From an uncultured Alphaproteobacteria bacterium (GTDB taxonomy: Bacteria; Pseudomonadota; Alphaproteobacteria; CAAHEQ01; UBA3637): a stretch of 63,877 nucleotides of DNA. Below the pieces are notes generated by a model that did no database searches, had not been told where the DNA came from, and was given only the letters and a program-made list of their open reading frames with translations. The stretch lies in NCBI GenBank assembly GCA_937888725.1, contig CALARE010000092.1, positions 1-63,877 on the forward strand, given 5' to 3'. Below, in pieces: positions 1 to 63,877 of this stretch (the stretch's first letter is position 1; the number at the start of each line of letters is the position of its first letter). Position numbers and translations under genes: made by a program.

Positions 1-61
1 CAAGCACCGCTTTTTGCTGTGCTATATCAAGATTAGAATTAATATAAAAAATATGTTGCAT
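1..61 (-). CDS. 5' end of a CDS running off the left edge (MQHIFYINSNLDIAQQKAVL...); possibly a UvrD/Rep/PcrA-type helicase
   Basis: ATG at 61..59 is preceded by AGGAAAAAAG (rc of 62..71). The LDxxQxxAV N-terminus resembles UvrD-family starts. Only 20 codons are visible. Confidence 0.3.
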   Translation of the reverse strand, partial: MQHIFYINSNLDIAQQKAVL

Positions 62-81
62 CTTTTTTCCTATACACATTT

Positions 82-242
82 TGTAAAAAAAAGGGTCGTT
101 TAATTTTCCCACTTTTTTGGCTTGTACTTTTTTTAGTGGGCGAAATAGGTAATCCTATGAAATTTTTTATATTTTTGAAAAATAAGCTTGAAATATCTAT
201 GTATGTGTGATATAGGAAAATTAAACGACCCTTTTTTTTACA
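82..242. repeat. Element A: ~161-bp unit bounded by perfect 28-bp inverted repeats
   Basis: 82..109 TGTAAAAAAAAGGGTCGTTTAATTTTCC is the exact reverse complement of 215..242. A diverged second copy lies at 63495..63658. Confidence 0.85.
188..216 (+). promoter_or_regulatory. sigma70-like promoter inside element A (TTGAAA-N17-TGa-TATAGG)
   Basis: -35 TTGAAA at 188..193, 17-nt spacer ending in TGA, -10 TATAGG at 211..216. It occupies the same position relative to the right arm as the stronger promoter in element B. Confidence 0.3.
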
Positions 243-282
243 CGCTTTTTATTTCGAATAATTGCTTGATTTTAAATAAAAA

Positions 283-312
283 AAAGAGGCTTTTTGTAAA
301 GCCTCTTTTTTC
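283..312. terminator. Bidirectional intrinsic terminator
   Basis: Perfect 11-bp hairpin AAAGAGGCTTT-TTGT-AAAGCCTCTTT (283..308) flanked by an A-run upstream and a T-run downstream. It lies 19 nt past the stop of the minus-strand gene ending at 331. Confidence 0.8.
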
Positions 313-330
313 TCTTGGAGTTAATTAATT

Positions 331-2715
331 TTAATGTTTGTAAATACTTCCAAAAACACTGGGTGTTTGAGGTTGTGAAAGTGCTATTTCAACATCACTT
401 TGGGAAGTATGCCGTGGTTGATTGCCAAGTGGCAATAAAAGAGGTTTCTTTTGGCTACGTTGAGATGTTTCCTTTGTTGTTGGTAATCCCAATGCTTGAC
501 GTAACGCATTTTCAACCTTAACAGGGCTTATATTTGCCTCCTCCTGTGGTGTTGTTGTGTAACTTGCTACATTTTTAACAGCACTATAATATGTTGGATA
601 TTCAATAATCACCGTTTTAACCATCTGGCGTGTTACGCTTCCATCACTATGATAAATAACATCTAGGTTTGAGAAACGTTCTTCACGACGCAGTTCTTGA
701 TTTTGAGGCATTCTATCATTTTGTACCACTTGTATTGGTTTAAGTGGTGAGTGCATATATTGTTGTGGTGTATTATAACCTGTTTGTGGTCGTATGCCTT
801 TGCTTTGAATAGGTTGATAAATTGTACCCGCGTTACGTTGTGCGAAGGAGCGTTGTTGATATTTTCTTAAATCTTCTTTTAAAAGTTCTAATTCTCTGAC
901 AAGTTCTTTTTGTAAAGCGAGAGTTTGTCTTGATAATTCTTGTTCTCTTGCAATGATACGACGTTGATTTTCTATGACATCTTGAGATGCTTTTAATTCA
1001 GCTGTCAAAGCATTGCGTTGATCTTCAAGTGCTTTTTTTAATAAATTACGTTCTTCTTCCAACAATTTAATGGCGGCATTTTGACGTACAATAATTTTAC
1101 CAGCATCTGTTTTTGTTTTTTCTAAATCAATACGCAGTTGTGTTAACTCAATTTGTAATGCTTCATTTTTCTTACGTTCATTTGCCAAATCTTCTTGTAC
1201 TTTGTTTGAAATAACTTGTTCAAATGCAGTGTCTAAAGATTCTTTTGCCTCCTCTAATTGCGAATCGATTTTTGTGTTATCGACTTGTGGATTAGATTCT
1301 ATTTTCTCTGTTTCAAGAACGGGGATTGCATCGTTTGATGCTGTTGCTTTTTCATTCACATCCTTTGATGCTGCCTCTTTATCAGCTTCTGCTTGTGCAA
1401 CTTGCAATTGTGTAAGTGTAGCATCTATAGCAACATCGTTTTTTTGATTTGTTGCATTTTCAATGAAATTAGATTCTGGTTCTTTTTTTGCAGGATAAAC
1501 AATGCTTTTATCCGTATTATTTTCTTTCATATTTTCATTTTTAGAGGTTTTATGACTGTCTTTATCAGCCTTTTTTGCAGCCTCATCTGCCCAAGGTAGA
1601 ATCTTGATAATAGAAATCTCACTTGGTGCTAAAAACCGCATTTGAGGTCCCCATTGCCCACATCCGCGTGTTACATAAAGCATTGTATTTGATTCTTCAT
1701 AAAGTCCAGCTAAATAACCATTTTGTATTTTTGATAATATATGAAATGGGAAAATTTGACCGCCATGGGTGTGTGCTGCAATGACAAGGTCAATGACGCC
1801 TTCTTTTAATGATTTTACAATAGTTGGTCGATGCGAAACAAGGATTTTGAAATTGCTGATATCAGCGGCTTTGAAAGCTTTTTCCAAATCGATAGTTTCA
1901 TTAATTTGTTTTGCAGTATTGATATCAGGAATACCTGCTAAATAAACATTGTGATCCAACACAAGTCCATCATTGAACAAATAGGTAATGCCAGCATTTG
2001 TTAAAGCATCACGTGCAGCATCATTCCCCTTTACAATTTCATGATTACCTGCTGTCGCATAAATACCAAGCGGTGCTTTTAAATTTTTAAGTTCATCAAG
2101 ATGTGGTTGAATGTAAACGATGCTATCGTCAATTGTATCTCCTGGGAAAAGGATGACATCAGGTGCAATTTTGTTTGTGATTTCAACCATTTTTGCAACT
2201 TTATTCTTACTTAACGTTCTGTTGATATGCATATCGCTTAACACCGCTATGGTGATTGGTTTTTGAATTTTATCAGAAATTAAGACAGTTTCTTTTACAT
2301 CTGGTGTTTTAAGACCAGCATAAAGGCTATAAATACAGATAGAAAGGGACAAAATAAATAAGACACGATTCGTTTTGGTTAAAAAATCAGGTTTGTGCCA
2401 TTTAAAACGAGGTGTTTCAACCTTTTTAAGTTTTTCTTTAATGCATAAAACAGCCCAAATAATATCTCTTATGAATATGAGGCAAAAGAAAAGTGCCATG
2501 ACAATAAAACAAAAGTAGGCACTTGTATAAAAGAAACTATAAAATCCACCCGATAAATCCCCTTTGTTTTTTAAAAATAATGGGAGAAGGAAGATTGCAA
2601 TAAACAATAAGGAAATTAAAATTTTGTGCTTACGCGGGCGTGAACTTTGTCCAATAACACGATAACTTGTGTAAAACGCACAAAAAAGACAAATACTTAA
2701 AATTATAGAACCCAT
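331..2715 (-). CDS. Membrane-anchored calcineurin-like metallophosphoesterase (YaeI/YkuE-like) with a ~400-aa coiled-coil and Q/P-rich C-terminal extension
   Basis: Several N-terminal hydrophobic helices are followed by phosphoesterase motifs LSDMHIN, FPGDTIDD, AGNHE and AAHTHGGQ. The C-terminal half is heptad-like (ELTQLRIDLEKTK..., LLEEERNLLKKALEDQRNAL...). Confidence 0.8.
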   Translation of the reverse strand: MGSIILSICLFCAFYTSYRVIGQSSRPRKHKILISLLFIAIFLLPLFLKNKGDLSGGFYSFFYTSAYFCFIVMALFFCLIFIRDIIWAVLCIKEKLKKVETPRFKWHKPDFLTKTNRVLFILSLSICIYSLYAGLKTPDVKETVLISDKIQKPITIAVLSDMHINRTLSKNKVAKMVEITNKIAPDVILFPGDTIDDSIVYIQPHLDELKNLKAPLGIYATAGNHEIVKGNDAARDALTNAGITYLFNDGLVLDHNVYLAGIPDINTAKQINETIDLEKAFKAADISNFKILVSHRPTIVKSLKEGVIDLVIAAHTHGGQIFPFHILSKIQNGYLAGLYEESNTMLYVTRGCGQWGPQMRFLAPSEISIIKILPWADEAAKKADKDSHKTSKNENMKENNTDKSIVYPAKKEPESNFIENATNQKNDVAIDATLTQLQVAQAEADKEAASKDVNEKATASNDAIPVLETEKIESNPQVDNTKIDSQLEEAKESLDTAFEQVISNKVQEDLANERKKNEALQIELTQLRIDLEKTKTDAGKIIVRQNAAIKLLEEERNLLKKALEDQRNALTAELKASQDVIENQRRIIAREQELSRQTLALQKELVRELELLKEDLRKYQQRSFAQRNAGTIYQPIQSKGIRPQTGYNTPQQYMHSPLKPIQVVQNDRMPQNQELRREERFSNLDVIYHSDGSVTRQMVKTVIIEYPTYYSAVKNVASYTTTPQEEANISPVKVENALRQALGLPTTKETSQRSQKKPLLLPLGNQPRHTSQSDVEIALSQPQTPSVFGSIYKH

Positions 2716-2884
2716 TTTGTCACTCCTTTATTAAAAAAGTTTTTATGAAGTTACTATACACGAAAAAAAATAAAAAATAAAGTAATTTTTTTATAATTTA
2801 AAAGAAAAAATAGACATATATTTAAAATACAATAAAATGTGTTTAATTTATATAGAATTTATTATAATAAGTGATGTGTCGAGT

Positions 2885-4564
2885 TTAAAAATTTTCTTCT
2901 TCGATTTCGTCTTTTTTGGGTTCTTTAATTCGTCCAATTTGAGCTTTTGGAAAGACGCTTAAAACACTTTTAAGAGGTTCTGTCCTTTTTAAATCTTCAA
3001 TGACAAGACCAGTTTTAGCCTCTTTGTCTTCTTTTAGCGTGTTTGATTTGGCATCTTGTTGAATACTAATTTCCCATTGAATGCCAGTTTGTACAGTTAA
3101 AAATTTAGCCAACTCAGCACTAAAACCACGCGGCGAATCAGCTGTAAATGAACAAACAAGTCTCCCTTTTTCAATTTGAATAGGGCGAATATATGTTTCA
3201 ATATTAAAAGCAAGAAGACGTTCTTTTGCCTCTTTTGCAAGGTTTGAAATATCTTTAAGTGTTTTGATTTTGTCAGGGTCAAATAATGTTTTTGAAGTGG
3301 TTGGCACTTTTTGTGGTTGTATAACGTTTTGAATGGGTGCAACCTGAGGTGTCTGAATTGATTGTTTTTCAGACGGAAATACGGGTGTGTTATTGCCCGC
3401 TAAAGTGTTTTTTTTTATGTCAGATATAATGGTGTTTAGTGAGGGTAGTTCACTTAAAAAAGCAAGTCGAATTAACAGCATCTCCAATGCAATGAGTGGA
3501 TTGTCGGCTAATTTAACTTCATTAATTCCTTTTAATAAAATTTGCCATGTGCTTGTTAGTGTTGCCATTGAGAGTGTGTTAGCCAGCTCTTTCCCTTTTG
3601 TTCGTTCAGCTTCAGGTATTGTGTTATCATTGGCTAATTCAGGGATGATTTTAATCCTTGTCAACCAATGTGTCAGAGAGAGCAAATCTTGAGCCGTCAT
3701 CATCGGATCGCTACCTGCTGAATATTGAATTTGTAAATAATCAAGTGCTGTTTTTATGTCACCTTTCATTAATGCAGTATAAAGGTCAAACAAACTAGTG
3801 CGATCAGTAACACCCAGCATTTGACGGATATCGTCTGTTTTTAGATTATAATTAAATTGGGTCATTGCTTGATCCAATAATGATAAGGAGTCACGGCATG
3901 AACCATCACCAGCTCTTGCGATTAAACGTAAAGCATCTTCTTGAGCTTCAATCCCTTCTTTTTGTGCAATAGACATTAGGTGTTTTGTTAGCAAATCCTC
4001 ATCTAATCTTTTTAAATCAAAACGTTGACATCTTGATAAAATCGTAATAGGAACTTTTCGAATCTCAGTCGTAGCGAGAATAAATTTAATCCGTTCTGGT
4101 GGTTCTTCAAGCGTTTTTAATAATGCATTGAAGGCTGCTTTTGAAAGCATGTGAACTTCGTCAATAATATAAATCTTAAATCGTGCTGAAACAGGGTTGT
4201 ATTTAGCACTTTCAATAATTTCACGAATATTATCAACACCTGTATTGCTGGCAGCATCAATTTCAATTACATCAATATGCGAATCCGCGGCAATTTCTTG
4301 ACAATGTTTACAAACACCACAAGGATTTGGCGTCATTGACCCATTACCATCAGGCCCAATACAATTTAGTCCCTTGGCAATAATACGAGCAGAACTTGTT
4401 TTTCCAACACCACGAATCCCCGTGAGCATATAAGCATGCGCCAATCGATTGTGTTCAATAGCATTTGTAATCGTTTGTACGAGTGCATCTTGACCGACTA
4501 AATCATTAAAAACTTGCGGTCTATATTTTCTAGCTAAAACGTGTGATGAATTTTTCATACGCAA
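2885..4564 (-). CDS. dnaX: DNA polymerase III subunit tau/gamma
   Basis: RKYRPQVF start, Walker A GIRGVGKTSSARI, zinc module CGVCKHCQEI, Walker B IYIIDEVHML, sensor SRCQRF; 559 aa. Confidence 0.95.
   Translation of the reverse strand: MRMKNSSHVLARKYRPQVFNDLVGQDALVQTITNAIEHNRLAHAYMLTGIRGVGKTSSARIIAKGLNCIGPDGNGSMTPNPCGVCKHCQEIAADSHIDVIEIDAASNTGVDNIREIIESAKYNPVSARFKIYIIDEVHMLSKAAFNALLKTLEEPPERIKFILATTEIRKVPITILSRCQRFDLKRLDEDLLTKHLMSIAQKEGIEAQEDALRLIARAGDGSCRDSLSLLDQAMTQFNYNLKTDDIRQMLGVTDRTSLFDLYTALMKGDIKTALDYLQIQYSAGSDPMMTAQDLLSLTHWLTRIKIIPELANDNTIPEAERTKGKELANTLSMATLTSTWQILLKGINEVKLADNPLIALEMLLIRLAFLSELPSLNTIISDIKKNTLAGNNTPVFPSEKQSIQTPQVAPIQNVIQPQKVPTTSKTLFDPDKIKTLKDISNLAKEAKERLLAFNIETYIRPIQIEKGRLVCSFTADSPRGFSAELAKFLTVQTGIQWEISIQQDAKSNTLKEDKEAKTGLVIEDLKRTEPLKSVLSVFPKAQIGRIKEPKKDEIEEENF
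3408..3416 (-). other. A9 homopolymer inside dnaX (codons I383-K384-K385-N386); candidate slippage site for a gamma-like product
   Basis: T9 on the + strand. Both alternative frames hit stops within 3-7 codons (see finding). Confidence 0.4.
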
Positions 4565-4644
4565 ATCCTTTTAAATTTGCTGGGATAATAGCATATTTAT
4601 GCCTTTGGGTCAAGTGTCTACAATAAAAAGTTTAAAATTCTTTA

Positions 4645-5043
4645 TTACCCATTGTTGGTTAATGATAAAATTCTTTCAACCATGGCGTAAAAACCGTTTC
4701 TTCTTGTTGGTGAAAGGTGATCTTCAAGACCGAGTTTTTTAAAAATTTCCAACAAATTTAAATTTTGAATTTCTGATGCTGTTTTTCCATTAATTAGTGT
4801 TAGCAAAATAGCCTCTAGCCCACGAACAATAACAGCATCGCTGGTGGCATTAAAAAAATGTTTGTTATTTTCTGTGTAATGTGAAAACCAAACTGATGAC
4901 ATACAACCATCGACCTTATTTTGAGGGATTTTATCTTCTTCAATAAATGGAGGAAGTTGTTCACCAAGCTCAATAATATAACGATATTTATCTTCCCAAT
5001 TTTCAAGGTATGAAAAATTTTCAATGAGTTCTTCTGCTGTCAT
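4645..5043 (-). CDS. sufE: Cysteine desulfuration protein SufE
   Basis: 132 aa; ENWEDKYRYIIELG and active-site motif DGCMSSVW. Confidence 0.85.
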   Translation of the reverse strand: MTAEELIENFSYLENWEDKYRYIIELGEQLPPFIEEDKIPQNKVDGCMSSVWFSHYTENNKHFFNATSDAVIVRGLEAILLTLINGKTASEIQNLNLLEIFKKLGLEDHLSPTRRNGFYAMVERILSLTNNG

Positions 5044-5052
5044 TTTTATATT

Positions 5053-5262
5053 CTACTGATCTTTTTCGGCATCTTCGGGTGAAAGTTGCTCCATATCACT
5101 TTCTAATGCTGCGGCTGGTACTTCTTGTTCTATTTCAATTTGTTGTTGTTCTTGTTGCGAAGGTGTGTCTGTATAAACAGGTTTTTCTTTTTCTTTTGTT
5201 AGTCTATGTGCAAAAAATATTAAGATAACAATTAAAATTGCAGCAAGAATTTTTCTAATCAT
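5053..5262 (-). CDS. Small membrane-anchored acidic protein, function unknown
   Basis: N-terminal TM helix (ILAAILIVILIFFA) followed by a Q/E-rich tail. It ends 9 nt upstream of sufE on the same strand. Confidence 0.5.
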   Translation of the reverse strand: MIRKILAAILIVILIFFAHRLTKEKEKPVYTDTPSQQEQQQIEIEQEVPAAALESDMEQLSPEDAEKDQ

Positions 5263-5366
5263 GTTTTTATCCCTTTTGAAAAAAATTAAAGATGGGAAGT
5301 TGTTTTCTTTATATTCAGATGAAAAAAAAATAAAATCAAGGTTTTTCTTTTCTTTTTTTTTATTTT

Positions 5367-6074
5367 ATGTTAAAGTGTTTCAAAATGAAGTGGAATTTGA
5401 TATATTTAGATAGGACGACAAGTACGAATGATGTGGCAAAATCGTTGCCATTTCTTTCGGTTGTGGTTGCGAGGGAACAGACAAAAGGGCGTGGACGATA
5501 TGCTCGTAATTGGGTGAGTGAACCTGATAATTTGTTTTTTTCTGTTGTTTTAAAGGAATTTGGTGTTAAAACGCATTTATTGTCATTTGTTGTGGCAATT
5601 AGCGTGGCTGAAAGTTTAGCGTCATTAGCTGCTAAAATAAAATGGCCAAATGATATATTGATTAATGGCAAAAAAGTGGCTGGTATTTTGCTTGAACTTT
5701 TTGATGATAAGGTAATCGTTGGCATTGGTATTAATACAATGCAAATGCCCAAGGGGGATTTTGTATATCCTGTTGGTTGTTTAGATGGGGCTATAACAAA
5801 TGAAATTCTTTTGAATAATATTTTAAATAATTTATCTAACAATATAAAGATATTTGAAGAAAATGGATTTGAAAAAATTAGAGAGAAATGGTTGGGTTTT
5901 GCTTTAGGATTGGGAGAAGAAATAGTTGTAAAACTTCCCAAAAATATATATGAGGGGATATTTGAAGATATGACCAATGATGGGGCAATCCAGTTGAAAA
6001 TGAAAGATTTATCCTGCAAATATATAACCGCAGGTGATGTATTTTTATTAAATGAAGGAAAAAATAATGAATGA
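5367..6074 (+). CDS. birA: Biotin--[acetyl-CoA-carboxylase] ligase (group I, no HTH domain)
   Basis: GRGRYARNW biotin-binding loop and KWPNDILINGKKVAGIL. The start could be the internal ATG at 5385. Confidence 0.85.
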   Translation: MLKCFKMKWNLIYLDRTTSTNDVAKSLPFLSVVVAREQTKGRGRYARNWVSEPDNLFFSVVLKEFGVKTHLLSFVVAISVAESLASLAAKIKWPNDILINGKKVAGILLELFDDKVIVGIGINTMQMPKGDFVYPVGCLDGAITNEILLNNILNNLSNNIKIFEENGFEKIREKWLGFALGLGEEIVVKLPKNIYEGIFEDMTNDGAIQLKMKDLSCKYITAGDVFLLNEGKNNE

Positions 6075-7740
6075 AGATTTAGAAGAAATTATCATCCCAA
6101 AAGATAAATTGGTGTTTGTTCCAATTGGTGGTGCAACAGGTGTTGGGATGAATTGTTTTGCCTATGGATATCAAGGTAAATGGCTTGTTGTTGATTTGGG
6201 TGTTGGTTTTCCTGGCGATGGATTGCCTGGGGTTGATGTCTTATTGCCTGATGTCTCGTTTTTAGAAACGCATAAAAAAGATATTGTTGGTCTTGTCATT
6301 ACACACGGACATGAAGACCATATTGGTGCTGTTGGTAGGTTGTGGCGATCATTGCAATGTCCTATTTATTTGTCGGCCTTTGCCAATGAGTTATTGGAAA
6401 GTAAAATGGTTGAGGCTGGATTACTCGGTCGGGCGGATATTCATGTGTGTGAATTAGATTCTGAAATTGAGTTGGCGCCATTTGAAATAGAATTTATCTC
6501 GATGAGCCACTCAATTCCAGAGGCAAATGCACTTAAAATTAAGACAAAAAAAGGCGTTGTTGTACATACAGGAGATTGGAAATTGTCACCCGATCCTGTT
6601 TTGGGGCAAAAAACAAATGAAAAGCGGTTAAAAGCTATTGGAAAGGAAGGTGTTTTAGCACTTGTTTGTGATTCAACAAATGTATTTAGTCCTGAAACAG
6701 AGTTAACAGAAAGTGATGTTAAAAAAGAACTTGAAAAATTAATTGCTACATTTGATGGACGGCAAGTAGCGGTGGCTTGTTTTGCATCAAATGTCAGCCG
6801 TGTTAAAAGTATTTATCATGCCGCAAAGGTAAATGGGCGTGAAGTGTGCCTTATGGGGCGTAGTTTGTGGCGAATGGATGCAGCGGCTCGAGCTTGTGGT
6901 TATTTTGATGATGTGCCAGAATTTTTATCAGAGTCAGAAGCGTTGGAGCGGCCTGTTGGTTCAGTATTATATATTTGTACTGGCTCGCAAGGTGAACCCA
7001 GATCAGCATTAAGTAATTTGTCTGCACTAACACCACAAAAAAATTCGGTGTTTTTTGGCCCAGGTGATGTTGTTGTTTTTTCATCAAGAATTATTCCTGG
7101 AAATGAAAAGGCTATTGCTTTATTGCAAAAACGGTTTAAAACAAAAGAGGTTCAAATTGTAACAAATAAAGATGCAAATATTCATGTATCTGGTCATTTT
7201 TCTGGTAAAGAGCTTCAGCAAATGTACAAGTGGATTAAACCTAAAATTGCGTTGCCAGTTCATGGGGAGGCTAGGGAGCTGAATGAACATGTGAGATTAG
7301 CGTTGCAATGGGGGGCAAAATATGCTTATGCATTAGAAGATGGTGATGTTCTTGTCTTGGAGGATAATCCTGAGAAAATTGGGCAAGTTGAAAATGGTAT
7401 TCTTGCTGTCGATGGTAAGAAAATTTTATCATTGGGTGCAGAAGTTATTCGCAAACGGCGTAAAATGATTGAAGATGGAACAATGGTTGTAACGCTTGTT
7501 TTGAATTCAGAAAATGAAGTTCTTGGTCAGCCTAAAATATCATCTTTCGGCTTAATTGAAGATGGGGGTGAGGATGAGATGCGTTTAAAAAATGAAATTG
7601 TTGCTGATGTAAAAGCTTTGCAATCAGATATTGTTCGTGATGATTTGGTTGAAAATGCAATTAGAACAGCTGTCCGTCGTTTTTTAAAAGAGTTTTATGG
7701 GAAAAAGCCTTTAATTGAGGTGCATTTGGTTCGCGTGTGA
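6052..7740 (+). CDS. rnj: Ribonuclease J (metallo-beta-lactamase/beta-CASP)
   Basis: HGHEDHIG motif, HTGDWK, VHGEARE; 562 aa. Confidence 0.9.
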   Translation: MKEKIMNEDLEEIIIPKDKLVFVPIGGATGVGMNCFAYGYQGKWLVVDLGVGFPGDGLPGVDVLLPDVSFLETHKKDIVGLVITHGHEDHIGAVGRLWRSLQCPIYLSAFANELLESKMVEAGLLGRADIHVCELDSEIELAPFEIEFISMSHSIPEANALKIKTKKGVVVHTGDWKLSPDPVLGQKTNEKRLKAIGKEGVLALVCDSTNVFSPETELTESDVKKELEKLIATFDGRQVAVACFASNVSRVKSIYHAAKVNGREVCLMGRSLWRMDAAARACGYFDDVPEFLSESEALERPVGSVLYICTGSQGEPRSALSNLSALTPQKNSVFFGPGDVVVFSSRIIPGNEKAIALLQKRFKTKEVQIVTNKDANIHVSGHFSGKELQQMYKWIKPKIALPVHGEARELNEHVRLALQWGAKYAYALEDGDVLVLEDNPEKIGQVENGILAVDGKKILSLGAEVIRKRRKMIEDGTMVVTLVLNSENEVLGQPKISSFGLIEDGGEDEMRLKNEIVADVKALQSDIVRDDLVENAIRTAVRRFLKEFYGKKPLIEVHLVRV

Positions 7741-7814
7741 TAAAAAAAGGGGCTTGCGAAAAAAAATAAAAGGTGTTACTTTAAAAAGACGATATGTTAT
7801 AAAAAGGAGTATAC

Positions 7815-8621
7815 ATGACTGAAAAATATAATGTAATTTGTATCAAATGGGGTGGTTATTATAAGGCTAAGGATGTGAATAACCTTTGTTCAATGATAAA
7901 AAGAAACACTCGTTTTGATATTGATTTTTATTGTTTTACAGAAGATGGCTCTGGTTTAAATGAAGATGTTATTGTGAAACCGTTACCTGAATTTCAAAAT
8001 ATTAAAAAGGGTGAGGAAGAATATACAAAAAAATATGCTTATCGTAAAGAAGCTGGTCTATGTGATGATGAACTGGGTGGTCTTGCTGGGCAACGTGTTT
8101 TCTTTTTTGATTTAGACTCTTTGATTGTTGGTAATTTAGATGAATTTTTTATGTATCCACAAGATGAAAAGTTTTATATCATCAATGATTGGCATACAAA
8201 TGGTAACCATGTTGGACAAGCAAGTTGTTATTCTTGGGTTGTTGGAACGCTTGGATTTGTTAAAAAATATTTTGAGGAGCATCCCAAAGAGGTTGTTGAC
8301 AAATTTTATACCGCTTCACAAGAGTATTTATCATCAAAAGTGATTGAAAAGTGGGGGAGTTTAAATTTTTGGCCAGAAAATTGGTTTAAAAGTTTTCGTT
8401 TCCACTGTTTGCCATTTCCTTTGTTTCGATATTTTGTTGCACCTAAAATGCCAAAGGTTGATGGGATGAAAATGATTGCATTTCATGGCAATCCAGGGTT
8501 ACAAGATGCGATTAATGGTATTTGGTGCTCAAATCCGAATGATCGAAAATATCCAAGAGGGTATAAAAAGCTTTATAAACATGTGTTGCCATCAGAATGG
8601 ATTTTAGATTATTGGAAATAG
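7815..8621 (+). CDS. Putative glycosyltransferase (conserved IKWGxxY...V..L N-terminus)
   Basis: The VICIKWGGYYKAKDVNNL start matches, from my memory only, a family usually annotated as glycosyltransferase. The next gene (GT52-like) starts 1 nt after its stop. Confidence 0.35.
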   Translation: MTEKYNVICIKWGGYYKAKDVNNLCSMIKRNTRFDIDFYCFTEDGSGLNEDVIVKPLPEFQNIKKGEEEYTKKYAYRKEAGLCDDELGGLAGQRVFFFDLDSLIVGNLDEFFMYPQDEKFYIINDWHTNGNHVGQASCYSWVVGTLGFVKKYFEEHPKEVVDKFYTASQEYLSSKVIEKWGSLNFWPENWFKSFRFHCLPFPLFRYFVAPKMPKVDGMKMIAFHGNPGLQDAINGIWCSNPNDRKYPRGYKKLYKHVLPSEWILDYWK

Positions 8622-8622
8622 T

Positions 8623-9609
8623 ATGCGTACAATTAATCAAATTTTTATCGCTAATTCAGTTTACGCATTTTTTCTTTATTGTATGAAGTTTATTAAAGAG
8701 GTTGATAGTACATTGTTTGTATTGGGACCTTCTTGTGCTTTTGCTGAAGTTTCGCATTTTTTGCCAGTTGTTGCACCAGATGATAAAAAAGATTTGGATG
8801 CGTATAAAGAACTGATTAAGCGACAGGTTTTTTTCTTATTATCTGGGCGAAAAGTGCCTTGTTATGGCAATGTAGAAACGATATATTCTCAGTTTTTTAT
8901 TGAGACGTTTGATTTTTATCCGATGACTGATGGGTTGCGTGATACGGTAACATTTCCCATGTATTTGAAAAATAATTTGTTTAAAAAATGTTATACTGTT
9001 AGGTATTCAGGTGGTTTGGATTTGGTTCATCCACAGTTGGAATATATGGATATTAAACAGTTGTGGGAAGATTTGACAGTTGATGAGAAAAATAAAATAG
9101 CACGCATTTTTCTGTTGGAAAAGACGGCTTTTTTTGATTTGCAAAAAAAGAAAAAGATTCTAATTACACAACCCTTATTTGAAGATGGAATTTGTTCATT
9201 AGAAGACAAAATTAAAATTTATAAACAGATTTTATCTAATTATAATTTAAATGAAATTGTTATTAAACCACATCCTCGTGAGTCCACAAATTGGAAAGAA
9301 ATTTTTCCAGATGTGTCTGTTATGCCTCATCATATTCCATCTGAGGTTATTCCAATGATTGTTCCTGATTTGGATAAAGTGATTACTTTCTTTTCAACGG
9401 CAGCTTTTAATATGTTGAAACCTGAACAAATTGATTTTTATGCAAAAGATTTTAAACAGTTGCGTTATTATAAAACGGCCCCATATAAAGACAATGGTGT
9501 CCAATATAAACCAATTGCCTCTTTTGATGTAGAGGAAAAGTATAAGGTCTATGCGTTTAATTGGAAAAAAATTCCAGATGAAGATGGGTATTTTTATTCA
9601 AAAGATTAG
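8623..9609 (+). CDS. GT52-like glycosyltransferase (sialyltransferase family, Lst-like)
   Basis: The pattern resembles Neisseria Lst as I recall it: N-terminal IFIANSVYAFFLY, HP motif IKPHPRE, IPSEVIP, and ITFFSTAAFNM. Confidence 0.55.
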   Translation: MRTINQIFIANSVYAFFLYCMKFIKEVDSTLFVLGPSCAFAEVSHFLPVVAPDDKKDLDAYKELIKRQVFFLLSGRKVPCYGNVETIYSQFFIETFDFYPMTDGLRDTVTFPMYLKNNLFKKCYTVRYSGGLDLVHPQLEYMDIKQLWEDLTVDEKNKIARIFLLEKTAFFDLQKKKKILITQPLFEDGICSLEDKIKIYKQILSNYNLNEIVIKPHPRESTNWKEIFPDVSVMPHHIPSEVIPMIVPDLDKVITFFSTAAFNMLKPEQIDFYAKDFKQLRYYKTAPYKDNGVQYKPIASFDVEEKYKVYAFNWKKIPDEDGYFYSKD

Positions 9610-10124
9610 CTTTTGTTTTCTAAACGAGCTAATCCTAGTTGATAAACCATATCTCTGAGTGTGTCATCTTCAATGGAGGCTACTTTTGCTTTTAGTTCAT
9701 TGACTTGTTGTTCTGTAACGAATTTTTTGGGTGTAACAGGCGGTGGCATTTTAAAAGAAACTTTCCCTTGTGAAATTTTAATTTTCCCAACAGCAGGATA
9801 ACCAAAGAAAAAGTTAATTCGTTCAATAACTTTATGCTTTTGATGCTCAAATAAAATAGCAAATGCACCACCCGCACTTTTAACATGTAAAGTACCATTT
9901 ATGCGATTGTCTTTTTCAAATGTTAATTTTTCAGGTCTGATTCCTTTTGCTAAATGTTCACCAACAATATCGTCCCAATATGATAAAACATCAGTTCCAG
10001 CAAAGCCACGTTGCCCTAGAATGGGTTGGGTTATATTCTTTATTTCCATTGTTAAGCGTTCAAGACCTTCAAATGTTCTGCGTCTTTCTGCTGGTGGATT
10101 TTGTTTTGTATTTTGATTATTCAT
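9606..10124 (-). CDS. DUF721 (DciA-like) protein
   Basis: LGQRGFAGTDVLSYWDDIVGEHLA...GTLHV...AFAILFEHQKHKVIERIN follows the DUF721 pattern; 172 aa. Confidence 0.6.
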   Translation of the reverse strand: MNNQNTKQNPPAERRRTFEGLERLTMEIKNITQPILGQRGFAGTDVLSYWDDIVGEHLAKGIRPEKLTFEKDNRINGTLHVKSAGGAFAILFEHQKHKVIERINFFFGYPAVGKIKISQGKVSFKMPPPVTPKKFVTEQQVNELKAKVASIEDDTLRDMVYQLGLARLENKS

Positions 10125-10126
10125 TT

Positions 10127-11272
<1,146 letters not shown>

Positions 11273-11315
11273 TTATAATTTTTGTATATTCTAACATACT
11301 GGAGATAAAAATTCA

Positions 11316-12068
11316 ATGAAAAAAGAAACGAAAAAGGCTGGTATCCTTGCACAAGCTTGGGGGTTTGGGTTGGCTATTTTGTTGGCACTTGCTATTAGAA
11401 CATTTGCTTATGAGCCGTACAATATTCCTTCTGGATCAATGTTCCCAACTTTGTTGGTTGGTGATCATTTATTTATTAGTAAATATTCGTATGGATATTC
11501 TAGACATTCATTCCCTTATTCATTGCCTTTGATTCCAAAGGGACGTATTTTTGAAAAAACGCCAAAGTTGGGTGATGTTGTCGTTTTTCGTGTAACGCCT
11601 AAGATTATGCCATCTTTATTAAGTTCTGTTGATTATATTAAGCGTGTGGTTGGATTGCCTGGTGATACTGTTCAGATGAAACAAGGTCGTCTTTATATTA
11701 ATGGGAAAATGGTTGAAAGAAAATATTTAAATCAAGAACAAGTTGAAATTGAAGGGAATAAGGTTCTCTATACAAAATATGAGGAAACACTCCCGAATGG
11801 TGTTAAACATCTTATTTATGAAATTGATGATATGATGAAATCTGATGATACGCCTTTAATTACAGTTCCTGAGGGGTATTTCTTTGCTATGGGAGATAAT
11901 CGGGATAATTCCTATGATAGTCGTTTTTTTAATCCTGTCCCATTGACACATTTAGAAGGGCGTGCTGAAATGATATTTTATTCCAATAATGGGAAAGGGT
12001 ATTTTTTCCAATTTTGGAAATGGCCTGTATTTGTGCGGATAGAACGATTATTTCGTAAAATTATTTAG
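11316..12068 (+). CDS. lepB: Signal peptidase I
   Basis: SGSMFPTL (catalytic Ser), YIKRVVGLPGD (Lys), GDNRDNSYDSR. Confidence 0.95.
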   Translation: MKKETKKAGILAQAWGFGLAILLALAIRTFAYEPYNIPSGSMFPTLLVGDHLFISKYSYGYSRHSFPYSLPLIPKGRIFEKTPKLGDVVVFRVTPKIMPSLLSSVDYIKRVVGLPGDTVQMKQGRLYINGKMVERKYLNQEQVEIEGNKVLYTKYEETLPNGVKHLIYEIDDMMKSDDTPLITVPEGYFFAMGDNRDNSYDSRFFNPVPLTHLEGRAEMIFYSNNGKGYFFQFWKWPVFVRIERLFRKII

Positions 12069-12078
12069 GTGATAAATA

Positions 12079-12744
12079 ATGCAGGAAGTTCAAAACATTT
12101 TAAATGAAATACGTTCAAGTAAAAATTTTAAGAAAGCTGTTACACTGGCAATTGGTGGCAAGGTAGCTGCTTATGAGCGTTTGGAATTTTTAGGTGATCG
12201 CGTTTTGGGGCTTGTTATCGCTGATTTGCTTTATCAAACTTTTCCTTTTGAAAAAGAGGGGGATTGGGCTATTCGTTTTACATCATTGGTAAAAGAGCAT
12301 ACATTAGCTGAGGTTTCAAAAAAAATAGCCATTGATAAAGAATTGGTTACCAATGAAGACAAGCTAAGACAAAATGAATCGATTTTAGCAGATGTGTGTG
12401 AGGCTATATTAGGTGTTATTTATTTGGAAAAGGGGTTGGAAGCGGTTAAAAGGTTTGTTCTTCCTTTATGGTCACCATATTTAAATGAAAAAGTAATGTC
12501 TGTGAAAGATTTTAAAACACAATTACAAGAATGGAGCCAAAAAAACAAAGGGGTTATTCCAGAATATCGTGTGTTGTCTAAAACTGGCCCTGAACACGAA
12601 CCTTGTTTTGAGGTGGAAGTATCTGTTCCTGATGTTGGCAGTGCTGTTGCGAAGGGATCCTCAAAAAAAGAGGCTATGGTATTAGCTGCAAAAGAATTAC
12701 TTTTAAAATGTCCTATGGGTAAGAAAAAAAAGAGAAAGAGATGA
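12079..12744 (+). CDS. rnc: Ribonuclease III
   Basis: ERLEFLGDRVLG signature, EAILGVIYLE, C-terminal dsRBD (KTQLQEW...GSSKKEAMVLAAKELL). Confidence 0.95.
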   Translation: MQEVQNILNEIRSSKNFKKAVTLAIGGKVAAYERLEFLGDRVLGLVIADLLYQTFPFEKEGDWAIRFTSLVKEHTLAEVSKKIAIDKELVTNEDKLRQNESILADVCEAILGVIYLEKGLEAVKRFVLPLWSPYLNEKVMSVKDFKTQLQEWSQKNKGVIPEYRVLSKTGPEHEPCFEVEVSVPDVGSAVAKGSSKKEAMVLAAKELLLKCPMGKKKKRKR

Positions 12745-13643
12745 TGGAAATAAATAAAATGAAATTTTGTTTTGTGGCTATATTAGGGGCTCCTAATGCA
12801 GGAAAATCCACATTAGTTAATCGGTTAATTGGTTCAAAGATAAGTATTGTTTCGCCAAAGGTTCAAACAACAAGGTCTAGAATTAGAGGGATTTTGGTTG
12901 AAGATAATACGCAACTCGTTTTGGTTGATACACCTGGTATTTTTACAGCTTCTCAACGATTTGAGCGTGCTATGGTTGCCTCTGCTTGGACAGAATCGGA
13001 TGAGGCGGATCAACGCTTATTGTTAATTGATGCTCAAAAAGGGATTGATAAAAATACAAGATCTATTATAACGCGATTGCAATCAGAGAAAAAAAAGGTT
13101 GTTTTGGTGTTGAATAAAATTGATTTATTACCAAAAGCAAAGTTGCTCCCATTAATTGAGGAGTTAAATGGGATGAAGATTTTTACTGATACATTTATGA
13201 TATCAGCTAAAACAGGGGAACAAGTGGATGAATTGAAACAATTTTTAATTCAAAAAGCACCCAAGGGTGTTTGGATGTTTCCTGAGGATCAATTAACAGA
13301 TTTACCAAATCGTTTGTTTGCGGCAGAAGTAACACGAGAAAAACTTTTTTTAATGTTGCAAAAAGAGCTTCCTTACACGTTGTCGGTTGAAACAACTTCT
13401 TTTAAAGAAACGAATACATCTATTCGGATTGAGCAAACAATTTATGTTGAACGAGAAGGATTAAAACCAATTATTTTGGGTAAAAATGGGCAAATGATTA
13501 AAAAAATTGGTGCCTCGGCAAGACAGGAATTAACACGTCTTTTTGAAAAAGAGGTTCATCTTTTCTTGTTTGTTAAGGTAAAAGAAAATTGGCGACAAGA
13601 TCCGACACAATATAAGGATTGGGGATTGGATTTTAATGCCTGA
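12741..13643 (+). CDS. era: GTPase Era
   Basis: GAPNAGKST, DTPG, NKID, C-terminal KH domain; ATGA overlap with the rnc stop. Confidence 0.95.
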   Translation: MMEINKMKFCFVAILGAPNAGKSTLVNRLIGSKISIVSPKVQTTRSRIRGILVEDNTQLVLVDTPGIFTASQRFERAMVASAWTESDEADQRLLLIDAQKGIDKNTRSIITRLQSEKKKVVLVLNKIDLLPKAKLLPLIEELNGMKIFTDTFMISAKTGEQVDELKQFLIQKAPKGVWMFPEDQLTDLPNRLFAAEVTREKLFLMLQKELPYTLSVETTSFKETNTSIRIEQTIYVEREGLKPIILGKNGQMIKKIGASARQELTRLFEKEVHLFLFVKVKENWRQDPTQYKDWGLDFNA

Positions 13644-14313
13644 TTTTTATGCTGAAAATGCACTTGTTTTATCAAGTAGACTATTGGGAGATAAAAAGTT
13701 TATTGTTAGTCTTTTTACAAAAGAAAAAGGGCGACATTTGGGCGTGGTTAAAAAAAAATCACCACCCATGACGGCTTCATTTTTAACAGTGCGTTGGCAA
13801 GCAAGATTACAAGAACAATTGGGCGTTTTTTATATTGAAGATGAAAAGTCATCTAATCTTGCTTTTTTGGAAGATTCAAAAAGACTTAATGCCTTATCTT
13901 CTCTTTGCTATTTATTAGATGTGTTATTGCCTGAAAGGGAAATCTATCAACAGCTTTTTGATGAAACCATGGATTTTTTGTCACATCTTGATGAGAATGA
14001 TTTTCAACAACGATATATTGTATGGGAAATAGCATTACTTGAAGCTCTTGGTTTTGGGCTTGATTTGACAAAATGTGCTGGTGGCGGTGATTCAAATGAT
14101 TTGGCATATGTGTCACCAAAAAGCGGTCGGGCAGTTTCACGCCAAATGGGGTTGCCCTATCAAGATAAATTGTTACCATTGCCTCCTTTTTTGGTAAAAA
14201 ATATTCCAGTTGAAGAAAAAATGATTTTCCAAGGGTTAAATTTAACAGGATACTTTTTATTGCACTATGCAGGGTTGAAGAATTTGCCAGTTTTACGCTC
14301 GGGGATTGTTTAG
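13636..14313 (+). CDS. recO: DNA repair protein RecO
   Basis: Conserved rnc-era-recO order, ~225 aa, OB-like N-terminus. The sequence motifs are weak. Confidence 0.7.
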   Translation: MPDFYAENALVLSSRLLGDKKFIVSLFTKEKGRHLGVVKKKSPPMTASFLTVRWQARLQEQLGVFYIEDEKSSNLAFLEDSKRLNALSSLCYLLDVLLPEREIYQQLFDETMDFLSHLDENDFQQRYIVWEIALLEALGFGLDLTKCAGGGDSNDLAYVSPKSGRAVSRQMGLPYQDKLLPLPPFLVKNIPVEEKMIFQGLNLTGYFLLHYAGLKNLPVLRSGIV

Positions 14314-14480
14314 TTTTTTTTGTATAAAAAATTAAAAAAATAAGATAAAGATATCTTGACGAGAATGTTGAATTATGCTAGGGTGAAACTTGAAATAAAG
14401 TTAAAAAGTGTTGAATGTCAAAATGAATTGATTTTTTGAGCACTTTTTTGTGTTAAGTGAATATTTAAAAGGAGCTTTTT

Positions 14481-14903
14481 ATGGCAATTGAAAGAACATT
14501 TTCAATGATTAAACCTGATGCAACTGCTCGTAATTTAACAGGTGCAATTAATGCTAAGATTGAGGAGGCTGGTCTTCGTATCGTTGGGCAAAAACGTGTT
14601 TGGATGACAAGAAAGCAAGCTGAAACATTTTATGCAGAACATAATGGTCGTCCATTTTTTGAAGAATTGGTTGAATTTATGAGTTCGGCACCAATTGTAG
14701 TTCAAGTTTTAGAAGGTGAAGACGCGATTGTTAAATATCGTACAGTAATGGGTAAAACAGACCCAGCAGAGGCTGACGCAGGAACAATTAGAGCTTTGTT
14801 TGCAGAAAGTAAAGGTCGCAATTCTGTTCATGGTTCAGATAGCCCAGCTTCTGCTCAAAGAGAAATTGCTCAATGGTTTAGTGCAAACGAAATTGTTGGC
14901 TAA
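14481..14903 (+). CDS. ndk: Nucleoside diphosphate kinase
   Basis: [10 protein letters not shown] and NSVHGSDS (catalytic His); 140 aa. Confidence 0.97.
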
Positions 14904-14919
14904 TTTTTTGAGGTGAATT

Positions 14920-14959
14920 AAAAAAGCTGGGTGAGCGAAAGCTAGGCTCGGCTTTTTTT
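14920..14959 (+). terminator. Intrinsic terminator after ndk
   Basis: AAAAAAGCTGGGTGAGC-GAAA-GCTAGGCTCGGCTTTTTTT. The stem is imperfect, with G-U pairs and a GNRA loop, and is followed by T7. Confidence 0.5.
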
Positions 14960-14978
14960 AGTAATAAAGAGGATCTTG

Positions 14979-15911
14979 ATGCAAGAAAAGAAACATATAC
15001 CTGTTTTACTAAATGAGGTGTTGACTTATTTAAATTGCACTCAAAAAGGATGTTATATTGATGGTACTTTTGGTGCGGGAGGTTATACTTCGGCAATTTT
15101 AACATCTTGTGATTTAAATAAAGTCATTTCGTTTGATCGAGATCCTGATACAATAAAAACAGCTAAAGAAATAACTTCTCTATATAAAAATCGCTTCACT
15201 TTTATTCACGATTGTTTTGGAAATATGGCACAACACATTAAAGAACCTGTTGATGGAATTGTGTTGGATTTGGGTGTTTCGTCAATGCAAATTGACGAAA
15301 AAGAACGTGGTTTTTCATTTCGGTTTGATGGTCCTTTGGATATGCGTATGGGGCAAAAGGGGTTGTCAGCTCGTGAAGTTGTTAATGAATTTGATGAGAA
15401 AAAATTAGCAGATATTTTATTTACTTATGGCGAGGAAAGGGCATCACGTCGTATCGCTTCTCATATTGTTAAAGCTCGACAGAAAAAAGAAATTAATACA
15501 ACTGGTGAGTTGGCCGAACTTATTCACCAAGTCATGCCGAAACCTAAAGATGGATCTGATAGTGCAATGCGTTCTTTTCAAGCGTTACGTATTTTTGTTA
15601 ATGATGAATTAGGTGAACTTGAAAGAGCTCTTGAGGCTTCAAAGCATTTGTTAAAAGTGGGGGGGCGATTGGTTGTTGTAACATTTCATTCTTTAGAAGA
15701 TAGAATTGTTAAAAATTTTATGATTAAAAATTCAAGTTTAAAGCCGAATTTAAATAGACATGAAATGCCTGTTTTTTTTGAAAATGAAAAGAATCTATTT
15801 CAAGTTTTAACCAAAAAAGCAGTTACACCAACGCAAGAAGAATTGCAATTTAATTCTCGTTCGCATTCTGCAAAATTGCGTGCAGCGATTAAATTGGATA
15901 ATGAGGTTTAA
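14979..15911 (+). CDS. rsmH: 16S rRNA (cytosine1402-N4)-methyltransferase
   Basis: HIPVLLNEV, DGTFGAGGY, DLGVSS, FHSLEDR. ATG 14979 is preferred over TTG 14976 because the AAAGAGGA RBS is 5 nt upstream. Confidence 0.93.
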   Translation: MQEKKHIPVLLNEVLTYLNCTQKGCYIDGTFGAGGYTSAILTSCDLNKVISFDRDPDTIKTAKEITSLYKNRFTFIHDCFGNMAQHIKEPVDGIVLDLGVSSMQIDEKERGFSFRFDGPLDMRMGQKGLSAREVVNEFDEKKLADILFTYGEERASRRIASHIVKARQKKEINTTGELAELIHQVMPKPKDGSDSAMRSFQALRIFVNDELGELERALEASKHLLKVGGRLVVVTFHSLEDRIVKNFMIKNSSLKPNLNRHEMPVFFENEKNLFQVLTKKAVTPTQEELQFNSRSHSAKLRAAIKLDNEV

Positions 15912-15912
15912 T

Positions 15913-16239
15913 ATGCGAAAGTTTATTATAAATACAATTTTTTTGTTGGTAGCTGTTTTATCTGGGATAAGTTTATTTGTATTGAAATATCAGGTGAAAG
16001 AAAAGGAAACAGAATTACGCCATATACATTTAGATATTTTAAAAACAAAAAGAGAATTGCATATGCTTGAGGCTGAGTGGGCACATTTAAATGATCCAAA
16101 ACGTTTAAAAGCGTTGGTGACTTCTCAAACAAATTGGGAGGTTATAACATCAGAACAATTAATTGAATTAGAAGATTTGCCCTTAAAAGCTGAAGAAACA
16201 AATGAGGGACAGAGTTTACCTGTTAAAAAAGGAGAATAA
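15913..16239 (+). CDS. ftsL: Cell division protein FtsL
   Basis: Single TM helix (IFLLVAVLSGISLFVL) plus a coiled-coil segment, between rsmH and ftsI. ATG 15913 follows the rsmH stop directly. Confidence 0.7.
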   Translation: MRKFIINTIFLLVAVLSGISLFVLKYQVKEKETELRHIHLDILKTKRELHMLEAEWAHLNDPKRLKALVTSQTNWEVITSEQLIELEDLPLKAEETNEGQSLPVKKGE

Positions 16240-16242
16240 TCG

Positions 16243-17985
16243 GTGTTTAAACGAAAAAAAGAAACGTTTTATTATGCAGGCTATGAAGTGCCTGCTTTGA
16301 CACCAATGGATAGATATAAGTGCTTAGATGATGCAACCAAGGGCGTGCTTAAAAAAGCAAGTGTGCGTATAGGTGTGATTATGGTTGTTTTTTTTCTTTG
16401 TTTTGCATCAATTATCGGACGCTTGTTTTATTTGACAGTTTTATCCTATCAATCAAGAACTTTTACACCTTCTGTTTTAAAAACGGATTTAAATATTATT
16501 AGACATAATATTGTTGATAGAAATGGTATGATTTTGGCAACCAGTGTCCCAACAAAGGATTTATCGATTAATCCCAAAATGGTAAAACAAAAAGACAAGT
16601 TAATTGTGGCTGAAAATTTATCAAAAGTTTTGCCCGACGTCACAAAAGAAGATGTTTTGAAAAAAATAGAAATGGGCGGTTCCTTTCGCTATATTAAGCG
16701 AAATATTACACCTATTGAGCAAAAAGATATTAATTGGTTGGGGTATTACTTTTTAATGGAAACAGATGGAGAAAAACGTGTTTATCCTCAAAGCTCATTA
16801 TTTTCTCATTTGCTTGGAAGTGTTGATATTGATAATAAAGGAACAGCTGGAATTGAAAAAGCATATGAACCAATTTTAGCAGAAAAAAATTTGGTATTGT
16901 CTTTGGATATTTCTGTTCAAGATATTGTACATAGAACGCTTGAAAAAAACATTCAAAAGTATAAAGCAAGTGGTGGAACAAGTATCGTTATGGATGTCCA
17001 CACAGGTGAAGTTCTTGCCAGTGTTTCTTTGCCAGATTATAATCCGAATTTACCTTTGCCAGCTGATGAGGATGTACGGTTTAATAAAGCAACATTAGGT
17101 GCCTATGAGTTTGGTTCTGTTTTTAAGTTGTTTAATACAGCTATGGCATTAGAAGCTGGGGTTATTCGCCCCTATGATGTTTTTGATGCTTCAAAACCGA
17201 TGAAAATTGGTCGAAAAACATTTGAAGATTATCGCGGGCAAAATCGCCCCTTGATGGTGCCTGAAATTTTAATTCATTCTTCAAATATTGGTTCAATTAA
17301 AATAGCATTGAAATCTGGGTGGCAACGACAAAAAGATTTTTTGGGTCGATTCGGTTTTTATAACCCGTTACCAATTAAATTGCCTGAGCGTACAAGAACG
17401 CAATATCCAAGAGCAAAAAAATGGGCTGAGATTACTTCTGCAAACGTGTCTTTTGGATATGGGATTTCAATTTCACCGTTACATTTAATTTCTGCCGTAA
17501 GTGCGTTGGTTAATGGTGGGTATTATCGTGTACCAACATTTATAAAAGATGGGAATAAAGGGCGTCCCGAATACCAAGTCATATCAAAAAAAGTATCAGA
17601 TCAGATGCGACATATGATGTGGGGTGTTATTAATTGGAATTTAAAGGAAAATGATCCTATTCGAGCGTACGCAGTTGGTGGAAAAACAGGTTCTGCTAAT
17701 TTGCTTAAAAATGGTAAATATGTGCAAGGATCACTTAGAACAACATTTGTTTGTGCTTTCCCTATGAATGATCCAAAGTATGCTGTGTTAGTTGTTCTTG
17801 AAAATCCTCAGAGAATAAAAGAAACTTTTAATTTTAATACGGCTGGTTGGAATGCAAAACCAACAGGGTTACAAATTGTATCTGAAATTGCACCTTATTT
17901 AGGGGTTTTAGCACAAGGCGAATGGGAGCAACCAAGTTATATGACAAGAGCGATTGAAACATCATTGAAAGAAAAGAAAAGGTAA
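16243..17985 (+). CDS. ftsI: Peptidoglycan D,D-transpeptidase FtsI (PBP3)
   Basis: SxxK (GSVFK), SSN, KTGS motifs and an N-terminal TM helix. GTG start lies 7 nt after GGAGA. Confidence 0.9.
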   Translation: MFKRKKETFYYAGYEVPALTPMDRYKCLDDATKGVLKKASVRIGVIMVVFFLCFASIIGRLFYLTVLSYQSRTFTPSVLKTDLNIIRHNIVDRNGMILATSVPTKDLSINPKMVKQKDKLIVAENLSKVLPDVTKEDVLKKIEMGGSFRYIKRNITPIEQKDINWLGYYFLMETDGEKRVYPQSSLFSHLLGSVDIDNKGTAGIEKAYEPILAEKNLVLSLDISVQDIVHRTLEKNIQKYKASGGTSIVMDVHTGEVLASVSLPDYNPNLPLPADEDVRFNKATLGAYEFGSVFKLFNTAMALEAGVIRPYDVFDASKPMKIGRKTFEDYRGQNRPLMVPEILIHSSNIGSIKIALKSGWQRQKDFLGRFGFYNPLPIKLPERTRTQYPRAKKWAEITSANVSFGYGISISPLHLISAVSALVNGGYYRVPTFIKDGNKGRPEYQVISKKVSDQMRHMMWGVINWNLKENDPIRAYAVGGKTGSANLLKNGKYVQGSLRTTFVCAFPMNDPKYAVLVVLENPQRIKETFNFNTAGWNAKPTGLQIVSEIAPYLGVLAQGEWEQPSYMTRAIETSLKEKKR

Positions 17986-17988
17986 AAT

Positions 17989-20805
17989 ATGCGGCTATCA
18001 TTACTATTAAAAAAGGCAAAAATTGCATTTAAAACTCAAGTAGATTTTGATGTGAAAGGGATATCTTCAAATTCAAAAGAAATAGCAGAAGATTATATCT
18101 TTGTTCCTCTAAAAGGTGAAAAATCAGATGGTGCACTTTTTATAGAGGAAGCTGTTTCTTCAGGGGCAAAGGTTATTATCGCTGATAGGGAGATAACAAC
18201 AAATGTTCCTGTTATTAAAGTTGATAATTCAAGGGAAACTTTAGCACGCTTATCTTATCTATTATATCCAAGTGAAGATGTTCAAAAATTGGCCGTTACT
18301 GGCACGAATGGAAAGACATCTATTGCATTTTTTACACAGCAATTGCTTGAAAAAATGTCTTGTAAAACAGCGAGCATTGGTACATTAGGTGTGTATGTAA
18401 ATGGGAAACTTGAAAAAGGACAAATGACGACTCCTGATTGTGTGACACTTGCTAAAAAATTAAATTCTCTTAATGCGGAAAAATGTCAGGCTGCAGTGAT
18501 GGAGGCTTCAAGTCATGGTTTGGACCAAAAAAGATTAGATGGTTTAAAATTTAAATCTGCAGGATTTAGTAATTTGACTAGAGATCATCTCGATTATCAT
18601 GGTTCAATGGAGGATTATTTCAAATCAAAATTACGTTTGTTTGAGAGTTTGTTGGCTGATGATGGATTGGCAGTGTTGAATGCGGATGAGGCTGAATTTG
18701 ATGCTATTCGATCTATTTGTTTTAAAAGAAAAATATCTGTTTTTTCTTATGGTTATTGTGGTTTTGATTTAAAAATTGAGCAGTTGCAGGCATTACCAGA
18801 TGGACAATTATTAACACTTAGACACGGTAAAGTGGTGCGTGATATCAAATTGAATGTGTTTGGGTCTTTTCAAGCGTTGAATCTATTGTGTGCTGTTGGT
18901 ATGGCATCTTCACTTGGATATGATGTTGAACGGTTATTGTCATATTTGCCACAATTGAAAGCTCCTAAAGGTAGATTGGATTTAGTTGCGACAAAAAATG
19001 GTGGAAATATATTCGTAGATTATGCCCATACGCCTGATGCGGTTAAAAATGTATTGATGAGTTTACGCCCACATACAAAAGGACGTTTAATCGTTGTGAT
19101 GGGGTGTGGTGGAAATAGAGATACTGGAAAGCGTAGCCTAATGGGAGCCATTGCAAATGAGTTAGCTGATGTTGTTTATATAACGGATGATAATCCACGT
19201 TTTGAAGATTCATCCTTGATACGAAAAAGCATTAAGGATGCTTGTCCAAAGGGTATTGAAATAGCGGATAGACGAGAAGCAATTTGTCAAGCTGTTAAGT
19301 TACTAAAAAATGGGGATACATTGGTTGTTTGTGGTAAGGGGCATGAAACAGGTCAGCTCATTGAGGGGGTATCTTTTCCTTTTGATGATACAGCTGAAGT
19401 TTTGATGGCGGTCAATACACAAAAAGACAAACCAATATGGGATAATTTATCTATTAAAAAAGCTCTTGGGGTTGATACCATTGATTCGTTGGCTATAAGT
19501 GGTATTTCAATTGATACAAGAACGCTTAATCCTGGTGATTTGTTTATAGCACTTAAAGGAGAAAAATTAGATGGTCATCAATTTGTAGCCATGGCTGTTG
19601 AAAAAGGTGCCAGTGCTTGTTTGGTTGATCATTTAATTGATGGCGTTCAAAAAGAAAGACAAATTGTTGTATCTAATACCTTAAAAGCACTTCATCAAAT
19701 GGCGTCTTATGCAAGAAAACAAAGTAAGGCTATTTTTATTGGAATTACAGGTAGCTCGGGAAAAACAACAACAAAAGAAATGCTGAAAACTTGCTTAGAA
19801 ACGCAAGGTATTGTTGGTGCAACAAAGGGGAATTTTAATAATGAGCTTGGCGTACCAATCACATTGGCAAGTTTGCCTGTTGATGCTAAATATGCAATTA
19901 TTGAAATGGGCATGAATCATCAAGGTGAAATTTCAAAATTGACACAAATGGTTAAACCAGATGTTAGTGTTATCACGATGATTGGAACTGCACATCAAGA
20001 ATTTTTTAAATCATCAAAAGAGATTGCTTTAGCAAAAGCTGAAATTTTTGATGGACAAAGAGCTGGAACTTTTGCAATTTTAAATAAAAATTCTCTTTAT
20101 TATGATATATTGGCTGAAAAAGCACATGAAAAAGATTTAAAAATCATATCGTTTGGTGAAACTGATAGTGCAGATATTTATATTAAAAGGTATGAAATAT
20201 CTGATATGTGCAAAATAAAGATGAGTTATAAAAATCAAGATTATAATTATCAGATTCATTTTTTAGGTAAGCATTTTGCAATGAACTCGCTGGCTGTTTT
20301 AGCGGCTGTGGATGCTGTAAATATTCATGTTTTTGAAGTATTAGATGCCATTAGCCAAACAAAACCTATTGCTGGTAGAGGGTTAATGAAAAAGGTGAGT
20401 TTGCCAACAGGTGAAGAAATAACATTAATAGATGATTGTTATAATGCTAATCCAAGTTCAATGCAGGCTTCTTTAAACGTACTCGGCTCTCAAATGGGTG
20501 GAAGACGAATTGCTGTTTTAGGGCAAATGATGGAATTGGGTGATAGTGCTGCAAAAATGCATGCTGATTTGCTTCATTTTATACTCAAAAATAAAATTGA
20601 TAAAGTTTTTACTGTTGGTTGTTTGATGAAGCATTTATATGATATTTTGCCGTCATCAATAAGAGGAAAACACGTTGAAACAGTACAGGAATTAATAAGA
20701 GTTTTGCCCTCAAAATTAATCGAAAATGATATTGTGTTGGTTAAAGGCTCTAACTCTGTTGGTTTAAATAAAATTGTTAACTTGTTTAATAATAGTGCTA
20801 TTTAG
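17989..20805 (+). CDS. murE/murF: Fused MurE-MurF: UDP-MurNAc-L-Ala-D-Glu--2,6-diaminopimelate ligase fused to UDP-MurNAc-tripeptide--D-Ala-D-Ala ligase
   Basis: One 938-aa ORF holds two complete Mur ligase units. The first has GTNGKTS, SSHGL and the MurE-type DDNPR. The second starts around aa 483 with GITGSSGKTTTKE, EMGMNHQGE and DDCYNANP. Confidence 0.9.
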   Translation: MRLSLLLKKAKIAFKTQVDFDVKGISSNSKEIAEDYIFVPLKGEKSDGALFIEEAVSSGAKVIIADREITTNVPVIKVDNSRETLARLSYLLYPSEDVQKLAVTGTNGKTSIAFFTQQLLEKMSCKTASIGTLGVYVNGKLEKGQMTTPDCVTLAKKLNSLNAEKCQAAVMEASSHGLDQKRLDGLKFKSAGFSNLTRDHLDYHGSMEDYFKSKLRLFESLLADDGLAVLNADEAEFDAIRSICFKRKISVFSYGYCGFDLKIEQLQALPDGQLLTLRHGKVVRDIKLNVFGSFQALNLLCAVGMASSLGYDVERLLSYLPQLKAPKGRLDLVATKNGGNIFVDYAHTPDAVKNVLMSLRPHTKGRLIVVMGCGGNRDTGKRSLMGAIANELADVVYITDDNPRFEDSSLIRKSIKDACPKGIEIADRREAICQAVKLLKNGDTLVVCGKGHETGQLIEGVSFPFDDTAEVLMAVNTQKDKPIWDNLSIKKALGVDTIDSLAISGISIDTRTLNPGDLFIALKGEKLDGHQFVAMAVEKGASACLVDHLIDGVQKERQIVVSNTLKALHQMASYARKQSKAIFIGITGSSGKTTTKEMLKTCLETQGIVGATKGNFNNELGVPITLASLPVDAKYAIIEMGMNHQGEISKLTQMVKPDVSVITMIGTAHQEFFKSSKEIALAKAEIFDGQRAGTFAILNKNSLYYDILAEKAHEKDLKIISFGETDSADIYIKRYEISDMCKIKMSYKNQDYNYQIHFLGKHFAMNSLAVLAAVDAVNIHVFEVLDAISQTKPIAGRGLMKKVSLPTGEEITLIDDCYNANPSSMQASLNVLGSQMGGRRIAVLGQMMELGDSAAKMHADLLHFILKNKIDKVFTVGCLMKHLYDILPSSIRGKHVETVQELIRVLPSKLIENDIVLVKGSNSVGLNKIVNLFNNSAI

Positions 20806-20817
20806 TAGGAGAAAAGA

Positions 20818-21900
20818 ATGTTGTATTTATTATCACTGTTGTCGGATAAATTAAGTGTTTTGAATATTTTTAAGTATATTACATTTCGTACAGGTGGTGC
20901 ACTTGCAACATCATTTATTATTATGATTATTTGTGGACCTGCGTTTATTCGTTGGTTAAAGCAAAAACAAGGGGAGGGGCAACCCATTAGAACAGATGGT
21001 CCAGAAACACATTTTAAAAAAAGAGGAACGCCTTGTATGGGGGGATTATTAATTATTGTTGCTATATTAATCTCAGCCTTATTATGGGCACAGTTGACAA
21101 ATCCATACATATGGGTCCTTGTTTTTGTTTTGTCGGGGTTTGGGTTGGCTGGTTTTTTTGATGATTATAAAAAACTAACACAAAACAGTTCAAAAGGCAT
21201 TTCTGCAAAACATAAATTAATGTTGCAATTTTTTATCAGTTTGATTGCTTGTGTTGCGATGATTTGTCTTGAAAAAGGGCCAATGGGTACAACCTTGACT
21301 ATTCCATTTTTTAAAGAGGCTTCTATTGACTTAATGTATTTTTATATTCCATTTGTTTTGCTTGTGATGGTTGGTAGCTCAAATGCCGTCAATTTAACAG
21401 ATGGTTTAGATGGATTAGTTTCATTGCCTGTTATTATGTGCTGTTTTGTTTTTATGGTGATTGCATATTTGGTAGGTAGAGTTGATTACAGTACATATTT
21501 ACACATCCATTATGTCGCAAATGCTGGTGAAATGGCTGTTTTTTGTGGTGCAGTTATTGGGGCCACACTTGGCTTTTTATGGTTTAATGCACATCCAGCA
21601 CAAGTCTTTATGGGAGATACAGGATCATTAGCTTTGGGGGGTGTTTTAGGAGCTTTAAGTGTTGCGACAAAACAAGAGTTATTATTGGCGATTGCTGGTG
21701 GTATTTTTGTGGCAGAGGCACTCTCTGATATTATACAAGTTGGGTCTTATAAATTAAGAAAAAAACGCGTTTTCTTAATGGCACCATTGCATCATCATTT
21801 TGAAAAGAAGGGCTGGTCAGAAACAACAGTTGTTGTTCGATTTTGGATTATTTCAGTTCTTTTGGCAATTATTGCTTTATCAACCTTAAAAATTCGATAG
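20818..21900 (+). CDS. mraY: Phospho-N-acetylmuramoyl-pentapeptide transferase
   Basis: NAVNLTDGLDGL, FMGDTGSLALGG, APLHHHFE. Confidence 0.97.
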   Translation: MLYLLSLLSDKLSVLNIFKYITFRTGGALATSFIIMIICGPAFIRWLKQKQGEGQPIRTDGPETHFKKRGTPCMGGLLIIVAILISALLWAQLTNPYIWVLVFVLSGFGLAGFFDDYKKLTQNSSKGISAKHKLMLQFFISLIACVAMICLEKGPMGTTLTIPFFKEASIDLMYFYIPFVLLVMVGSSNAVNLTDGLDGLVSLPVIMCCFVFMVIAYLVGRVDYSTYLHIHYVANAGEMAVFCGAVIGATLGFLWFNAHPAQVFMGDTGSLALGGVLGALSVATKQELLLAIAGGIFVAEALSDIIQVGSYKLRKKRVFLMAPLHHHFEKKGWSETTVVVRFWIISVLLAIIALSTLKIR

Positions 21901-21909
21901 GAGCAACAA

Positions 21910-23037
21910 ATGGCAAAGCTTTTTAATCGAGCAAGAAGTTTTATTTCAGAGCGGTTTCGTGATATTAATCGCCAGTTGCTTTATGGAGCTGCGATTTTGA
22001 TATTATACGGCATTTTTTTGATTTTTGCGGCGAGTCCAGGAGTTGCTTATCGAACAAATAGAGAAACATTTTATTTTATTAATCGGCAACTTGTTTTCTT
22101 GTTTCCTGCTATTTTAGTCTTATTTACAACAGCTTTTTTATCGTTTCAACAAATTAGACGGTTATCTTTTTTGGTACTGGTTGGTTCATTAATTTGTATG
22201 ATTTATGTTGTTTTATTTGGAACAGAAATACAAGGGGCAAAAAGATGGTTAAATTTTGTTGGTGTTGGGTTGCAACCATCTGAGTTTGCAAAGCCTTCAT
22301 TCGCGGTTGTAAGTGCTTGGTTGCTGGCTTCTGGGCGGTTGATTAAGCAATTTCCTGGGTATATTTTATCAATTATTTTATATGCGTTTGTCGCACTTTT
22401 ACTTCTTTGCCAACCTGATATTGGTATGCTTGCAACAGTTACTGGTATGTTTGGCGTTCAATTATTTTTGTCAGGTATCCCAATGATGCTGGTTTTAGTA
22501 TTAGGTGGTGGTGTTATTTCATTAGCCGTATTTGCGTATTTTACATTTGACCATGTTCATACGCGTGTTAATCGATTTTTTAATCCCATAGAGGGACAAG
22601 AAGCGTATCAAGTTGAAAAGTCGATGGAAACACTTCAAAATGCTGGTTGGTTTGGTAAAGGCCCAGGTGAAGGAATCGTGAAATATGAACTTCCAGATGC
22701 ACATACAGATTTTATTTTGGCGGTTTCTGCTGAGGAATTTGGTTTTATCTTAACAGCTTTGCTTGTTTGTGTATTTGCGTTTATTGTTTTGAAAGGGTTT
22801 CGTATTCTTCGTCAAACAAATAATCATTTTTGTCAAATTGCCGTTGCAGGACTGTTGACACAAATTGCAATTCAAGCTATTGTGAATATGGGGTCAACAT
22901 TAAATATGTTGCCAACAAAAGGAATGACCTTGCCATTTATTTCATATGGTGGATCTTCTTTGGTATCGATTGGGTTTGCGTTTGGTATAATTTTGGGTTT
23001 AACAAGATGTCATACGCTTTCTCGTGGGTTGGAGTAA
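21910..23037 (+). CDS. ftsW: SEDS peptidoglycan polymerase FtsW
   Basis: QPSEFAKP, QPDIGM, LPTKGMTLPFISYGGSS; starts 9 nt after mraY. Confidence 0.9.
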   Translation: MAKLFNRARSFISERFRDINRQLLYGAAILILYGIFLIFAASPGVAYRTNRETFYFINRQLVFLFPAILVLFTTAFLSFQQIRRLSFLVLVGSLICMIYVVLFGTEIQGAKRWLNFVGVGLQPSEFAKPSFAVVSAWLLASGRLIKQFPGYILSIILYAFVALLLLCQPDIGMLATVTGMFGVQLFLSGIPMMLVLVLGGGVISLAVFAYFTFDHVHTRVNRFFNPIEGQEAYQVEKSMETLQNAGWFGKGPGEGIVKYELPDAHTDFILAVSAEEFGFILTALLVCVFAFIVLKGFRILRQTNNHFCQIAVAGLLTQIAIQAIVNMGSTLNMLPTKGMTLPFISYGGSSLVSIGFAFGIILGLTRCHTLSRGLE

Positions 23038-23058
23038 TTAGACGAAAGGATATATAAA

Positions 23059-24201
23059 ATGGGACATAAACGTTTTAGAAATAAGGATAAAAAATCTCAC
23101 GAAAAGCAATTTAAAAAAGCCCCCCTTGTTGTTGTAACAACAGGTGGCAGTGGTGGACATATTTTCCCTGCCGAAGCAATTTGTGGAGCTTTGATACAAA
23201 AAGGGTATCAAGTTGCTTTTGTAACCGATAAAAGAGGAAAGACCTTTGCCTCATTGCCTGGGGTTCAAACATATAAATTGATGTCTGAAGCTGTAGCAAG
23301 AAGAACTTTTTTTAATAAAATCATTGCTGTTATAAAATTATTTTTTGGTGCGGCACAAGCACTTCGGTTATTACAAAAATTAAAACCTGAGGCGGTTATT
23401 GGGGTTGGCGGTTATGCATCTTTTCCAGCTGTTTTGGCAGCACATTTATGGGGAATACCTGTCGTTTTGCATGAACAAAATGCTGTTTTGGGACGTGCTA
23501 ATCGTATTTTAGCAAAGGGTTCTCGTTTAATTGCAACCTCATTTAGTCCAACAAAAAGAGTCCCAGCAAATTTAAAGCAGTTGCGTGTGGGAATGCCTGC
23601 TCGACATAAGATTTTAGAAAAGGAACATTCCTCTTATCCACCTCATGAAGATACCTTTCATTTGCTTGTTTTTGGGGGAAGCCAAGGAGCCTCTTTCTTT
23701 AGTAGAATATTTCCCGAAGTATTGTTGCAGTTACCTGAGGAGTTGAAAAAGAAATTGGTTTTGACACAACAGGCTCGTCCTGAAGATTTGGAATATGTGC
23801 GGGCAATATATAAAGGTCAACCATTTGTAAAGGTTACAGTTGAATCTTTCTTTGACAATATGCCAGAATTATTAGCTGATTCTAATTTGATTGTATCAAG
23901 AGGCGGTGCCTCAACGATTACAGAGTTGGAAGTCATTGGGCGTCCTGCAATGATTGTGCCGTTACCCACAGCAGCAGATGATCATCAAACAGAAAATGCG
24001 GCTCAGTTTTGTGACAGTGGAGCAGGGTGGTTAATTCCTGAAAAAGGATTTAATTCCTTGCGTGTTGCTGAAAGGCTTGCATGTTTAATGACAAATAAAG
24101 ATGAATTAACAATTGCGGCAAAACAAGCATATAATCGAGCTATGCCAAAAGCTGCTGAAATGATTGTTGATGCTGTGACAAATATTATTGAAAAAAAGTA
24201 G
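23059..24201 (+). CDS. murG: UDP-GlcNAc--MurNAc-(pentapeptide)-PP-undecaprenol GlcNAc transferase
   Basis: TTGGSGGHIFPA, FGGSQGA, SRGGASTITEL, DDHQTENA. Confidence 0.95.
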   Translation: MGHKRFRNKDKKSHEKQFKKAPLVVVTTGGSGGHIFPAEAICGALIQKGYQVAFVTDKRGKTFASLPGVQTYKLMSEAVARRTFFNKIIAVIKLFFGAAQALRLLQKLKPEAVIGVGGYASFPAVLAAHLWGIPVVLHEQNAVLGRANRILAKGSRLIATSFSPTKRVPANLKQLRVGMPARHKILEKEHSSYPPHEDTFHLLVFGGSQGASFFSRIFPEVLLQLPEELKKKLVLTQQARPEDLEYVRAIYKGQPFVKVTVESFFDNMPELLADSNLIVSRGGASTITELEVIGRPAMIVPLPTAADDHQTENAAQFCDSGAGWLIPEKGFNSLRVAERLACLMTNKDELTIAAKQAYNRAMPKAAEMIVDAVTNIIEKK

Positions 24202-24216
24202 TCTAGGAAGTTGAAA

Positions 24217-25611
24217 ATGAAATTATCTTGTCCGTTAAAAAAGATTCATTTTATTGGGATTGGTGGTATTGGTATGAGTGCAATTGCTGAAATGCTTGAT
24301 GATTTGGGCCTTTCAGTACAAGGTTCCGATTCAAAAGAAAGTGCCAATACAATGCGTGTTCGTAAAAGTGGGATTCCTGTTTTTATCGGACATAGAAAAG
24401 AAAATTTAAAAGGTGTTGATGCCGTTGTCATTTCAAGTGCGATAAAACCTGATAATCCAGAGTTGGAAGAAGCAAGAAAGCTGGGCATCCCTGTTGGTCA
24501 TCGTTCAGAAATGTTGGCTGAAATTTTAAATTATAAACGTAGTATTTGTATCTCAGGAACGCATGGAAAAACAACAACATCTTCATTGTTGGCGAGTATT
24601 TTAATGCAGGCAAAAATGAATCCCAGCTTTGTTATTGGTGGGATTTTAAATTCCCAGTCATCAAATGCAAGATTAGGAAAAGGGGATTATGTTGTTGTTG
24701 AAGCAGATGAATCCGACGGTTCTTTTTTGAAGTTGCCAACAACGATAAGTATCGTAACAAATATTGACCCAGAACATATGGATCATTACAAAACATTTGA
24801 TAATATGAAAAAAGCGTACGAGCTTTTTATAAAAAATACAGCTTTTTATGGATTTTCCGTTGTTTGTACTGATCATCAGGTTGTTAGAGAGGTTATTTCA
24901 GAAATTGAGACGAGACGCATTATTTCTTATGGCTTAAATAAAGCCGCTGATGTGCATGCTGACCATATAAGAACAACTAAAAATGGGATTATGTTTGATG
25001 TTTTTGTGCGTCATGATAATAAATTTAAAAAGATAAAAGATGTAAAGCTTGCAATGTTTGGAAAACATAACGTGCTAAATGCATTGGCAGCCATTGCGGT
25101 GGCTTTAAGATTAGGGATTAAAGAAACAGTAATTAAAAAAGCACTTGCCCATTTTGAAGGAATACAACGACGCTTGACTTTAAGAGGGTGCTTGTCAAAT
25201 GTGAATATCTATGACGATTACGCCCATCACCCAATTGAAATTGCAGCAACATTAAAAGCTGTCAAAGAATCGATACAAGGCAAAATTGTAGCTGTGTTTC
25301 AACCGCATCGCTATACTAGATTTCGTGATTTATGGGATGAATTTTTAACTTGTTTTGACTCGGCGGATGAAGTTTATGTGATGGATGTTTATGGGGCAGG
25401 CGAATCATTGATTGCGGGAGTAACAGCACCTTCATTTGCAGAGGTATTGAACGCAAAAGGGAAAAAAGTATTCTATATGCCGACAATTGAGAGTGTTAAG
25501 ACAATTGTACACAATTTAACAAAAGAAGATGCAATTGTTTGTTTGGGTGCTGGTTCAATTTCATCTGAAATTACGCAATTATTAAAAAAAGAGAAAGGAC
25601 TTAAAAAATAA
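24217..25611 (+). CDS. murC: UDP-N-acetylmuramate--L-alanine ligase
   Basis: HFIGIGGIGMSAIAE, GTHGKTTTSS, DDYAHHP. ATG 24217 is preferred over TTG 24211 because AGGAAG ends 6 nt upstream. Confidence 0.95.
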   Translation: MKLSCPLKKIHFIGIGGIGMSAIAEMLDDLGLSVQGSDSKESANTMRVRKSGIPVFIGHRKENLKGVDAVVISSAIKPDNPELEEARKLGIPVGHRSEMLAEILNYKRSICISGTHGKTTTSSLLASILMQAKMNPSFVIGGILNSQSSNARLGKGDYVVVEADESDGSFLKLPTTISIVTNIDPEHMDHYKTFDNMKKAYELFIKNTAFYGFSVVCTDHQVVREVISEIETRRIISYGLNKAADVHADHIRTTKNGIMFDVFVRHDNKFKKIKDVKLAMFGKHNVLNALAAIAVALRLGIKETVIKKALAHFEGIQRRLTLRGCLSNVNIYDDYAHHPIEIAATLKAVKESIQGKIVAVFQPHRYTRFRDLWDEFLTCFDSADEVYVMDVYGAGESLIAGVTAPSFAEVLNAKGKKVFYMPTIESVKTIVHNLTKEDAIVCLGAGSISSEITQLLKKEKGLKK

Positions 25612-26564
25612 TGTGTAAAGGTTTTTTTAATCGTATTTGGAAAAGAAAAAATCAATTCCCATCTATTGAAAAGTCTTTGCCAGCTGTTCGTGGTAAATTA
25701 TCTTTCAATGAACCATTATCCAAAAAAAATTGGTTTGGTGTTGGTGGGGATGCACAAGTTTATTTTGAACCGCAAGATATTGCAGATTTAAAGTCCTTTG
25801 TTATGCAATTAAATGGTATTCCTATAACTGTTTTAGGTGCGGGGAGTAATGTTTTAATCAGAGATGGTGGCATTCCTGGTGTTACTATTCGCTTAGGCAA
25901 AAACTTTTCTAAAGTAGAGGTTGAAGACAACAAACTTATCTGTAAAGCAGGAGCTCTTGTTATGGAGGTTTCTCGCATTGCTGAAAAAAATTGCATCAGC
26001 GGATTTGAATTTTTATGTGGTATTCCTGGTAGCGTCGGTGGCGGTATTCGCATGAATGCTGGTGCTTATGGCTCCTCTATTCATGACTGTTTAATTTCGT
26101 TAACAGTTTTAACAAAAGAGGGGCAAGTTCAAGTGCTGGACAAAGATGAATTAAAAGATTCTTTTGCTTATCGGAAATGTTATTTGCCAAGTGAGTGGAT
26201 TTTTTTAGAGGCAACGTTTGAAGGAAAGAAAGAAACAGATAACTTGGTTATTCATCAAAAAATGCAAGCCAATAAGCAAAAAAGAGAAGCAGGTCAGCCA
26301 ATCGGTGTGCGTACAGCAGGATCTACTTTTAAAAATCCTGAGGGTATTCCTGCATGGCAATTAATTGAGCGAGCAGGGATGAAAAACGCAAAAGTTGGTG
26401 GTGCGTGTGTGAGTTCAAAGCATGCTAATTTTTTAATTAATACAGGAAAGGCAACGGCTAAGGATATTGAAATGCTGGGTGAGAAAATCCGTCAAACCGT
26501 TTTGGAAAAAGAAGGTATTGCATTGGAGTGGGAAGTTAGAAAATTAGGAGTAGATAATGATTAA
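25611..26564 (+). CDS. murB: UDP-N-acetylenolpyruvoylglucosamine reductase
   Basis: FAD-binding GAGSNVLI, GGIRMNAGAYG, RTAGSTFKNP; 1-nt overlap with the murC stop. Confidence 0.93.
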   Translation: MCKGFFNRIWKRKNQFPSIEKSLPAVRGKLSFNEPLSKKNWFGVGGDAQVYFEPQDIADLKSFVMQLNGIPITVLGAGSNVLIRDGGIPGVTIRLGKNFSKVEVEDNKLICKAGALVMEVSRIAEKNCISGFEFLCGIPGSVGGGIRMNAGAYGSSIHDCLISLTVLTKEGQVQVLDKDELKDSFAYRKCYLPSEWIFLEATFEGKKETDNLVIHQKMQANKQKREAGQPIGVRTAGSTFKNPEGIPAWQLIERAGMKNAKVGGACVSSKHANFLINTGKATAKDIEMLGEKIRQTVLEKEGIALEWEVRKLGVDND

Positions 26565-27549
26565 AAATTTCCCTGCATTAACAAATGATTTAGATAAACA
26601 ATCTATGGATTTTGCTTGTTTGAAAAAAGAAAAATCGCAGTTAAAAAAGAAACATATCCTACTTCTAGCAGGTGGTATTTCTTCTGAAAGAGAGGTTTCG
26701 CTTGAAAGTGCTTGTTGTGTGCGAAAAGCTCTTTGTGAATTAGGATATCAGGTGACTTTTTATGATGTGATGGACAATGTTGAAAATCTTGTTCAAATAA
26801 TAAAAACAGTAAAGCCTGATTGTGTTTTTAATGCTTTACATGGTGGTTGGGGTGAAAATGGCTGTATACAAGCATTTTTAAATATGATGCAAATTCCTTA
26901 TACACATTCGGGTGTTTTAGCTTCAGCTCTTGCTATGAATAAAGATAAAGCAAAACAGATTGCCAAAGGGTTATCCATAGATGTTCCAAATGGGGTTCTG
27001 GTTGATTCTTCTTTTTTTGAAACGAAAGAAAAAACGGATACTCCTTGTGTGATAAAACCAAATCAAGAAGGTTCATCTGTAGGTGTTTATATTTTAAATG
27101 AAGGGGATATTATTCCGCCAGAAATCACAGAAATAAAGCGTCAGTACCTTATTGAGGAATATATTCAGGGGCGAGAACTTTCAGTTGCTGTGATGGATGA
27201 TGGGCCATTAGGTATTATTGAAATTGTCCCCAAAAATGGTTTTTATGATTATGAACATAAATATAAAGATGGAATGACCAGTCATATTGAACCAACCAAT
27301 TTGTCGCTTGAAGTTATGGATAAATTGAGGCATAATGCCTATAAAATGCATCAAGCTTTGGGATGTAAAGGTGTTTCAAGAAGTGACTTTAGATATGATG
27401 AAGAAAGCGGGCGGGTTGTATTTTTAGAATTAAATGCAAATCCAGGGATGACCAATTTATCATTGGTTCCAGAAATGGCATTGCAAAAAGGTATCTCGTA
27501 TCATAAGTTAGTTGATATACTAATCGAAAAGGCGGATTTTGAAAGATGA
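26557..27549 (+). CDS. ddl: D-alanine--D-alanine ligase
   Basis: GGISSEREVSLES, HGGWGENG, NQEGSSVGV, ELNANPGMT. Confidence 0.95.
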   Translation: MIKNFPALTNDLDKQSMDFACLKKEKSQLKKKHILLLAGGISSEREVSLESACCVRKALCELGYQVTFYDVMDNVENLVQIIKTVKPDCVFNALHGGWGENGCIQAFLNMMQIPYTHSGVLASALAMNKDKAKQIAKGLSIDVPNGVLVDSSFFETKEKTDTPCVIKPNQEGSSVGVYILNEGDIIPPEITEIKRQYLIEEYIQGRELSVAVMDDGPLGIIEIVPKNGFYDYEHKYKDGMTSHIEPTNLSLEVMDKLRHNAYKMHQALGCKGVSRSDFRYDEESGRVVFLELNANPGMTNLSLVPEMALQKGISYHKLVDILIEKADFER

Positions 27550-28355
27550 AGAAAAAGAAACAAAAGAAAAAAGTAAATCGTTTTTTAAAGCTGAAACTTT
27601 TATTGTTAGGTGGTTTTATTTTATTATTTTTATTTATGGGTGTGATGTTGTCGCCTTATGGACCAACGGTTAAAAAGGGGATGCTTGTTTTTTCAGATTT
27701 ATGTGTACAAAAAGCACAATTTAATTTAGAACACGTTGTTGTTGAGGGACATATCCGAACTAAAATAGAAGATATTAACCGTCAGTTGCATTTAAAACGC
27801 GGGATGAAAATATTTGAAGTTGATTTGGAACAAGAAAAATCTTCTGTTATGGAGTTGCCGTGGATAAAAACGGTCCGTATTGAACGTCATTTGCCAACAC
27901 AGGTATTAATTAGTTTGACAGAGAAAACCCCTATTGCTATTTGGCAAAATAAACGTAAATATTTCCCGATAGATGAGGAGGGAAATCCAATTTATGATGA
28001 TAAAACCGTTTTGAAAAATTTATTGTTAGTTGTTGGGGAAGATGCCCCAGCACATACGCCAGAATTAATCGCTTTGTTGAAAGAATATCCAGAAATTGGC
28101 GATGTAACAAGATCAGCTGTTAGAGTTGGTAAAAGACGTTGGAATTTATATTTAAATGATGCTGAAAATGGTTTGGAAATTAGGTTACCTGAAACAAATA
28201 TCCGTGCTGCTTTAGAACGGTTAAAAAACTTTAAAAAAGAGGAGGATATTTTGAATAGAGATTTAACAGTAATTGATTTAAAATTACCCGATCGCTTGAT
28301 TGTGAAAAGTGCTGCTCCAATGGAAGAAAGAGGTAAAAATGGCAAAAAAAACTAA
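27546..28355 (+). CDS. ftsQ: Cell division protein FtsQ
   Basis: N-terminal TM helix followed by a POTRA-like region (VVVEGH...); located between ddl and ftsA; ATGA overlap with ddl. Confidence 0.8.
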   Translation: MKKKKQKKKVNRFLKLKLLLLGGFILLFLFMGVMLSPYGPTVKKGMLVFSDLCVQKAQFNLEHVVVEGHIRTKIEDINRQLHLKRGMKIFEVDLEQEKSSVMELPWIKTVRIERHLPTQVLISLTEKTPIAIWQNKRKYFPIDEEGNPIYDDKTVLKNLLLVVGEDAPAHTPELIALLKEYPEIGDVTRSAVRVGKRRWNLYLNDAENGLEIRLPETNIRAALERLKNFKKEEDILNRDLTVIDLKLPDRLIVKSAAPMEERGKNGKKN

Positions 28356-29589
28356 ATTAAAATCTGTTTTAACCTTATTAGATGTTGGAACAAGTAAAGT
28401 CTGTTGTATGATGGTGCGTTTTACCTCTGATGGCAGACCTGAGGTTATGGGTACAGGATATGCCCCTGCAAAAGGCATTAATGCAGGGGCGATTGTGAAT
28501 TTAGACCAAGCATCAGAATCAATTAGGGCAGCCCTAGAAGATTTAGAAAAACAAACTGAGCGTCAAGTAACCAGTGTTGTGACAAATATTTCTTCGACAC
28601 AATTAAAATCATTGCATATTCAAAAAGAAATTGACATTAGCGATGGTAGACCTATTACAGCAAGTGATGTTAAACGATTGGTTGATGGTGTTGTGGCCTC
28701 GTGTCTTGCAGAAGGGGACGAGGTGATACACGCTTTTCCGCTAACATATACTGTTGATAAAGAGCCAGGTGTTTCAGATCCAAGAGGATTGTACGGTCAT
28801 AAATTAGGTGTTCATATGCATGTGATTGTATTGCCCGAAAATCAATCAAGAAATTTGGTGGCAGCACTTGATAGACGTCATGTTTCAATTGATATGAAAG
28901 TTGCCACACCATACGCTTCAGCTTTAGCAACGATGACGGATGAGGAAAAAGAAATTGGTGCCACTGTTGTTGATTTTGGTGCAGGAACAACATCGATTGC
29001 CATTTTTTTAGAAGGTGGATTAGTTCATTTGGATATTATTCCACAAGGTGGGAATATTTTTTCAAAAGATATAGCAAGAGGATTGGGTTGTTCTTTTTCA
29101 GTAGCCGAGCGGTTAAAAACACTTCACGGTGGTGTATTTGAATCATCAAGGGATGGATTAGAACGTTTAATCGTACCTGTATTGGGGGAAGAAAATGTGA
29201 ATATTCAAGTTCCCCGTTCTGATTTAATTTCAATTATTGTTCCAAGATTAGATGAAATATTAGAAAATGTTGGAAAGGTTTTTCAAAAATATCCCCGATT
29301 CGTTATTTCGACTCGTCATATTGTGCTAAACGGGGGCGGAAGTATGCTTTTGGGTATAAAAGAAAAGATAATCCACACATTAGGCGGTGTTGTTCGGGCA
29401 GGAAAACCCGATATTATACGTGGAATGCCCACTCAATTTGAATCATATACATTTTCTACTTGCATTGGGCTATTAAAATATGTAATGATAAAGGAGAAGA
29501 GTTTATTAAATGAAAAATTCACTGCTCAGCCCGAGCAGCGAAAAGGCTTATTTGGAAAGGTTGTGCAATGGTTAGTTCAGAATTTTTAG
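28339..29589 (+). CDS. ftsA: Cell division protein FtsA
   Basis: [11 protein letters not shown] and [12 protein letters not shown] actin-fold phosphate motifs. ATG 28339 has a GAAAGAGG RBS; the track start at 28309 is probably too long. Confidence 0.9.
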
Positions 29590-31136
29590 ACACAAATGAA
29601 AGCAGTTTGTCAATTGGTTTGGTTACACCCCCACCAGAAGTCTTGTTGACCCCGAATATTGGGGTTATTGGAGTTGGTGGTGCAGGTGGTAATGCTGTCA
29701 ATAATATGGTGACAAGTGAGCTAAATGGCGTTTCCTTTTTTGTGGCAAATACTGATGCACAAGCACTTTCAAGATCATTGGTTTCTGAACGTATTCAATT
29801 AGGTGTCGCTTTGACGCAAGGCTTAGGTGCGGGTGCTAATCCAGAAGTTGGTCGTGCTGCCGCAGAAGAAACAGCCGAAAAATTAGCTGATTGCTTAAAA
29901 GGATTACATCTTTTATTTATCACTGCTGGTATGGGTGGTGGTACGGGAACGGGTGCCGCTCCTGTGATTGCAAAATTAGCAAAAGAAATGGGCATTTTGA
30001 CTGTTGGTGTTGTTTCAAAACCATTCCAGTTTGAAGGGTCAAAACGGATGCGAACAGCCAATAATGGTATTGCAGAACTTAAAAAATATGTTGATACGCT
30101 CCTTGTTATTCCAAATCAGAACTTATTTAGAATTGTATCGAACAATACAACATTTGCTGATGCGTTTAAAACCGCTGACGGTGTGTTATGTCAAGGGGTT
30201 CGTTCCATTACGGATTTGATTATCAAGCCAGGGATGATTAACCTTGATTTTGCTGATGTTAAAACGGTTCTTTCTTCGATGGGACGTGCAATGATGGGTA
30301 CTGGGGAAGCAACTGGTGAAAACAGAGCTGAAATTGCGGTAGAAAAAGCAATTTCAAATCCATTGTTGGATGATTCTTCTATTCGTGGTGCAAAGAGTGT
30401 CTTGTTAAATATTTCTGGTGGGTTAGATTTGACTTTGGCAGAGGTTGATTTGGCTGCCGAACGGATTCGTGCCGAGTTGGGCGAAGAAGATGCAAACATC
30501 ATCTTTGGTACATGTGCTGATGAAGCATTGCATGGTATGATTCGTATTTCAATTGTTGCCACAGGGATTGATGAGATTGGAAATGAAGCCCCAGTTGTTG
30601 AAAGTTTTTCACAAAAACAATCAAAAGAAACGGTTGTTGATGTGCCTCAAACAGAACAACCAGCAACAGTTCAAACAAACCAAGCAACTGAAACGGCTGA
30701 ACAGTTGGCTCTTATTGAAAAAACAGCAACAACAGATGAAACACCATTTGAAAGTGTTGTAAGGGATGAAGAACCAGATGATGCAACATTAAGTGAAATG
30801 GATATTGCGGTTGAAATGGTTGAAAAACCAAGAACGCAACCATTATTATTCCAAGAAGAAACACCTAGAATTAAGCCAGCTATTCATATTCATAGTGTCC
30901 CTGAAATTCAACCTGAAATTAATTTAGAAGCCAAGAAAAATGATGCAAATGTAAAACCTATTCGGGGTGGTTTATTTGATTTTATGCCTGGTTTTATGGG
31001 TGGACGTAAAAAAGAAAAAATGGATGCTGCTGTTGAGGCAAGCTCTATTCCAACACCTCGCAATTCAACAGGGTCATCGCAAAATTTTGATGATCCCTTT
31101 GAAAGTGTTGATTTACCAGCCTTTTTAAGAAGATAA
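29568..31136 (+). CDS. ftsZ: Cell division GTPase FtsZ with a long C-terminal linker
   Basis: [35 protein letters not shown], and the C-terminal peptide DLPAFLRR. Confidence 0.97.
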
Positions 31137-31138
31137 GA

Positions 31139-31164
31139 TAAGAGCGGTTATCCGCTCTTATTTA
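31139..31164 (+). terminator. Intrinsic terminator after ftsZ
   Basis: TAAGAGCGG-TTAT-CCGCTCTTA, a 9-bp stem, followed by a short TTT. Confidence 0.55.
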
Positions 31165-31175
31165 AGGATAAAAAA

Positions 31176-32444
31176 ATGAAACCGAATCTTCAACCTAGAT
31201 TGATTGCTTATTTAGCCATAAAGGATGTTGTTGAAAAAAAAATAACAGCACCATTGGCGTTAAATAGAATAAAAAATTTTAATCAATTAAATGAGTTAGA
31301 TTCTAAATTTACAAAATCATTGGTGTTTGAAACATTAAGGCATTATGGCCAAGCTAAAACGATTCTAAACCAATATATTAAACGCAAGTTTTCTGGTAAA
31401 AAAAAGGATGTTGAGTATGTGTTAGTTATGGCGATTGTGCAACTGAAATATTTAAAAATACCTTCTCATGCTGTTGTTGATACAGCGGTTGAATTAATCA
31501 AGGAAATTAAACAAAAATATTTTTCAGGTCTTGTGAATGCTATCTTGCATGCGATTAGCCGTGATATTGATAAAAACAATCCAGATGCTTTGACAAATTT
31601 GCCTAGTTGGATGCGTGAAAAATGGGTTGCAACATATGGTGAAGAACAAGTTTGCTCTTTTCTAAATGTATTTAATGGCGATATGTTTTTAGATATATCG
31701 GTTAAAGATGATACAGAAATTTGGGTAAAAAAACTGAATGCTGAAGTCTTACCAACAGGGACGTTGCGTTGCCATATGGTTGAGAATATTACCTCTTTAG
31801 ATGGATATGAAGAAGGGGCTTGGTGGGTTCAAGATGCATCAGCAGCGTTACCTGTGCACCTATTTAGTAATGTTAAAGGAAAAAGAGGGGCTGATTTATG
31901 TTCTGCACCAGGTGGAAAAACGGCTCAATTAGTGGCAAAAGGTGCCTATGTTGATGCTTATGACATTTCTGAAAAACGTCTTATTAGATTAAAAGAAAAT
32001 ATAAAACGATTAAATATAGAAGATAAAGTAACTGTTATTTGCTCTGATGCTTTGCAAATAGAACAAGATGAATTATATGATTTTATTTTGCTTGATGCAC
32101 CTTGTTCGGCAACTGGGACAATTAAACGTCATCCTGATTTATTGCATATTCGAACATATGAGGATGTGATGCGTTTATCTCAATTGCAAAAAGAACTTCT
32201 CACGCATGCTGTTTCACTTTTAAAAAAAGGGGGCGAGCTTGTTTATTCAACTTGCTCTTTGGAAGATGAAGAAAATGAACTTCTCATTCAAAGTTTTTTA
32301 AAGGAACATACAAATATGAAAAGGCATACACCAACAGCACCTTTTTTAAAACCATTTTTAAATGAATTTGGTGCTGTTCAAGTATTGCCAAGCAATAAAA
32401 TTGTACAAGATGGTTTTTATGCTGTTTTATTGAAAAAGGAATAG
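31176..32444 (+). CDS. rsmB: 16S rRNA (cytosine967-C5)-methyltransferase
   Basis: NusB-like N-terminal domain, DLCSAPGGKT, DAPCSATG, YSTCS. Confidence 0.9.
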   Translation: MKPNLQPRLIAYLAIKDVVEKKITAPLALNRIKNFNQLNELDSKFTKSLVFETLRHYGQAKTILNQYIKRKFSGKKKDVEYVLVMAIVQLKYLKIPSHAVVDTAVELIKEIKQKYFSGLVNAILHAISRDIDKNNPDALTNLPSWMREKWVATYGEEQVCSFLNVFNGDMFLDISVKDDTEIWVKKLNAEVLPTGTLRCHMVENITSLDGYEEGAWWVQDASAALPVHLFSNVKGKRGADLCSAPGGKTAQLVAKGAYVDAYDISEKRLIRLKENIKRLNIEDKVTVICSDALQIEQDELYDFILLDAPCSATGTIKRHPDLLHIRTYEDVMRLSQLQKELLTHAVSLLKKGGELVYSTCSLEDEENELLIQSFLKEHTNMKRHTPTAPFLKPFLNEFGAVQVLPSNKIVQDGFYAVLLKKE

Positions 32445-32448
32445 TGAT

Positions 32449-33078
32449 ATGAAAGTTTTAATGTTAAATGGAAGCTCAAATATACAAGGATGCACATATA
32501 CGGCTTTAAATGAAATTGCCAATCAATTGGAACAAGAAAATATTGAAACGGAAATTTTGCAATTAGGTGTACAGGCATATCATGATTGTACAGGCTGTGG
32601 AGCTTGTCGAAATGTGCTCAATGGCAAATGTATTTTCGATGATGATATTGTAAATACCTTGATTGAAAAAGCATCAACAGCTGATGGTTTTATTTTTGGA
32701 ACACCTGTTTATTATGCACATCCATCAGGAAGATTATTATCTGTACTGGATAGGGCTTTTTTTGCAGGTGGTCAACATTTTAAATTTAAACCAGCTGCAG
32801 CTATTGCGTCAGCAAGGCGGGCAGGGACAACAGCCACTTTAGATGTGATAAACAAGTATTTTACAATCAATCAAATGCCTATTGTTTCATCATCATATTG
32901 GAATATGGTGCATGGACAAAAACCAGAGGATGTTTTAAAAGATTTGGAAGGATTGCAAACAATGCATCATTTGGCTAAAAATATGGTGTATTTTTTAAAG
33001 CTTATTGAGCTTGGTAGACAAAATAACATTTTTCCACCAGATAATCAAAAAGAGGTTGTAACTAATTTTATTCGCTAA
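32449..33078 (+). CDS. Flavodoxin-fold NAD(P)H-dependent FMN reductase / iron-sulfur flavoprotein family
   Basis: MKVLMLNGSS start, Cys cluster CTGCGAC...C, and GFIFGTPVYYAHPSG. Its 3' end overlaps the convergent GT80-like gene by 11 nt. Confidence 0.7.
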   Translation: MKVLMLNGSSNIQGCTYTALNEIANQLEQENIETEILQLGVQAYHDCTGCGACRNVLNGKCIFDDDIVNTLIEKASTADGFIFGTPVYYAHPSGRLLSVLDRAFFAGGQHFKFKPAAAIASARRAGTTATLDVINKYFTINQMPIVSSSYWNMVHGQKPEDVLKDLEGLQTMHHLAKNMVYFLKLIELGRQNNIFPPDNQKEVVTNFIR

Positions 33079-34351
33079 CTTTTTTCAAGCTTGACCAATG
33101 ATAGTTTTGGATAAGAGAGGTTTCAAAGACCTCTTTTTTATTGTTTTGTAAAACTTTTTTATCCTTTGTTTCAAGCAGAATCTTATAACAATTATCATTA
33201 TTGAATTGGCAATACTCATCATTAATTTTAACAAACCAAAAATTGTTATCAACTCTAAAAATAGAAAGTTCTTCCAACTTTTTAATGGCAGTTTCTTCAG
33301 TATATATCTGTGTTTCAGATGTAATAAGGCCTGCTTTTTTTAGTGTTGGGATATAAAAATCATTTTTTCCTCGTGCAATATATGACAGGAGAGAATCGGG
33401 AGTTAAATTTGCAAAAACAGAAGATCCAATACCACTTACATATTTAGGGGTCATTTTGCTTAAAATTAAAAATTCAAATGGTAGGTGTGCATCCATTTTT
33501 TGTATATTAGGGCAAAAATGAGTTAAAACTTTTTTTGTTGGTGTTAGATAATTGCTTGGGTGTGGTTTGTAAAACCATGTAACATCTTTTTGAGAAGAAC
33601 AAACATCTTTTAAAGCGATTAATTGATGACAATTCAACGGATATCCTGCTACAAATCCCAATAAATAGACACCGATTTCTTTATCTTTTAAATTTTTTTG
33701 ATATTTTTTTAAATCAATACCAGTCAATTTTGCTAACTTTTTTATGTCATCTTTAGAAAGTTCATTGGCGATTTTGTGAAAATCAACTGGAATTATATTA
33801 ACATAATTTTTTAGCTTTGAAATTTCATCACAATGAATAAGCGGGTTATTCCCTGAACAAAATTTTTTATCATCTCCCCACATATATAATTTATGTTTTA
33901 TATCAGGATTGTCATAAAAAATATAATTTCTCCCTTTTGCCCACCACATATAATTTGATGCATCTTCATATGCATAAGATTCTAATATTTTTTCTTTAGG
34001 GATATGTTTAATAAATTCATTAAAAAAATAGTCATGATGAAGGTTATGATGAAGGATTATCTTTGAACGAGGATATTTTTTTAAAAGTTGTTGAAGTTCA
34101 TCAAGAAGATTTCTCCAACTAGAAGCAAAAAAGGTATTTTGATAGGTATTTTTATTTTGAATATGTGAATAAAAACGTTCCCAATAAATAAGTTTTATAT
34201 CTCTTTTAGGGGTGTGAATATAATCAACCATTTGCAGGAGAGAAGGTGATGATGCTTTGTCAAAATAGACATAAATTTTTCGGGGGGGGGGTAGCTGAAT
34301 AACAGAAAAAATACTAATAAAAACAATGAGTAATTTTAAATAAATTTTCAT
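33068..34351 (-). CDS. GT80-like sialyltransferase homolog (PmST1/Photobacterium type) with an N-terminal signal anchor
   Basis: The sequence lines up with PmST1 as I recall it. KIYVYFDKASSPSLLQMVDY matches TLYLDPASLPALNQLMDF, and YEDAS matches YDDGS. The HP motif is YKPHPS, followed by LPFEFLIL and GIGSSVF. ATG 34351 has a GGTGAG RBS; the track start at 34387 is probably too long. Confidence 0.7.
   Translation of the reverse strand: MKIYLKLLIVFISIFSVIQLPPPRKIYVYFDKASSPSLLQMVDYIHTPKRDIKLIYWERFYSHIQNKNTYQNTFFASSWRNLLDELQQLLKKYPRSKIILHHNLHHDYFFNEFIKHIPKEKILESYAYEDASNYMWWAKGRNYIFYDNPDIKHKLYMWGDDKKFCSGNNPLIHCDEISKLKNYVNIIPVDFHKIANELSKDDIKKLAKLTGIDLKKYQKNLKDKEIGVYLLGFVAGYPLNCHQLIALKDVCSSQKDVTWFYKPHPSNYLTPTKKVLTHFCPNIQKMDAHLPFEFLILSKMTPKYVSGIGSSVFANLTPDSLLSYIARGKNDFYIPTLKKAGLITSETQIYTEETAIKKLEELSIFRVDNNFWFVKINDEYCQFNNDNCYKILLETKDKKVLQNNKKEVFETSLIQNYHWSSLKKVSE
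34282..34291 (-). repeat. Poly-C(10) homopolymer (G10 on + strand) inside the GT80-like CDS
   Basis: CTA CCC CCC CCC CGA encodes L-P-P-P-R, 60 nt after the preferred start codon. Confidence 0.95.
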
Positions 34352-34405
34352 AAAGTTCTCACCTGTTGACCCGATGTTCTGATCCAAATATCTCCATGTT
34401 ATTGA

Positions 34406-34972
34406 TTATTGTTGATAACACCGTTTTTGAAATTTATAAAAATATTTAAGTATTTTTTCACAAATTTCTTCAGGTGTTTTATTAGTTGTATCAATAATCA
34501 AATCGAAATTAGCATCATTATCAATATCGACATGATAAAGCTTTTTAAAACGTTCTACTTCTAAAGCACGTCTCATTTTTAAATCAGTTTCAGCTTCATC
34601 AACGCTTTTATAAGCCCGTTCCTCTGTTCGTGTTTTATCATTAAAAATACGCTCAGCTGCAACATGTGTATCAATATTGAGTTTGACTTTAAATGAGGAG
34701 GGGATAAAAAAGAATGCCAATCTTGAATCAACAATAAAATTATCATTTTCATTTATGAGCGTTTTGAAAACGCCATCAATTTGTTTATCAATGCTATAAT
34801 CTGTCATTGATAATTTGTTCAATTCGAGGGTTGTAATACCTCTTTCTTGAGCGATTTTACGCTGTGCACTTCCTGTAGAATAAAACGTATAATTCAACTG
34901 TTTTGCAAGCATTTTTCCAATTGTGGACTTTCCACTCCCAAGCATACCAGAAAGTGAAATGATAAAATGCAT
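34406..34972 (-). CDS. P-loop nucleotide kinase of the cytidylate-kinase-like family
   Basis: Walker A SGMLGSGKSTIGKMLA; ~188 aa. ATG 34972 follows AAGGGGGA; the track start at 34987 is a TTG lying inside that RBS. Confidence 0.6.
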   Translation of the reverse strand: MHFIISLSGMLGSGKSTIGKMLAKQLNYTFYSTGSAQRKIAQERGITTLELNKLSMTDYSIDKQIDGVFKTLINENDNFIVDSRLAFFFIPSSFKVKLNIDTHVAAERIFNDKTRTEERAYKSVDEAETDLKMRRALEVERFKKLYHVDIDNDANFDLIIDTTNKTPEEICEKILKYFYKFQKRCYQQ

Positions 34973-35000
34973 TTTGTCCCCCTTCAACTTTATCGTTTAT

Positions 35001-36989
35001 TTAAATATCTAAGTTTTCAACAAAACGAGCATGTTCTTGAATAAATTGAAATCTATATTCAGGCTTATTCCCCATTAATCTAGAAACGATATTCTTTGTA
35101 TAAACAGCTTCTTCCGCTTCTTCTTCCGTCGTTTTATGGGGTACAACTACACGAAGGAGTGTACGTTTTTTGGGGTCCATTGTCGTTTCTTTCAACTGAT
35201 GAGGAGGCATTTCACCGAGACCTTTAAAGCGTGAAATATCCACATTCTTGGCATTTTTAAAGACTGTTTTAAGGACAACTTCCTTTTCAGCATCATCAGC
35301 GGCATAAACCGATTTTCCCCCTTGCGTTAAGCGATAAAGGGGCGGTAACGCAATGAAAAGATGCCCGTTTTCGATTAATTTTGGCATTTCTTGATAGAAA
35401 AATGACATCAATAATGAGGCAATGTGTGCTCCATCAACGTCCGCATCTGTCATGATAATGACTTTTTCATAACGCAAGGCATCTTCATTATACTTATCTC
35501 TACGACCGCAACCCAATGCTTCGGTCATATCTTTAATTTCTTCATTTGCTAAAATTTTATCTTGAGAGGCACTAATGACGTTTAAAATCTTCCCTCTTAA
35601 CGGTAAAATAGCTTGTGTTTCACGGTTTCGAGCTTGTTTAGCAGAACCACCAGCAGAATCCCCTTCAACTAAGAATAATTCTGTTCCAGTTGTTTTGTTA
35701 TGAGAACAATCCGCCAATTTGCCAGGTAAACGTAACTTTTTTGTTGCACTAGCACGAACAGTTTCAAGTGTCTTCTTCTTGCGTTTTCTTTCTTCAGCCC
35801 GCTCAACAATATAATCTAACAAGGCATTTGCAGATTTGATATCACGACTGAGCCAATGGTCAAATGGGTCTTTAATCGCATTTTCAACCAAACGAGCAGC
35901 ACTTGTTGTAACGAGCTTTTCTTTTGTCTGTCCTTGGAATTGTGGATCTTTGATGAAAACGGATAACATAACGCCAGCGGTATTTAAAATGTCATCAGCT
36001 GTAATATCGGCAGCCTTTTTATTCCCAGACATTTCAGCATAAGCCCTGAGTGATTTTGTAAGGCCAGCTCTTAAACCTGTTTCATGTGTCCCGCCAAGAG
36101 GTGTCACAACTGTGTTACAATAAGAATATGAAAAGCCATCTTTAAAATCGTCTGGCCAACAAATTGCCCACTCAACCGCTCCTTCGTTATCAGGTAATTC
36201 AACACGGCCAGAAAAAGGCTTTGGTGTGACGGTTGTTCTGTCTTTAATTAAATAATCCAAAAAGTCGGCAACCCCATTAGGGAATTTTAAAATTTGTTCT
36301 GTTGGTGTTTTGTCATCTGAACCGATTAAGGAGGCGTCACATGACCAACGAATTTCAACCCCGCGGAACAAAAAGGCTTTTGTTCGGCTCATTCTAAAGA
36401 GTGTTGAGGGTTTAAATTTTGTTGTTTCTCCAAAAATTTCTGTATCAGGGATAAATGAAACACTTGTCCCTCTGCGATTGCTGACAGAACCAACGCAAAC
36501 CAAATCAGTTACAGGCTTGCCTTGTTTATATTCTTGACGATAAAGTTTTTTATCCCTTGCAACTTCAATAATCATATGAGAGGAAAGGGCATTCACAGCC
36601 GATAGACCCACACCATGCAAACCACCAGACACAGCATAAGCGTTTCCGCCAAATTTGCCCCCTGAGTGTAATGTTGTGGTGATGACCTCTAACGCTGATT
36701 TGTCGGGGTATTTGGGATGTGGATCAACTGGGATACCTCGACCATTATCTTTGACGGTTACATAGCCATCTTGGCTTAAATTAACCTCGATATTTGTGGC
36801 ATAACCAGCCACGGCCTCATCCATAGCATTATCAATAATTTCAGCGACTAAGTGATGATAAGCACGTTCATCAATTCCGCCGATATACATCCCTGGACGT
36901 TTGCGTACAGGTTCCAACCCTTCTAGAACTTCAATATCTCTAGCAGAGTACTCATTTTTTTGTGGTGTAGCATTAAATAAATCAGACAT
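35001..36989 (-). CDS. parE: DNA topoisomerase IV subunit B
   Basis: GHKL and Toprim motifs: HHLVAEIIDNAMDE, GLHGVGLSAVNALS, LVEGDSAGGS, PLRGKILNV, IMTDADVDGAHI. The 662-aa length, without the GyrB insertion, favours ParE over GyrB. Confidence 0.85.
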   Translation of the reverse strand: MSDLFNATPQKNEYSARDIEVLEGLEPVRKRPGMYIGGIDERAYHHLVAEIIDNAMDEAVAGYATNIEVNLSQDGYVTVKDNGRGIPVDPHPKYPDKSALEVITTTLHSGGKFGGNAYAVSGGLHGVGLSAVNALSSHMIIEVARDKKLYRQEYKQGKPVTDLVCVGSVSNRRGTSVSFIPDTEIFGETTKFKPSTLFRMSRTKAFLFRGVEIRWSCDASLIGSDDKTPTEQILKFPNGVADFLDYLIKDRTTVTPKPFSGRVELPDNEGAVEWAICWPDDFKDGFSYSYCNTVVTPLGGTHETGLRAGLTKSLRAYAEMSGNKKAADITADDILNTAGVMLSVFIKDPQFQGQTKEKLVTTSAARLVENAIKDPFDHWLSRDIKSANALLDYIVERAEERKRKKKTLETVRASATKKLRLPGKLADCSHNKTTGTELFLVEGDSAGGSAKQARNRETQAILPLRGKILNVISASQDKILANEEIKDMTEALGCGRRDKYNEDALRYEKVIIMTDADVDGAHIASLLMSFFYQEMPKLIENGHLFIALPPLYRLTQGGKSVYAADDAEKEVVLKTVFKNAKNVDISRFKGLGEMPPHQLKETTMDPKKRTLLRVVVPHKTTEEEAEEAVYTKNIVSRLMGNKPEYRFQFIQEHARFVENLDI

Positions 36990-37038
36990 AGGGGTATATT
37001 AACCAAAATCTTTTTAAAACGCAAGCAAAAAAAAGCTT

Positions 37039-37685
37039 TTAATTGGTTTTTTCTTGTGTCGTGTATTCTCTATATTGATATGTTTCAATAAGTGAAAAAG
37101 TGTGTGTTTTGTTATTAGGTAATTGAATGGATATTTGCTTTTCTGTTTCGTTTAAAATTTTAAAACATTCATCTTTTAAAATAGGACACATTGTTTGAGA
37201 GTCTTTTTTCCATACCCATAATAAAGAGAGATGATGAAAATCCTGCAACTCCTTTTGGTTTTAACCCTGTAATGAGTAAAAGTTCAAACGGGATATGTGC
37301 ATCGATTTGTTGGATGTTGGGACATAGATGGTTGAGGACTGTATGTGTTGGTTGATAATGTTTGTTGGGGTGATATTTAATGAACCAATCTCTTTCTCTA
37401 GTGCAGAGCCGTTTTAAGCCAGATAATTGTGTTGCGATATTCGGTTTTTTTTTAATCAGTTCCAAGAATGTAGATGAATGCATTTTTATTTTGCAGTTGA
37501 TTTTTGATTTTTTGGTAATCAAATCCTGCTAGTTTAAAAATTTTTTCTTTTTCATCAGTTGTTAATGTTGTGCCAATTTTATTAAAATTAATGTTAACGG
37601 GTGTTACCTGTTTTAAAATGTTGAATACGATGGGCATCTTACTATTTGACTGTCTTTTGGACAAAGTTTTTTCATATCGCCCCAA
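37039..37685 (-). pseudogene. Decayed paralog of the GT80-like gene at 33068..34351 (N-terminus missing, at least 2 frameshifts)
   Basis: Three ORF fragments in different frames align in order with the intact paralog. VTPVNINFNKIGTTLTTDEKEKIFKLAGFDYQKIKNQL pairs with IIPVDFHKIANELSKDDIKKLAKLTGIDLKKYQKNL. KYHPNKHYQPTHTVLNHLCPNIQQIDAHIPFELLLITGLKPKGVAGFSSSLF pairs with YKPHPSNYLTPTKKVLTHFCPNIQKMDAHLPFEFLILSKMTPKYVSGIGSSVF. Confidence 0.8.
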
Positions 37686-37800
37686 ATCACAATAAAAAAA
37701 TATTTTTTAATCAAGTAAAATTAAAAACCATTGTTATTGACAAAAAAGATGAAACGGTGTATTATTTTGGCAATTTAATTAGATAGAAAAGGATTATAAA

Positions 37801-39441
37801 ATGACACCTGAAATTATTGATTTGCTTTTTCCAAACCCATTGCCAAGTGTTGCTGAAATTGAGGCAAAATACCCATCTCGTCAGTTGGAAGCTGGGCAAA
37901 AAGTGACCCGTGTTGCACCAAGTCCAACAGGGTTTATGCATGTTGGGGGTATTTATGCGGCCTTGATGAGTGAACGTGTGGCTCATCAAAGTGGTGGTGT
38001 TTTTTATTTAAGGGTGGAAGATACAGATCAAAAACGCAAGGTTGATGGTGCAACAAAGGTGATTTCTAACTCTTTATCACGTTATGGTATTTTTGCTGAT
38101 GAAGGGGTTGATGAAGATGGAAATAGCTATGGACCATATGGTTCTTATACACAAAGCGAAAGAAAAGAAATTTATCAAGCCTATGCCAAAAAGTTGTTAG
38201 AAGAAGGGCAAGCTTATCCTTGTTTTTGTGTGGCAGAAGATTTGGATTTAATGCGTAAAATTCAAGAAAAACAATCTATGCGTCCAGGGTATTATGGGCG
38301 TTTTGCAAAATGCAGAACGTTGTCAGATGATGAAATTTTGGCAAAATTAAAAGCGGGTGAACCTTGGGTATTGCGTTTTAAATCTCCAGGTAATAATGAA
38401 AAGCGTATGTTAATTAAAGACCTTTTAAAAGGTGATATCAATATGCCAGAAAATGATTTAGATATTGTTATTTTAAAAGGTGACGGGTTGCCAACATATC
38501 ATTTTGCACATGCCGTTGATGATCATTTAATGGGTACAACACACGTTATTAGAGGGGATGAATGGGTTTCGTCTGTGCCACTTCATATTCAATTGTTTGT
38601 TGCTTTGGGATGGAAAGCACCAAAATATGGTCACTATGCGACACTTCAAAAATTGGATAATGGTAATAAACGAAAACTATCCAAACGCCATGATCCAGAA
38701 GCAAATATTGTTTATTTTTGGGAAAAAGGATATCCAGAAAAAGCATTGATTGAATACTTGTTGAATTTAATTAATGCCTCATTTGAAGATTGGCGGAATA
38801 AAAATCCAGATAAAGATGCTTTTGAATATCCAATGAGTTTTAATAAAATTTCAAATACAGCTGGGGCATTGTTTGATTTTCAAAAATTGCACAGTATTTC
38901 AAAAGAAGTTGTTGCTCGTATGACGGCTGATGAGGTGTATGTAGCTGTTCTTAATTGGGCAAAAGAGTATAATGCCCCATTTGCTGAAAAGTTACAGAAT
39001 AATAAAGATTATGTAACCGCTATTTTGAATATTGAACGTAATATTGGTAAAAAATCCCGTAAAGATTTGATTAAGTGGGAAGATGTTGAAGCTGATATGA
39101 GTTATTTCTTTGCTGATTGGGTAAGACCTGATTTGGGAGAATTTAAGGATGAATTACCTTTAAATCCAGATGAAATGCGTCAAATTGGGGTTGATTTTAA
39201 GGCTGTTTATAATAAAAATGATGATAAAGATACTTGGTTTAAAAAGATTCAAGAGATAGCTGAAAAACACGGGTTTGCAACGGATACAAAATCATATAAG
39301 GCATCACCTGAAAGCTATAAAGGTAGCATCATTGATGTTGCAAATGTTTTGCGGGTGTTGGTAACAGGGCGGACAAAAAGTCCTGATTTATATCAAATTA
39401 TGCAAATTATGAGTGATGAGTTGTTGTCATCTAGACTTTAA
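37801..39441 (+). CDS. gltX: Glutamate--tRNA ligase (long form, 546 aa)
   Basis: Class I motifs APSPTGFMHVGG (HIGH-type) and RKLSKRH (KMSKS-type), plus DGLPTYHFAHAVDDHLMGTTHVIRGDEW. Confidence 0.85.
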   Translation: MTPEIIDLLFPNPLPSVAEIEAKYPSRQLEAGQKVTRVAPSPTGFMHVGGIYAALMSERVAHQSGGVFYLRVEDTDQKRKVDGATKVISNSLSRYGIFADEGVDEDGNSYGPYGSYTQSERKEIYQAYAKKLLEEGQAYPCFCVAEDLDLMRKIQEKQSMRPGYYGRFAKCRTLSDDEILAKLKAGEPWVLRFKSPGNNEKRMLIKDLLKGDINMPENDLDIVILKGDGLPTYHFAHAVDDHLMGTTHVIRGDEWVSSVPLHIQLFVALGWKAPKYGHYATLQKLDNGNKRKLSKRHDPEANIVYFWEKGYPEKALIEYLLNLINASFEDWRNKNPDKDAFEYPMSFNKISNTAGALFDFQKLHSISKEVVARMTADEVYVAVLNWAKEYNAPFAEKLQNNKDYVTAILNIERNIGKKSRKDLIKWEDVEADMSYFFADWVRPDLGEFKDELPLNPDEMRQIGVDFKAVYNKNDDKDTWFKKIQEIAEKHGFATDTKSYKASPESYKGSIIDVANVLRVLVTGRTKSPDLYQIMQIMSDELLSSRL

Positions 39442-39461
39442 TTGTGTGTTCAAGAAAAGGG

Positions 39462-39492
39462 GTTCCTAAAAATTTTTAGGAACTCTTTTTTT
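39462..39492 (+). terminator. Intrinsic terminator after gltX
   Basis: GTTCCTAAAA..TTTTAGGAAC hairpin followed by TCTTTTTTT. Confidence 0.8.
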
Positions 39493-39521
39493 ATATTGAA
39501 AAATATATTTATAAAATATTC

Positions 39522-39550
39522 TTGACAAAAAATAAAAAAGGGTTTATACT
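39522..39550 (+). promoter_or_regulatory. Near-consensus sigma70 promoter TTGACA-N17-TATACT
   Basis: -35 at 39522..39527 and -10 at 39545..39550 with exact 17-nt spacing, ~30 nt upstream of a GGAGGG RBS. Confidence 0.65.
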
Positions 39551-39581
39551 TATCATAATTAAAGAAACCATGGAGGGTTAA

Positions 39582-39755
39582 ATGAAAAGGAATGAAGAAA
39601 AACCAATGTCAAAAACAACAGCTTATATTCTTGCGGGAATATTGGTAATTGGTATGTGTTTGGGTATGGTCATGGGGAATAAAAAATCCCCTAAAGTGGT
39701 TAAAAAAGCAGAACCTGCTATGCAATTAAAACAACAAAATCAAGTGGAAAGATAA
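39582..39755 (+). CDS. Small membrane protein (57 aa), unannotated in the ORF track
   Basis: GGAGGG lies 4 nt upstream of the ATG. MKRNEEKPMSKTTAYILAGILVIGMCLGMVMGNKKSPKVVKKAEPAMQLKQQNQVER has one TM helix and a basic tail. Confidence 0.5.
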   Translation: MKRNEEKPMSKTTAYILAGILVIGMCLGMVMGNKKSPKVVKKAEPAMQLKQQNQVER

Positions 39756-39776
39756 TTATATCAAAGTGAGGGTAAG

Positions 39777-39890
39777 ATGAAACATAATACAGTTTGTAAA
39801 GTTGCGGTTAAAGATATTGCCTTTCGTTTGGGGTTAATCGCAATCATGACCGTTATTTGGATTGCTCATTTATATTTGATGATGTTTTAA
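39777..39890 (+). CDS. Small hydrophobic protein (37 aa), unannotated in the ORF track
   Basis: GAGGGTAAG precedes the ATG. MKHNTVCKVAVKDIAFRLGLIAIMTVIWIAHLYLMMF has one TM helix. Confidence 0.4.
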   Translation: MKHNTVCKVAVKDIAFRLGLIAIMTVIWIAHLYLMMF

Positions 39891-39911
39891 GTTTACGATA
39901 TAAGGGAGGAG

Positions 39912-39952
39912 GCAACAGTTTTTTATTTTTTAAAAAGCTGTTGCTTTTTTTT
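39912..39952 (+). terminator. Intrinsic terminator closing the two-small-ORF unit
   Basis: GCAACAGTTTTTTA..TAAAAAGCTGTTGC long hairpin followed by T8. Confidence 0.8.
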
Positions 39953-40004
39953 ATAAATGTCGTTAAAATAACCTCATTACTTATTTTTAACAAAAGGATT
40001 TTTT

Positions 40005-40565
40005 ATGTCATATACAGAAATTAAATCAGACATGCAAACACGCTTGTCAAAAACTCAAGAAGCTCTTAAAAAAGATTTTTCTGGCCTTCGCACAGGGCGT
40101 GCAACAACCGCATTATTAGATGGTGTGATGGTTGAATCATATGGTGCGATTGTGCCTCTTAATCAAGTTGGGAATGTTGCTGTTTCAGATGCAAGAATGC
40201 TCACTGTTTCTGTCTGGGATAAATCGATGATTAAAAAGGTTGAAAAAGCTATTGTTGAAGCTGGCCTTGGTTTAAACCCAATGAATGATGGTATCGTAAT
40301 TCGTATTCCAATTCCACCATTGTCTGAAGAACGTCGTATTGAATTGATTAAAATTGCGGGTAAATATACGGAAACAGCTCGTGTTTCTGTTCGTAATTTG
40401 CGTCGTGATGCATTAGATGGGATTAAAAAACTTAAAAATGATAATGAAATCACCGAAGATGAACAAAAACGTTATGAAACCGAAATTCAAAAAATGACAG
40501 ATGAGGGGATTAAAGCTCTTGATGATGCATTAAAAGCAAAAGAGGCTGAAATTAAACAAATCTAA
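40005..40565 (+). CDS. frr: Ribosome recycling factor
   Basis: 186 aa; LRTGRATTALLD, VSVWD, NPMNDG, and IPPLSEERR are typical Frr motifs. Confidence 0.97.
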   Translation: MSYTEIKSDMQTRLSKTQEALKKDFSGLRTGRATTALLDGVMVESYGAIVPLNQVGNVAVSDARMLTVSVWDKSMIKKVEKAIVEAGLGLNPMNDGIVIRIPIPPLSEERRIELIKIAGKYTETARVSVRNLRRDALDGIKKLKNDNEITEDEQKRYETEIQKMTDEGIKALDDALKAKEAEIKQI

Positions 40566-40580
40566 TAGATATGACAGAAG

Positions 40581-40616
40581 AAAAGCCTCATGCCAGATCG
40601 TCATGGGGCTTTTTTG
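40581..40616 (+). terminator. Intrinsic terminator after frr
   Basis: AAAGCCTCATG..CATGGGGCTTT hairpin followed by TTTTG. Confidence 0.75.
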
Positions 40617-40704
40617 TATCGTGTTAATTGGTGATTTTATTTGATTTTAATAATGTTATATTTGATAGAAATGGCTGTACACTTTTATTTTTACGATAAA
40701 TCAA

Positions 40705-40869
40705 TTACATAAAAAATTCTTCATCTTCATCAGCAACTTCCATTGCAACAAATTCCTCCTCCTCATCAAGGGAGGAAGAGTTTTCTTTTTGCAGGATGTC
40801 CTTTTGAAGCACTGGCTTTCCCAATGGTTCAGATGTAAATAATGCTTTTAAAAGTTCAAGTAGAGTCAT
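40705..40869 (-). CDS. 54-aa acidic peptide translationally coupled to the GHKL gene (not in the ORF track)
   Basis: ATGA overlap: ATG at 40869..40867 shares two bases with the TGA stop at 40868..40866. Sequence: MTLLELLKALFTSEPLGKPVLQKDILQKENSSSLDEEEEFVAMEVADEDEEFFM. Confidence 0.55.
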   Translation of the reverse strand: MTLLELLKALFTSEPLGKPVLQKDILQKENSSSLDEEEEFVAMEVADEDEEFFM

Positions 40870-43800
40870 GTGTTTTTATCCTTTTTATCGGATAGAAATA
40901 TAGCTTTTAAATCCGTAAAATGTTTTCCCGTAAAATACAATTCTTTTGTTCTATTATTAAATGAAACTTCTATTTTTTTACTAGCTAAATTTGTAGAAAT
41001 ATCTATATTTTTAATTACGTTTCTTAATTCATTTAAAATTGGTTCATTGTTTCTAACCCATTCAATATATTCTGCTGCACAATTTGGACACAGTGCCAAA
41101 TATTGATATGGATATTCTCTTTCCATCTTTGAAAAAATTTGAACACTTTCAAAATGATAAGAACCATTTTTCTTTTTAAAAGGAAGTTCATTCTGACAAA
41201 ACTGACAAATCATAATATCATCTTCGTTTGTATATTCATTTTTAAGATAAACAGTTGTTGTTTCTTTTATATCTGAATTTGTTATTCTAATAGATCGTTC
41301 TTTTATTTCATACTGCTGATTTTGGGATGTAGAAAATTCTTCTTCCCGTTTTATTAATCTATTGTGAGCATTTTTAGTTTCAGAGCAAGGAAGAGTTGGT
41401 TTTTGTCTTTCTGACCTAATGGATTTTTTAAAAATCTCTTGAATATCAAGACCATTTTCTTCAGCTTGTTTAGCCCATTGAGCGAGAAATTCCATTTGTT
41501 GATTATCTTTAAATCCAGCTTTTTGAGCAAATTCGTTTTTTCGTTTTTCTTCCTCAATTCTTTCAGTTTCACTTTCTCCAAAACCAATTGCTTTTAAAAC
41601 TGGATTATTATAACCATCTTCCGGAATTGTCCAGCCATCTGGTAATCTTTCAAATGTCATATCTTCGGGGCAGTTTCTGTTCCCATCCTTATCTAAAATC
41701 CAACAGAGTTTTTTTAATCTATAGATATAAGCAGATGGACATTCATGTCTGGAATCTCTATTATTAGCCATGTAAACAGCTGTTAACGTGTCTTTGCCTG
41801 CTTTAATTATTGTTTCCCATATAATTTTAGAAGCTTTTTTTACTCTTCTAGGATGTATCATATCGAAAAAACAATATAATTTATAATCTATGTTACGGCA
41901 ATAATCAGTTTCATTTTTACCAGATGGATTTAATTTTGTTTCGTATAAAGGATTATCATGACAGTTACTGCTGATAATTTTTATTTCATGCCAAATTCCC
42001 AATTCTTTTAATAATAAAATAAAATCTGTTAATTCTTCTTTTTTTAATTTTTCTTTATACTCGGCAGAAAGTTCTTTTTTGCTTCCTTGAAAAAGAAAAT
42101 TAAAATCATTTTCTTCATAAATATTCCCTAGCATTAAAGAAGATGGTTTATAATAACATTTATCATCTCCAACAACAAAACTTGTTTCACGTAAATCATA
42201 TCTTTTTGATGGATATTCTTTTATTGCTTGAAGAATTATTTTAATATCTTTAATATTTTCCTCTATTGGAATTTTTTTAATGGGATAATCTGTATATTTT
42301 TCAATAAGTTCATCGCAAAGGGTTTCTATTGAATATTCTTTTATTCCCAACTCTTTGAAAATTGAAATCATTTCATAATCTTCTTTTTTGTTTTTTATAC
42401 AAAGTTCTGAATGTATAAAATCATATTTTTCAAGAATGTCGTTAGAAATATTTCCTTGGGGTTTTAAAAGGGGTTTATCATTTAGACTGATAACATTTTT
42501 GGCTTCTGTTAAAAATAAATCTATTGTCGAAACTTTTTCTTGATTATAATCATAATTATTAACATATTCTTTCACTTTTTGATATAACAATTTCAATTGA
42601 GGAATTTCTTTTTGTTTTAAAACATCTTTCCATAAGTTTCGTTTTTCAGAATTATACCATGAAATTCTAAGAGGAACATCATAATCAAATATCTTAATTA
42701 GATGCCGAAATAATTCATACCAGCCATAAGATCTAATATCTAAATCGTGTAAAAATTTATCAGCCCTTGAATTTCTTTGACTTGCATTTTTAACCCACAT
42801 GGGTGATTGACAATTATCATCGGTTTCTTCCAAATTTAAGATTTGTGCCAATTCATCATCTGATAAGAATGTATCTATTCTTTCTTCAGAAAAAAACAGC
42901 CCTGAAGCTGGGGCAAATTCTCCTGTTTTTGTAGGTGTTAAACTTTCTTCTTGGAATAATTTTATAATTTTAGAATGAAATCCTTTGTAAGCATCTGGTA
43001 AATCATCATCTCTATTTGGAAGAATTCGCAAAAAATCAGTAGATAGCATATTGTTATCTTTAATCCAAAATAAACTTTCTTTTTGCAATTCAACAAGAAT
43101 TGATAAAAGTTTTGCATTATCTTGTGTATCTCTAATACTAGCTCTAGAGATTTCACAGGCAAATGGTGCATTAATTAAAAATTTTAAATGGGAATCCTCT
43201 TTTTCAGCTGGAAACCATATAAAAACATTATGCTTTTGTGTTGAAGGAACAATTTTATATAATTTATTTCCATTATTATCTATTTCGGTATCTAATTGGT
43301 ATGCAATTGATACAGTAGTGGATATTTTATCTTCTGTTTCTATTTTAAAAAAAGGTTCCGTTCTTTGAAATTTTAAATATTCACATTCTTGGTTATGCCA
43401 ACCTTCTGCACTTAATAAAACAAAATGATTTTCTTCTACTTTTGTAATTATTTGAGTTGTTTTTCCATTTATCCATTTTATATGTGTAATGTTGTTTAAA
43501 AATAAAAGTGTTTCAGCTTTTAAGTTTTTTAATCCTTCTAAAATTTCTTGACAGGCAATTTCCTTTGGCTTCTCTTTGCGATTAAAAGGAAATTTAAAAT
43601 AGGTTATATTAGTATTAGGAAAATCTATTTTTTGTTCGATATTAACACGTTCTGGTATAACCATATCAGTTATTTTAAATTTCCATTTATCAGATATAAT
43701 TATCGGTGTATTTGTATAGGCATAAACGGCTTTAAATCCCACACCAAATTTTCCCACGCTTGTTCCATCATCTTTTTTTGTACTATTCGCAATATTTGTA

Positions 43801-44054
43801 ATTGAATCTATATCATACAATGAAAATAATTTATTTCCGTTATGGGAAAAAATGAGATAGTCTTTTCTTAAATCAAAAATCACTTCTGTTGCCTGAGCAT
43901 CTTCAGCATTTTGTATTAATTCATATATAAAATGAGCTTTATCAGGATAAAGGTCAGTTAATAATTTACGAAGACCAATATCAAAATTATTATCTTTGCT
44001 TGAGTTAACCCAATCCAGTCTTTTTTTTGCTAATTCCTCAAAAGATTTTACCAT
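40866..44054 (-). CDS. Sacsin-type GHKL (HATPase_c_3-like) ATPase, 1062 aa, with a C-terminal CxxC...CxxC zinc ribbon
   Basis: N-box FIYELIQNAEDA (aa 42-53), G-box GKFGVGFKAVY (aa 101-111), FLINAPFACEISRASIRD. The zinc ribbon CQFCQ...CPNC is encoded at 41079..41207. An AAGGA RBS sits in the 15-nt gap after the upstream gene. Confidence 0.8.
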   Translation of the reverse strand: MVKSFEELAKKRLDWVNSSKDNNFDIGLRKLLTDLYPDKAHFIYELIQNAEDAQATEVIFDLRKDYLIFSHNGNKLFSLYDIDSITNIANSTKKDDGTSVGKFGVGFKAVYAYTNTPIIISDKWKFKITDMVIPERVNIEQKIDFPNTNITYFKFPFNRKEKPKEIACQEILEGLKNLKAETLLFLNNITHIKWINGKTTQIITKVEENHFVLLSAEGWHNQECEYLKFQRTEPFFKIETEDKISTTVSIAYQLDTEIDNNGNKLYKIVPSTQKHNVFIWFPAEKEDSHLKFLINAPFACEISRASIRDTQDNAKLLSILVELQKESLFWIKDNNMLSTDFLRILPNRDDDLPDAYKGFHSKIIKLFQEESLTPTKTGEFAPASGLFFSEERIDTFLSDDELAQILNLEETDDNCQSPMWVKNASQRNSRADKFLHDLDIRSYGWYELFRHLIKIFDYDVPLRISWYNSEKRNLWKDVLKQKEIPQLKLLYQKVKEYVNNYDYNQEKVSTIDLFLTEAKNVISLNDKPLLKPQGNISNDILEKYDFIHSELCIKNKKEDYEMISIFKELGIKEYSIETLCDELIEKYTDYPIKKIPIEENIKDIKIILQAIKEYPSKRYDLRETSFVVGDDKCYYKPSSLMLGNIYEENDFNFLFQGSKKELSAEYKEKLKKEELTDFILLLKELGIWHEIKIISSNCHDNPLYETKLNPSGKNETDYCRNIDYKLYCFFDMIHPRRVKKASKIIWETIIKAGKDTLTAVYMANNRDSRHECPSAYIYRLKKLCWILDKDGNRNCPEDMTFERLPDGWTIPEDGYNNPVLKAIGFGESETERIEEEKRKNEFAQKAGFKDNQQMEFLAQWAKQAEENGLDIQEIFKKSIRSERQKPTLPCSETKNAHNRLIKREEEFSTSQNQQYEIKERSIRITNSDIKETTTVYLKNEYTNEDDIMICQFCQNELPFKKKNGSYHFESVQIFSKMEREYPYQYLALCPNCAAEYIEWVRNNEPILNELRNVIKNIDISTNLASKKIEVSFNNRTKELYFTGKHFTDLKAIFLSDKKDKNT

Positions 44055-44069
44055 GTGTTTTATCCTTTT

Positions 44070-47000
44070 TTATTCATGCACAATTTTAACAATTCCTGAT
44101 AAAATAGGTGTTCTATGTATGTCTGCAGTTTTTGAAATTTTATCTAATTCTTTCAATTTGTTTTGATATTCATTTTCAATTTTCAAAATCCAATTTTCTT
44201 GCATATCTTTAATCCCAGAAGACCTTTGTTTTGCTACATTTTTTCGAGCATTTGTTGAAACTTCAAGACTTTTTGTTTTGTAATCTTTCCATTGTTGAGT
44301 ATTAAGTTTGTGGTCTTCAGCGTCTTTTTGCCATAACAAATGAACTTCCTCTTTAATTTTTTGCCAAGCATCTTCAGGGAACTTTGTATCTGGAATTGGA
44401 GCTCCAACTTCCAATAAATTCAATAGATTTTCTTCTATCGCCTTTTCTGAACAAATCGCTTTTAATTTAATATTTGGTGTAAAACCTTTGTATTCCCAAG
44501 AAAAGATTTGAAAAGGATATTCTCCTTCAGGAATATCATTGTCTATAATTTTGAATGCAGTTCTAATTGGCATTTTAGACTCAAATTCATTTGCTGCAGC
44601 TATTACAAGAGGATGTAGCGGCATAATAAATTGAATATTTTGATCTATTCGTGCAGTTCCCATATCAAAAGTAATAGGAATTGTTTGATCAAAACCTTTT
44701 AAATAATTTTCCCAACTCTTATATATTTTTCCTTTTCTATGTGGTAATTTTAAATAATCATCCAATAAAAGTTGTTTTACTTCTTTTGATAAACGAAGAG
44801 AGCGTTTAGCTCCTGTCCCAGTTATTACATTAGAATTTGTTTTCTTTTGCAAATATGCAATAACTATTTTTTCTAGAGCAATAGGAGATATCCAATAATT
44901 TTCAAATTTTTCAACTTCCTTTTCGGATGTTAATTTGTTTGGAATGCAAAATAGTTCTAGTTGATGTTTTTCTAAATCCCTTTGTTCTAAAATACTTTGA
45001 TAGTGATTTTGAGCAATTTTTTCCAACTTTTTATCTTTTTGCTCAGGAGTTAATTTTGTATTTTCACAAACAGATTTAATTTCATTATGAATTTCACCAA
45101 GAATTTCATCACAATCCCCTATACTTTCTTGAAAGATATTAATTCTGTTCAAACATCTATAGTAAATACTTGCATCTATGGTTCCTTGAACGACCATATT
45201 GTATATTGCAACTGCTTCACTTTGTTGGCCAAATCTATCAATTCTACCAATTCGTTGCTCAATTTTCATTGGATTCCACGGTAAATCATAATTAATCATT
45301 GTATCGCAGAATTGATAATCTAATCCCTCACATCCAACATCAGAGAATAATAACACATCAAAAGAATCAGAATGATTTTCACTTTCTTTAAACCTGTTTC
45401 TGATTTGAACTCGTTCGGTATCATCAATTCCACCATGAATTAATCCAACTCGAATCCCTTTGTTTTCAAGTTGTTCTTTTAAGTAAGTTAATGTATGCCT
45501 AAATGTACTAAAAACAATTACCTTTTTATTCTCTAATGTTTGTTTTTCTTGAATCACTTTATAAAATGCTTCAAATTTCGGGTCATATGGTGGTAAATTT
45601 TCAGCTTCATAGATTAATTGATCAATTTCTTTTTTATATTTAATCAAAATATAATCATCTAATGAATTGCTATCTAAATCTTCATTAGAGGCAGAGATGT
45701 CGGAAAAATCTATGTCATCATTTTGAACGGTTTTATTAAAGATGGACCCGATAAGAGGAGATAATCCATGCAAGCAACTGGAAGCTTGGCGTTCTAATGT
45801 CGTCATCATGAATTTTACATTTGATGTCCCATGTAATTCTTCGAGTATCTTTGATTTTAAAGATATTAAATTGTCAAAAACAGATTGTTCTTCTTTACTA
45901 AATATAGCTTGAACTGTGTTAGAGTGGCGCATGCAAAAATCAGAAGCAACATCTTTTCTTTGAGTTCTGTTAATAATAGTCGAAAATGTGTGCATTTTAG
46001 ATAAGATATCAATGAGGGTAACTTTTTCTTCTAAAGACAAAACATCTTTTGCTAACATATCCATTACTTGTTTAAAATCAGGTCTTGATTTTATAAGATT
46101 CCCACCTGTTGTTTGAATAGCTGATAATAATTCATTTTTTGCGTTATTGTTTTTGTTTGCCCTGATATATCTTATAGCCGCATTTATATGCTTATTTGGT
46201 TGGTGCATAATATCAAATGTTTCCTTGTTTGGTAATAAATCTGGGCGTAAAAGATTTAATAAAACAAATAAATCATTATTTCCTAATTGAATAGGGGTTG
46301 CTGTTAAAAATACGATAGCTTCTGCAGACAAGCAAAATTGTTCCACAACTTGATGTCTAATTGCTTCTGGATTTTTAAGATGGTGTGCTTCATCCACAAT
46401 TACTAAATCAAAAGAAGGAAATGGGTTCAATTTTTTTAATATCTCTAAAGTATTTTTATCACAAATTGAAAATGGCAAAATTGCTTTTTTGTATTTTTCA
46501 GGCCATTCTCCTTCTATTGAGTATTCATCAATGCAATATTTAAGAGTGGATGAATCTAGTGTTTCAAAATCTTCATCAAATTTTTTCATTTCCTGTTCCC
46601 ACTTCCTCTCAGAAACGAGTGGTTTAGGGCAAATTACTAAAACAGATTTTAAATCATTTCTTATTTGTAATTCTCTTAAAATTAAACCAGCTTCAATTGT
46701 TTTACCAATTCCAACGCCATCTGCAATCAAAATTCTAGGTTGATCCGATTGCATTATTTTAATAACAGGTTTAAACTGATAAGGAATGGAATCGATTCTT
46801 GCAGCATTTAAAGAGTACAAGCTTGTCATTAAAGGTTGCCTAATAACAAATGATGTTAAATAATTTCTTACAGTTGATAATGGAATGAATGGATCTTCTT
46901 TTTTTTCAATACATTCTATTTGGTTAATATAAAAAGGCTTTATTTCTCCGTTAATAAATACAGATACTTCATTTCCATCAATTGATAAAACAACCCCTGT

Positions 47001-47570
47001 TATTGATGGGTTTGCTTTTATTCTAACAATTTTGTTTGGTTGTATTTGTTCTAATGATTTTGCTTCAAACGAATTTGTTATAGAAATAGGTTGTGATATA
47101 TTGGGTTCGATTATATCCTGTTCAATATCCTTAGATTTTATCATCAATTGTTTCACTGATGCTATGAATTCATCATTCGCACCAATTCCAGATAAAAAGA
47201 AATATAATGTATCTATATCTCTATTCATTTCTATATCAGAAAAATCATCAGTTTGATGTGCATACTTGTTTCTAATGATTTGCAATTCTTTTAAATAAGA
47301 TCTTAATTGCGGATTTAAATGATATTTAGAATTTAAATCATACCAGTTCTTGTCAAAAATTCTTAATAAACAAGATAAATCTAATTTATTAAGACTATCA
47401 ATTTGCTTTTGTTTTATCATTATATCTTGTTGGTATGATAATTTAGGTAAAACCATATTTTCCCAATAATTATCATCAATAGCAGTCATTTTAGTTTGAA
47501 GCCAAAAAGATAACTCTTTTTTTGCTTTAAATAAAGCATTTTGAATTTCTATAGAACGATTCATTTTCAC
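44070..47570 (-). CDS. HEPN-like (Swt1-type Rx4H) domain fused to a RapA-like Swi2/Snf2 ATPase, 1166 aa
   Basis: The N-terminus carries [14 protein letters not shown] (R100..H105, encoded at 47256..47273). Helicase motifs: I [75 protein letters not shown]. The last closely resembles RapA QRIGRLDRIGQ. Confidence 0.8.
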   Translation of the reverse strand: [1166 protein letters not shown]

Positions 47571-47635
47571 TCCTTATAAAATCATTTTAATATTATGTTA
47601 TACGCTTTTTTTACAAAAGTCTATACCGTAATTCT

Positions 47636-47675
47636 CGAGTGAGTCTCACTCGGAAAAGTGTTACACGATGTAACA
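47636..47675 (-). promoter_or_regulatory. Two adjacent perfect 7-bp palindromes between the 63-aa ORF and the helicase gene
   Basis: CGAGTGA-GTC-TCACTCG (47636..47652) and TGTTACA-CGA-TGTAACA (47659..47675). They lie upstream of an AT-rich TTGTAA...TAATAT promoter-like stretch (47590..47616) and the AAGGAG RBS of the helicase. Confidence 0.35.
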
Positions 47676-47677
47676 GA

Positions 47678-47869
47678 TTATTCTTTATCTTCATTTTTTG
47701 GTTTATATTCTTTAAAAGGTGTATCAGGATACATTTTTAAATAGATATCAAAAAAACGGTAAACCTTTTTATAAGGTAGACCTAGTCTGTGTAATCTGAG
47801 TAATTTTCCAGCTATTCCATATTTATTGCTTTTCATAATTTGGTGGGCTTTATATAAATCAAAAATCAT
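47678..47869 (-). CDS. Hypothetical 63-aa basic protein
   Basis: Strong RBS AAAGGAGAAAAAAAA before the ATG. No recognisable motif (MIFDLYKAHQIMKSNKYGIAGKLLRLHRLGLPYKK...). Confidence 0.45.
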   Translation of the reverse strand: MIFDLYKAHQIMKSNKYGIAGKLLRLHRLGLPYKKVYRFFDIYLKMYPDTPFKEYKPKNEDKE

Positions 47870-47887
47870 TTTTTTTCTCCTTTAAAT

Positions 47888-47916
47888 GAAAAAAAACTGC
47901 CTAAATGGGCAGTTTT
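47888..47916 (-). terminator. Intrinsic terminator (minus strand)
   Basis: AAAACTGCC-CATTTA-GGCAGTTTT on the minus strand, followed by a T-run of ~8. Confidence 0.7.
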
Positions 47917-47994
47917 GTTATGTTAAAAAGTGTTTTTAAGTTTGTAAATTAATTGTATTATATCAATTAGGCGTTGTCAAATAGATGAAGAAAA

Positions 47995-48022
47995 CTCCCT
48001 TAAATCTTTCGACTTAAGGGAG
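47995..48022 (-). terminator. Hairpin immediately 3' of tRNA-Thr
   Basis: CTCCCTTAA-GTCGAAAGAT-TTAAGGGAG on the minus strand, followed by TTTTCTTC. Confidence 0.65.
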
Positions 48023-48025
48023 AAA

Positions 48026-48101
<76 letters not shown>

Positions 48102-48146
48102 ATTCCTAACTCATCCACTTATGATAAGGAATGTGCTTTAAAAAAA

Positions 48147-48359
48147 TTAACGCTCAACGCCATACTCTGGTGTTGGTGGTAATGAATTATTAGCTTTAAG
48201 TACTTCAGAAAAACCCTTGGCTTGTTCACCATACCCTGTTGCGGCTGCAACACGACCACTAGCAAATGATACAGTGTTATTTTCAAAACCAGCTTTAAAA
48301 GCTTCAATATCACCTAGAACTTGTTCACTGTTTTGGGATAATGTTTCGTTATTTGTCAT
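48147..48359 (-). CDS. Hypothetical 70-aa protein
   Basis: An AAAGGAAAA RBS precedes the ATG. No recognisable motif. Confidence 0.45.
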   Translation of the reverse strand: MTNNETLSQNSEQVLGDIEAFKAGFENNTVSFASGRVAAATGYGEQAKGFSEVLKANNSLPPTPEYGVER

Positions 48360-48495
48360 TGCATTTTCCTTTGTCTAACTTTTCTCTATTTTTGCGTAGC
48401 ATAGCATGTGAAATCAAAACTGTCAACCCTTTTTTTTGATTTTTTTAATTTTTATAAGTTTTAAATAACATATTGTTCTGTTTAACAAAAATAAA

Positions 48496-49206
48496 TTAAA
48501 AATCAAATAGGGTTAATTGTTCATTATCTTCTTCATCAGTTTTGGACAAGTGTTTGAACGAAAGAACATCATCTAAAGCTTCTTTCATCAATGGAATGGT
48601 GATAGCTCTACCTTGACCTAAGGATAAATTGTCTGCTTTTTCAACCACTTGCTGTACGAGTGAAAAAGAAGTTGGTAATCGTTTTAAAATATATTCAAGC
48701 ACATTTGGTTGCAACTGCAAATGTTTGTCACTAAACAATTTAATCAATAACATAGCAAGAACATCGACATCAGGCATTAAAATCGTTGTTCGAGGGACCG
48801 TGTGCATCCGTGTTGCTAAATCTCTTAATTGAAAGACAGGTTCCTTTGTTGCGGTCATCAACAAAAATTTGCCTTGATCTTTAATTTGATTAAATAAATG
48901 GAATAAGGCTCGTTCATTTCTTAATTTATCAACATTCTTAATGACAACTTTATCCACATAATCTGGTAAAATAAAGTATTCATTCAAAATTCGAGCATCA
49001 ACGTGATAATTTGAAAAAATAGAGGCTAAATGTGTTTTGCCACTTCCTGGTTCGCCACAAATCAAAAACGCAAAATATGGCCAATTTGGGTATCTATCAA
49101 TCCAACGGACAGCTTCTTCATTACAAGGTGCGACAATAAAATCCGCACGACCAAAAGCTTTGCGATATGAAAGTAAAAGAGGAAGCTGTTCAAAAGATTT
49201 ATTCAT
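48496..49206 (-). CDS. hdaA: DnaA regulatory inactivator Hda/HdaA
   Basis: DnaA-like AAA+ module without a DNA-binding domain: Walker A GEPGSGKTHLASIF, box VII-like region; 236 aa. Confidence 0.8.
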   Translation of the reverse strand: MNKSFEQLPLLLSYRKAFGRADFIVAPCNEEAVRWIDRYPNWPYFAFLICGEPGSGKTHLASIFSNYHVDARILNEYFILPDYVDKVVIKNVDKLRNERALFHLFNQIKDQGKFLLMTATKEPVFQLRDLATRMHTVPRTTILMPDVDVLAMLLIKLFSDKHLQLQPNVLEYILKRLPTSFSLVQQVVEKADNLSLGQGRAITIPLMKEALDDVLSFKHLSKTDEEDNEQLTLFDF

Positions 49207-50312
49207 TATCCTCCTTTTTTATCCGTTGCATCAGATGCAGATCTGTTGGCATCTTGAGATGTTAAATAAATGGGTGTTTTTTTATACCACATAATTGTGT
49301 GGCGAACAAAAACGGCAATGATAGCGGCAACTGGAACGGCAAGTAAGACACCTAAAAATCCAAATAATGAACCGCCAGCTAATAATGCAAAAATAACCCA
49401 AACAGGATGCAATCCAACTTTGTCACCTACTAACTTTGGCGTTAATACATAACTTTCAAGTACTTGTCCAATTAAAAAGACGCTTGCAATACCAATCCAA
49501 AGGCCTATTGATGCGGCTTGAACCAATGCCAACAAACAGCTCAAGACAACGCCAGTTAAGAAACCAAAATAAGGTATAAATGACAAAATGCCCGATAATA
49601 ATCCTACTAAAAGACCAAAATCAAGACCAATAACAGAAAGTGAAATGCCATAAAATAAACCAAGCAACAAACAAACAGACGCTTGCCCTCTGATAAAACC
49701 TGATAACGCTCTGTTAATTTCTGAAAAAATGATTTTTGCTTTTCCTTTTGCATTTTCTGGAATCATATCAGCGACCTTTTTTTCAACATGACGCCAATCC
49801 CGTAAAACATAAAACAATACAACTGGCGTGATTAAAATAAGAGAAATAATATTAAAGAAAACAATTCCCCCTGTCAACATTTTTAACAGTTTTGTGCTGA
49901 GCGTATTAAATAATGAAAAAATAGTTGTTGAAACAGCATCTGAAATTTGTCTTAATTGTTCTTGAGATATATTTTCTTTTGTATAAAGCATAACAGCTTG
50001 AATTTTTTGCCATAAGACATCTGCTAAAACTGGGACTTTACCCATTAAAGCTAGAATCTGTGTTTGTAGAATTGGGATTAATATTAAAAAAACACCAATG
50101 ACAAAAAAACAAAACAAGCCTGTGGTAATTGATGTTGCGAATGTGCGTGAAAGACGACGTTTTTGTAAAGAGACAACAAATGGATGCAAAAAATAAGCTA
50201 ATATAAACGCCAAAACAAAAGGCAATAATATGCCAGAAATTTCAATTGTAAACCATGTTAGTCCAGCGAGTATTAGAAATATAATCAGTAAAGCTTTTTG
50301 AAATTTTGTCAT
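49206..50312 (-). CDS. AI-2E family transporter (PerM/YhhT-like permease)
   Basis: About 8 TM helices; the C-terminal region LESYVLTPKLVGDKVGLHPVWVIFALLAGGSLFGFLGVLLAVP is typical of the family. Confidence 0.85.
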   Translation of the reverse strand: MTKFQKALLIIFLILAGLTWFTIEISGILLPFVLAFILAYFLHPFVVSLQKRRLSRTFATSITTGLFCFFVIGVFLILIPILQTQILALMGKVPVLADVLWQKIQAVMLYTKENISQEQLRQISDAVSTTIFSLFNTLSTKLLKMLTGGIVFFNIISLILITPVVLFYVLRDWRHVEKKVADMIPENAKGKAKIIFSEINRALSGFIRGQASVCLLLGLFYGISLSVIGLDFGLLVGLLSGILSFIPYFGFLTGVVLSCLLALVQAASIGLWIGIASVFLIGQVLESYVLTPKLVGDKVGLHPVWVIFALLAGGSLFGFLGVLLAVPVAAIIAVFVRHTIMWYKKTPIYLTSQDANRSASDATDKKGG

Positions 50313-50323
50313 CTTTGCCCTCT

Positions 50324-51523
50324 TTATAACATATTATTTTCGATACTATTTTCGCCGTTGTCGCCAGCTTGAGTTGGTAACGCGTTTAAATTACCATGCT
50401 CATTTATTGAATCATTTGATGTGTTAATGGTTTCATTTGTTGTAGAATGTGTAGAAAGCGGTTCTAAAACTTCTGTTAATAAAAATAAAGGTTGTTCATT
50501 TTCGGTTAAACCATAATTTTCAATAAGCATTTGATGTAATTTTAATTTTTGAGCTAATTCCTCAGCACTTCCCCGAAAAGAAATATCAACAGATAATAAT
50601 TTATTTTTAAAACCTTTGATTTCAACCTGTTCAGCAAAACCAAGTTGATTGATTTTGTCTTTAACTCGTTTTAAATCAGATACCTTTGAAACGGGTGTCA
50701 CAATATGATAAATTTCAATGGCATTTGTCGTTTTTGTTGAAAGATAAATCCACTTTTTTTTCATATTGCGAAAGGCATCAAAAACAAGATCTTTAACAAC
50801 TTTTCGAATATCTGTTCTGTCATCTGTTAAGGATAGAGATATATGGGCTTGCGTTGCAGAATTATTTGGTAAAACCTTGGTTTTAACTTCGTACAAATCA
50901 CCTGTCTTTTTGATATGTAGAATCAGGAGTGATGTAAGTCCGTTTTCATTTAATAATTTTTTATAAGCATTGAATGAGGATTGTTCCCATGCCTTTTGTG
51001 CTTCAGCTAATTTGACAGGTGTATTTTCAATCATTTTAATTTGGAAAAGATCAAATGTTGGTTTCTCATTGAGCCAATAGGTATAAATAGGATTGTCTGG
51101 GTGAAAAACCAGTGTTTTTGTTTCATCCTCAAATACGGGGATAAGGAGCATCGGTTCGGGGAGTGTATTTAAAAATTGAACGCCCTTTTCAGTTAATAGC
51201 TGTCTAATAGGATCGGCTTTAAAACGAACAGTTATGGCACCACTATAATTTTGAGTAGCCATTTTTTCATTTGAGAGAGAAACATCTTGCACAAACGGTG
51301 TAATATCTAGTGTTTCATCAAAAATAGCTGCTGCTTCTGTATGAACAATTTTAGAAATCAATTGATTAAATGCTTCCTTTTTTCCAATTTCAACGGCATT
51401 TTCCTGTGCTTCAATTACATTTTCGCCTGTTGCAGAAACAGGAATATCAGTTAAAACAAATACATCAGAGGCAGTTGCATTAAAAGAAAGAAAAAATGTT
51501 ATGAACGCAAATATTTTTTTCAT
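50324..51523 (-). CDS. Secreted hypothetical protein (possibly DUF2066 family)
   Basis: Signal peptide MKKIFAFITFFLSFNATASDV. The DUF2066 suggestion rests only on my recollection that such genes precede AI-2E permease-hda in other proteobacteria. Confidence 0.5.
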   Translation of the reverse strand: MKKIFAFITFFLSFNATASDVFVLTDIPVSATGENVIEAQENAVEIGKKEAFNQLISKIVHTEAAAIFDETLDITPFVQDVSLSNEKMATQNYSGAITVRFKADPIRQLLTEKGVQFLNTLPEPMLLIPVFEDETKTLVFHPDNPIYTYWLNEKPTFDLFQIKMIENTPVKLAEAQKAWEQSSFNAYKKLLNENGLTSLLILHIKKTGDLYEVKTKVLPNNSATQAHISLSLTDDRTDIRKVVKDLVFDAFRNMKKKWIYLSTKTTNAIEIYHIVTPVSKVSDLKRVKDKINQLGFAEQVEIKGFKNKLLSVDISFRGSAEELAQKLKLHQMLIENYGLTENEQPLFLLTEVLEPLSTHSTTNETINTSNDSINEHGNLNALPTQAGDNGENSIENNML

Positions 51524-51661
51524 GCCAAGTCCTTTTTTGTTGAAGATTACAGATTAGATTGATATACTCAACATAAACAAATGCTATAAGATGACTCTAA
51601 TAACAAATTAAGGTTATTTTATCAAATTCAAATAAAAAGAGCAACAAAAAAGAAAGGATAA

Positions 51662-52021
51662 ATGATGGAATATAATGCCGATAACGTATTTGCAAAAATT
51701 ATTCGCGGAGAGATACCTTGCAATAAGATTTATGAGGATGACTTTGCACTTGCTTTTTATGATATTGCACCCAAAGCAAAAGTACATGCGTTGGTGATTG
51801 CAAAAGCAATGGTCGTTGATTTTGCTGATTTTATTGAACATTCAACAGCCGATGAAATTGAAGGATATATGCGTGCAATTGTAAAAACAGCTGAAATTTT
51901 GGGTGTAGATGAAACGGGCTATCGTCTTGTGTTTAATTCTGGTGCTGATAGTGGGCAAGAAGTTCCCCATTTGCATGCTCATATTTTGGGGGGAGAGAAG
52001 CTCCCAACAAGCCATTTATAA
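51662..52021 (+). CDS. HIT family (histidine triad) nucleotide hydrolase
   Basis: FAKIIRGEIP and the HLHAHILGG triad; 119 aa. Confidence 0.92.
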   Translation: MMEYNADNVFAKIIRGEIPCNKIYEDDFALAFYDIAPKAKVHALVIAKAMVVDFADFIEHSTADEIEGYMRAIVKTAEILGVDETGYRLVFNSGADSGQEVPHLHAHILGGEKLPTSHL

Positions 52022-52038
52022 AGATAGGGTATATAAAA

Positions 52039-52072
52039 AAAGAGCTTCTATTTTTTAGAGGCTCTTTTTTTT
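52039..52072. terminator. Bidirectional terminator between convergent HIT and pilin-like genes
   Basis: AAAGAGCTTCTA-TTTTT-TAGAGGCTCTTT with A- and T-runs on either side. Confidence 0.8.
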
Positions 52073-52086
52073 GATCGCTATATCGC

Positions 52087-52521
52087 CTAATCACTTAAAG
52101 ATTTTTTTGCTTTAAAAGTAAGTGTTAATTGTGTATTTCCACTTGATGTAGCGGTAAACGGACCTGCATCATTCATAAAGTGCATAACGATATTTTTATG
52201 TAAATTTGCAAAATGAATAGCATAACAGTGTGTCCCCCTTTTTTGGGTTTCACAAGTAACTTCTTCAATTGTGTAAGCCCGTCCTAACCCCATTCGTGCT
52301 TTTTGGTAAAAAGCTTCTAACTCATCGATAGAGCGAATCTGTTTACTGTCTATCAGAGCGATAGATTTATAAATAGTATCTTCGATAAGGGATAATTCAA
52401 ATTGCAGATTTAAATAGCGATATCCTTGAATCCCAGCGACAGATAATAACCCAACGACGCCAAGGACGGCTAACATTTCAACCATTGTTCGGCCTGTTTC
52501 TTGCAATTTTTTTAAAATCAT
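52087..52521 (-). CDS. Prepilin-type N-terminal cleavage/methylation domain protein (pilin or pseudopilin-like)
   Basis: QETG/RTMVEMLAVLGVVGLLSVAGIQGY has the class III signal layout (Gly, then xTxxE at +5, then a hydrophobic helix), with Arg at +1 instead of Phe/Met. Confidence 0.65.
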   Translation of the reverse strand: MILKKLQETGRTMVEMLAVLGVVGLLSVAGIQGYRYLNLQFELSLIEDTIYKSIALIDSKQIRSIDELEAFYQKARMGLGRAYTIEEVTCETQKRGTHCYAIHFANLHKNIVMHFMNDAGPFTATSSGNTQLTLTFKAKKSLSD

Positions 52522-52537
52522 TTTCTCTCCTTATTTA

Positions 52538-55500
52538 TTAAATGTTGTTTTTATCTGTTTGTTTTGACTTTTTTTTGGTTTTTTTCTCAAAAAGTACAGC
52601 TGATTTATTGCCATTGTAATATCTTTCAACCATTGTTTGGAACACCACATATAAGGCTGGAATAAAGAAAATTCCAATAAATGACGATACAAACAATCCA
52701 CCAAAGATTGAAGAACCAATCGCTTGTCTTGCCATTGCACCAGCACCAGATGAAATAACCAAAGGTAGGAACCCTAATAATGCGGCAATAGCGGTCATCA
52801 TAATAGCTCTAAAGCGCATATGAGCCCCATTGATAGCTGCTTCTTTAATTGAGGCACCTTTAGCATGTTCTTCTTTTGCAAATTCAACTAACAAAATGGC
52901 ATTTTTTGCTGCTAAAGCAATTAACACAATGATACCAGCTTGAGCATAAAGGTCATTGGTAATAGAACGCATCCATAAGAAACCAACCGCACCAAATAAT
53001 CCAATAACAATTGAAACCATAACGGGTACAGGGATAATCCAACTTTCATAAAGAGCAACAAGGAACAAATATGCAAATAAGAATGCAAGAACAAAGATAA
53101 TCGCTGTTTGTGACCCAGCCTCTTGTTCTTGTAAACTCATTCCTGTCCATTGATATTGATATCCAGTTGGCAATACCTTTGCTGAGATTTCTTCCATCGC
53201 TTGCATAGCAGAGCCTGAGCTCAAACCAGCAGCAGGTGCCGCAGTAATTTTAACAGAACGATAGTTGTTATAACGTTGGATTGATTGTGCCCCAATTGTT
53301 CGTTTAACTGTGATTAAAGAACGTAAAGGAACCATTTCACCTTTTTTATTGCGGATATTGATTTTATAAATATCATCTAAAGTACGCCTGTCTTGAACAT
53401 CACCTTGAACATTTACTTGCCATGTTCTACCATATAAGTTAAAGTCATTGATATATGTCCCCCCAAGCATTGTTTGCATTGTTGAGAAAATATCAGCTAT
53501 TTCAACGCCTAAGGCATATGCTTTTTTGCGATCAACAATCACTTCAACACGGGGTGAATCCACGGTGTAAAATGTCATCACACGTTGCAATCTAGGGTCC
53601 TTATTCCCTTCTTGAATAATTCGATTGGCAACATTTAAAATAGTTTCAGGTGAATCCCCTTGTGTACTTTGTAAAACGTACTCAGCATCAGAAGTCATAC
53701 TAATACCTGAAATAGCTGGCATATTAAATGGGAAGATGCGAGCTTCTTTAATATCCATAGTCATCATATAAATTTTGGATATTAAACTATCGACATCTTG
53801 CCCCTTTCCTTGGCGTTCAGCATATGGTTTTAAGTGAACGGCAAAGAACCCATTAGAAGATGATTGTACGCCACTCATAATACCATAACCAATAATTGCC
53901 ATATAAGAGTCAACTTCAGGCATTTGTTTAATGCGTTCTGCTACTTTTTTCATGGCTTCTTCCGTTCTATTCCAAGAGGCACCAGAAGGAAGCTGAACTT
54001 CCATCAAAAAAGCCCCCTGATCTTCGGCTGGCAAGAACCCTGATGGTGTAATTTTCATGATTCCCCAAGCAGCTATACCAAACAATATAACGGCAAATAC
54101 TGATAAAATAGCCGCAGGCATGGTCTTTTTAACAATTTTAGAGTATCCATGACGGCATTTATCAATAAAATTCATAATTTTTTGAACCCATTTAAATGGT
54201 TTGTCATTTGCACGCATAATCACCGCTGCAACGGCAGGTGATAATGTTAAAGAGTTTATTCCAGAAATGACCATAGCTGCCGAAATTGCAATAGCAAATT
54301 GTCGATACAAAAGACCTGAAATCCCAGGTGTAAATGCTACAGGAACAAATACCGCTAATAACACAAGTGTAATTGCAATAATTGGGGCTGTAATTCGATT
54401 CATTGATTTTGAAACAGCCTCTTGCGGTGGCAATTCAGGGTTTTCATGCATAATTGTTTCAACATCTTCGACGACCACAATAGCGTCATCAACCACAATA
54501 CCAATTGCTAACACTAAAGCTAATAATGAAATAGTATTTGCTGAAACACCAAAAATACTCATTCCAACAAATGCACCAATCAAAGAAACAGGAATAGCAA
54601 GTGTTGGAATAATCGTGGCTCTAAAAGTTCCTAAGAAAAAGTATGTTACCAATACAATTAATAAAAAGGCTTCAAAAATAGTTTGGAAAATTTCACCTAA
54701 AGAATCCTCAACGAACTCAGCATTGTTAAAAACAGTGCTAAATTGAATTTCGGCAGGCATTTTCTTTTGCAATTCAATCACTTTTTTGTTCACGGCACTT
54801 GCAACATCAACAGCGTTTGAGCCTGGTGCTTGGAAAATAGCAATACCCACAGCGGGCAGACCATTATACATGGCACGCATTTCTTCTGATTTAGAACCTA
54901 GCTCAATTCTAGCAATGTCTTTTAGATATAGATATGAGCCATCTGTATTTGCTCTAATAACAATATCCCCAAATTCTTCGGGGGTTGAAAGGCGTCCTTG
55001 TGTCGTGAGTGAAAATTGAAATTGTTGATCGGGTGTTGATGGCATCACACCGATTCGACCAAGGGAACCTTGTAAATTCTGTCCTTGAATAGCTTTTAAC
55101 ACATCGCTGGTTGATAATTTTAAACTTTTGAGTTTGTCGCTATCAAGCCAAACACGCATAGAATAATCAAGTGTGGAGAACACACGCACATCACCAACAC
55201 CATTTGTTCTGGCTAATTCATCTTTAATGTTAATGAGCGTGTAGTTTGTTAAAAAGACATCATCATAAGCAGGGTTTGAAGATGAAACCGTAAAAATCTG
55301 TAACATAGAGGACATTTTTGATTGAACAATGACCCCTTGTTTTAAAACTTCAGCGGGTAATGTACTTTCAACTTGTTTTAATCTATTTTGAACATTGACA
55401 GCTGCAATGTTTGGATCTGTACCAATATTAAAAGTAACACTCAAATTGTAGGAACCATCATCACTGCTGGTTGATGACATATAAAGCATATCTTCAACAC

Positions 55501-55714
55501 CATTGACAACAGACTCAATTTGTTGAGCAACCGTTGATTCAACAACATCAGCACTTGCCCCTGGGTAGGTGGCAGAAACAGAAACAGATGGTGGAACAAT
55601 GTTAGGATACTGTTCAACAGGCATTGCACTCATACACAATAACCCTGCCAATACAATAACAATAGATAGAACGGTTGCTAAACGTGGTCTTTTAATAAAG
55701 GCATCTGATATCAT
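52538..55714 (-). CDS. RND efflux transporter, inner-membrane permease (AcrB/HAE1 family)
   Basis: 1058 aa, starting [24 protein letters not shown]; 12-TM layout with two large periplasmic loops; [10 protein letters not shown] motif. Confidence 0.95.
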
Positions 55715-55717
55715 TTA

Positions 55718-56872
55718 TTATTCTCCCTCATTTTGAAAAATGGGTTTTACAAGAGCTTGAGGGGCTATTTTTTGGAACCCTTCTGTTACAATAATTTCAC
55801 CTGATTGCAAACCAGAAGTGATAACAACGTTAAATCCTTCAAGTTCAGAACCGCGTGTAACATCGCGTTTTTCAATACGATTTTCGCTATTTATTACATA
55901 AACATAGGTGCCAAGCATATCTTGTTGGACGGCTTTCATTGGTATAACAATTTCTTTAACAGGGGTCTGACTTTCAAGCGTTACACGTCCATATTGACCA
56001 GAAATAAGTTTATTATCAGGATTTGGAAATGAGGCTTTAATTTTGAGTGTATTCATAGCTTCATCAAGTGTTACATCAACGAAATTAATTTTCCCTAATT
56101 CAGGATAAACAAGTCCGTCAGAAGTGATAAATTGAACTTTTATAGAATCGGCTTGTTTAAAGTTTTTTTGCAAAAGGAGCATTTCATTTTCACTGACCGA
56201 AAAAACCGCATCAATTGGGTTAACTGCAACAACCTCAGCCAATACGCCTGATGATGGTCCAATTAACTCACCAACGGAATAAACAGATTCACCAATTTTG
56301 CCATCCATAGGGGCTGTAATTGTTGTGTATTCCAAGTCTTTTTTTGCTAAATCAAGTTTTGCTTCAGCTTGTCCCAAAGATGCTTGAGCAGAGGCATAAG
56401 CCGCTTCTTCTGTGTCTAATTTTGATTCGGAAACATCTTTTGTTTTATAAAGAGTTTTGGCTCGTTCATATTGAGCTTTTGTATTTTTAACTGCAGCTTT
56501 TGCTTTTGCAACATTGGCCTCAGCTTCACGAACTGTTGCCTCAAAGTTAACTGGCTCAATCACAAAAAGGGGTTGCCCTTTTTTGACAATATCACCTTCT
56601 TTAAATAAACGCTCTTGCAAAAATCCTTGAACGCGAGCTCTTAACCCAACTTTATCTTGAGCTTCAATTTTTGCAACAAAACTTGATTTTGGATAAATGT
56701 CTTTTAGTTCAACTCTGACCGCATCAACTTCAGTAGCAGGCATTTGTTGTGGTGTAACAAGCGTTGTATGGTGATACGCATAATATCCACCAATACCTAA
56801 TAGACAAAGAACCCCAAATAAAATTAATCCTTTTCTTGAATGTTTCTTCTTTTTAACTTGAGTTGCGTTCAT
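55718..56872 (-). CDS. RND efflux periplasmic adaptor (membrane fusion protein, AcrA family)
   Basis: TM anchor, lipoyl-like and alpha-hairpin segments (AEANVAKAKAAVKNTKAQYERAK...AEAKLDLAKKDLEYTTITAPMDG); ends 3 nt upstream of the permease. Confidence 0.9.
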   Translation of the reverse strand: MNATQVKKKKHSRKGLILFGVLCLLGIGGYYAYHHTTLVTPQQMPATEVDAVRVELKDIYPKSSFVAKIEAQDKVGLRARVQGFLQERLFKEGDIVKKGQPLFVIEPVNFEATVREAEANVAKAKAAVKNTKAQYERAKTLYKTKDVSESKLDTEEAAYASAQASLGQAEAKLDLAKKDLEYTTITAPMDGKIGESVYSVGELIGPSSGVLAEVVAVNPIDAVFSVSENEMLLLQKNFKQADSIKVQFITSDGLVYPELGKINFVDVTLDEAMNTLKIKASFPNPDNKLISGQYGRVTLESQTPVKEIVIPMKAVQQDMLGTYVYVINSENRIEKRDVTRGSELEGFNVVITSGLQSGEIIVTEGFQKIAPQALVKPIFQNEGE

Positions 56873-57004
56873 TAGATTTCTCCTTATTTATACAGTCGTT
56901 TAAAAATATGTAGCATTTTTTATTTGAAAAGTCTATAAGAATTTTATATCATTAAGAAAAATATTAGCTCATATAATGGTATGTAAAAAAAGGAGATTTC
57001 TGTT

Positions 57005-58084
57005 ATGTCAAAAAAAGAGCCCGTTAAGCAAAAGTCAAAATCATTAAGCGGTAATAAACTTTCTGTGACAAGAGGGTCGGCATTGATGGAGCGGGCGGCA
57101 CGCAAGTCAATGGTTTCAAAAAAGAAAAGTTCTGCTGCTAAGGCTTTTTTTGATATTAATAAGCAGGGGTTGACGCGTGTTTTTGTTGCAGGCGGGTCAC
57201 GTTCTGGCAAAGATCCGTTATATGAAGAACAGGCCTATATGTTGGGGGAGGAAATTGGTAAAAAACACTATCGTCTTGATTTTGGTTTGTCATCAAAAGG
57301 GATTATGGGTGCTGTTGCAAAAGGTGTGCTTAAAGGTTGGAGTGAAACAAAAACAAAATCAATAGATGAAAAACCTATCCATGCTGTTACAACAAAGGAA
57401 TATTTGGCTTTGTATCAAAGTGATAGTGTCATTGATGAAGTGTCAGATATTATTGTTTCCCATACATTAGAGGAGCGTAAACAACAGCTTTTGGGGGCTG
57501 ATTTTGTGATTTTTGCTCCAGGTGGTGTTGGCACATTAGATGAACTTGCTTATGATTGCGTGGCAATGCAAGATGGTTTTTTAAACTTTAAGCCATTTGT
57601 TTTGTTTAATGTGCAAGGGTTCTTTTATCACCTGCTTGAATATTTAAAGGAAATTCAAAAAGAAGGGTTTGCAAGTGCCATTCCCTTTATCGTGGCAGAT
57701 GATAGTTTTGAGGCAAGCGTTGCTTTCGATATGATAGATTTGTTTTATAAAAAAGAGATTGAAAAAAAGCCCACGCATGCTAAATCAATTTTAAATAGAT
57801 TGATTTATTTATTGCCATATGTCATTTATCGCAGGCATTTGTATCATACAGAAAGTACGAAAATGATTTTGACGAAGATGGATGAGGTGTATAAGCATGG
57901 TCTCCCAAAAGAAAAAAAACAATTAGAGGATGATATTGAAACTGCCTATTTGAATAAAGAGATTGAACGGATGTATGAGCGACTTGCTAAGGCGGGTAGG
58001 GATACCGCCTCTGTGAGTGATAAGTTGCATAAATTAAAAAGTAGATATCGCCATGGTACTCGCTTTAAAATGCCTCAGTGGTAA
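57005..58084 (+). CDS. LOG family protein (TIGR00730-type Rossmann fold; cytokinin riboside 5'-monophosphate phosphoribohydrolase-like) with N- and C-terminal extensions
   Basis: VFVAGGSRSG...GIMGAVAKG and the signature PGGVGTLDEL. At 359 aa it has ~55 extra N-terminal and ~130 extra C-terminal residues. Confidence 0.7.
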   Translation: MSKKEPVKQKSKSLSGNKLSVTRGSALMERAARKSMVSKKKSSAAKAFFDINKQGLTRVFVAGGSRSGKDPLYEEQAYMLGEEIGKKHYRLDFGLSSKGIMGAVAKGVLKGWSETKTKSIDEKPIHAVTTKEYLALYQSDSVIDEVSDIIVSHTLEERKQQLLGADFVIFAPGGVGTLDELAYDCVAMQDGFLNFKPFVLFNVQGFFYHLLEYLKEIQKEGFASAIPFIVADDSFEASVAFDMIDLFYKKEIEKKPTHAKSILNRLIYLLPYVIYRRHLYHTESTKMILTKMDEVYKHGLPKEKKQLEDDIETAYLNKEIERMYERLAKAGRDTASVSDKLHKLKSRYRHGTRFKMPQW

Positions 58085-58265
58085 TATGGATATTTGAATC
58101 TTTTTGAATACGCTTAAGATGGTGTTTTAAACACATTTACAATTATTTCAATCTCATTCGATAACACAAAAGAAATTCAAATTTTTTTGAGAGCTAAATT
58201 TGGAAAATAGTTAATGAATGATTTTTTAATTTAAGCGGTACTTGATTTTTTAGTGTAAAATTTCC

Positions 58266-58294
58266 TTGCAAACAAGAGTTATTTTTGATATGCT
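58266..58294 (+). promoter_or_regulatory. sigma70-like promoter TTGCAA-N17-TATGCT
   Basis: -35 at 58266..58271 and -10 at 58289..58294. A 7-bp inverted repeat ACAAGAG/CTCTTGT (58272..58278 / 58293..58299) brackets the spacer and the -10. Confidence 0.45.
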
Positions 58295-58300
58295 CTTGTC

Positions 58301-58537
58301 GTTGGGATGAGCCTAGTCCCAACTAGGGTGTCACAACCCGATTACACCAAGGGCAATGGTCGATTGCTATTATCATAGACCAAAGTCAAAAGGCATCCAC
58401 TTTTAAAAAGTGTTTTTATGCACATTTATAGGGTGGATGCCTACTGAATAGGAGCATTCGCTCTGAATAAGTAGGACTATCTACTTGGTGTAATAGTTGT
58501 GAACATCCACCCGCCTCATTGAGGTGGGTTTCTCTTT
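58301..58537 (+). ncRNA. Structured ~240-nt leader or ncRNA ending in an intrinsic terminator; riboswitch/attenuator-like, class not recognised
   Basis: Hand-found helices: hairpin 58301-07/58317-23; long-range P1 58331-37 + 58341-51 with 58484-94 + 58496-502 (18 bp); 58391-400/58433-42 (10 bp); 58440-45/58470-75 with inner 58452-55/58460-63. The terminator is 58509-15/58523-29 plus TTCTCTTT. An alternative 9-bp pairing 58431-39/58504-12 competes with it. Confidence 0.55.
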
Positions 58538-58570
58538 GTTATAATCTGGGATAATAAAAAGGAGTGAGAT

Positions 58571-59068
58571 ATGGGGAAAGTTTGTACATTTTTTGGACAT
58601 CGAACAATTTTAAGAACTCCTTTTTGTGTGCAACGGACGCGTGAAGTTATGATTGATTTAATTGAAAATCATGATGTAGATGTGTTTATTTTGGGTGATC
58701 ATGGGCAATATGACAATTTGTGTTTTTCAATAGCAAGAGATTTAAAGAAACAATATCCCCATATTTGTTTGCACCTTTATTTGCCTTATATAGAAAAACA
58801 CGGGGAAAATCGTATCAATGAGGGTTACGATAGTATTGAAATAACAGATATTGGGTCTAGATGTCCTTATCGATATAAATTCCCGCGTCGAAATGAAATT
58901 ATGGTTGCAAGATGTGATTTTTTTGTTTGTTATATTAAGTGGAGTTGGGGTGGTGCTTTTAATGCCCTAAAAATCGCTATGCGAAAGAAAAAACACATTA
59001 TTAATATTGCAAGGGAAGAAGGCGTTTGTACGTTTAATGAAGATGGTTCATTAAAAGATGATATTTAA
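58571..59068 (+). CDS. SLOG-superfamily protein of the DUF1273/YpsA type
   Basis: The pattern recalls YpsA-like proteins: CTFFGHRTI start, VDVFILGDHGQYDNLC, KKQYPHICLHLYLPY, RRNEIMVARCDFFVCY, GGAFNALKIA. A GGAG RBS is present. Confidence 0.55.
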   Translation: MGKVCTFFGHRTILRTPFCVQRTREVMIDLIENHDVDVFILGDHGQYDNLCFSIARDLKKQYPHICLHLYLPYIEKHGENRINEGYDSIEITDIGSRCPYRYKFPRRNEIMVARCDFFVCYIKWSWGGAFNALKIAMRKKKHIINIAREEGVCTFNEDGSLKDDI

Positions 59069-59416
59069 CCCACAGGCATTGAGTAATTCAAAAATATCAA
59101 TCGGCTTTATTAAAACCTCATCAAAACCAAGAGATAAGAGTGTTTTCTTATCATTCTCAAAAGCAAAAGCTGTGATGGCGATAAGGGGAATTTTTTTTGT
59201 TTTTTTGATGCGTTTTAAATAATAACAAAGTTCGATACCAGAGATGCGGGGTAAGCCGATATCTGTTAAAATAAGATCGGGGGTTACTTTTTTCAATAAC
59301 ATAATTGCCTCTAAGGCAGAACAAGCTTGGATAACTTTTGCCCCACCAGCGGTTAATATATCAAAAAATAAACGCCTGTTTAAAGGGTTGTCTTCTATAA
59401 GTAGAATGGTTTTCAT
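59051..59416 (-). CDS. Single-domain response regulator (CheY/DivK-like receiver)
   Basis: ILLIEDN acidic pocket, phospho-acceptor LILTDIGLP, AITA, IKP lysine; 121 aa. Its 3' end overlaps the convergent SLOG gene by 18 nt. Confidence 0.9.
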   Translation of the reverse strand: MKTILLIEDNPLNRRLFFDILTAGGAKVIQACSALEAIMLLKKVTPDLILTDIGLPRISGIELCYYLKRIKKTKKIPLIAITAFAFENDKKTLLSLGFDEVLIKPIDIFELLNACGLNIIF

Positions 59417-59500
59417 CTCTATTATTTAGGTGGTTGTTGTGTTTAATCAAGATGAATTGTAACGTCTTTGAGTGGATAGGTGTAAAGACAACAGTCTTTT

Positions 59501-59971
59501 TTATAATAGGTCTAAAGCTTTTTGCAAAATGCGAGCGGCAGCATAGGCATCGAGCACTTTTTTTTGCTTTTCTTCTCGCATACAGCGACCAGATAAATAT
59601 TCACTTGCATATTTTGAAGTATACCGCTCATCAATCAAAAAAACAGGTAATGCATATTTTTCACTCACACGATTTGAAAAAAGACGTACTTGACGAGCAA
59701 TATCCCCCTCATTCCCATCTGTCTGAAGGGGAAGCCCAACAACAATTGCTTTGACTTCTTTTGCAGGGATAATATCGTCAAGTTCTTTTAGTTGATAGAT
59801 GATTTTAAAAGGAGTTGCTATTTTTTGTGATTGATCGCAAAGGGCAAGTCCAATACGACGCATGCCATAATCAATACCAAGGATAACGCAATCCTTAGGA
59901 AAAAGTTTTTTTCCTTCCGTGAATAAAAAAACTTGTGTTTTTGTTTGGTTTTCGCTAATATTACTCATCAC
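59501..59971 (-). CDS. ruvX: Holliday junction resolvase-like nuclease RuvX (YqgF)
   Basis: ILGIDYGMRRIGLA, VVGLPLQTDGNEG, DERYTS. Confidence 0.9.
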   Translation of the reverse strand: MMSNISENQTKTQVFLFTEGKKLFPKDCVILGIDYGMRRIGLALCDQSQKIATPFKIIYQLKELDDIIPAKEVKAIVVGLPLQTDGNEGDIARQVRLFSNRVSEKYALPVFLIDERYTSKYASEYLSGRCMREEKQKKVLDAYAAARILQKALDLL

Positions 59972-59998
59972 TATTTTTATACGAGGAAATGCTTAATT

Positions 59999-60457
59999 AT
60001 GCAAGTAAAAAAAATTGTTATGGCATCAGATCATGCTGCTTGTTCGTTAAAAGCTTTTTTAAAAGAGGCACTTTTAGCCAAAGGGTATGAAATTATTGAT
60101 TGTGGAACAAATAGTTCAGAACAATCTGTTGACTATCCTGATGAGGCATATTTACTGGCAAAAGTTTTGAAAAATAATGAGGCTGATGTTGGCATTTTAC
60201 TTTGTGGTTCGGGTATTGGTATGAGTATTGCGGTGAATAGGTATGCACATATTCGTGGTGCTTTAGTACATTCGGTTGAATATGCAAAATTAGCACGCCA
60301 GCATAATGATGCAAATGTTTTGGTTCTGGGTGGGCGTTTTTTAGAGCCTGATACAGCACTTGAAATAACAAATATATTTTTAACAACAGATTTTGAAGGG
60401 GGTAGACACGCTCTGCGAGTCGCAAAATTAGGAGGTATGCCACATGATTTTAAATGA
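59999..60457 (+). CDS. rpiB: Ribose-5-phosphate isomerase B
   Basis: [38 protein letters not shown] 59999 is preferred; the track start at 59933 would overlap ruvX. Confidence 0.9.
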
Positions 60458-61736
60458 TTCATATATGTATTTTCATCAACCATTGGAACAAACAGATCCC
60501 GTTTTATCGCGGATGTTGACAAAAGAATTGTGGCGTCAACAAGATCATATCGAATTGATTGCCTCTGAAAATATTGTTTCAAAAGCAGTGTTAGAGGCTG
60601 CGGGTAGTGTCCTGACAAACAAATATGCAGAGGGGTACGCTTCAAAACGGTATTACCATGGTTGCGAATGTGTGGATGAGGTGGAGTTGCTTGCTATCGA
60701 ACGGGCAAAAAAGTTGTTTAATGCCTCTTATGCAAATGTACAACCACATTCTGGGTCACAAGCAAATTCAGCAGTTTATTTGGCTTTGTTAGAGCCAAAT
60801 GACACAATTTTAGGTATGAGCCTTGATGCTGGCGGACACTTAACGCATGGGTACAAAGCCTCCTCATCTGGTAAATATTATAAGAGCGTGTCTTATGGTG
60901 TAAATACTAATGGATATATTGATTATGATGCTGTTGAGCGTTTGGCTGATGAAAACAAACCCCGCCTTATCATAGCAGGTGGATCTGCTTATCCCCGTCA
61001 AATTGATTATAAAAAATTTCGTGCAATTGCTGATAAGGTTGGTGCTTATTTAATGGTTGATATGGCACATTTTGCTGGTCTTGTGGCGGGCGGTGTGCTT
61101 GAAAACCCACTCAATTACGCAGATGTTGTAACAACGACAACGCATAAGACATTGCGTGGTCCACGTGGGGGTATGATATTAACGAACAATAAGGAAATTG
61201 CAAAAAAGATTAATTCAGCTGTGTTTCCAGGCTTGCAAGGTGGTCCTTTGATGCATATTATTGCAGCTAAAGCGGTTGCTTTTGGTGAAGATTTGCAAGA
61301 CTCATTCAAAGAATATGCCAAAAATGTGGTAAATAATGCAGGCATTCTTGCTAAAACACTTAAATCAAAAGGGTACAATCTTGTTTCAGGAGGGACAGAT
61401 ACGCACTTGATTTTAATAGATTTACGCTCAAAATCGATTACTGGTGCGGCTGCTTGTGATGCTTTGGCTGAGGCTGGAATTATCTGTAATAAAAATAGTG
61501 TGCCAAATGATCCTGAAAAACCAACCGTCACATCTGGTTTGCGTGTGGGAACGCCAGCAGGAACAACAAGAGGTTTTGGTGATAAAGAATTTGAAGAAAT
61601 TGGTTTAATGATTGTGGAAGTTTTAGATGCTTTGACACAAGGTACTGAAGAAACTGAAAAAGCCATTTTATCAGTTCGTAAGAAAGTGCAAGAACTGTGT
61701 TTGAAATTTCCCATTTATGATTCAGCAAAGGTATAG
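60444..61736 (+). CDS. glyA: Serine hydroxymethyltransferase
   Basis: [33 protein letters not shown] (PLP lysine). Confidence 0.97.
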
Positions 61737-61738
61737 GT

Positions 61739-62197
61739 ATGAAGTGCCCTTTTTGTGGAAAAGCAGCCAGTCAAGTTAAAGATTCTCGCCCGAGCGAGGA
61801 TGGGACATCAATTCGTAGACGCAGGTGCTGTCCTGAGTGTGGGGGGCGTTTTACAACGTTTGAGTATATTCAAAGTCAAGATTTGGTTGTTGTGAAAAAA
61901 AATGATGTGCGGGTCCCTTTTGAGCGGGAAAAACTCTATCGCTCTATTCATTTGGCTTTGCGTAAGCGTGAGGTTGATGAAGAAAGGATGGATCAAATTG
62001 TGGCTAAGATTATTCAGGCACTAGAGGATAAAGGAGCTCTTGAAATTAAATCAAGTGAGATTGGCGAATTGGTGATGAATACGCTTTTAAAAATTGATAA
62101 AGTGGCATATGTACGATATGCCTCGGTATACAAAAATTTCACAACAATGGAAGATTTTAAAGAATTTGCAGCTAAATTAATGGAGGTCGATGAATGA
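61739..62197 (+). CDS. nrdR: Transcriptional repressor NrdR
   Basis: Zinc ribbon MKCPFCG...CPECGGRFTTFE followed by an ATP-cone; 152 aa. Confidence 0.95.
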   Translation: MKCPFCGKAASQVKDSRPSEDGTSIRRRRCCPECGGRFTTFEYIQSQDLVVVKKNDVRVPFEREKLYRSIHLALRKREVDEERMDQIVAKIIQALEDKGALEIKSSEIGELVMNTLLKIDKVAYVRYASVYKNFTTMEDFKEFAAKLMEVDE

Positions 62198-62673
62198 CAG
62201 ATACAAATCCAAATCAAAAATTTACAAATGCCCGTTTAATGGCGGTGCAAGCTTGTTATGCGAAAGAAATGAATGATGAAAAGTGGGATAAGATTACTTC
62301 AAGATTTTTGCTTGGTGAAATTGGTGGACAAGTAATTGAAGATGGCGTTGCAGGTCGTGAAAAATATGTCAATATTCAACCAGCTGACGCTTCTTTGTTC
62401 ACAAAACTTATTAAAGAGTATCAAGATAAAGAGGATATGATTAATGAGATTATTCGCACGAATTTGGGTGAAAAGTTAGATTTTGATAGAATGGAAATTT
62501 TGTTAAAATGTATTTTAAGAATGGGATTAACGGAGTTTTATGTAAATCCGACATTACCAAGTGCGATTATCGTTAATGAATATGTGGATATGACGCGTGC
62601 TTTTTTCAGTGGTGTTGAGGCAAAAGTTGTTAATGCATTGCTTGATAAATTTGCTAAGGTCATGCGTGGTTAA
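62194..62673 (+). CDS. nusB: Transcription antitermination factor NusB
   Basis: ARLMAVQACYAKEM start, 159 aa, ATGA overlap with nrdR. Confidence 0.85.
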   Translation: MTDTNPNQKFTNARLMAVQACYAKEMNDEKWDKITSRFLLGEIGGQVIEDGVAGREKYVNIQPADASLFTKLIKEYQDKEDMINEIIRTNLGEKLDFDRMEILLKCILRMGLTEFYVNPTLPSAIIVNEYVDMTRAFFSGVEAKVVNALLDKFAKVMRG

Positions 62674-62705
62674 ATTATACATAAATTCATTGACAAAATT
62701 AAAAT

Positions 62706-62739
62706 AAAGAGCTATATTTACAAGCTCTTTATTTTTTTT
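62706..62739 (+). terminator. Intrinsic terminator after nusB
   Basis: AAAGAGCT-ATATTTACA-AGCTCTTT followed by ATTTTTTTT. Confidence 0.8.
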
Positions 62740-62756
62740 AAGATTAAATATGAATT

Positions 62757-63410
62757 ATGCATGAATGTGTTGAAACAAAACGGCTTATCTTACATCGCCA
62801 TATTTTTGATGATGGTACTGTTTTGGCACAAATGAATAAAAAAAATTGTTGTTCATCACCGCAGGCTCTTTCTTTATTTTTAAAACATAATCAAGAGCTG
62901 ATAAGTGGTATTTTTGGTTGGTGGTTGGATGTTGCATCACCATATTCAGCGGGATGGCATATTCATGATGATGCAAGAGCTTGGCGTCATAAAGAACAGT
63001 TGCAATATTATATCTATGAAAAAGAAACGCAAAAATGTGTGGGTATTTTTTGTGCGTTAATTAAGAATAATGAAGCCTATGTTCTTGCTTGGCTTTCAAA
63101 AGAGGGGCAAAAAAAAGGGTATGCAAGTGAGGTTGCTCTTTCATTTGAAAAAGAGCTTTTTGAAACGTTAGGTGTTGATAAAATTAAATACGAATGCTTT
63201 AATTTAAATCCGTATAAAAAACGTGTTGCATCATTTTTAATAAAGATGAATTATCAAGAAGAAATAACACCAAATTCAAGTACGCTTTGGATTAAAACGA
63301 GAGATGATTATTTTAAAATTATGGGTGTTAAACCATTATTAATTAAATCAAAAAAAATAGGTGTTTCCTTTTTTAACCGATTTAAAAATATATTTGTTCG
63401 AGAAGTATAA
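62757..63410 (+). CDS. GNAT-family N-acetyltransferase-like protein (RimJ/RimL-like)
   Basis: TKRLILHR start and a QKKGYASEVALSFEKELF acetyl-CoA-loop-like segment. Weak call. Confidence 0.45.
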   Translation: MHECVETKRLILHRHIFDDGTVLAQMNKKNCCSSPQALSLFLKHNQELISGIFGWWLDVASPYSAGWHIHDDARAWRHKEQLQYYIYEKETQKCVGIFCALIKNNEAYVLAWLSKEGQKKGYASEVALSFEKELFETLGVDKIKYECFNLNPYKKRVASFLIKMNYQEEITPNSSTLWIKTRDDYFKIMGVKPLLIKSKKIGVSFFNRFKNIFVREV

Positions 63411-63494
63411 ATTTAGTAAAAAACTTTAAACAAGCCAACAAAAATAATAATTAAAAAACAATTATTATCAAAGGGTTTCTTGCAAAATATTTAT

Positions 63495-63658
63495 TGTAAA
63501 AAAAAGGACATTTAATTTTCCCATTTGTATATTTTTTTAATACAGGATAAAAAAATCAAAAAAAACACTTTTATTTCAATAAGTATTAAAAATAATTTGT
63601 AAAAATTTTTAATTCCATGATATAATTAATCTATGGGAAGATTAAATGTTCCTTTTTT
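63495..63658. repeat. Element B: diverged second copy of the inverted-repeat element seen at 82..242
   Basis: Left arm 63495..63523 is TGTAAAAAAAAGGACATTTAATTTTCCCA. Right arm 63634..63658 is TGGGAAGATTAAATGTTCCTTTTTT, an imperfect reverse complement. The left arm is ~24/29 identical to the left arm of element A. Confidence 0.75.
63597..63626 (+). promoter_or_regulatory. Extended -10 promoter TTGTAA-N18-TGa-TATAAT inside element B
   Basis: -35 at 63597..63602, TG at 63618..63619, perfect TATAAT at 63621..63626, ~55 nt upstream of the ATG at 63683. Confidence 0.55.
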
Positions 63659-63682
63659 GGGTAAAAAAGTATGGAGGCTAAT

Positions 63683-63877
63683 ATGAATACTGAATTAAAA
63701 AGAGAAGTAGAAGAATTAAGAGAAGCTTTGAGGGCAAAGGAAGAAGCATTAGCTCATCAACAAGACCTTGAACAAAAAAAACAGCAAGACGAATACAATC
63801 AAAGACGTCAACAAAGAAGAGCTGCTTATATGCGTGCGACAGGGGGTAAGGACCTGCCAAAGGAAGGTATTTATATA
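63683..63877 (+). CDS. 5' part of a coiled-coil protein running off the right edge
   Basis: GGAGG RBS at 63674..63678. MNTELKREVEELREALRAKEEALAHQQDLEQKKQQDEYNQRRQQRRAAYMRATGGKDLPKEGIYI stays open to the window end. Confidence 0.5.
   Translation, partial: MNTELKREVEELREALRAKEEALAHQQDLEQKKQQDEYNQRRQQRRAAYMRATGGKDLPKEGIYI

Follow-up and report, generated by a model that had tools for sequence, protein, structure and literature searches.

A run of ten cytosines within the gene for a membrane-anchored GT80-type glycosyltransferase of an uncultured gut alphaproteobacterium probably operates as a contingency switch, in which slipped-strand changes of the run length would turn the gene ON and OFF, as predicted from the assembled alleles. 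The tract, the consequences of its length for the reading frame, the fold and motifs of the protein, and the natural occurrence of ON, OFF and locked alleles are directly established. The slipped-strand ON/OFF mechanism put forward in an earlier sequence-only reading of this DNA is supported by the tract, by the frames and by the ON, OFF and locked-ON alleles found in nature.

The C10 tract and its reading frames

The features of the locus within the window, i.e. the whole stretch of 63,877 nucleotides that was analysed, are listed in Table 1. The tract lies on the minus (coding) strand and the plus strand reads GGGGGGGGGG at these positions. In its coding context, CAG CTA CCC CCC CCC CGA AAA ATT, it is translated within the peptide Q L P P P R K I. 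Numbering from the ATG at 34351, the tract begins at nucleotide 61 of the open reading frame, just as the sequence-only reading had placed it, 60 nucleotides into the gene.

Table 1. Coordinates of the glycosyltransferase gene, its tract and neighbouring features in the window
Feature	Position	Strand	Remarks
GT80-like (PM0188-type) glycosyltransferase gene, 427 aa	33068..34351	-	ATG at 34351, stop 33068-33070; motifs E129-D130-A131, H264-P265, E293, S310-S311
Codons 1-20 (MKIYLKLLIVFISIFSVIQL), N-terminal hydrophobic helix, putative signal anchor or signal peptide	34292..34351	-	AF2 helix 3-18
Poly-C(10) tract (G10 on the plus strand)	34282..34291	-	Nucleotides 61-70 of the gene, coding for Pro21-Pro23 and the first base of Arg24
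A5 run straight after the tract (C10-G-A5)	34276..34280	-	A6 in relatives
TGA met by +1 alleles (C11, C8, C14), ending the 30-aa product	34260..34262	-	Frame computation
Met41 ATG, downstream start in gene calls of OFF alleles (387-aa P0002, P0011)	34229..34231	-	No Shine-Dalgarno sequence
Stop met by -1 alleles (C9, C6, C12), ending the 51-aa product	34195..34197	-	Frame computation; realised in L005
Shine-Dalgarno-like AGGTGA, 7 nt upstream of the ATG at 34351	34359..34364	-	Read from sequence
Cytidylate-kinase-like gene	34406-34972	-	Upstream, same strand
parE-like topoisomerase subunit	35001-36989	-	Upstream, same strand
Decayed second GT80-like paralogue (pseudogene), between parE and gltX	37039..37790	-	Comparison with L006

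The G+C content of the window is 34.2%, and a G/C 10-mer is indeed as unexpected in such a genome as had been claimed. The expected number of G/C runs of at least 10 nt in the window is about 0.004 under a Bernoulli model and about 0.014 under a first-order Markov model, the latter value being also obtained by extrapolating the run-length decay. The window contains no second G/C run of at least 8 nt, the runner-up being one G7. In dinucleotide-preserving shuffles, which are a weaker control, the observed three G8 matches were equalled in 4 of 100 cases. The codons are also unusual, CCC representing 10.9% of the proline codons in the window's long ORFs, and the probability of three CCC codons given a PPP motif is about 0.0013. 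Tandem Repeats Finder detected no multi-base SSR arrays in the window, and no further contingency locus could be named within it.

When the products of the different tract lengths were recomputed, the arithmetic of the sequence-only reading, according to which C9 and C11 both truncate the protein and only C10 (or a length differing by three) yields enzyme, was found to be right. Full-length proteins were computed for C7 (426 aa), C10 (427 aa) and C13 (428 aa) only. The C9 frame reaches a stop 29 codons past PPP and gives 51 aa, and the C11 frame has a TGA as the 8th codon past PPP and gives 30 aa.

Tract alleles in related genomes

The relatives used for comparison are metagenome-assembled Alphaproteobacteria of animal guts, the more distant ones from yak and sheep rectum, and all compared sequences are metagenome assemblies. 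The orthologue is located beside the same FMN-reductase, rsmB and dcw-cluster genes in six contigs. Tract length among relatives, a comparison that the sequence-only reading had proposed, was not invariant, with C10, C9, C8 and an interrupted form being present (Table 2).

Table 2. Tract alleles of the glycosyltransferase gene
Contig	Relation to the window	Tract and following A run	State and product
Window	Reference	C10 then G-A5	ON, 427 aa
L005 (Logan SRR6425795)	99.45% identical over 6,538 bp	C9, A5	OFF, 51 aa
L006 (GCA_054278115.1)	99.07% identical over 10,156 bp	CCCCCTCCC then G-A6	In frame (IPPPEK), locked ON
L001 (GCA_054288145.1)	Sister lineage, 74% aa identity in the gene, flanks ~88% nt	C8	OFF, called from downstream Met (387 aa)
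L007 and L008 (two separate runs)	Same 90% cluster as L001	C9, A6	ON, 427 aa

The tract is kept in two lineages, in both of which ON and OFF alleles coexist. Between these lineages the gene has an identity of only about 57% at synonymous third positions and the amino acid identity given in Table 2. The run of adenines that follows the tract is A5 in the window and L005 and A6 in the others, and the ON length is C10 in the window lineage versus C9 elsewhere because A5 replaces A6 after the tract. With A5, the C10 of the window is in frame and the C9 of L005 is out of frame, and therefore frame correction occurs at the C run. The ancestral ON configuration is C9+A6. In L006 the run is split into C5 and C3, an interruption of the kind by which a phase-variable gene is held stably ON.

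No G/C run of at least 7 nt was found in the more distant orthologues or other paralogues L002, L003, L004 and L009. The forms outside the tract-bearing orthologue group are C5 (CCCCC, coding for LPPK, in L002 and L009), CCACCACCA (CCA CCA CCA, coding for PPP, in L003) or no run at all (L004). Because of this, the tract is a derived feature of one orthologue group.

The gene bears out three of the five defining features of the SSR contingency-gene class: a repeat inside the ORF with a G/C run of about 8 or more (C10, nucleotides 61-70), frameshift and early termination after gain or loss of one unit (30 aa for C11 and 51 aa for C9), and length polymorphism in close strains that carry otherwise intact ON and OFF alleles. 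Its predicted membership of this class is supported by these features.

The assignment of L001 to the same species as the window, considered in view of FtsA proteins about 99% identical, was dropped, the nucleotide identity of the flanks being only about 88%. A look-up for the OFF product of the window allele itself (387 aa) found no record, so that there is no OFF contig of the same strain. In JGI metagenome contigs, the tract with its context had no exact-pattern match, and a protein-pattern scan of these contigs gave one distant orthologue, L009, which is without the tract. A G9 run (GGG GGG GGG, in an NGGGS motif) is present in the ftsA gene of L001 and absent from the window, L006 and L004; long G/C runs can thus arise in this group without being switches. 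The ftsA run was found in one genome only, whereas the glycosyltransferase tract occurs in two lineages.

Homopolymers of 9-10 G or C are error-prone on several sequencing platforms. Since each of the six contigs was assembled from a metagenome and a run of this length is open to consensus errors, the tract could be real and its C8, C9 and C10 differences could be assembly or sequencing errors, the ON/OFF pattern then being noise. This explanation is considered improbable. Errors would be expected at many sites, but the window and L005 differ over 6,538 bp by 35 substitutions and a single indel, which is the tract, and the other homopolymers of at least 7 nt are identical in 12 of 12 cases. 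Moreover, L007 and L008, which come from separate runs, agree on C9 and show 0 indels in 3,948 bp, and the interrupted L006 allele and the A5/A6 difference keep the frame, unlike random errors.

The GT80 paralogues could also be dispensable, the tract being a hot spot for irreversible inactivating frameshifts. The second paralogue of the window is a pseudogene, having lost 573 bp and 176 bp and carrying two 1-bp indels with respect to the intact copy of L006 (462 aa, PF11477); a 1-bp deletion outside any repeat affects the L003 orthologue; GT80 copy number varies from 1 to 3 in this group, and there are many truncated calls in Cluster 3. Gene decay is nevertheless given a probability as low as that of sequencing errors. 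The OFF alleles of L005 and L001 have their downstream 387 codons intact, with no second lesion, and stand beside ON alleles in both lineages; a re-activation is suggested by the window allele, its A5 being offset by C10; and the catalytic motifs are invariant.

Transcriptional slippage is known at homopolymers of at least 9 nt, and ribosomes that lack the help of EF-P stall at PPP motifs. On this general ground, polymerase or ribosome slippage on C10 (poly-Pro) could yield some enzyme at the wrong lengths, with the tract tuning the amount of product, and in a side form of this reading expression may be EF-P-dependent. Such a leaky rheostat seems even less probable than errors or decay, as one allele is interrupted and locked and the C10 of the window compensates the frame, both of which suggest a fitness effect of the frame at the DNA level.

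Gene start, enzyme family and genomic context

A mechanical ORF call starts further out, at the TTG at 34387, and the position of the AGGTGA sequence favours the ATG at 34351 as the start codon. The counterpart of this site in L001 is AAGGAG. Every full-length homologue opens with MK and a hydrophobic stretch, and codons 1-20 show 90% amino acid identity to L001 and L007, with synonymous changes. The tract had been described as lying just after the signal anchor, and the AF2 model agrees with this description, helix 3-18 being followed by the tract-coded linker 19-24 (Q19-L-P-P-P-R24) and then by strand beta1 (25-31). The strand-helix IHVYxDKAxxPxLLQM, which extends from the tract to Met41, is conserved family-wide and is aligned with GT80 crystal structures from their residue 2 on; in the model, a product started at Met41 would be without the anchor, beta1 and part of alpha1.

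The sequence-only reading had made its proposal depend on a start that is not downstream of the tract. A downstream start is contradicted because the N-terminal helix and the segment before Met41 are conserved and aligned to GT80 crystal structures, and because the ATG at 34351 has a Shine-Dalgarno sequence ahead of it and Met41 has none. That translation truly begins at Met41, where gene callers begin the OFF alleles (P0002, P0011), and that the tract in a 5' leader or small upstream ORF has an indirect effect at most, is scarcely credible given the conservation in all full-length homologues of the hydrophobic N-terminus and of residues 25-40 (IHVYxDKAxxPxLLQ), which form beta1/alpha1 of the Rossmann domain in the model.

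The placement of the protein in family GT80 was drawn from profile and fold comparison because scans of the window protein alone against Pfam and NCBIfam gave no match reaching thresholds. A phmmer search against the PDB with the single protein matched the Photobacterium phosphoreum enzyme 2zwi at 8e-7 and PM0188 at about 1e-3. Nine relatives, several of them with PF11477, were retrieved in a search of 5.8 billion proteins, and the family profile made from these and the window protein (10 sequences) matched GT80 sialyltransferases of the PDB at E-values from 2.6e-23 to 4.5e-15 over residues 24-331. PF11477 was individually matched by 8 of the 10 family members, with a best value of 2.3e-9. The GT80-like subfamily is small: at a threshold of E 1e-3, an exhaustive HMMER search of 1.84 billion representatives retrieved just 124 clusters.

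An AlphaFold2 model was built on the 10-sequence family alignment (pLDDT 90.5, pTM 0.85). The top 24 matches in a Foldseek comparison with the PDB were all GT80 sialyltransferases (E 2e-15 to 5e-12, TM 0.5-0.68), and the next GT-B enzymes appeared at 2.5e-6 or worse. The HP motif, Y261-K262-P263-H264-P265, is located opposite FKGHP of 2zwi, with H264 and P265 invariant in the family. The acidic motif Y128-E129-D130-A131 is opposite YDDG; its acidic pair is invariant, and the third residue is Ala, not Gly, in 10 of 10 sequences. The CMP-site residues P291-F292-E293, opposite PFE, and G307..S310-S311-x-F313, opposite GMGSSVF of 2zwi, are all invariant. In PmST1, His311 is the catalytic histidine of the HP motif, Asp141 is the catalytic base of the D/E-D/E-G motif, and CMP is bound by Glu338, Ser355 and Ser356 (PMC4202792). 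Identity to characterised GT80 enzymes is only 15-19%, and none of the solved GT80 structures has an equivalent of the C-terminal ~95 residues (332-427), which the model shows as beta-rich.

By profile and modelled fold, the protein is classified as a distant GT80-type enzyme, as the sequence-only reading had proposed when calling it a GT80-like sialyltransferase. Membership of GT80 is supported by the sequence profile, the fold and four of five motif features, activity being predicted only. The enzyme is most likely a sialyltransferase or a transferase of another nonulosonic acid. No genes for CMP-sialic acid synthesis (neuA/B/C) or sialic-acid uptake were found within the 64-kb window. The N-terminal membrane helix and the relationship to GT80 suggest that the enzyme likely acts on a surface structure.

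The parE-like, cytidylate-kinase-like and glycosyltransferase genes follow one another with gaps of 28 and 54 bp, and this synteny is kept in the relatives. Judged from this arrangement, they may form one transcription unit with the glycosyltransferase gene last. A promoter and terminator consensus scan around the locus found nothing convincing, performing no better than shuffles. The glycosyltransferase gene converges on the FMN-reductase gene, and a truncation at the tract would have no polar effects because the gene is the last of the possible unit and convergent with its neighbour. The surroundings are housekeeping genes and not an LPS or capsule cluster. The host lineage also has a GT52-family gene; the ORF upstream of it (7815-8621) had no PDB or Pfam match.

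Predicted switch, known systems and significance

According to the proposed switch, slipped-strand mispairing during replication would cause the gain or loss of a C. Any length other than 10 or 10 +/- 3 in the run at codons 21-24 would shift the frame and leave a product of 30 or 51 residues, cut off ahead of the first strand in the catalytic GT-B fold, so that no enzyme would be made and the cell would be OFF. Another slip would restore the frame and the ON state, which would make the switch reversible within a population, and a change of three bases would add or remove one proline in a tolerant linker. The population would become stochastically mixed for one terminal surface sugar. What would vary between cells is probably whether a surface glycan ends in a sialic-acid-like sugar, donor and acceptor both being predicted, and the advantage proposed for this is that cells in the animal gut would evade recognition by phages, antibodies or lectins.

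Homopolymer switches in surface-glycan genes are textbook knowledge for Neisseria, Haemophilus, Campylobacter and Helicobacter. In Neisseria, poly-G runs in the LOS glycosyltransferase ORFs lgtA, lgtC and lgtD switch the acceptor for sialylation. The sialyltransferase Lst (GT52) is not itself the switched gene in that genus, and the enzyme families differ from that of the GT80-like gene of the window. In Campylobacter jejuni, wlaN is ON with 8 G and OFF with 9 G, and cst-II is also phase-switched (PMC7248181). The LOS switches of this low-G+C gut bacterium (wlaN, cgtA, cst-II) resemble the present case in their intragenic poly-G/C runs of 8-10 nt and in the effect of a one-base change, which causes a frameshift, a truncation and the ON/OFF switching of a terminal surface sugar (PMC7248181). 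However, Cst-II belongs to GT42 (GT-A fold) and the window enzyme is GT80-like (GT-B), the window gene lies outside any LOS cluster, and its host is an uncultured alphaproteobacterium. The phase-variable LPS sialyltransferase gene lic3A of Haemophilus influenzae contains a (CAAT)n repeat (PMC2651432). The repeat of lic3A/lic3B occupies the 5' end of the ORF for a sialyltransferase and switches translation ON and OFF (PMC2651432), as proposed for the window gene, but it is a tetranucleotide and not a homopolymer, and the enzyme is GT42 and not GT80.

Among GT80 enzymes, Pasteurella multocida PmST1/PM0188, P. dagmatis PdST and the Photobacterium alpha2,3- and alpha2,6-sialyltransferases share with the window protein the GT-B fold (Foldseek E 2e-15, TM 0.6-0.68), the HP motif, the CMP-site Ser-Ser and Glu, the acidic catalytic pair and an N-terminal hydrophobic leader. 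The window protein differs from the characterised enzymes in its low identity, in the Ala that replaces Gly in the acidic motif and in the extra C-terminal region. In the literature searched, no paper joins GT80 with 'phase-variable', and none joins sialyltransferase, Alphaproteobacteria and 'phase variation'. To our knowledge, such switches have hardly been documented in uncultured gut commensals or in Alphaproteobacteria. The mechanism is ordinary, and the comparison of alleles is unusually clean. Within the literature searched, phase variation is new both to this enzyme family and to this host lineage.

The chances are about even that this is the first phase-variable GT80 sialyltransferase, from an uncultured low-G+C alphaproteobacterial hindgut lineage, with a switch selected across species-level divergence. 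In that reading, the rare CCC codons in two lineages, the re-setting of the ON length from C9 to C10 and the locked alleles would reflect maintenance by selection. The 387-aa 'hypothetical proteins' of related genomes are OFF-phase calls of a 427-aa enzyme, which is a practical lesson for annotation, and the small divergent GT80 subfamily with its extra C-terminal domain is a possible source of enzymes for glyco-engineering. If the switch is confirmed, public metagenome assemblies are enough to reveal a contingency gene in its ON, OFF and locked forms. Confirmation would also suggest a variable display of sialic-acid-type host mimicry by a lineage of ruminant or animal guts, and, if this is true, the stochastic switching of host-like sialylation would be a strategy of gut commensals beyond the classical mucosal pathogens.

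The A run beside the tract and homopolymers elsewhere

The poly-C tract of the GT80-like gene is adjoined by a short A run, the minus strand reading C10-G-A5 with the five adenines at positions 34276-34280, and the same place is occupied by A6 in the ~99% identical relative L006 and in the sister-lineage contigs L007 and L008. The one-base loss in the A run is offset by C10 in place of C9, and for this reason the tract length that keeps the gene in frame (ON) is lineage-specific. Slippage may also take place at this adjoining A run.

The ftsA gene of the sister-lineage sequence L001 (10892-10900, minus strand) carries a coding-strand G9 run that supplies the GGG of the conserved FtsA NGGGS motif, and this run is interrupted in the window (GGGGGCGGA), in L006 and in the more distant relative L004 (GGGGGTGGA). 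ftsA is an essential gene, and the long G run that it holds in L001 is useful as a control for slippage or homopolymer error. The T8 run upstream of parE is T7 in L006, the sole indel in 10,156 bp aligned between this relative and the window.

Features of the window and GT80-like paralogues of its relatives
Feature	Sequence	Position	Strand	Remarks
Cytidylate-kinase-like gene	Window	34406-34972	-	PF13189, 7.5e-17
C-terminal beta-rich extension of the GT80-like protein, ~95 residues	Window	33068-33355	-	Residues 332-427
T8 run on the parE strand	Window	37027-37034	-	A8 on the plus strand; intergenic, upstream of parE
Second GT80-like paralogue, decayed	Window	37039-37790	-	Between parE and gltX
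Two large adjoining genes	Window	40866-47570	-
268-aa ORF	Window	7815-8621	+	Directly upstream of the GT52-family gene
GT52-family gene	Window	8623-9609	+	Pfam Glyco_transf_52, 4e-27
GT80-like paralogues	L001	523-1947, 4593-5882, 6001-7164
GT80-like paralogues	L007	1703-3001, 3001-4284
GT80-like paralogues	L006	1962-3350, 6001-7320

Paralogues and orthologues of the GT80-like gene

Each close relative carries one to three GT80-like copies, which share 34-41% identity and also vary in position: some are arranged in tandem in the interval that separates the switched gene from the kinase-like gene, and others lie upstream of parE. The poly-C was found only in the copy adjoining the FMN-reductase gene. 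The decayed second paralogue of the window has an intact counterpart (462 aa, PF11477) in the 99%-identical L006, compared with which 573 bp and 176 bp are missing and two 1-bp indels are present; one of these affects the A9 run at 37445-37453 of the window, where L006 reads GGAAAAAA.

The orthologue in the more distant contig L003, from a sheep-rectum MAG, is broken into two frames by a 1-base deletion at about 6216-6285 (TATCCAAAT to TATCAAAT), which does not lie within any repeat. Many members of the 90% cluster of this orthologue are truncated (P0014-P0026), which suggests frequent inactivation or assembly breaks in this lineage. The C-terminal extension is kept across the close family and absent in the solved GT80 sialyltransferases, and it might act as a module for binding carbohydrate or for association with the membrane.

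Neighbouring genes and the GT52-family gene

All relatives have the cytidylate-kinase-like gene conserved directly upstream of their GT80 genes, and its product could conceivably be functionally tied to the CMP released by CMP-sugar transferases. The two large adjoining genes look like a defence island. One product, of 1166 aa, joins a Swt1-like HEPN domain at its N-terminus to a SNF2/helicase core; the other, of 1062 aa, contains a sacsin-type (SACS) domain.

The GT52 family includes the Lst sialyltransferases of Neisseria and Haemophilus. The GT52-family gene of the window is located 25 kb from the GT80 gene, with no homopolymers of at least 8 nt inside it, and the ORF directly upstream had no match in Pfam or PDB. 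Since this gene is present besides the GT80 gene, the organism may possess several sialyltransferase-type enzymes.

Follow-up and report, generated by a model that had tools for sequence, protein, structure and literature searches.

A mobile two-gene cassette, probably for defence, pairing a HEPN-Snf2 motor protein with a Tiamat-like GHKL ATPase

Three adjacent minus-strand reading frames in a 63,877-nt stretch of DNA from an uncultured Alphaproteobacteria bacterium (contig CALARE010000092.1; the whole stretch is called the window here) were proposed in an initial annotation to form an undescribed conflict system. Is this a defence system, which of its parts form the core, and what does it resemble? 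The three frames and both of their junctions are as described in the ORF list and the sequence: genes 1 and 2 are separated by 15 nt, aaaaggataaaacac, with AAGGA inside, and the stop of gene 2 and the start of gene 3 share an ATGA overlap. The start of gene 1, however, had been placed on a GTG, and two codons further downstream an ATG at 47564 follows AAGGAG at a distance of 7 nt. Homologs all fit the shorter, 1164-aa form, and we corrected the 1166-aa protein with R100/H105 and K290 accordingly; with the start at 47564, the HEPN motif becomes R98-NKYA-H103 and the Walker A lysine K288. The elements of the locus are as follows.

44070..47570, minus strand: ORF of gene 1 as listed, GTG start
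44070..47564, minus strand: gene 1, HEPN-Snf2 protein, 1164 aa (translation; Pfam, PADLOC and NCBIfam matches)
40866..44054, minus strand: gene 2, sacsin-type GHKL ATPase, TmtA-like, 1062 aa (translation; profile matches)
40705..40869, minus strand: gene 3, acidic peptide, 54 aa, 15 D+E and 4 K+R (translation)
48026..48101, minus strand: tRNA-Thr(CGT) (ARAGORN; Rfam tRNA, 72.4 bits)
47952..47980, minus strand: promoter-like site TTGACA-17-TACAAT, 5' of orf63 and the operon (consensus scan, 11 of 12 matches)
40576..40610, no strand assigned: hairpin with T-run, located between the convergent gene 3 and frr (sequence inspection)

The GC content of the cassette is 26-30% compared with 32-37% in its flanks, and frames of 1164 and 1062 codons at such a composition cannot have arisen by chance. 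The tRNA-Thr(CGT) gene, 100% identical to its copy in a cassette-free strain, lies outside the cassette and forms the upstream boundary of the variable site. Between frr and this tRNA gene we found no methyltransferase, integrase or second nuclease, as had been stated. The TTGACA-17-TACAAT site is a candidate promoter by its match to the consensus, and the hairpin at 40576..40610, which was not among the reports of a terminator scan with a loop limit of 8 nt, is probably a bidirectional terminator.

Gene 1 combines a putative effector with a motor in a single chain, with the following parts.

47145..47564, minus strand: Swt1-family HEPN domain, all alpha-helical, residues 1-140 (Pfam PF18731, E 5.4e-13)
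47256..47273, minus strand: HEPN active-site motif R98-N-K-Y-A-H103, Rx4H (translation)
46905..47042, minus strand: small beta-barrel after a disordered linker, residues ~175-220 (AlphaFold strands 179-218)
45075..46832, minus strand: Swi2/Snf2 motor of RapA/DrmD type, residues ~245-830 (Pfam SNF2-rel_dom and Helicase_C)
44073..45074, minus strand: family-specific C-terminal domain, an alpha/beta region and a long coiled coil, residues 831-1164

Pfam assigned HEPN_Swt1 (49.7 bits, cut-off 27.5), SNF2-rel_dom and Helicase_C, all above their cut-offs, bearing out the Swt1-like HEPN domain with an Rx4H motif that had been read at the N-terminus. In the AlphaFold model the domain consists of eight helices with a pLDDT of 83-92. 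Its catalytic residues are conserved: R98 and H103 are each found in 48 of ~50 HEPN-bearing orthologs, and in alignment A2 N99 is invariant while R98, A102 and H103 reach 90% conservation or more. The motor is likewise intact, with GxGKT, DEAH and QRxGRxxR kept by all orthologs whose sequences cover those positions, and the protein has over 6000 homologs (E<=1e-5). The beta-barrel may be Tudor-like. The C-terminal region, in which no motif had been recognized, indeed has no Pfam match over residues 831-1164 and is kept in 71 of 80 related loci, but it is less isolated than it seemed, as the PADLOC DrmD model PDLC02623 covers residues 197-1033 (E 1.6e-113) and the whole protein aligns with RapA over ~1100 columns (Foldseek E 1.5e-30; PDB profile E 5e-54). 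Of 67 complete orthologous pairs, 16-17, about a quarter, lack HEPN without a separate HEPN gene close by. The RNase effector is therefore not essential to the core, and the first proposal, an NTP-driven sensor licensing a HEPN RNase, does not describe the whole mechanism.

Gene 2 likewise divides into three regions.

43155..44054, minus strand: Bergerat-fold GHKL head and the following beta-rich domain, residues 1-300 (Pfam SACS, P_loop_sacsin)
41355..43154, minus strand: helical and beta-hairpin middle region, residues 301-900 (modelled, pLDDT mostly 75-93)
41055..41237, minus strand: HNH-like zinc finger CxxC...CxxC, residues ~940-1000 (profile alignment to McrA HNH)

The sacsin-type head carries the ELIQNAEDA and GKFGVGFKAVY motifs noted at the outset and exceeds the cut-offs of both Pfam SACS (75.8 bits, cut-off 32.8) and NCBIfam P_loop_sacsin (89.3 bits, cut-off 50). 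Its GHKL residues E45, N49, D52 and G101-K-F-G-V-G-F-K108 are invariant in alignment A1, and Foldseek and PDB profile searches matched it to sacsin SR1, Hsp90 and MutL. The middle region has no Pfam match, and a search with residues 400-1062 returned ~1000 clusters at 50% identity. What had been called a zinc ribbon does contain the CxxC...CxxC pattern (C950, C953, C989, C992) but aligns to the McrA HNH domain (6ghc residues 208-278, E 7e-5), with 'FEavQ' in place of 'LEVHH' and 'CPNCA' in place of 'CPNCH', so that the catalytic histidines are replaced; among the 80 related loci, the same degenerate pattern recurs wherever the motif was read. PADLOC TmtA (Tiamat) models match gene 2, the best being PDLC03972 (E 1e-54, residues 5-1045), a match that is weak per residue at 184 bits over ~1040 residues. 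Pfam found no NOV_C/DUF3883 nuclease in gene 2, and neither of the two proteins has a recognizable active DNase.

As a closely linked module, genes 1 and 2 are conserved across phyla. Of 78 testable loci, drawn from ~14 phyla, 70 have a gene-1-type Snf2 gene directly upstream of the gene 2 relative on the same strand, usually at a spacing of 8-100 nt; in the reverse look-up, a SACS gene follows the gene 1 homolog directly in 4 of 4 cases (5 places). The co-occurrence of the two genes in other genomes, on which their reading as one system hinged, is thus borne out in both directions. The nearest neighbours are variable and rich in defence genes (Type I REase, BrxL, PglZ, BrxD, Type IIG enzymes, HmaC, ZacA, QatD, PDC-S36 and PDC-S68, together with integrases and transposases), consistent with a defence-island or hotspot setting for a module that has no methylase; at least ~17 of 121 neighbours gave defence matches, a raw count and not an enrichment statistic. 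GmrSD, Type I R-M, PLD-helicase, DndB and integrase genes flank the pair in the reverse look-up, and some copies are found on conjugative plasmids. Effectors are swappable: an AbiJ/Abi_C HEPN gene and a Type III R-M system stand beside the pair at one locus (L024) and a RecB-like helicase-nuclease at another (L092).

Within the species, the site is occupied in several ways: by the intact cassette, by an allele with a natural nonsense codon inside the HEPN domain, by a 6.6-kb deletion, or by an Hhe/PDC-S37 defence gene (1076 bits). The nonsense allele suggests that HEPN is active and costly. The diverged block runs exactly from the start of gene 1 to the stop of gene 3, while the flanks are mostly ~99% identical, and the presence of the cassette varies even among strains with an identical Frr protein. 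The cassette is horizontally acquired, mobile and strain-variable.

The gene pair is most likely an uncharacterized anti-phage or anti-plasmid module. We favor, with moderate confidence, a mobile defence-type cassette with a two-gene core, in which a motor, here carrying HEPN, works with a Tiamat-like GHKL ATPase to control an RNase. In such a mechanism the GHKL protein would dimerize on nucleic acid as an ATP-gated clamp or sensor, much like MutL, MORC and Hsp90-type proteins, and the Snf2 motor, a dsDNA translocase in complex with it, would move along DNA, perhaps associated with RNA polymerase. The trigger would be the recognition of phage or plasmid DNA entering the cell, upon which two HEPN domains would meet to form an active RNase, and RNA cleavage would then stop the invader or the infected cell and so confer immunity. 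In HEPN-less pairs the core of motor and clamp presumably works by itself or alongside other effectors, such as the AbiJ-type HEPN with Type III R-M or the RecB-like helicase-nuclease.

The most serious alternative, unlikely but credible, is interference at the level of DNA without a dedicated nuclease, in which motor, clamp and HNH-derived finger would putatively bind and compact foreign DNA, strip it or block its replication or transcription, much as in MORC action or xenogeneic silencing, with HEPN an optional backup suicide effector in some lineages. HEPN is absent from about a quarter of the complete pairs while both ATPases are always intact, the universal retention of the degenerate finger fits a binding module, and related pairs lie inside Type III R-M operons, which act on DNA; a backup effector role for HEPN has been proposed for BREX-related systems (PMC12839542). 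On the other hand, the strong conservation of the HEPN dyad wherever the domain is present and the nonsense codon in one allele argue against this alternative.

We regard as doubtful a second possibility, transcription-coupled surveillance, whereby the pair would be recruited to RNA polymerase as RapA is and HEPN would cut nascent or foreign transcripts when the polymerase is on invader DNA, hijacked or stalled. RapA is the closest structural and profile match of gene 1, and the putative effector is an RNase. In the closest clade of relatives (~40% identity), gene 2 has an additional C-terminal tail, whose profile matches the C-terminal Tudor domain of UvrD/PcrA (7egt_B, E 2e-5), with sub-threshold Pfam matches to PcrA_UvrD_tudor, DUF3553 and CarD_TRCF_RID; Tudor domains of this type bind RNA polymerase. 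However, this tail is missing from gene 2 of the window, gene 1 falls short of the NCBIfam RapA equivalog cut-off (217.8 versus 576 bits), and the likeness to RapA may reflect only a common bacterial Snf2 lineage that includes DrmD.

That the 54-aa peptide is an obligatory third component, serving genes 1 and 2 as a regulator, antitoxin or adaptor coupled to them in translation, is improbable. The local evidence is suggestive: besides the ATGA overlap, the translation-initiation context of gene 2 recurs as a copy at gene 3, homology between the window and a related contig (L081) stops exactly at the gene 3 stop, gene 3 belongs to the diverged block (79% identity) and not to the 99%-identical flank, and its frame is intact in 9 related contigs with conserved termini. 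Against this, none of the 80 diverse loci has gene 3 downstream of its gene 2 relative, nor does L082, where gene 2 shares 49% identity. Gene 3 also stays intact where genes 1 and 2 have been deleted (L088-L091) or replaced by an Hhe-type gene (L085), and it has no family match in Pfam, PADLOC or NCBIfam. The peptide, initially counted as part of the system, is a local add-on of the closest relatives and lies outside the conserved core.

A housekeeping role, such as RapA-like polymerase recycling together with Hsp90- or sacsin-like chaperone function or RNA quality control, might be read from the likeness to those proteins and from the flanking frr, gltX and hda, but is very improbable given that the cassette comes and goes among strains with identical Frr and mostly ~99% identical flanks, has a lower GC content than those flanks, occurs on plasmids, is patchily distributed across taxa, and elsewhere sits among variable, defence-rich neighbours.

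How, then, does this probable defence cassette compare with systems already described? Gene 2 shares its N-terminal sacsin-type GHKL ATPase and the next ~400-600 residues with Tiamat (TmtA), an anti-phage system of one gene (Millman et al. 2022, cited from reviews), and a DUF3883-type relative on a Sulfuricurvum plasmid also matches PDLC03972, at 279 bits. Tiamat-type relatives, however, stand alone and end in a NOV_C/DUF3883 PD-(D/E)xK nuclease, whereas gene 2 has no NOV_C, ends in the degenerate HNH finger and is nearly always accompanied by a dedicated Snf2 gene.

Gene 1 and DrmD, the Snf2 helicase of class 1 DISARM, belong to a common RapA-like bacterial Snf2 lineage, but gene 1 is below the NCBIfam DISARM_DrmD equivalog cut-off (315 versus 610 bits), has an added HEPN domain and another partner, and DrmA, DrmB, DrmC and the methylase are all absent nearby. 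RapA itself (HepA, the E. coli RNA-polymerase-associated Swi2/Snf2 ATPase) is the best solved-structure match of gene 1 in both profile and fold; in contrast to RapA, gene 1 is accessory and mobile, not core, and carries HEPN. Fusions of HEPN to SWI2/SNF2 helicases arose several times independently in R-M-like contexts, and Swt1/Abi2-family HEPN domains occur in conflict systems (Anantharaman et al. 2013, PMC3710099); the sections of that survey drawn on here describe neither an obligatory sacsin-GHKL partner nor a methylase-free two-gene module.

VcSduA (Shedu type I-D, paraMORC3), a validated defence system, offers a precedent, as its protection needs both ATPase and nuclease and its GHKL ATPase, which has a clamp-like middle domain, is the proposed controller of the nuclease effector (PMC12137116). 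There the GHKL is of the paraMORC type and fused to a PD-(D/E)xK domain, whereas gene 2 is of the sacsin type and the RNase-type HEPN resides on a separate Snf2 protein. The Hma or DUF499-centred BREX-related systems (HmaA Snf2-NOV_C, HmaB methylase, HmaC HEPN-DUF499) likewise unite a large ATPase with a Snf2 helicase, in many cases together with a Swt1/Abi2-type HEPN, and gene 1 matches the HmaA model (E 3.9e-53); gene 2 has no match to HmaC at E<=0.1 in PADLOC, and the pair differs in having no methylase, in carrying HEPN on the helicase instead of the ATPase, and in an ATPase that is GHKL, not STAND/AAA+.

Eukaryotic sacsin couples the same two superfamilies, GHKL repeat regions and a C-terminal HEPN, and the gene 2 head is most similar to its SR1, but the HEPN family is different and sacsin has no Snf2 domain. 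The sacsin HEPN is proposed to derive from a toxin-antitoxin system (PMC3710099), and the likeness to the window pair may be convergent.

The literature yielded no name for the gene pair and no report of immunity by it, and to that extent the earlier view that the locus fits no named system stands; it must be qualified by the matches of gene 2 to TmtA models and of gene 1 to the DrmD model, from which standard tools would probably label the locus. The pair is an unnamed two-gene variant made of known defence parts.

The two ATPases encoded by genes 1 and 2 of the cassette are conserved, as are the HEPN dyad of gene 1 and the strict synteny of the pair, and the context in which the pair is found is mobile and of defence type. 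The ORF listing returned the three minus-strand reading frames that the initial annotation had read as one operon, and both of its junctions held: a 15-nt spacer (aaaaggataaaacac) with AAGGA lies between the gene 1 stop and the gene 2 ATG, and the TGA of gene 2 overlaps the ATG of gene 3 as ATGA.

44070..47570, minus strand: gene 1, HEPN-Snf2 protein
40866..44054, minus strand: gene 2, sacsin-type GHKL ATPase
40705..40869, minus strand: gene 3, 54-aa acidic peptide

The start of gene 1 was placed at the ATG at 47564, two codons downstream of the GTG chosen by the ORF tool. It is preceded by AAGGAG 7 nt before the ATG, and the resulting 1164-aa form is matched by all homologs. The HEPN Rx4H motif and the Walker A lysine proposed earlier are present, and with this start their numbering becomes R98-NKYA-H103 and K288. 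HEPN_Swt1 (PF18731) matched residues 13-128 at 49.7 bits against a Pfam cut-off of 27.5, and SNF2-rel_dom and Helicase_C also exceeded their curated cut-offs. The AlphaFold model (18 homologs, mean pLDDT 74) has an N-terminal domain of eight helices (pLDDT 83-92), then a disordered linker that leads into a small beta-barrel (residues 179-218), two RecA lobes and a C-terminal domain of alpha/beta plus coiled-coil architecture. With the family match above cut-off, an all-helical model and the motif retained, the assignment of the N-terminal domain to the Swt1 family was borne out: judged from sequence and model, it is a Swt1-like member of the HEPN superfamily with predicted metal-independent endoRNase activity. 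Across 71 aligned orthologs, every sequence with residues at the positions concerned has the GKT of Walker A, the DEAH box and the Q/R residues of motif VI, and R98 and H103 are each kept in 48 of the ~50 orthologs having the domain.

The best PADLOC-DB match of gene 1 was the DrmD (class 1 DISARM Snf2 helicase) model PDLC02623 (E 1.6e-113, residues 197-1033), and its best match among solved structures was E. coli RapA, the RNA-polymerase-associated Swi2/Snf2 ATPase (profile E 5e-54; fold E 1.5e-30 over ~1100 aligned columns). The protein stays below both NCBIfam equivalog cut-offs (DISARM_DrmD, 315 bits vs 610; RapA, 217.8 bits vs 576). The C-terminal region, which gave no Pfam match and in which the initial annotation had recognised no motif, is, in view of these DrmD/RapA profile and fold matches, the C-terminal part common to the DrmD/RapA-like lineage.

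Gene 2 carries the SACS domain (Pfam, 75.8 bits vs a cut-off of 32.8) and the sacsin ATP-binding domain P_loop_sacsin (NCBIfam, 89.3 bits vs 50). In its structural model (pLDDT 80), sacsin SR1, Hsp90 and MutL were matched by Foldseek through the N-terminal head only, and SR1 was also matched in the profile search. Across 19 homologs there is no variation in the GHKL residues E45, N49 and D52 or in the G101-K108 loop. Eight PADLOC models of TmtA, the Tiamat anti-phage protein, matched gene 2 in an E-value search outside PADLOC's own thresholds; the best, PDLC03972, aligned residues 5-1045 with 7-1051 of its 1302 positions (E 1e-54, 184 bits). No Pfam match was returned for the middle region or the C-terminus, and none to NOV_C/DUF3883 with either the whole protein or its C-terminal 213 aa.

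The zinc ribbon proposed near the gene 2 C-terminus turned out to be only partly right. Its CxxC...CxxC cysteines are there, but the family profile aligns the finger to the HNH metal finger of McrA (6ghc residues 208-278, E 7e-5), with matching zinc-ligand cysteines and spacing and with the catalytic histidines replaced. Opposite McrA 'LEVHH' and 'CPNCH', gene 2 has 'FEavQ' and 'CPNCA'; the positions of 'HH' and of the final 'H' are 'SV/Q' and 'A' in the protein of the window. The finger thus lacks the catalytic His plus Asn/His of HNH nucleases. A degenerate finger (CxxC...CxxC or CxxC...CPNH) was found in every locus, among 80 surveyed, where the motif was read. With moderate confidence, we regard it as a putative HNH-derived structural or DNA-binding module. 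A clade of ~40%-identical gene 2 proteins (P0004-P0016, and the relative at locus L001) has an extra C-terminal domain of ~60 aa that the protein of the window lacks; the profile of this domain hit the C-terminal Tudor domain of UvrD/PcrA (7egt_B, E 2e-5), with sub-threshold Pfam matches. Tudor domains of this type bind RNA polymerase.

A scan of one genome per species yielded 80 loci with gene 2 relatives of 27-38% identity, spanning ~14 phylum-level lineages that include Proteobacteria classes, Desulfobacterota, Actinomycetota, Acidobacteriota, Planctomycetota, Verrucomicrobiota, Bacillota, Cloacimonadota and Binatota. The presence of gene 1 was judged by tblastn with the gene and its parts. 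After setting aside two loci without upstream DNA, a gene-1-type Snf2 gene including the family-specific C-terminal domain was found directly upstream on the same strand in 70 of 78, typically at a distance of 8-100 nt; one of the 80 has it on the opposite strand and seven have a different architecture. The reverse look-up (five places on long contigs) placed a SACS-domain gene immediately downstream of four out of four gene 1 homologs. The homologs therefore clearly co-occur, as the initial annotation had expected. Residues 400-1062 of gene 2 matched 1002 clusters at 50% identity (755 at E<=1e-10) among 1.84 billion representatives. In phage genomes there was a single partial match, to the GHKL head only; hence the pair is not a phage gene set.

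Two further loci are worth recording. On an archaeal plasmid of Methanomethylovorans hollandica (NC_019972.1, ~128156-132492), a Snf2 gene adjoins a sacsin-head gene annotated as an 'HSP90 family chaperone', which suggests that Snf2-GHKL pairing reaches beyond bacteria. At the opposite-strand locus (L058:2997-13159), the gene 1 relative (6072-9554) lies head-to-head with a gene 2 relative at 10001, and more gene-2-like matches occur near 3000-6000, so this locus may hold two copies.

The surroundings of the pair were surveyed through the 121 nearest ORFs of 67 pair-bearing loci, as counts of matches and not as an enrichment statistic. Neither a third gene nor a methylase was conserved among these ORFs (N6_Mtase, 2/121). 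Matches included Type I REases, BrxL, PglZ, BrxD, Type IIG enzymes, HmaC, ZacA, QatD, PDC-S36, PDC-S68, mad2, integrases and transposases, together with ordinary metabolic genes, and the reverse look-up added GmrSD, Type I R-M, PLD-helicase, DndB, WYL regulators and integrases. Taken as match counts, this is the picture expected of defence islands.

The orthologs of gene 1 fall into two length classes, ~1170-1245 aa with HEPN and ~1008-1050 aa without it, and HEPN is absent from 16-17 of 67 complete pairs. At 19 HEPN-less loci, the upstream DNA (at most 1 kb) showed no consistent separate HEPN gene. Compensation through a catalytically active HNH finger in gene 2 was likewise rejected, as the catalytic histidines are missing from both classes. 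Other nucleases are found beside the core. In the seven loci of different architecture (e.g. L024, from Paraburkholderia), the gene 2 relative is the last gene of an operon that also encodes an HTH-Snf2 protein belonging to a different DrmD type, a methylase and a Res subunit, both of Type III, an ABC-type ATPase (PDC-S06) and, as a separate protein, a member of the HEPN family AbiJ/Abi_C. The gene next after a HEPN-less pair on an Ensifer conjugative plasmid encodes a RecB-like protein with PD-(D/E)xK and SF1 helicase domains. From these variants, we infer that Snf2 plus sacsin-GHKL is the constant core and the nuclease module is swappable. Separately, small ORF pairs sit between genes 1 and 2 at L003:9486-9952 and L009:9261-9841 and by eye resemble toxin-antitoxin modules (RelE/YafQ-like, PIN-like); insertions are evidently tolerated by the pair.

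Gene 3 behaves differently from the pair. The ORF is probably real: it shares the AAGGA-spacer-ATG context of gene 2 in near-identical minus-strand 22-mers (gene 3, 40867-40888, ATAAAAAGGATAAAAACACATG; gene 2, 44052-44073, ATAAAAAAGGATAAAACACATG), its own context being embedded in the last codons of gene 2, and nine related contigs have it intact. Conservation is confined to the termini (MTLLELLK..LFTSE and EEE.VAMEVADEDEEFFM) around a fast-evolving middle, and homology between the window and L081, one of the closest relatives, ends exactly at the gene 3 stop codon. As a component of a conserved system, the role first proposed for it, it does not hold up. In L082, whose gene 2 is 49% identical, and throughout the 80 diverse loci, gene 2 is followed by no comparable ORF, and gene 3 persists where genes 1 and 2 are deleted or replaced. 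It had no Pfam, PADLOC or NCBIfam match. Its origin as a split-off gene 2 tail was rejected, the tail of longer relatives being the unrelated UvrD/PcrA-type Tudor domain. Speculatively, its acidic-aromatic C-terminus (40705-40761, ...ADEDEEFFM) resembles SSB-type C-terminal tips. In L081, whose gene 2 is 86% identical and whose context differs in having no frr gene, a second small acidic ORF (MTYLNKFFGNLLLDEENALDNRPMQVWDEE) at 4983-5329 follows gene 3.

The names in the cluster of its Frr protein indicate that the window comes from an uncultured low-GC alphaproteobacterium; a gammaproteobacterial origin, considered in view of the hda and acrB genes, was set aside. The cassette has a GC content of 26-30%, compared with 32-37% in its flanks, and lies between frr and orf63/tRNA-Thr(CGT), the flanking genes being frr, gltX, orf63, tRNA-Thr and hda. 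Among contigs with an identical Frr protein, this site was found in four states.

States of the frr/tRNA-Thr site in contigs with the identical Frr protein
State 1, intact cassette: L083 (also returned as L087) and L084
State 2, nonsense allele: L086, region 10478-11268; gene 1 TGG to TGA at W74 inside HEPN, ~window 47343-47345
State 3, deletion of window 40888..47487: L089 (both breakpoints) and L088 (gene 1 side)
State 4, genes 1 and 2 replaced: L085:10872-16844 (= window 40870-47564), gene 3 kept

Apart from the nonsense codon, L086 has all three genes intact, and the mutation may reflect counter-selection against an active RNase. What remains in L089 is ~25 diverged codons from the start of gene 1, ~6 codons from the end of gene 2, and gene 3 in intact form; the gene layout of L090 and L091 is that of the deletion, with gene 3 but neither gene 1 nor gene 2. 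The replacement in L085 is a 1990-aa DUF4011/SF1-helicase/MTES_1575 protein (PADLOC PDC-S37, 1076 bits; Hhe, 753 bits), and because this Hhe-type gene occupies the same place, the site behaves as a defence hotspot with alternative cargo. In a comparison of the window with L089, identity is ~99% over most of the flanking sequence (frr, orf63, hda and the bulk of the intergenic DNA) and falls to 93-95% in two short segments immediately upstream of gene 1, whereas the gene 1 remnant and gene 3 are only 77% and 79% identical; the variable block therefore runs exactly from the gene 1 start to the gene 3 stop. Integration at the tRNA was rejected, as the island has no flanking direct repeat of the tRNA-Thr 3' end, no integrase and no att-like repeat. 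The variation resembles the replacement or deletion of a cassette, with conserved flanks on either side. Rfam found tRNA only on the island.

Several smaller features adjoin this site. The basic ORF orf63 (47678-47869, minus strand; MIFDLYKAHQIMKSNKYG...) lies just upstream of gene 1 and had no Pfam or PADLOC match; it is 99.5% identical in the cassette-less L089, with a 63-aa gene at the same position in L088 and L090, and is preceded by a promoter-like site (47952-47980) and a terminator-like hairpin (47893-47916). Between its stop and the gene 1 RBS (47634-47675, minus strand) are two adjacent palindromes, TGTTACA-tcg-TGTAACA and CGAGTGAG-a-CTCACTCG, recognisable in L086 and L089 with one or two differences. 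Their loops are too short for good RNA hairpins, and they may thus be operator sites. Farther away, between a gyrB/parE-like gene and gltX, the window retains only a 117-aa fragment with a PM0188 sialyltransferase match (36990-37800; ORF 37169-37522, minus strand), where L084 has a 462-aa PM0188 gene in an interval ~750 nt longer, which gives the impression of a second locus that varies between strains or is decaying.

HEPN domains generally act as dimers with composite active sites. By analogy with general GHKL behaviour, the gene 2 protein would probably be an ATP-gated dimerising clamp or sensor, with the gene 1 Snf2 protein supplying translocation. The HEPN domains would be switched on as the complex assembles on invader nucleic acid, and RNA cleavage would then give abortive-type protection. 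The case for protection is contextual, drawn from defence-island neighbours, the occupied hotspot and the presence or absence of the cassette among strains. VcSduA, in which the GHKL domain is needed to control the nuclease, is a validated defence precedent (PMC12137116). Because a quarter of the pairs have no HEPN at all, RNA cleavage has a serious rival in an activity of the motor-clamp core at the level of DNA. Recruitment of the pair to RNA polymerase is hinted at by the RapA-like fold of gene 1 and by the Tudor tail in close gene 2 relatives; since gene 2 of the window lacks that tail, we consider such recruitment improbable.

Joined into one reading, the pair would be a distinct and widespread 'two-gene Tiamat-like' immune system, in which ATP-driven GHKL dimerisation licenses the HEPN RNase on a RapA-like, RNA-polymerase-associated motor surveying transcription on foreign DNA. 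As a whole we think this reading unlikely; if true, the pair would also give the unexplained coupling of GHKL and HEPN in human sacsin a prokaryotic precedent. Any RNA polymerase link, or any mechanistic parallel to sacsin GHKL plus HEPN, would matter beyond phage biology. The module is common (~750-1000 clusters at 50% identity matched by the gene-2-specific region, ~14 phyla plus plasmids) and strictly syntenic. Pairs with HEPN, without HEPN, with an AbiJ-type HEPN gene and Type III R-M or with a RecB-like nuclease, together with the relatives bearing a UvrD-type Tudor tail, form a comparison set for how a GHKL clamp and a Snf2 motor detect an invader and activate effectors. The single chromosomal site of the window's species offers a second natural comparison, of intact, HEPN-nonsense, deleted and Hhe-type-replaced states.

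The initial annotation had put the cassette forward as a candidate undescribed three-gene system. It is not that: the TmtA-like GHKL, the DrmD/RapA-like Snf2 and the Swt1-family HEPN are all known parts, and a 2013 paper describes HEPN-Snf2 fusions in general terms (PMC3710099). For the pair of sacsin-GHKL and HEPN-Snf2, no description or test was found in the literature searched. The similarity to RapA is at the level of the fold only, the equivalog cut-off being missed and gene 1 being strain-variable and plasmid-borne. As for Hma, the HmaA model matches gene 1 only through the Snf2 core, and there is no HmaC match on gene 2, no methylase and no NOV_C. DISARM is approached through the PADLOC DrmD match, yet the NCBIfam DISARM_DrmD score is about half its cut-off, and DrmA, DrmB, DrmC and the DrmMI/DrmMII methylase are absent from a cassette made up of genes 1-3 only.

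Tiamat is the closest in gene 2, which shares its sacsin/Hsp90-type GHKL N-terminus and the TmtA profile match. Tiamat, however, has a C-terminal PD-(D/E)xK nuclease (NOV_C/DUF3883) that gene 2 lacks, and it is a stand-alone single gene, whereas the gene 2 family is preceded by a Snf2 gene in most loci (70/78). Tiamat is listed among the single-gene systems with a PD-(D/E)xK domain (bioRxiv 10.1101/2024.10.26.620412), and reviews from 2025-2026 give it no known mechanism. The name does not occur in the 2022 preprint of the paper to which reviews trace Tiamat. Distant relatives resembling only the first ~400 residues of gene 2 are annotated as DUF3883 proteins; one, on a Sulfuricurvum plasmid and adjoining a Qat system, combines SACS with NOV_C (PF13020, E 6e-17) and scores 279 bits with the same TmtA model. 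With no nuclease and a TmtA match running nearly end to end, gene 2 can be described as a Tiamat-like body lacking the nuclease of Tiamat. Compared with Tiamat, a validated defence system, the module would keep the GHKL sensor-like body and place the effector role on a separate HEPN-Snf2 protein. On the sequence evidence, the pair lacks defining features of Tiamat, DISARM and Hma and is a widespread and coherent two-gene module built of known parts.

Follow-up and report, generated by a model that had tools for sequence, protein, structure and literature searches.

Riboswitches in the strict sense are RNAs that bind a small-molecule ligand directly and specifically. S-box-type OFF switches employ a three-layer design composed of an anti-antiterminator, an antiterminator and a terminator, and the c-di-GMP-I and c-di-GMP-II riboswitches are present in many copies per genome, where they precede pilin, adhesin and flagellar genes. 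The C4 antisense RNA of phages P1 and P7 is reportedly a small multi-hairpin RNA in which two short segments pair with the same transcript. Another described RNA of relevance is sRNA-Xcc1 (Rfam RF02221), which originates from Xanthomonas integron cassettes and is also carried by phages, plasmids and Xylella islands. In the literature, this RNA is treated as an integron-borne sRNA whose mechanism is unexplained and that often resides upstream of symE, and it has been described as a trans-acting sRNA that forms tandem arrays in Xylella (PMC12189769).

In this study, we analyzed an RNA element encoded on the plus strand of a 63,877-nucleotide stretch of DNA (hereafter the window) from an uncultured member of the Alphaproteobacteria. 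A preliminary description had not recognised this element as any known riboswitch class. At the Rfam gathering threshold, the whole window yields only a tRNA, and a permissive scan of positions 58050-58650 returns only chance-level matches to microRNAs and snoRNAs. That view holds in that no Rfam family is reached at threshold, but it requires qualification because the read-through fold of the RNA distantly resembles sRNA-Xcc1, with scores that are sub-threshold in both search directions. The literature on sRNA-Xcc1 and riboswitches, and that on the pilins of these bacteria, contained no description that we could find of the leader family presented below.

The window element belongs to a large family of leaders, as yet uncatalogued, with 6 to ~40 representatives per genome in uncultured gut Alphaproteobacteria. 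We consider it probable (roughly 60%) that this leader is a cis-acting transcription-attenuation switch with its own sigma-70-type promoter that controls a SLOG-like gene, wherein termination is the default and a factor-stabilized, Xcc1-like junction turns the gene on.

Architecture of the leader RNA

Positions 58266-58537 (+) of the window comprise a sigma-70-type promoter, a strongly structured RNA and an intrinsic terminator (Table 1), and the leader RNA is ~235 nt in length. The plus-strand RNA has a minimum free energy (MFE) of -101.7 kcal/mol, compared with -62.3 +/- 4.5 kcal/mol for dinucleotide shuffles (z = -8.7), and none of 200 shuffled sequences folds as well. The minus strand yields z = -6.0. 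Base pairs of the G-U type are frequent in the leader helices of the family alignments, and because each would become an A-C mismatch on the opposite strand, this feature indicates that the plus strand is functional. The G+C content of the element is 43%, versus 34.7% for the genome.

Table 1. Features of the leader and its immediate surroundings, from 5' to 3', in window coordinates.
Feature	Positions	Strand	Description	Basis
Promoter	58266..58294	+	-35 TTGCAA 58266-71; 17-nt spacer; TG 58286-87; -10 TATGCT 58289-94	Sequence reading
P1 5' hairpin	58301..58323	+	GUUGGGAU / GUCCCAAC; GCC-containing loop	MFE fold
P2 long-range helix, 5' strand	58326..58351	+	P2a 58332-37, P2b 58341-51; pairs with 58484-58508	MFE fold
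P2' local hairpin, alternative to P2	58326-29 / 58336-39	+	GGGU / ACCC	Covariation
GGC, tentative pseudoknot	58352..58354	+	Partner GCC in P1 loop (58311-13)	By-eye comparison
P3 variable hairpin	58357..58382	+	Base UGGUC / GACCA	MFE fold
Segment A	58391..58400	+	AGGCAUCCAC; pairs with B strand GUGGAUGCCU 58433-58442; anti-antiterminator strand	
Segment B	58431..58442	+	GGGUGGAUGCCU; core GGGUGGAUG 58431-58439; partner A (terminator fold) or C (read-through fold)	
P5 hairpin	58440..58475	+	Internal-loop strands UGAAUAG 58445-51 and UGAAUAA 58464-70; common to both folds	
H2 hairpin, read-through fold	58476..58497	+	ACUAU 58476-80 / AUAGU 58493-97	Covariation
P2a 3' strand	58496..58501	+	GUUGUG	Compensatory changes at 5/5 pairs
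Segment C, antiterminator partner of B	58503..58512	+	ACAUCCACCC; core CAUCCACCC 58504-58512	
Intrinsic terminator	58509..58537	+	Stem ACCCGCCUC / GAGGUGGGU to 58529; loop AUU; U-tract UUCUCUUU 58530-58537	Scan match
RBS and downstream gene	58559-64; 58571-59068	+	RBS AAGGAG; 165-aa ORF	ORF list

Every element named in the preliminary description was recovered. The promoter TTGCAA-N17-TATGCT is present in the sequence, and a sigma-70 match of at least 9/12 occurs at a fixed upstream distance in 62% of 120 copies of the leader, versus 7% of control windows. Among family copies, no more than ~5 nt separate the end of the -10 box from the point where the covariance-model match begins. A simple promoter scan operating under its own rules (at least 4/6 per hexamer and at least 9/12 overall) did not list the TTGCAA/TATGCT pair. 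The long-range helix exists, but its former delineation as 18 bp (58331-51 with 58484-502) was too short, as the MFE fold pairs 58326-58351 with 58484-58508. Both the 10-bp helix formed by segments A and B and the hairpin with its internal loop were located, as was the intrinsic terminator, which in the window copy consists of a 9-bp stem with six GC pairs followed directly by the U-tract.

The terminator does precede the Shine-Dalgarno sequence of the downstream gene. However, the spacing is not the 34 nt originally given, since AAGGAG is located ~30 nt past the stem and 22 nt past the U-tract. Assignment of that gene to the DUF1273/SLOG group receives weak support, in that the 165-aa protein matches the Pfam YpsA family with E = 0.0055 at 17 bits, below the cut-off of 27.7. 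A PDB sequence search with this protein gave nothing useful. The gene upstream of the leader encodes a LOG/Lysine_decarbox family protein.

Two mutually exclusive folds are supported by covariation

Copies of the leader in related genomes retain their base pairing through compensatory changes. Covariation was evaluated with an alignment of 22 copies (A2, generated with MAFFT), from which the covariance model R1 was built, and with a second MAFFT alignment (A5) that includes the last 135 nt of 121 distinct copies and that was not fitted to any structure.

For the terminator (T) fold, 84.7% of the cells in A2 are paired, versus at most 47% when the partner strands are slid, and 30 pairs are compensatory. 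Compensatory changes are present at 6/7 pairs of P1 and at 4/4 base pairs of P3, where 78% of the cells in A2 are paired and whose length differs widely across copies. Each pair of P2a and P2b is supported by 8-11 compensatory sequences. Neither a further extension of P2 (P2c, GGGUGU/ACAUCC) nor the possible pseudoknot between the P1 loop and the GGC sequence is supported by covariation in A2, where their pairs are broken or without variation. The pseudoknot is 86% paired in A2, but its pairs are invariant and so carry no statistical support in that alignment; candidates for the same interaction were found by eye in divergent copies (UGCCC/GGGCA, GUCC/GGAC, CGUCC/GGACG and GGCG/CGCC). In the larger set of 121 distinct copies, pairing of the terminator stem itself (C:D) amounts to 90.5%, and 7/9 of its pairs show compensatory changes; at least five U nucleotides occur within the 8 nt after the stem in 88% of copies.

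For the read-through (AT) fold, which is composed of B:C, P5a and H2, 92.6% of the cells are paired, versus 35-46% with slid partners. The B:C helix is 98.9% paired among 118 distinct rows and has compensatory changes at 5/9 pairs, as exemplified by one position with pair counts of GC 60, CG 27, UA 14 and UG 12. P5a is 97.6% paired (5/5 pairs compensatory), and the AAUA motifs of P5 are invariant or nearly so across the family. H2 is 96.2% paired, and its two central pairs switch together from UA/AU to CG/GC in 13 sequences. The local hairpin P2' likewise covaries, from GC to AU, in eight sequences.

These two folds are mutually exclusive because segment B cannot pair with A and C together, and because the 3' end of C (its last 4 nt) serves as the 5' base of the terminator stem. 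This overlap is present in every copy, and it covaries. The same conclusion is reached from the P2 strands. The loop of H2 contains most of the P2b 3' strand (58484-94), the last two bases of which reside in the AUAGU arm, and the P2a 5' strand constitutes the loop of P2', such that P2 and P2' should be mutually incompatible. Hence, the exclusive pairings originally proposed (A:B plus C:D versus B:C) are upheld by covariation in 121 distinct copies. The logic of a four-segment switch was correctly perceived as well, but the number of layers was understated, since the CUAU/AUAG hairpin also competes with the long-range helix. Both folds, the terminator and the promoter are conserved, and a gene is located immediately downstream. 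The RNA thus carries a covariation-supported structured domain and a mutually exclusive terminator/antiterminator platform, as is generic for riboswitches.

Segment A behaves as a weaker mimic of C, as evident by the fact that A:B is 93% paired in A2 with changes that are mostly one-sided and retained as G-U wobbles. The cognate A:B duplex is calculated at -13.7 kcal/mol (non-cognate -11.3), versus -15.5 kcal/mol for cognate B:C (non-cognate -10.6). P2 is copy-specific: cognate strands reach -18.3 kcal/mol versus -9.1 +/- 2.9 kcal/mol for non-cognate strands (121 copies), and cognate pairing exceeds the non-cognate mean in 93% of these copies. P2 is also the most variable helix, with 0.21-0.26 differences per site among close copies that are always compensated. 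The corresponding values for P1, H2, B and C are 0-0.05, and the P1 stem is nearly invariant (0.018).

A multi-copy leader family in gut Alphaproteobacteria

A DNA search of relatives revealed full-length copies with 76-83% identity in the same genus, tandem pairs spaced 320 nt apart in one genus member (G002), and matches to the 3' half elsewhere, including in the genome from which the window derives. With model R1, six copies were found in the window genome, on the window contig (C92) and on contigs C69, C4, C3, C90 and C40. Matches are present in 71 of 80 genomes representing 13 of the 16 genera of the taxonomic family, and each of four relatives with genomes of 0.9-1.3 Mb carries 26-39 copies. 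When ~298 genomes of the class were sampled outside the taxonomic family, only 8 had R1 matches, and these 8 are all 0.9-2.0 Mb in size. An exact-pattern scan of named species genomes yielded 31 loci, all from metagenome-assembled genomes (MAGs) labelled 'uncultured Alphaproteobacteria' (one as 'Rhodospirillaceae'), and the sources stated among these loci are the rumen, rectum, colon or jejunum of ruminants and deer. Tandem pairs and triplets of the leader occur, and every copy within them has its own promoter.

A same-strand ORF is located directly downstream in 109 of the 113 copies with enough flanking sequence, and it begins a median of 15 nt past the model match. The largest group of these ORFs is a cluster of secreted proteins (52), many of which are prepilin-like with an N-terminus of the GRSMVEMLG type. 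The SLOG/YpsA-like proteins (23) and 61-aa lipoproteins (9) form other groups. In the window genome, leaders are followed by genes for the SLOG-like protein, a membrane protein of 320 aa, a beta-barrel protein of the outer membrane (Pfam OMP_b-brl, E = 9e-20) and a lipoprotein. Another such gene encodes a repetitive product, at least 452 aa long, that has no Pfam match and that we read as adhesin-like. Only tiny ORFs reside downstream of the copy on contig C4. The leader family mainly precedes genes for surface proteins.

In six related loci, which represent three genera, the same leader precedes orthologues of the SLOG-like gene (30-45% identity), and a LOG gene was not found beside the leader in related loci. 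An RNA specific to LOG/SLOG genes, as implied by the preliminary description, was considered and rejected because the LOG neighbour is not conserved and most copies precede other genes.

Relationship of the read-through fold to sRNA-Xcc1

The window copy gives no match to RF02221 at E <= 10. A permissive Rfam scan of 20 leader loci returned RF02221 at 35 and 27.6 bits, compared with a gathering score of 53, and the lower of these values is the best score in the window genome (the C90 copy). Sub-threshold matches are present in 48 of 80 genomes of the taxonomic family (best 48.9 bits), versus 0 of 14 control genomes, and none of the 80 genomes has a match at the gathering score of 53 bits. Among the RF02221 matches listed and compared by coordinates, several are located inside the 3' halves of R1 matches. 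The Rfam alignment equates the outer helix of sRNA-Xcc1 with B:C, its hairpin 1 with P5, and its hairpin 2 with H2 (CUAU/AUAG), and all three of these junction helices covary in 118 distinct copies of the leader.

In the reverse direction, a model built solely from the 3' domain of the leaders in the AT fold (R2) matches 9-10 of 20 bona fide sRNA-Xcc1 loci at the correct coordinates, with E-values from 9e-7 to 0.3 (eight at E <= 0.01) and low scores of 14-33 bits. The two RNAs have in common a three-way junction, a hairpin with an AAUA../GAAUA.. internal loop, a second hairpin and a UUNGAAC-like joiner. For both, tandem arrays and locations upstream of genes (symE, for example) are known. Two parts belong to the leaders only, namely a ~130-nt 5' domain that competes with the junction (P1, the 5' strand of P2, P3 and segment A) and the overlapping intrinsic terminator. 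Furthermore, the leaders are chromosomal, with 6 to ~39 copies per genome mostly before surface-protein genes, whereas sRNA-Xcc1 is annotated as a trans-acting sRNA. By the Rfam criterion, the leader is not a member of sRNA-Xcc1. Nonetheless, the read-through fold is distantly related to this RNA or, at the least, closely analogous to it in structure. The Xcc1-like junction exists on its own in other bacteria, and an Xcc1-like element is located upstream of antirepressor-like genes in two genomes (G005 and G023).

Energetics and a model for gene control

We folded each copy under constraints that force either the T or the AT state. The T state is more stable in all 120 scorable copies, by a mean of 16.2 kcal/mol (5th-95th percentile 7-25), and the values for the window copy are -101.7 (T) and -81.5 kcal/mol (AT). 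Since T is favored in every copy scored, termination is probably the default state, and read-through would consequently require a kinetic route or a stabilizing factor.

A possible sequence of events begins with P1, P2', P3, A:B and P5, which would form first as the RNA is transcribed. H2 and then segment C would be the next to emerge from RNA polymerase. If the junction comprised of B:C, P5 and H2 is captured and stabilized at this time, no terminator would form and the gene would be transcribed. Otherwise, the 5' strand of P2 would invade H2, P2 would zip up, B would return to A, and C and D would terminate transcription. In the resulting T fold, P2 is predicted to close a multi-helix junction, and A:B would leave C free such that transcription stops at the U-tract. 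In the AT fold, B:C, P5 and the CUAU/AUAG hairpin are predicted to create the sRNA-Xcc1-like three-way junction, and the terminator stem would thereby lose its base. This conserved junction may be bound during transcription by a small molecule, a second messenger or a protein, which would turn the gene on. The junction contains all of the most conserved non-covarying parts of the RNA, namely B, C, H2 and the internal loops of P5, and we favor it as the sensor because of these invariant nucleotides. That an effector exists, and which way the switch operates, are both points that we infer.

The 16 kcal/mol preference for T, together with a pre-formed A:B helix, presents an obstacle to reaching the AT state in such a model. 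The regulated genes (pilin-like, lipoprotein, outer-membrane, SLOG-like and secreted endonuclease) point to no metabolite. A conserved T-fold junction could equally be the sensor, which would make the leader an OFF switch. Likewise, an independent sRNA would agree with the tandem copies that have their own promoters, and with the one copy before tiny ORFs, no less well than a leader would.

A more far-reaching proposal, which we advance only tentatively, is that the Xcc1-like junction might sense one global intracellular signal and so define a new class of riboswitch or riboregulator, with 6 to ~40 leaders per genome co-ordinating much of the exported surface proteome and the SLOG-like proteins in these reduced-genome gut Alphaproteobacteria. 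By the same speculation, the sRNA-Xcc1 elements of integrons, phages and plasmids might also be cis-acting switches rather than plain trans-acting sRNAs. Should the attenuation model itself be correct, a single RNA design would gate several per cent of the transcription units in a family of uncultured animal-gut Alphaproteobacteria, and the leaders would constitute a major, so far unrecognised regulatory layer of host-associated bacteria that acts mainly on cell-surface genes, including those for pilin-like proteins, lipoproteins, outer-membrane proteins and adhesins. The sRNA-Xcc1 motif, which is widespread in integrons, phages and plasmids, would gain a testable function as an antiterminator or sensor domain. 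Moreover, more than 100 natural variants with two defined folds offer a substrate for ligand and protein hunts and for studies of co-transcriptional three-layer folding.

Alternative explanations

The leader shares its three-layer design with S-box-type OFF switches, covariation supports both of the local hairpins (P2' and H2) that would hold back the formation of P2, and the sequence of the P1 stem is strongly conserved. All of these features are compatible with a leader in which a ligand or protein stabilizes the T-fold junction (P2, P3, P4, P5 and perhaps the pseudoknot) to cause termination, and in which the Xcc1-like antiterminator otherwise forms by kinetic preference, with local folding of H2 and B:C being faster than that of P2. 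Such an OFF switch seems unlikely to us, given that T is already 16 kcal/mol more stable without a ligand, that the strands specific to the T junction are poorly conserved family-wide (many copies lack GGGCA, and P3 varies or is missing), and that the invariant nucleotides sit in the Xcc1-like part. It also seems improbable that the RNA is solely a stand-alone, ~235-nt trans-acting sRNA, an enlarged relative of sRNA-Xcc1 in which the exchange between A:B and B:C serves maturation or target-induced refolding. The overlap of C with the terminator stem, which is present in every copy and covaries, would be needless for a plain sRNA, and 96% of copies precede, at a distance of a few tens of nucleotides, a same-strand gene with an RBS. 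In addition, tblastn searches of the 99.95%-complete window genome detected no homologue of Hfq or CsrA, although the controls Rho, NusG and SpoT were found, and this result weakens the case for a partner of either kind. This reading does account for the tandem pairs and triplets in which each copy has its own promoter, for the C4-contig copy that lacks a sizeable downstream ORF, and for a terminator fold that is the thermodynamic ground state, and it accords with the trans-acting role and tandem arrangement described for sRNA-Xcc1 in Xylella (PMC12189769). The roles of sRNA and leader are compatible and not exclusive.

The rapid but always compensated evolution of P2, when compared with the slow change of P1, H2, B and C, raises the thought that the P2 segments act like the a' and b' segments of C4, wherein RNAs from a given locus pair in trans with nascent transcripts of that locus, the outcome being feedback private to the locus or a bistable expression of surface genes. 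Pairing between non-cognate P2 strands is poor, the display of P2 strands in the loops of H2 and P2' is a geometry typical of kissing antisense pairs, and the occurrence of Xcc1-like elements before antirepressor-like genes in G005 and G023 points in the same direction. However, neutral drift with compensation, in a helix whose role is purely structural, accounts for these observations too, and no Rfam match to C4 or IsrK was obtained with 20 loci, so that we hold a private antisense switch of this type to be quite improbable. Least credible is a repeat or mobile element of the MITE type whose fold is fortuitous and without regulatory role. The family is indeed multi-copy, and many copies are located at contig ends of fragmented assemblies, but more than 40 base pairs are retained as the sequences diverge, the copies have a fixed orientation and spacing with respect to promoters and genes, and no transposase or terminal repeats were seen.

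Comparison with other regulatory RNAs

The attenuation switch that we favor would share its logic with S-box/SAM-I and PyrR-type leaders, in that an upstream strand (here A and the P2 5' strand) sequesters the antiterminator (B and H2) to free C, and in that the decision is taken on the nascent transcript. It has no sequence or Rfam relation to those leaders, and instead of a metabolic pathway it would govern surface or secreted proteins. Similarities to C4 and IsrK RNAs include the two short variable segments with complements in the same transcript and, for Xcc1-like copies, a location upstream of antirepressor-type prophage genes. In contrast to those RNAs, the leader has its complementary segments upstream and an intrinsic terminator as its output, and neither RF01695 (C4) nor RF01394 (IsrK) matches any of 20 loci at E <= 1.

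The c-di-GMP-I and c-di-GMP-II riboswitches resemble the leaders in their many copies per genome, their association with pilin-like and adhesin-like genes, and their terminator-based expression platform. However, their folds differ from that of the leader, and RF01051 and RF01786 match neither the window nor the 20 loci. A single GGDEF domain per genome was found in 14 of the 16 members of the genus. It was not detected in G002 and G006 (98% complete, with 7 and 5 leaders, respectively), an absence that MAG incompleteness keeps from being decisive. The existence of these two near-complete, leader-bearing genus members without detectable GGDEF weakens the case for c-di-GMP as a universal ligand.

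T-box leaders differ from this family in architecture and in their association with aminoacyl-tRNA synthetase and amino-acid genes, as opposed to surface, secreted or SLOG-like targets, and RF00230 yields no match at E <= 10 on the window or at E <= 1 on the 20 loci. The resemblance is in a length of 200-250 nt, in dozens of copies per genome and in the competition of an antiterminator with a terminator. It extends to a small detail of sequence, as the 5' strand of the antiterminator begins with GGGUGG.

Sequence variation and arrangement of leader copies

In a subset of the copies in alignment A2, the P2a portion of the long-range helix in the leader's terminator fold exists in two discrete versions, GUCACA/UUGUGA and GUCGAA/UUUCGA, both of which are fully compensated. 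When P2a and P2b were compared across the rows G000_C92, G002_a-d, G004, G006 and G018 (positions 58330-58351 and 58484-58502 of the window), the two P2a versions were found with three different P2b versions in leader copies that are otherwise near-identical. This mixing of helix versions suggests that recombination or gene conversion has occurred among leader copies.

In related genomes, leaders also occur in head-to-tail arrays, either as pairs spaced by ~320 nt or as triplets, wherein every leader comes with a promoter-like site of its own. The triplets contain a 62-aa ORF downstream of copy 1. These arrays look similar to the tandem arrays reported for sRNA-Xcc1 in Xylella (PMC12189769).

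Coordinates of leader copies, related elements and genes
Feature	Location	Strand	Annotation
LOG-family gene, 359 aa	window 57005-58084	+	Pfam Lysine_decarbox, E = 6.5e-15
Single-domain response-regulator gene	window 59051-59416	-	Response_reg, E = 4e-22
Leader copy without longer same-strand gene downstream	G000:C4:16009-16266	-	
Tandem leader array	L026 (G002:C14:83000-86600) 1531-2105		
Tandem leader array	L023 (G002:C14:43800-47400) 1542-2114		
Tandem leader array	L024 (G005:C5:25300-29300) 1437-2488		
Tandem leader array	L025 (G012:C4:36500-40500) 1409-2459		
Shorter Xcc1-like element	L166 1501-1584 (G023:C10)		RF02221 match
Shorter Xcc1-like element	L167 1501-1584 (G005:C14)		RF02221 match
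GGDEF-domain protein gene	G000:C56:14105-14542		70.9 bits

The highest scores of the family against the sRNA-Xcc1 model RF02221 (48.8 and 48.9 bits) come from two elements, at extracted loci L166 and L167, that are shorter than the leaders, closer to Xcc1 and absent from the match list of our leader model R1. Each is followed by a gene for a 222-aa protein, whose N-terminus, judged by eye, we take to resemble those of phage antirepressors (Bro-N/KilAC type).

Gene context

The LOG-family protein encoded upstream of the window leader carries long extensions at both its N- and C-termini. Because a search of the 1.5 kb next to the leader in related genomes did not find this gene, the LOG/SLOG adjacency is a peculiarity of the window's genome. 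On the other side, the response-regulator gene and the SLOG-like gene are convergent, with an 18-nt overlap at the 3′ end of the latter.

Another copy in the same genome, on contig C4, is followed within 3 kb by ORFs of only 19 and 43 aa and by no longer same-strand gene, and may be an orphan leader or control a micro-protein. A single ~360-aa GGDEF-domain protein per genome, orthologous across the genus, was detected in 14 of 16 genus members (56-80 bits), the search yielding none in the 98%-complete MAGs G002 and G006.

In the related genome G071, a ~65-nt repeat (CATTGCGAGG...GTGGCAATCTGATGAGATTGCTTCACTATCGTTCGCAATGAC), apparently palindromic and MITE-like, is inserted downstream of the leader's terminator, ahead of the ribosome-binding site of SLOG-like genes (L088, L089 and L096). 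Many pilin-like ORFs contain related repeats in the part predicted to encode their N-termini, and therefore their start codons are probably mis-called. Many of the G071 leader copies are located at contig ends.
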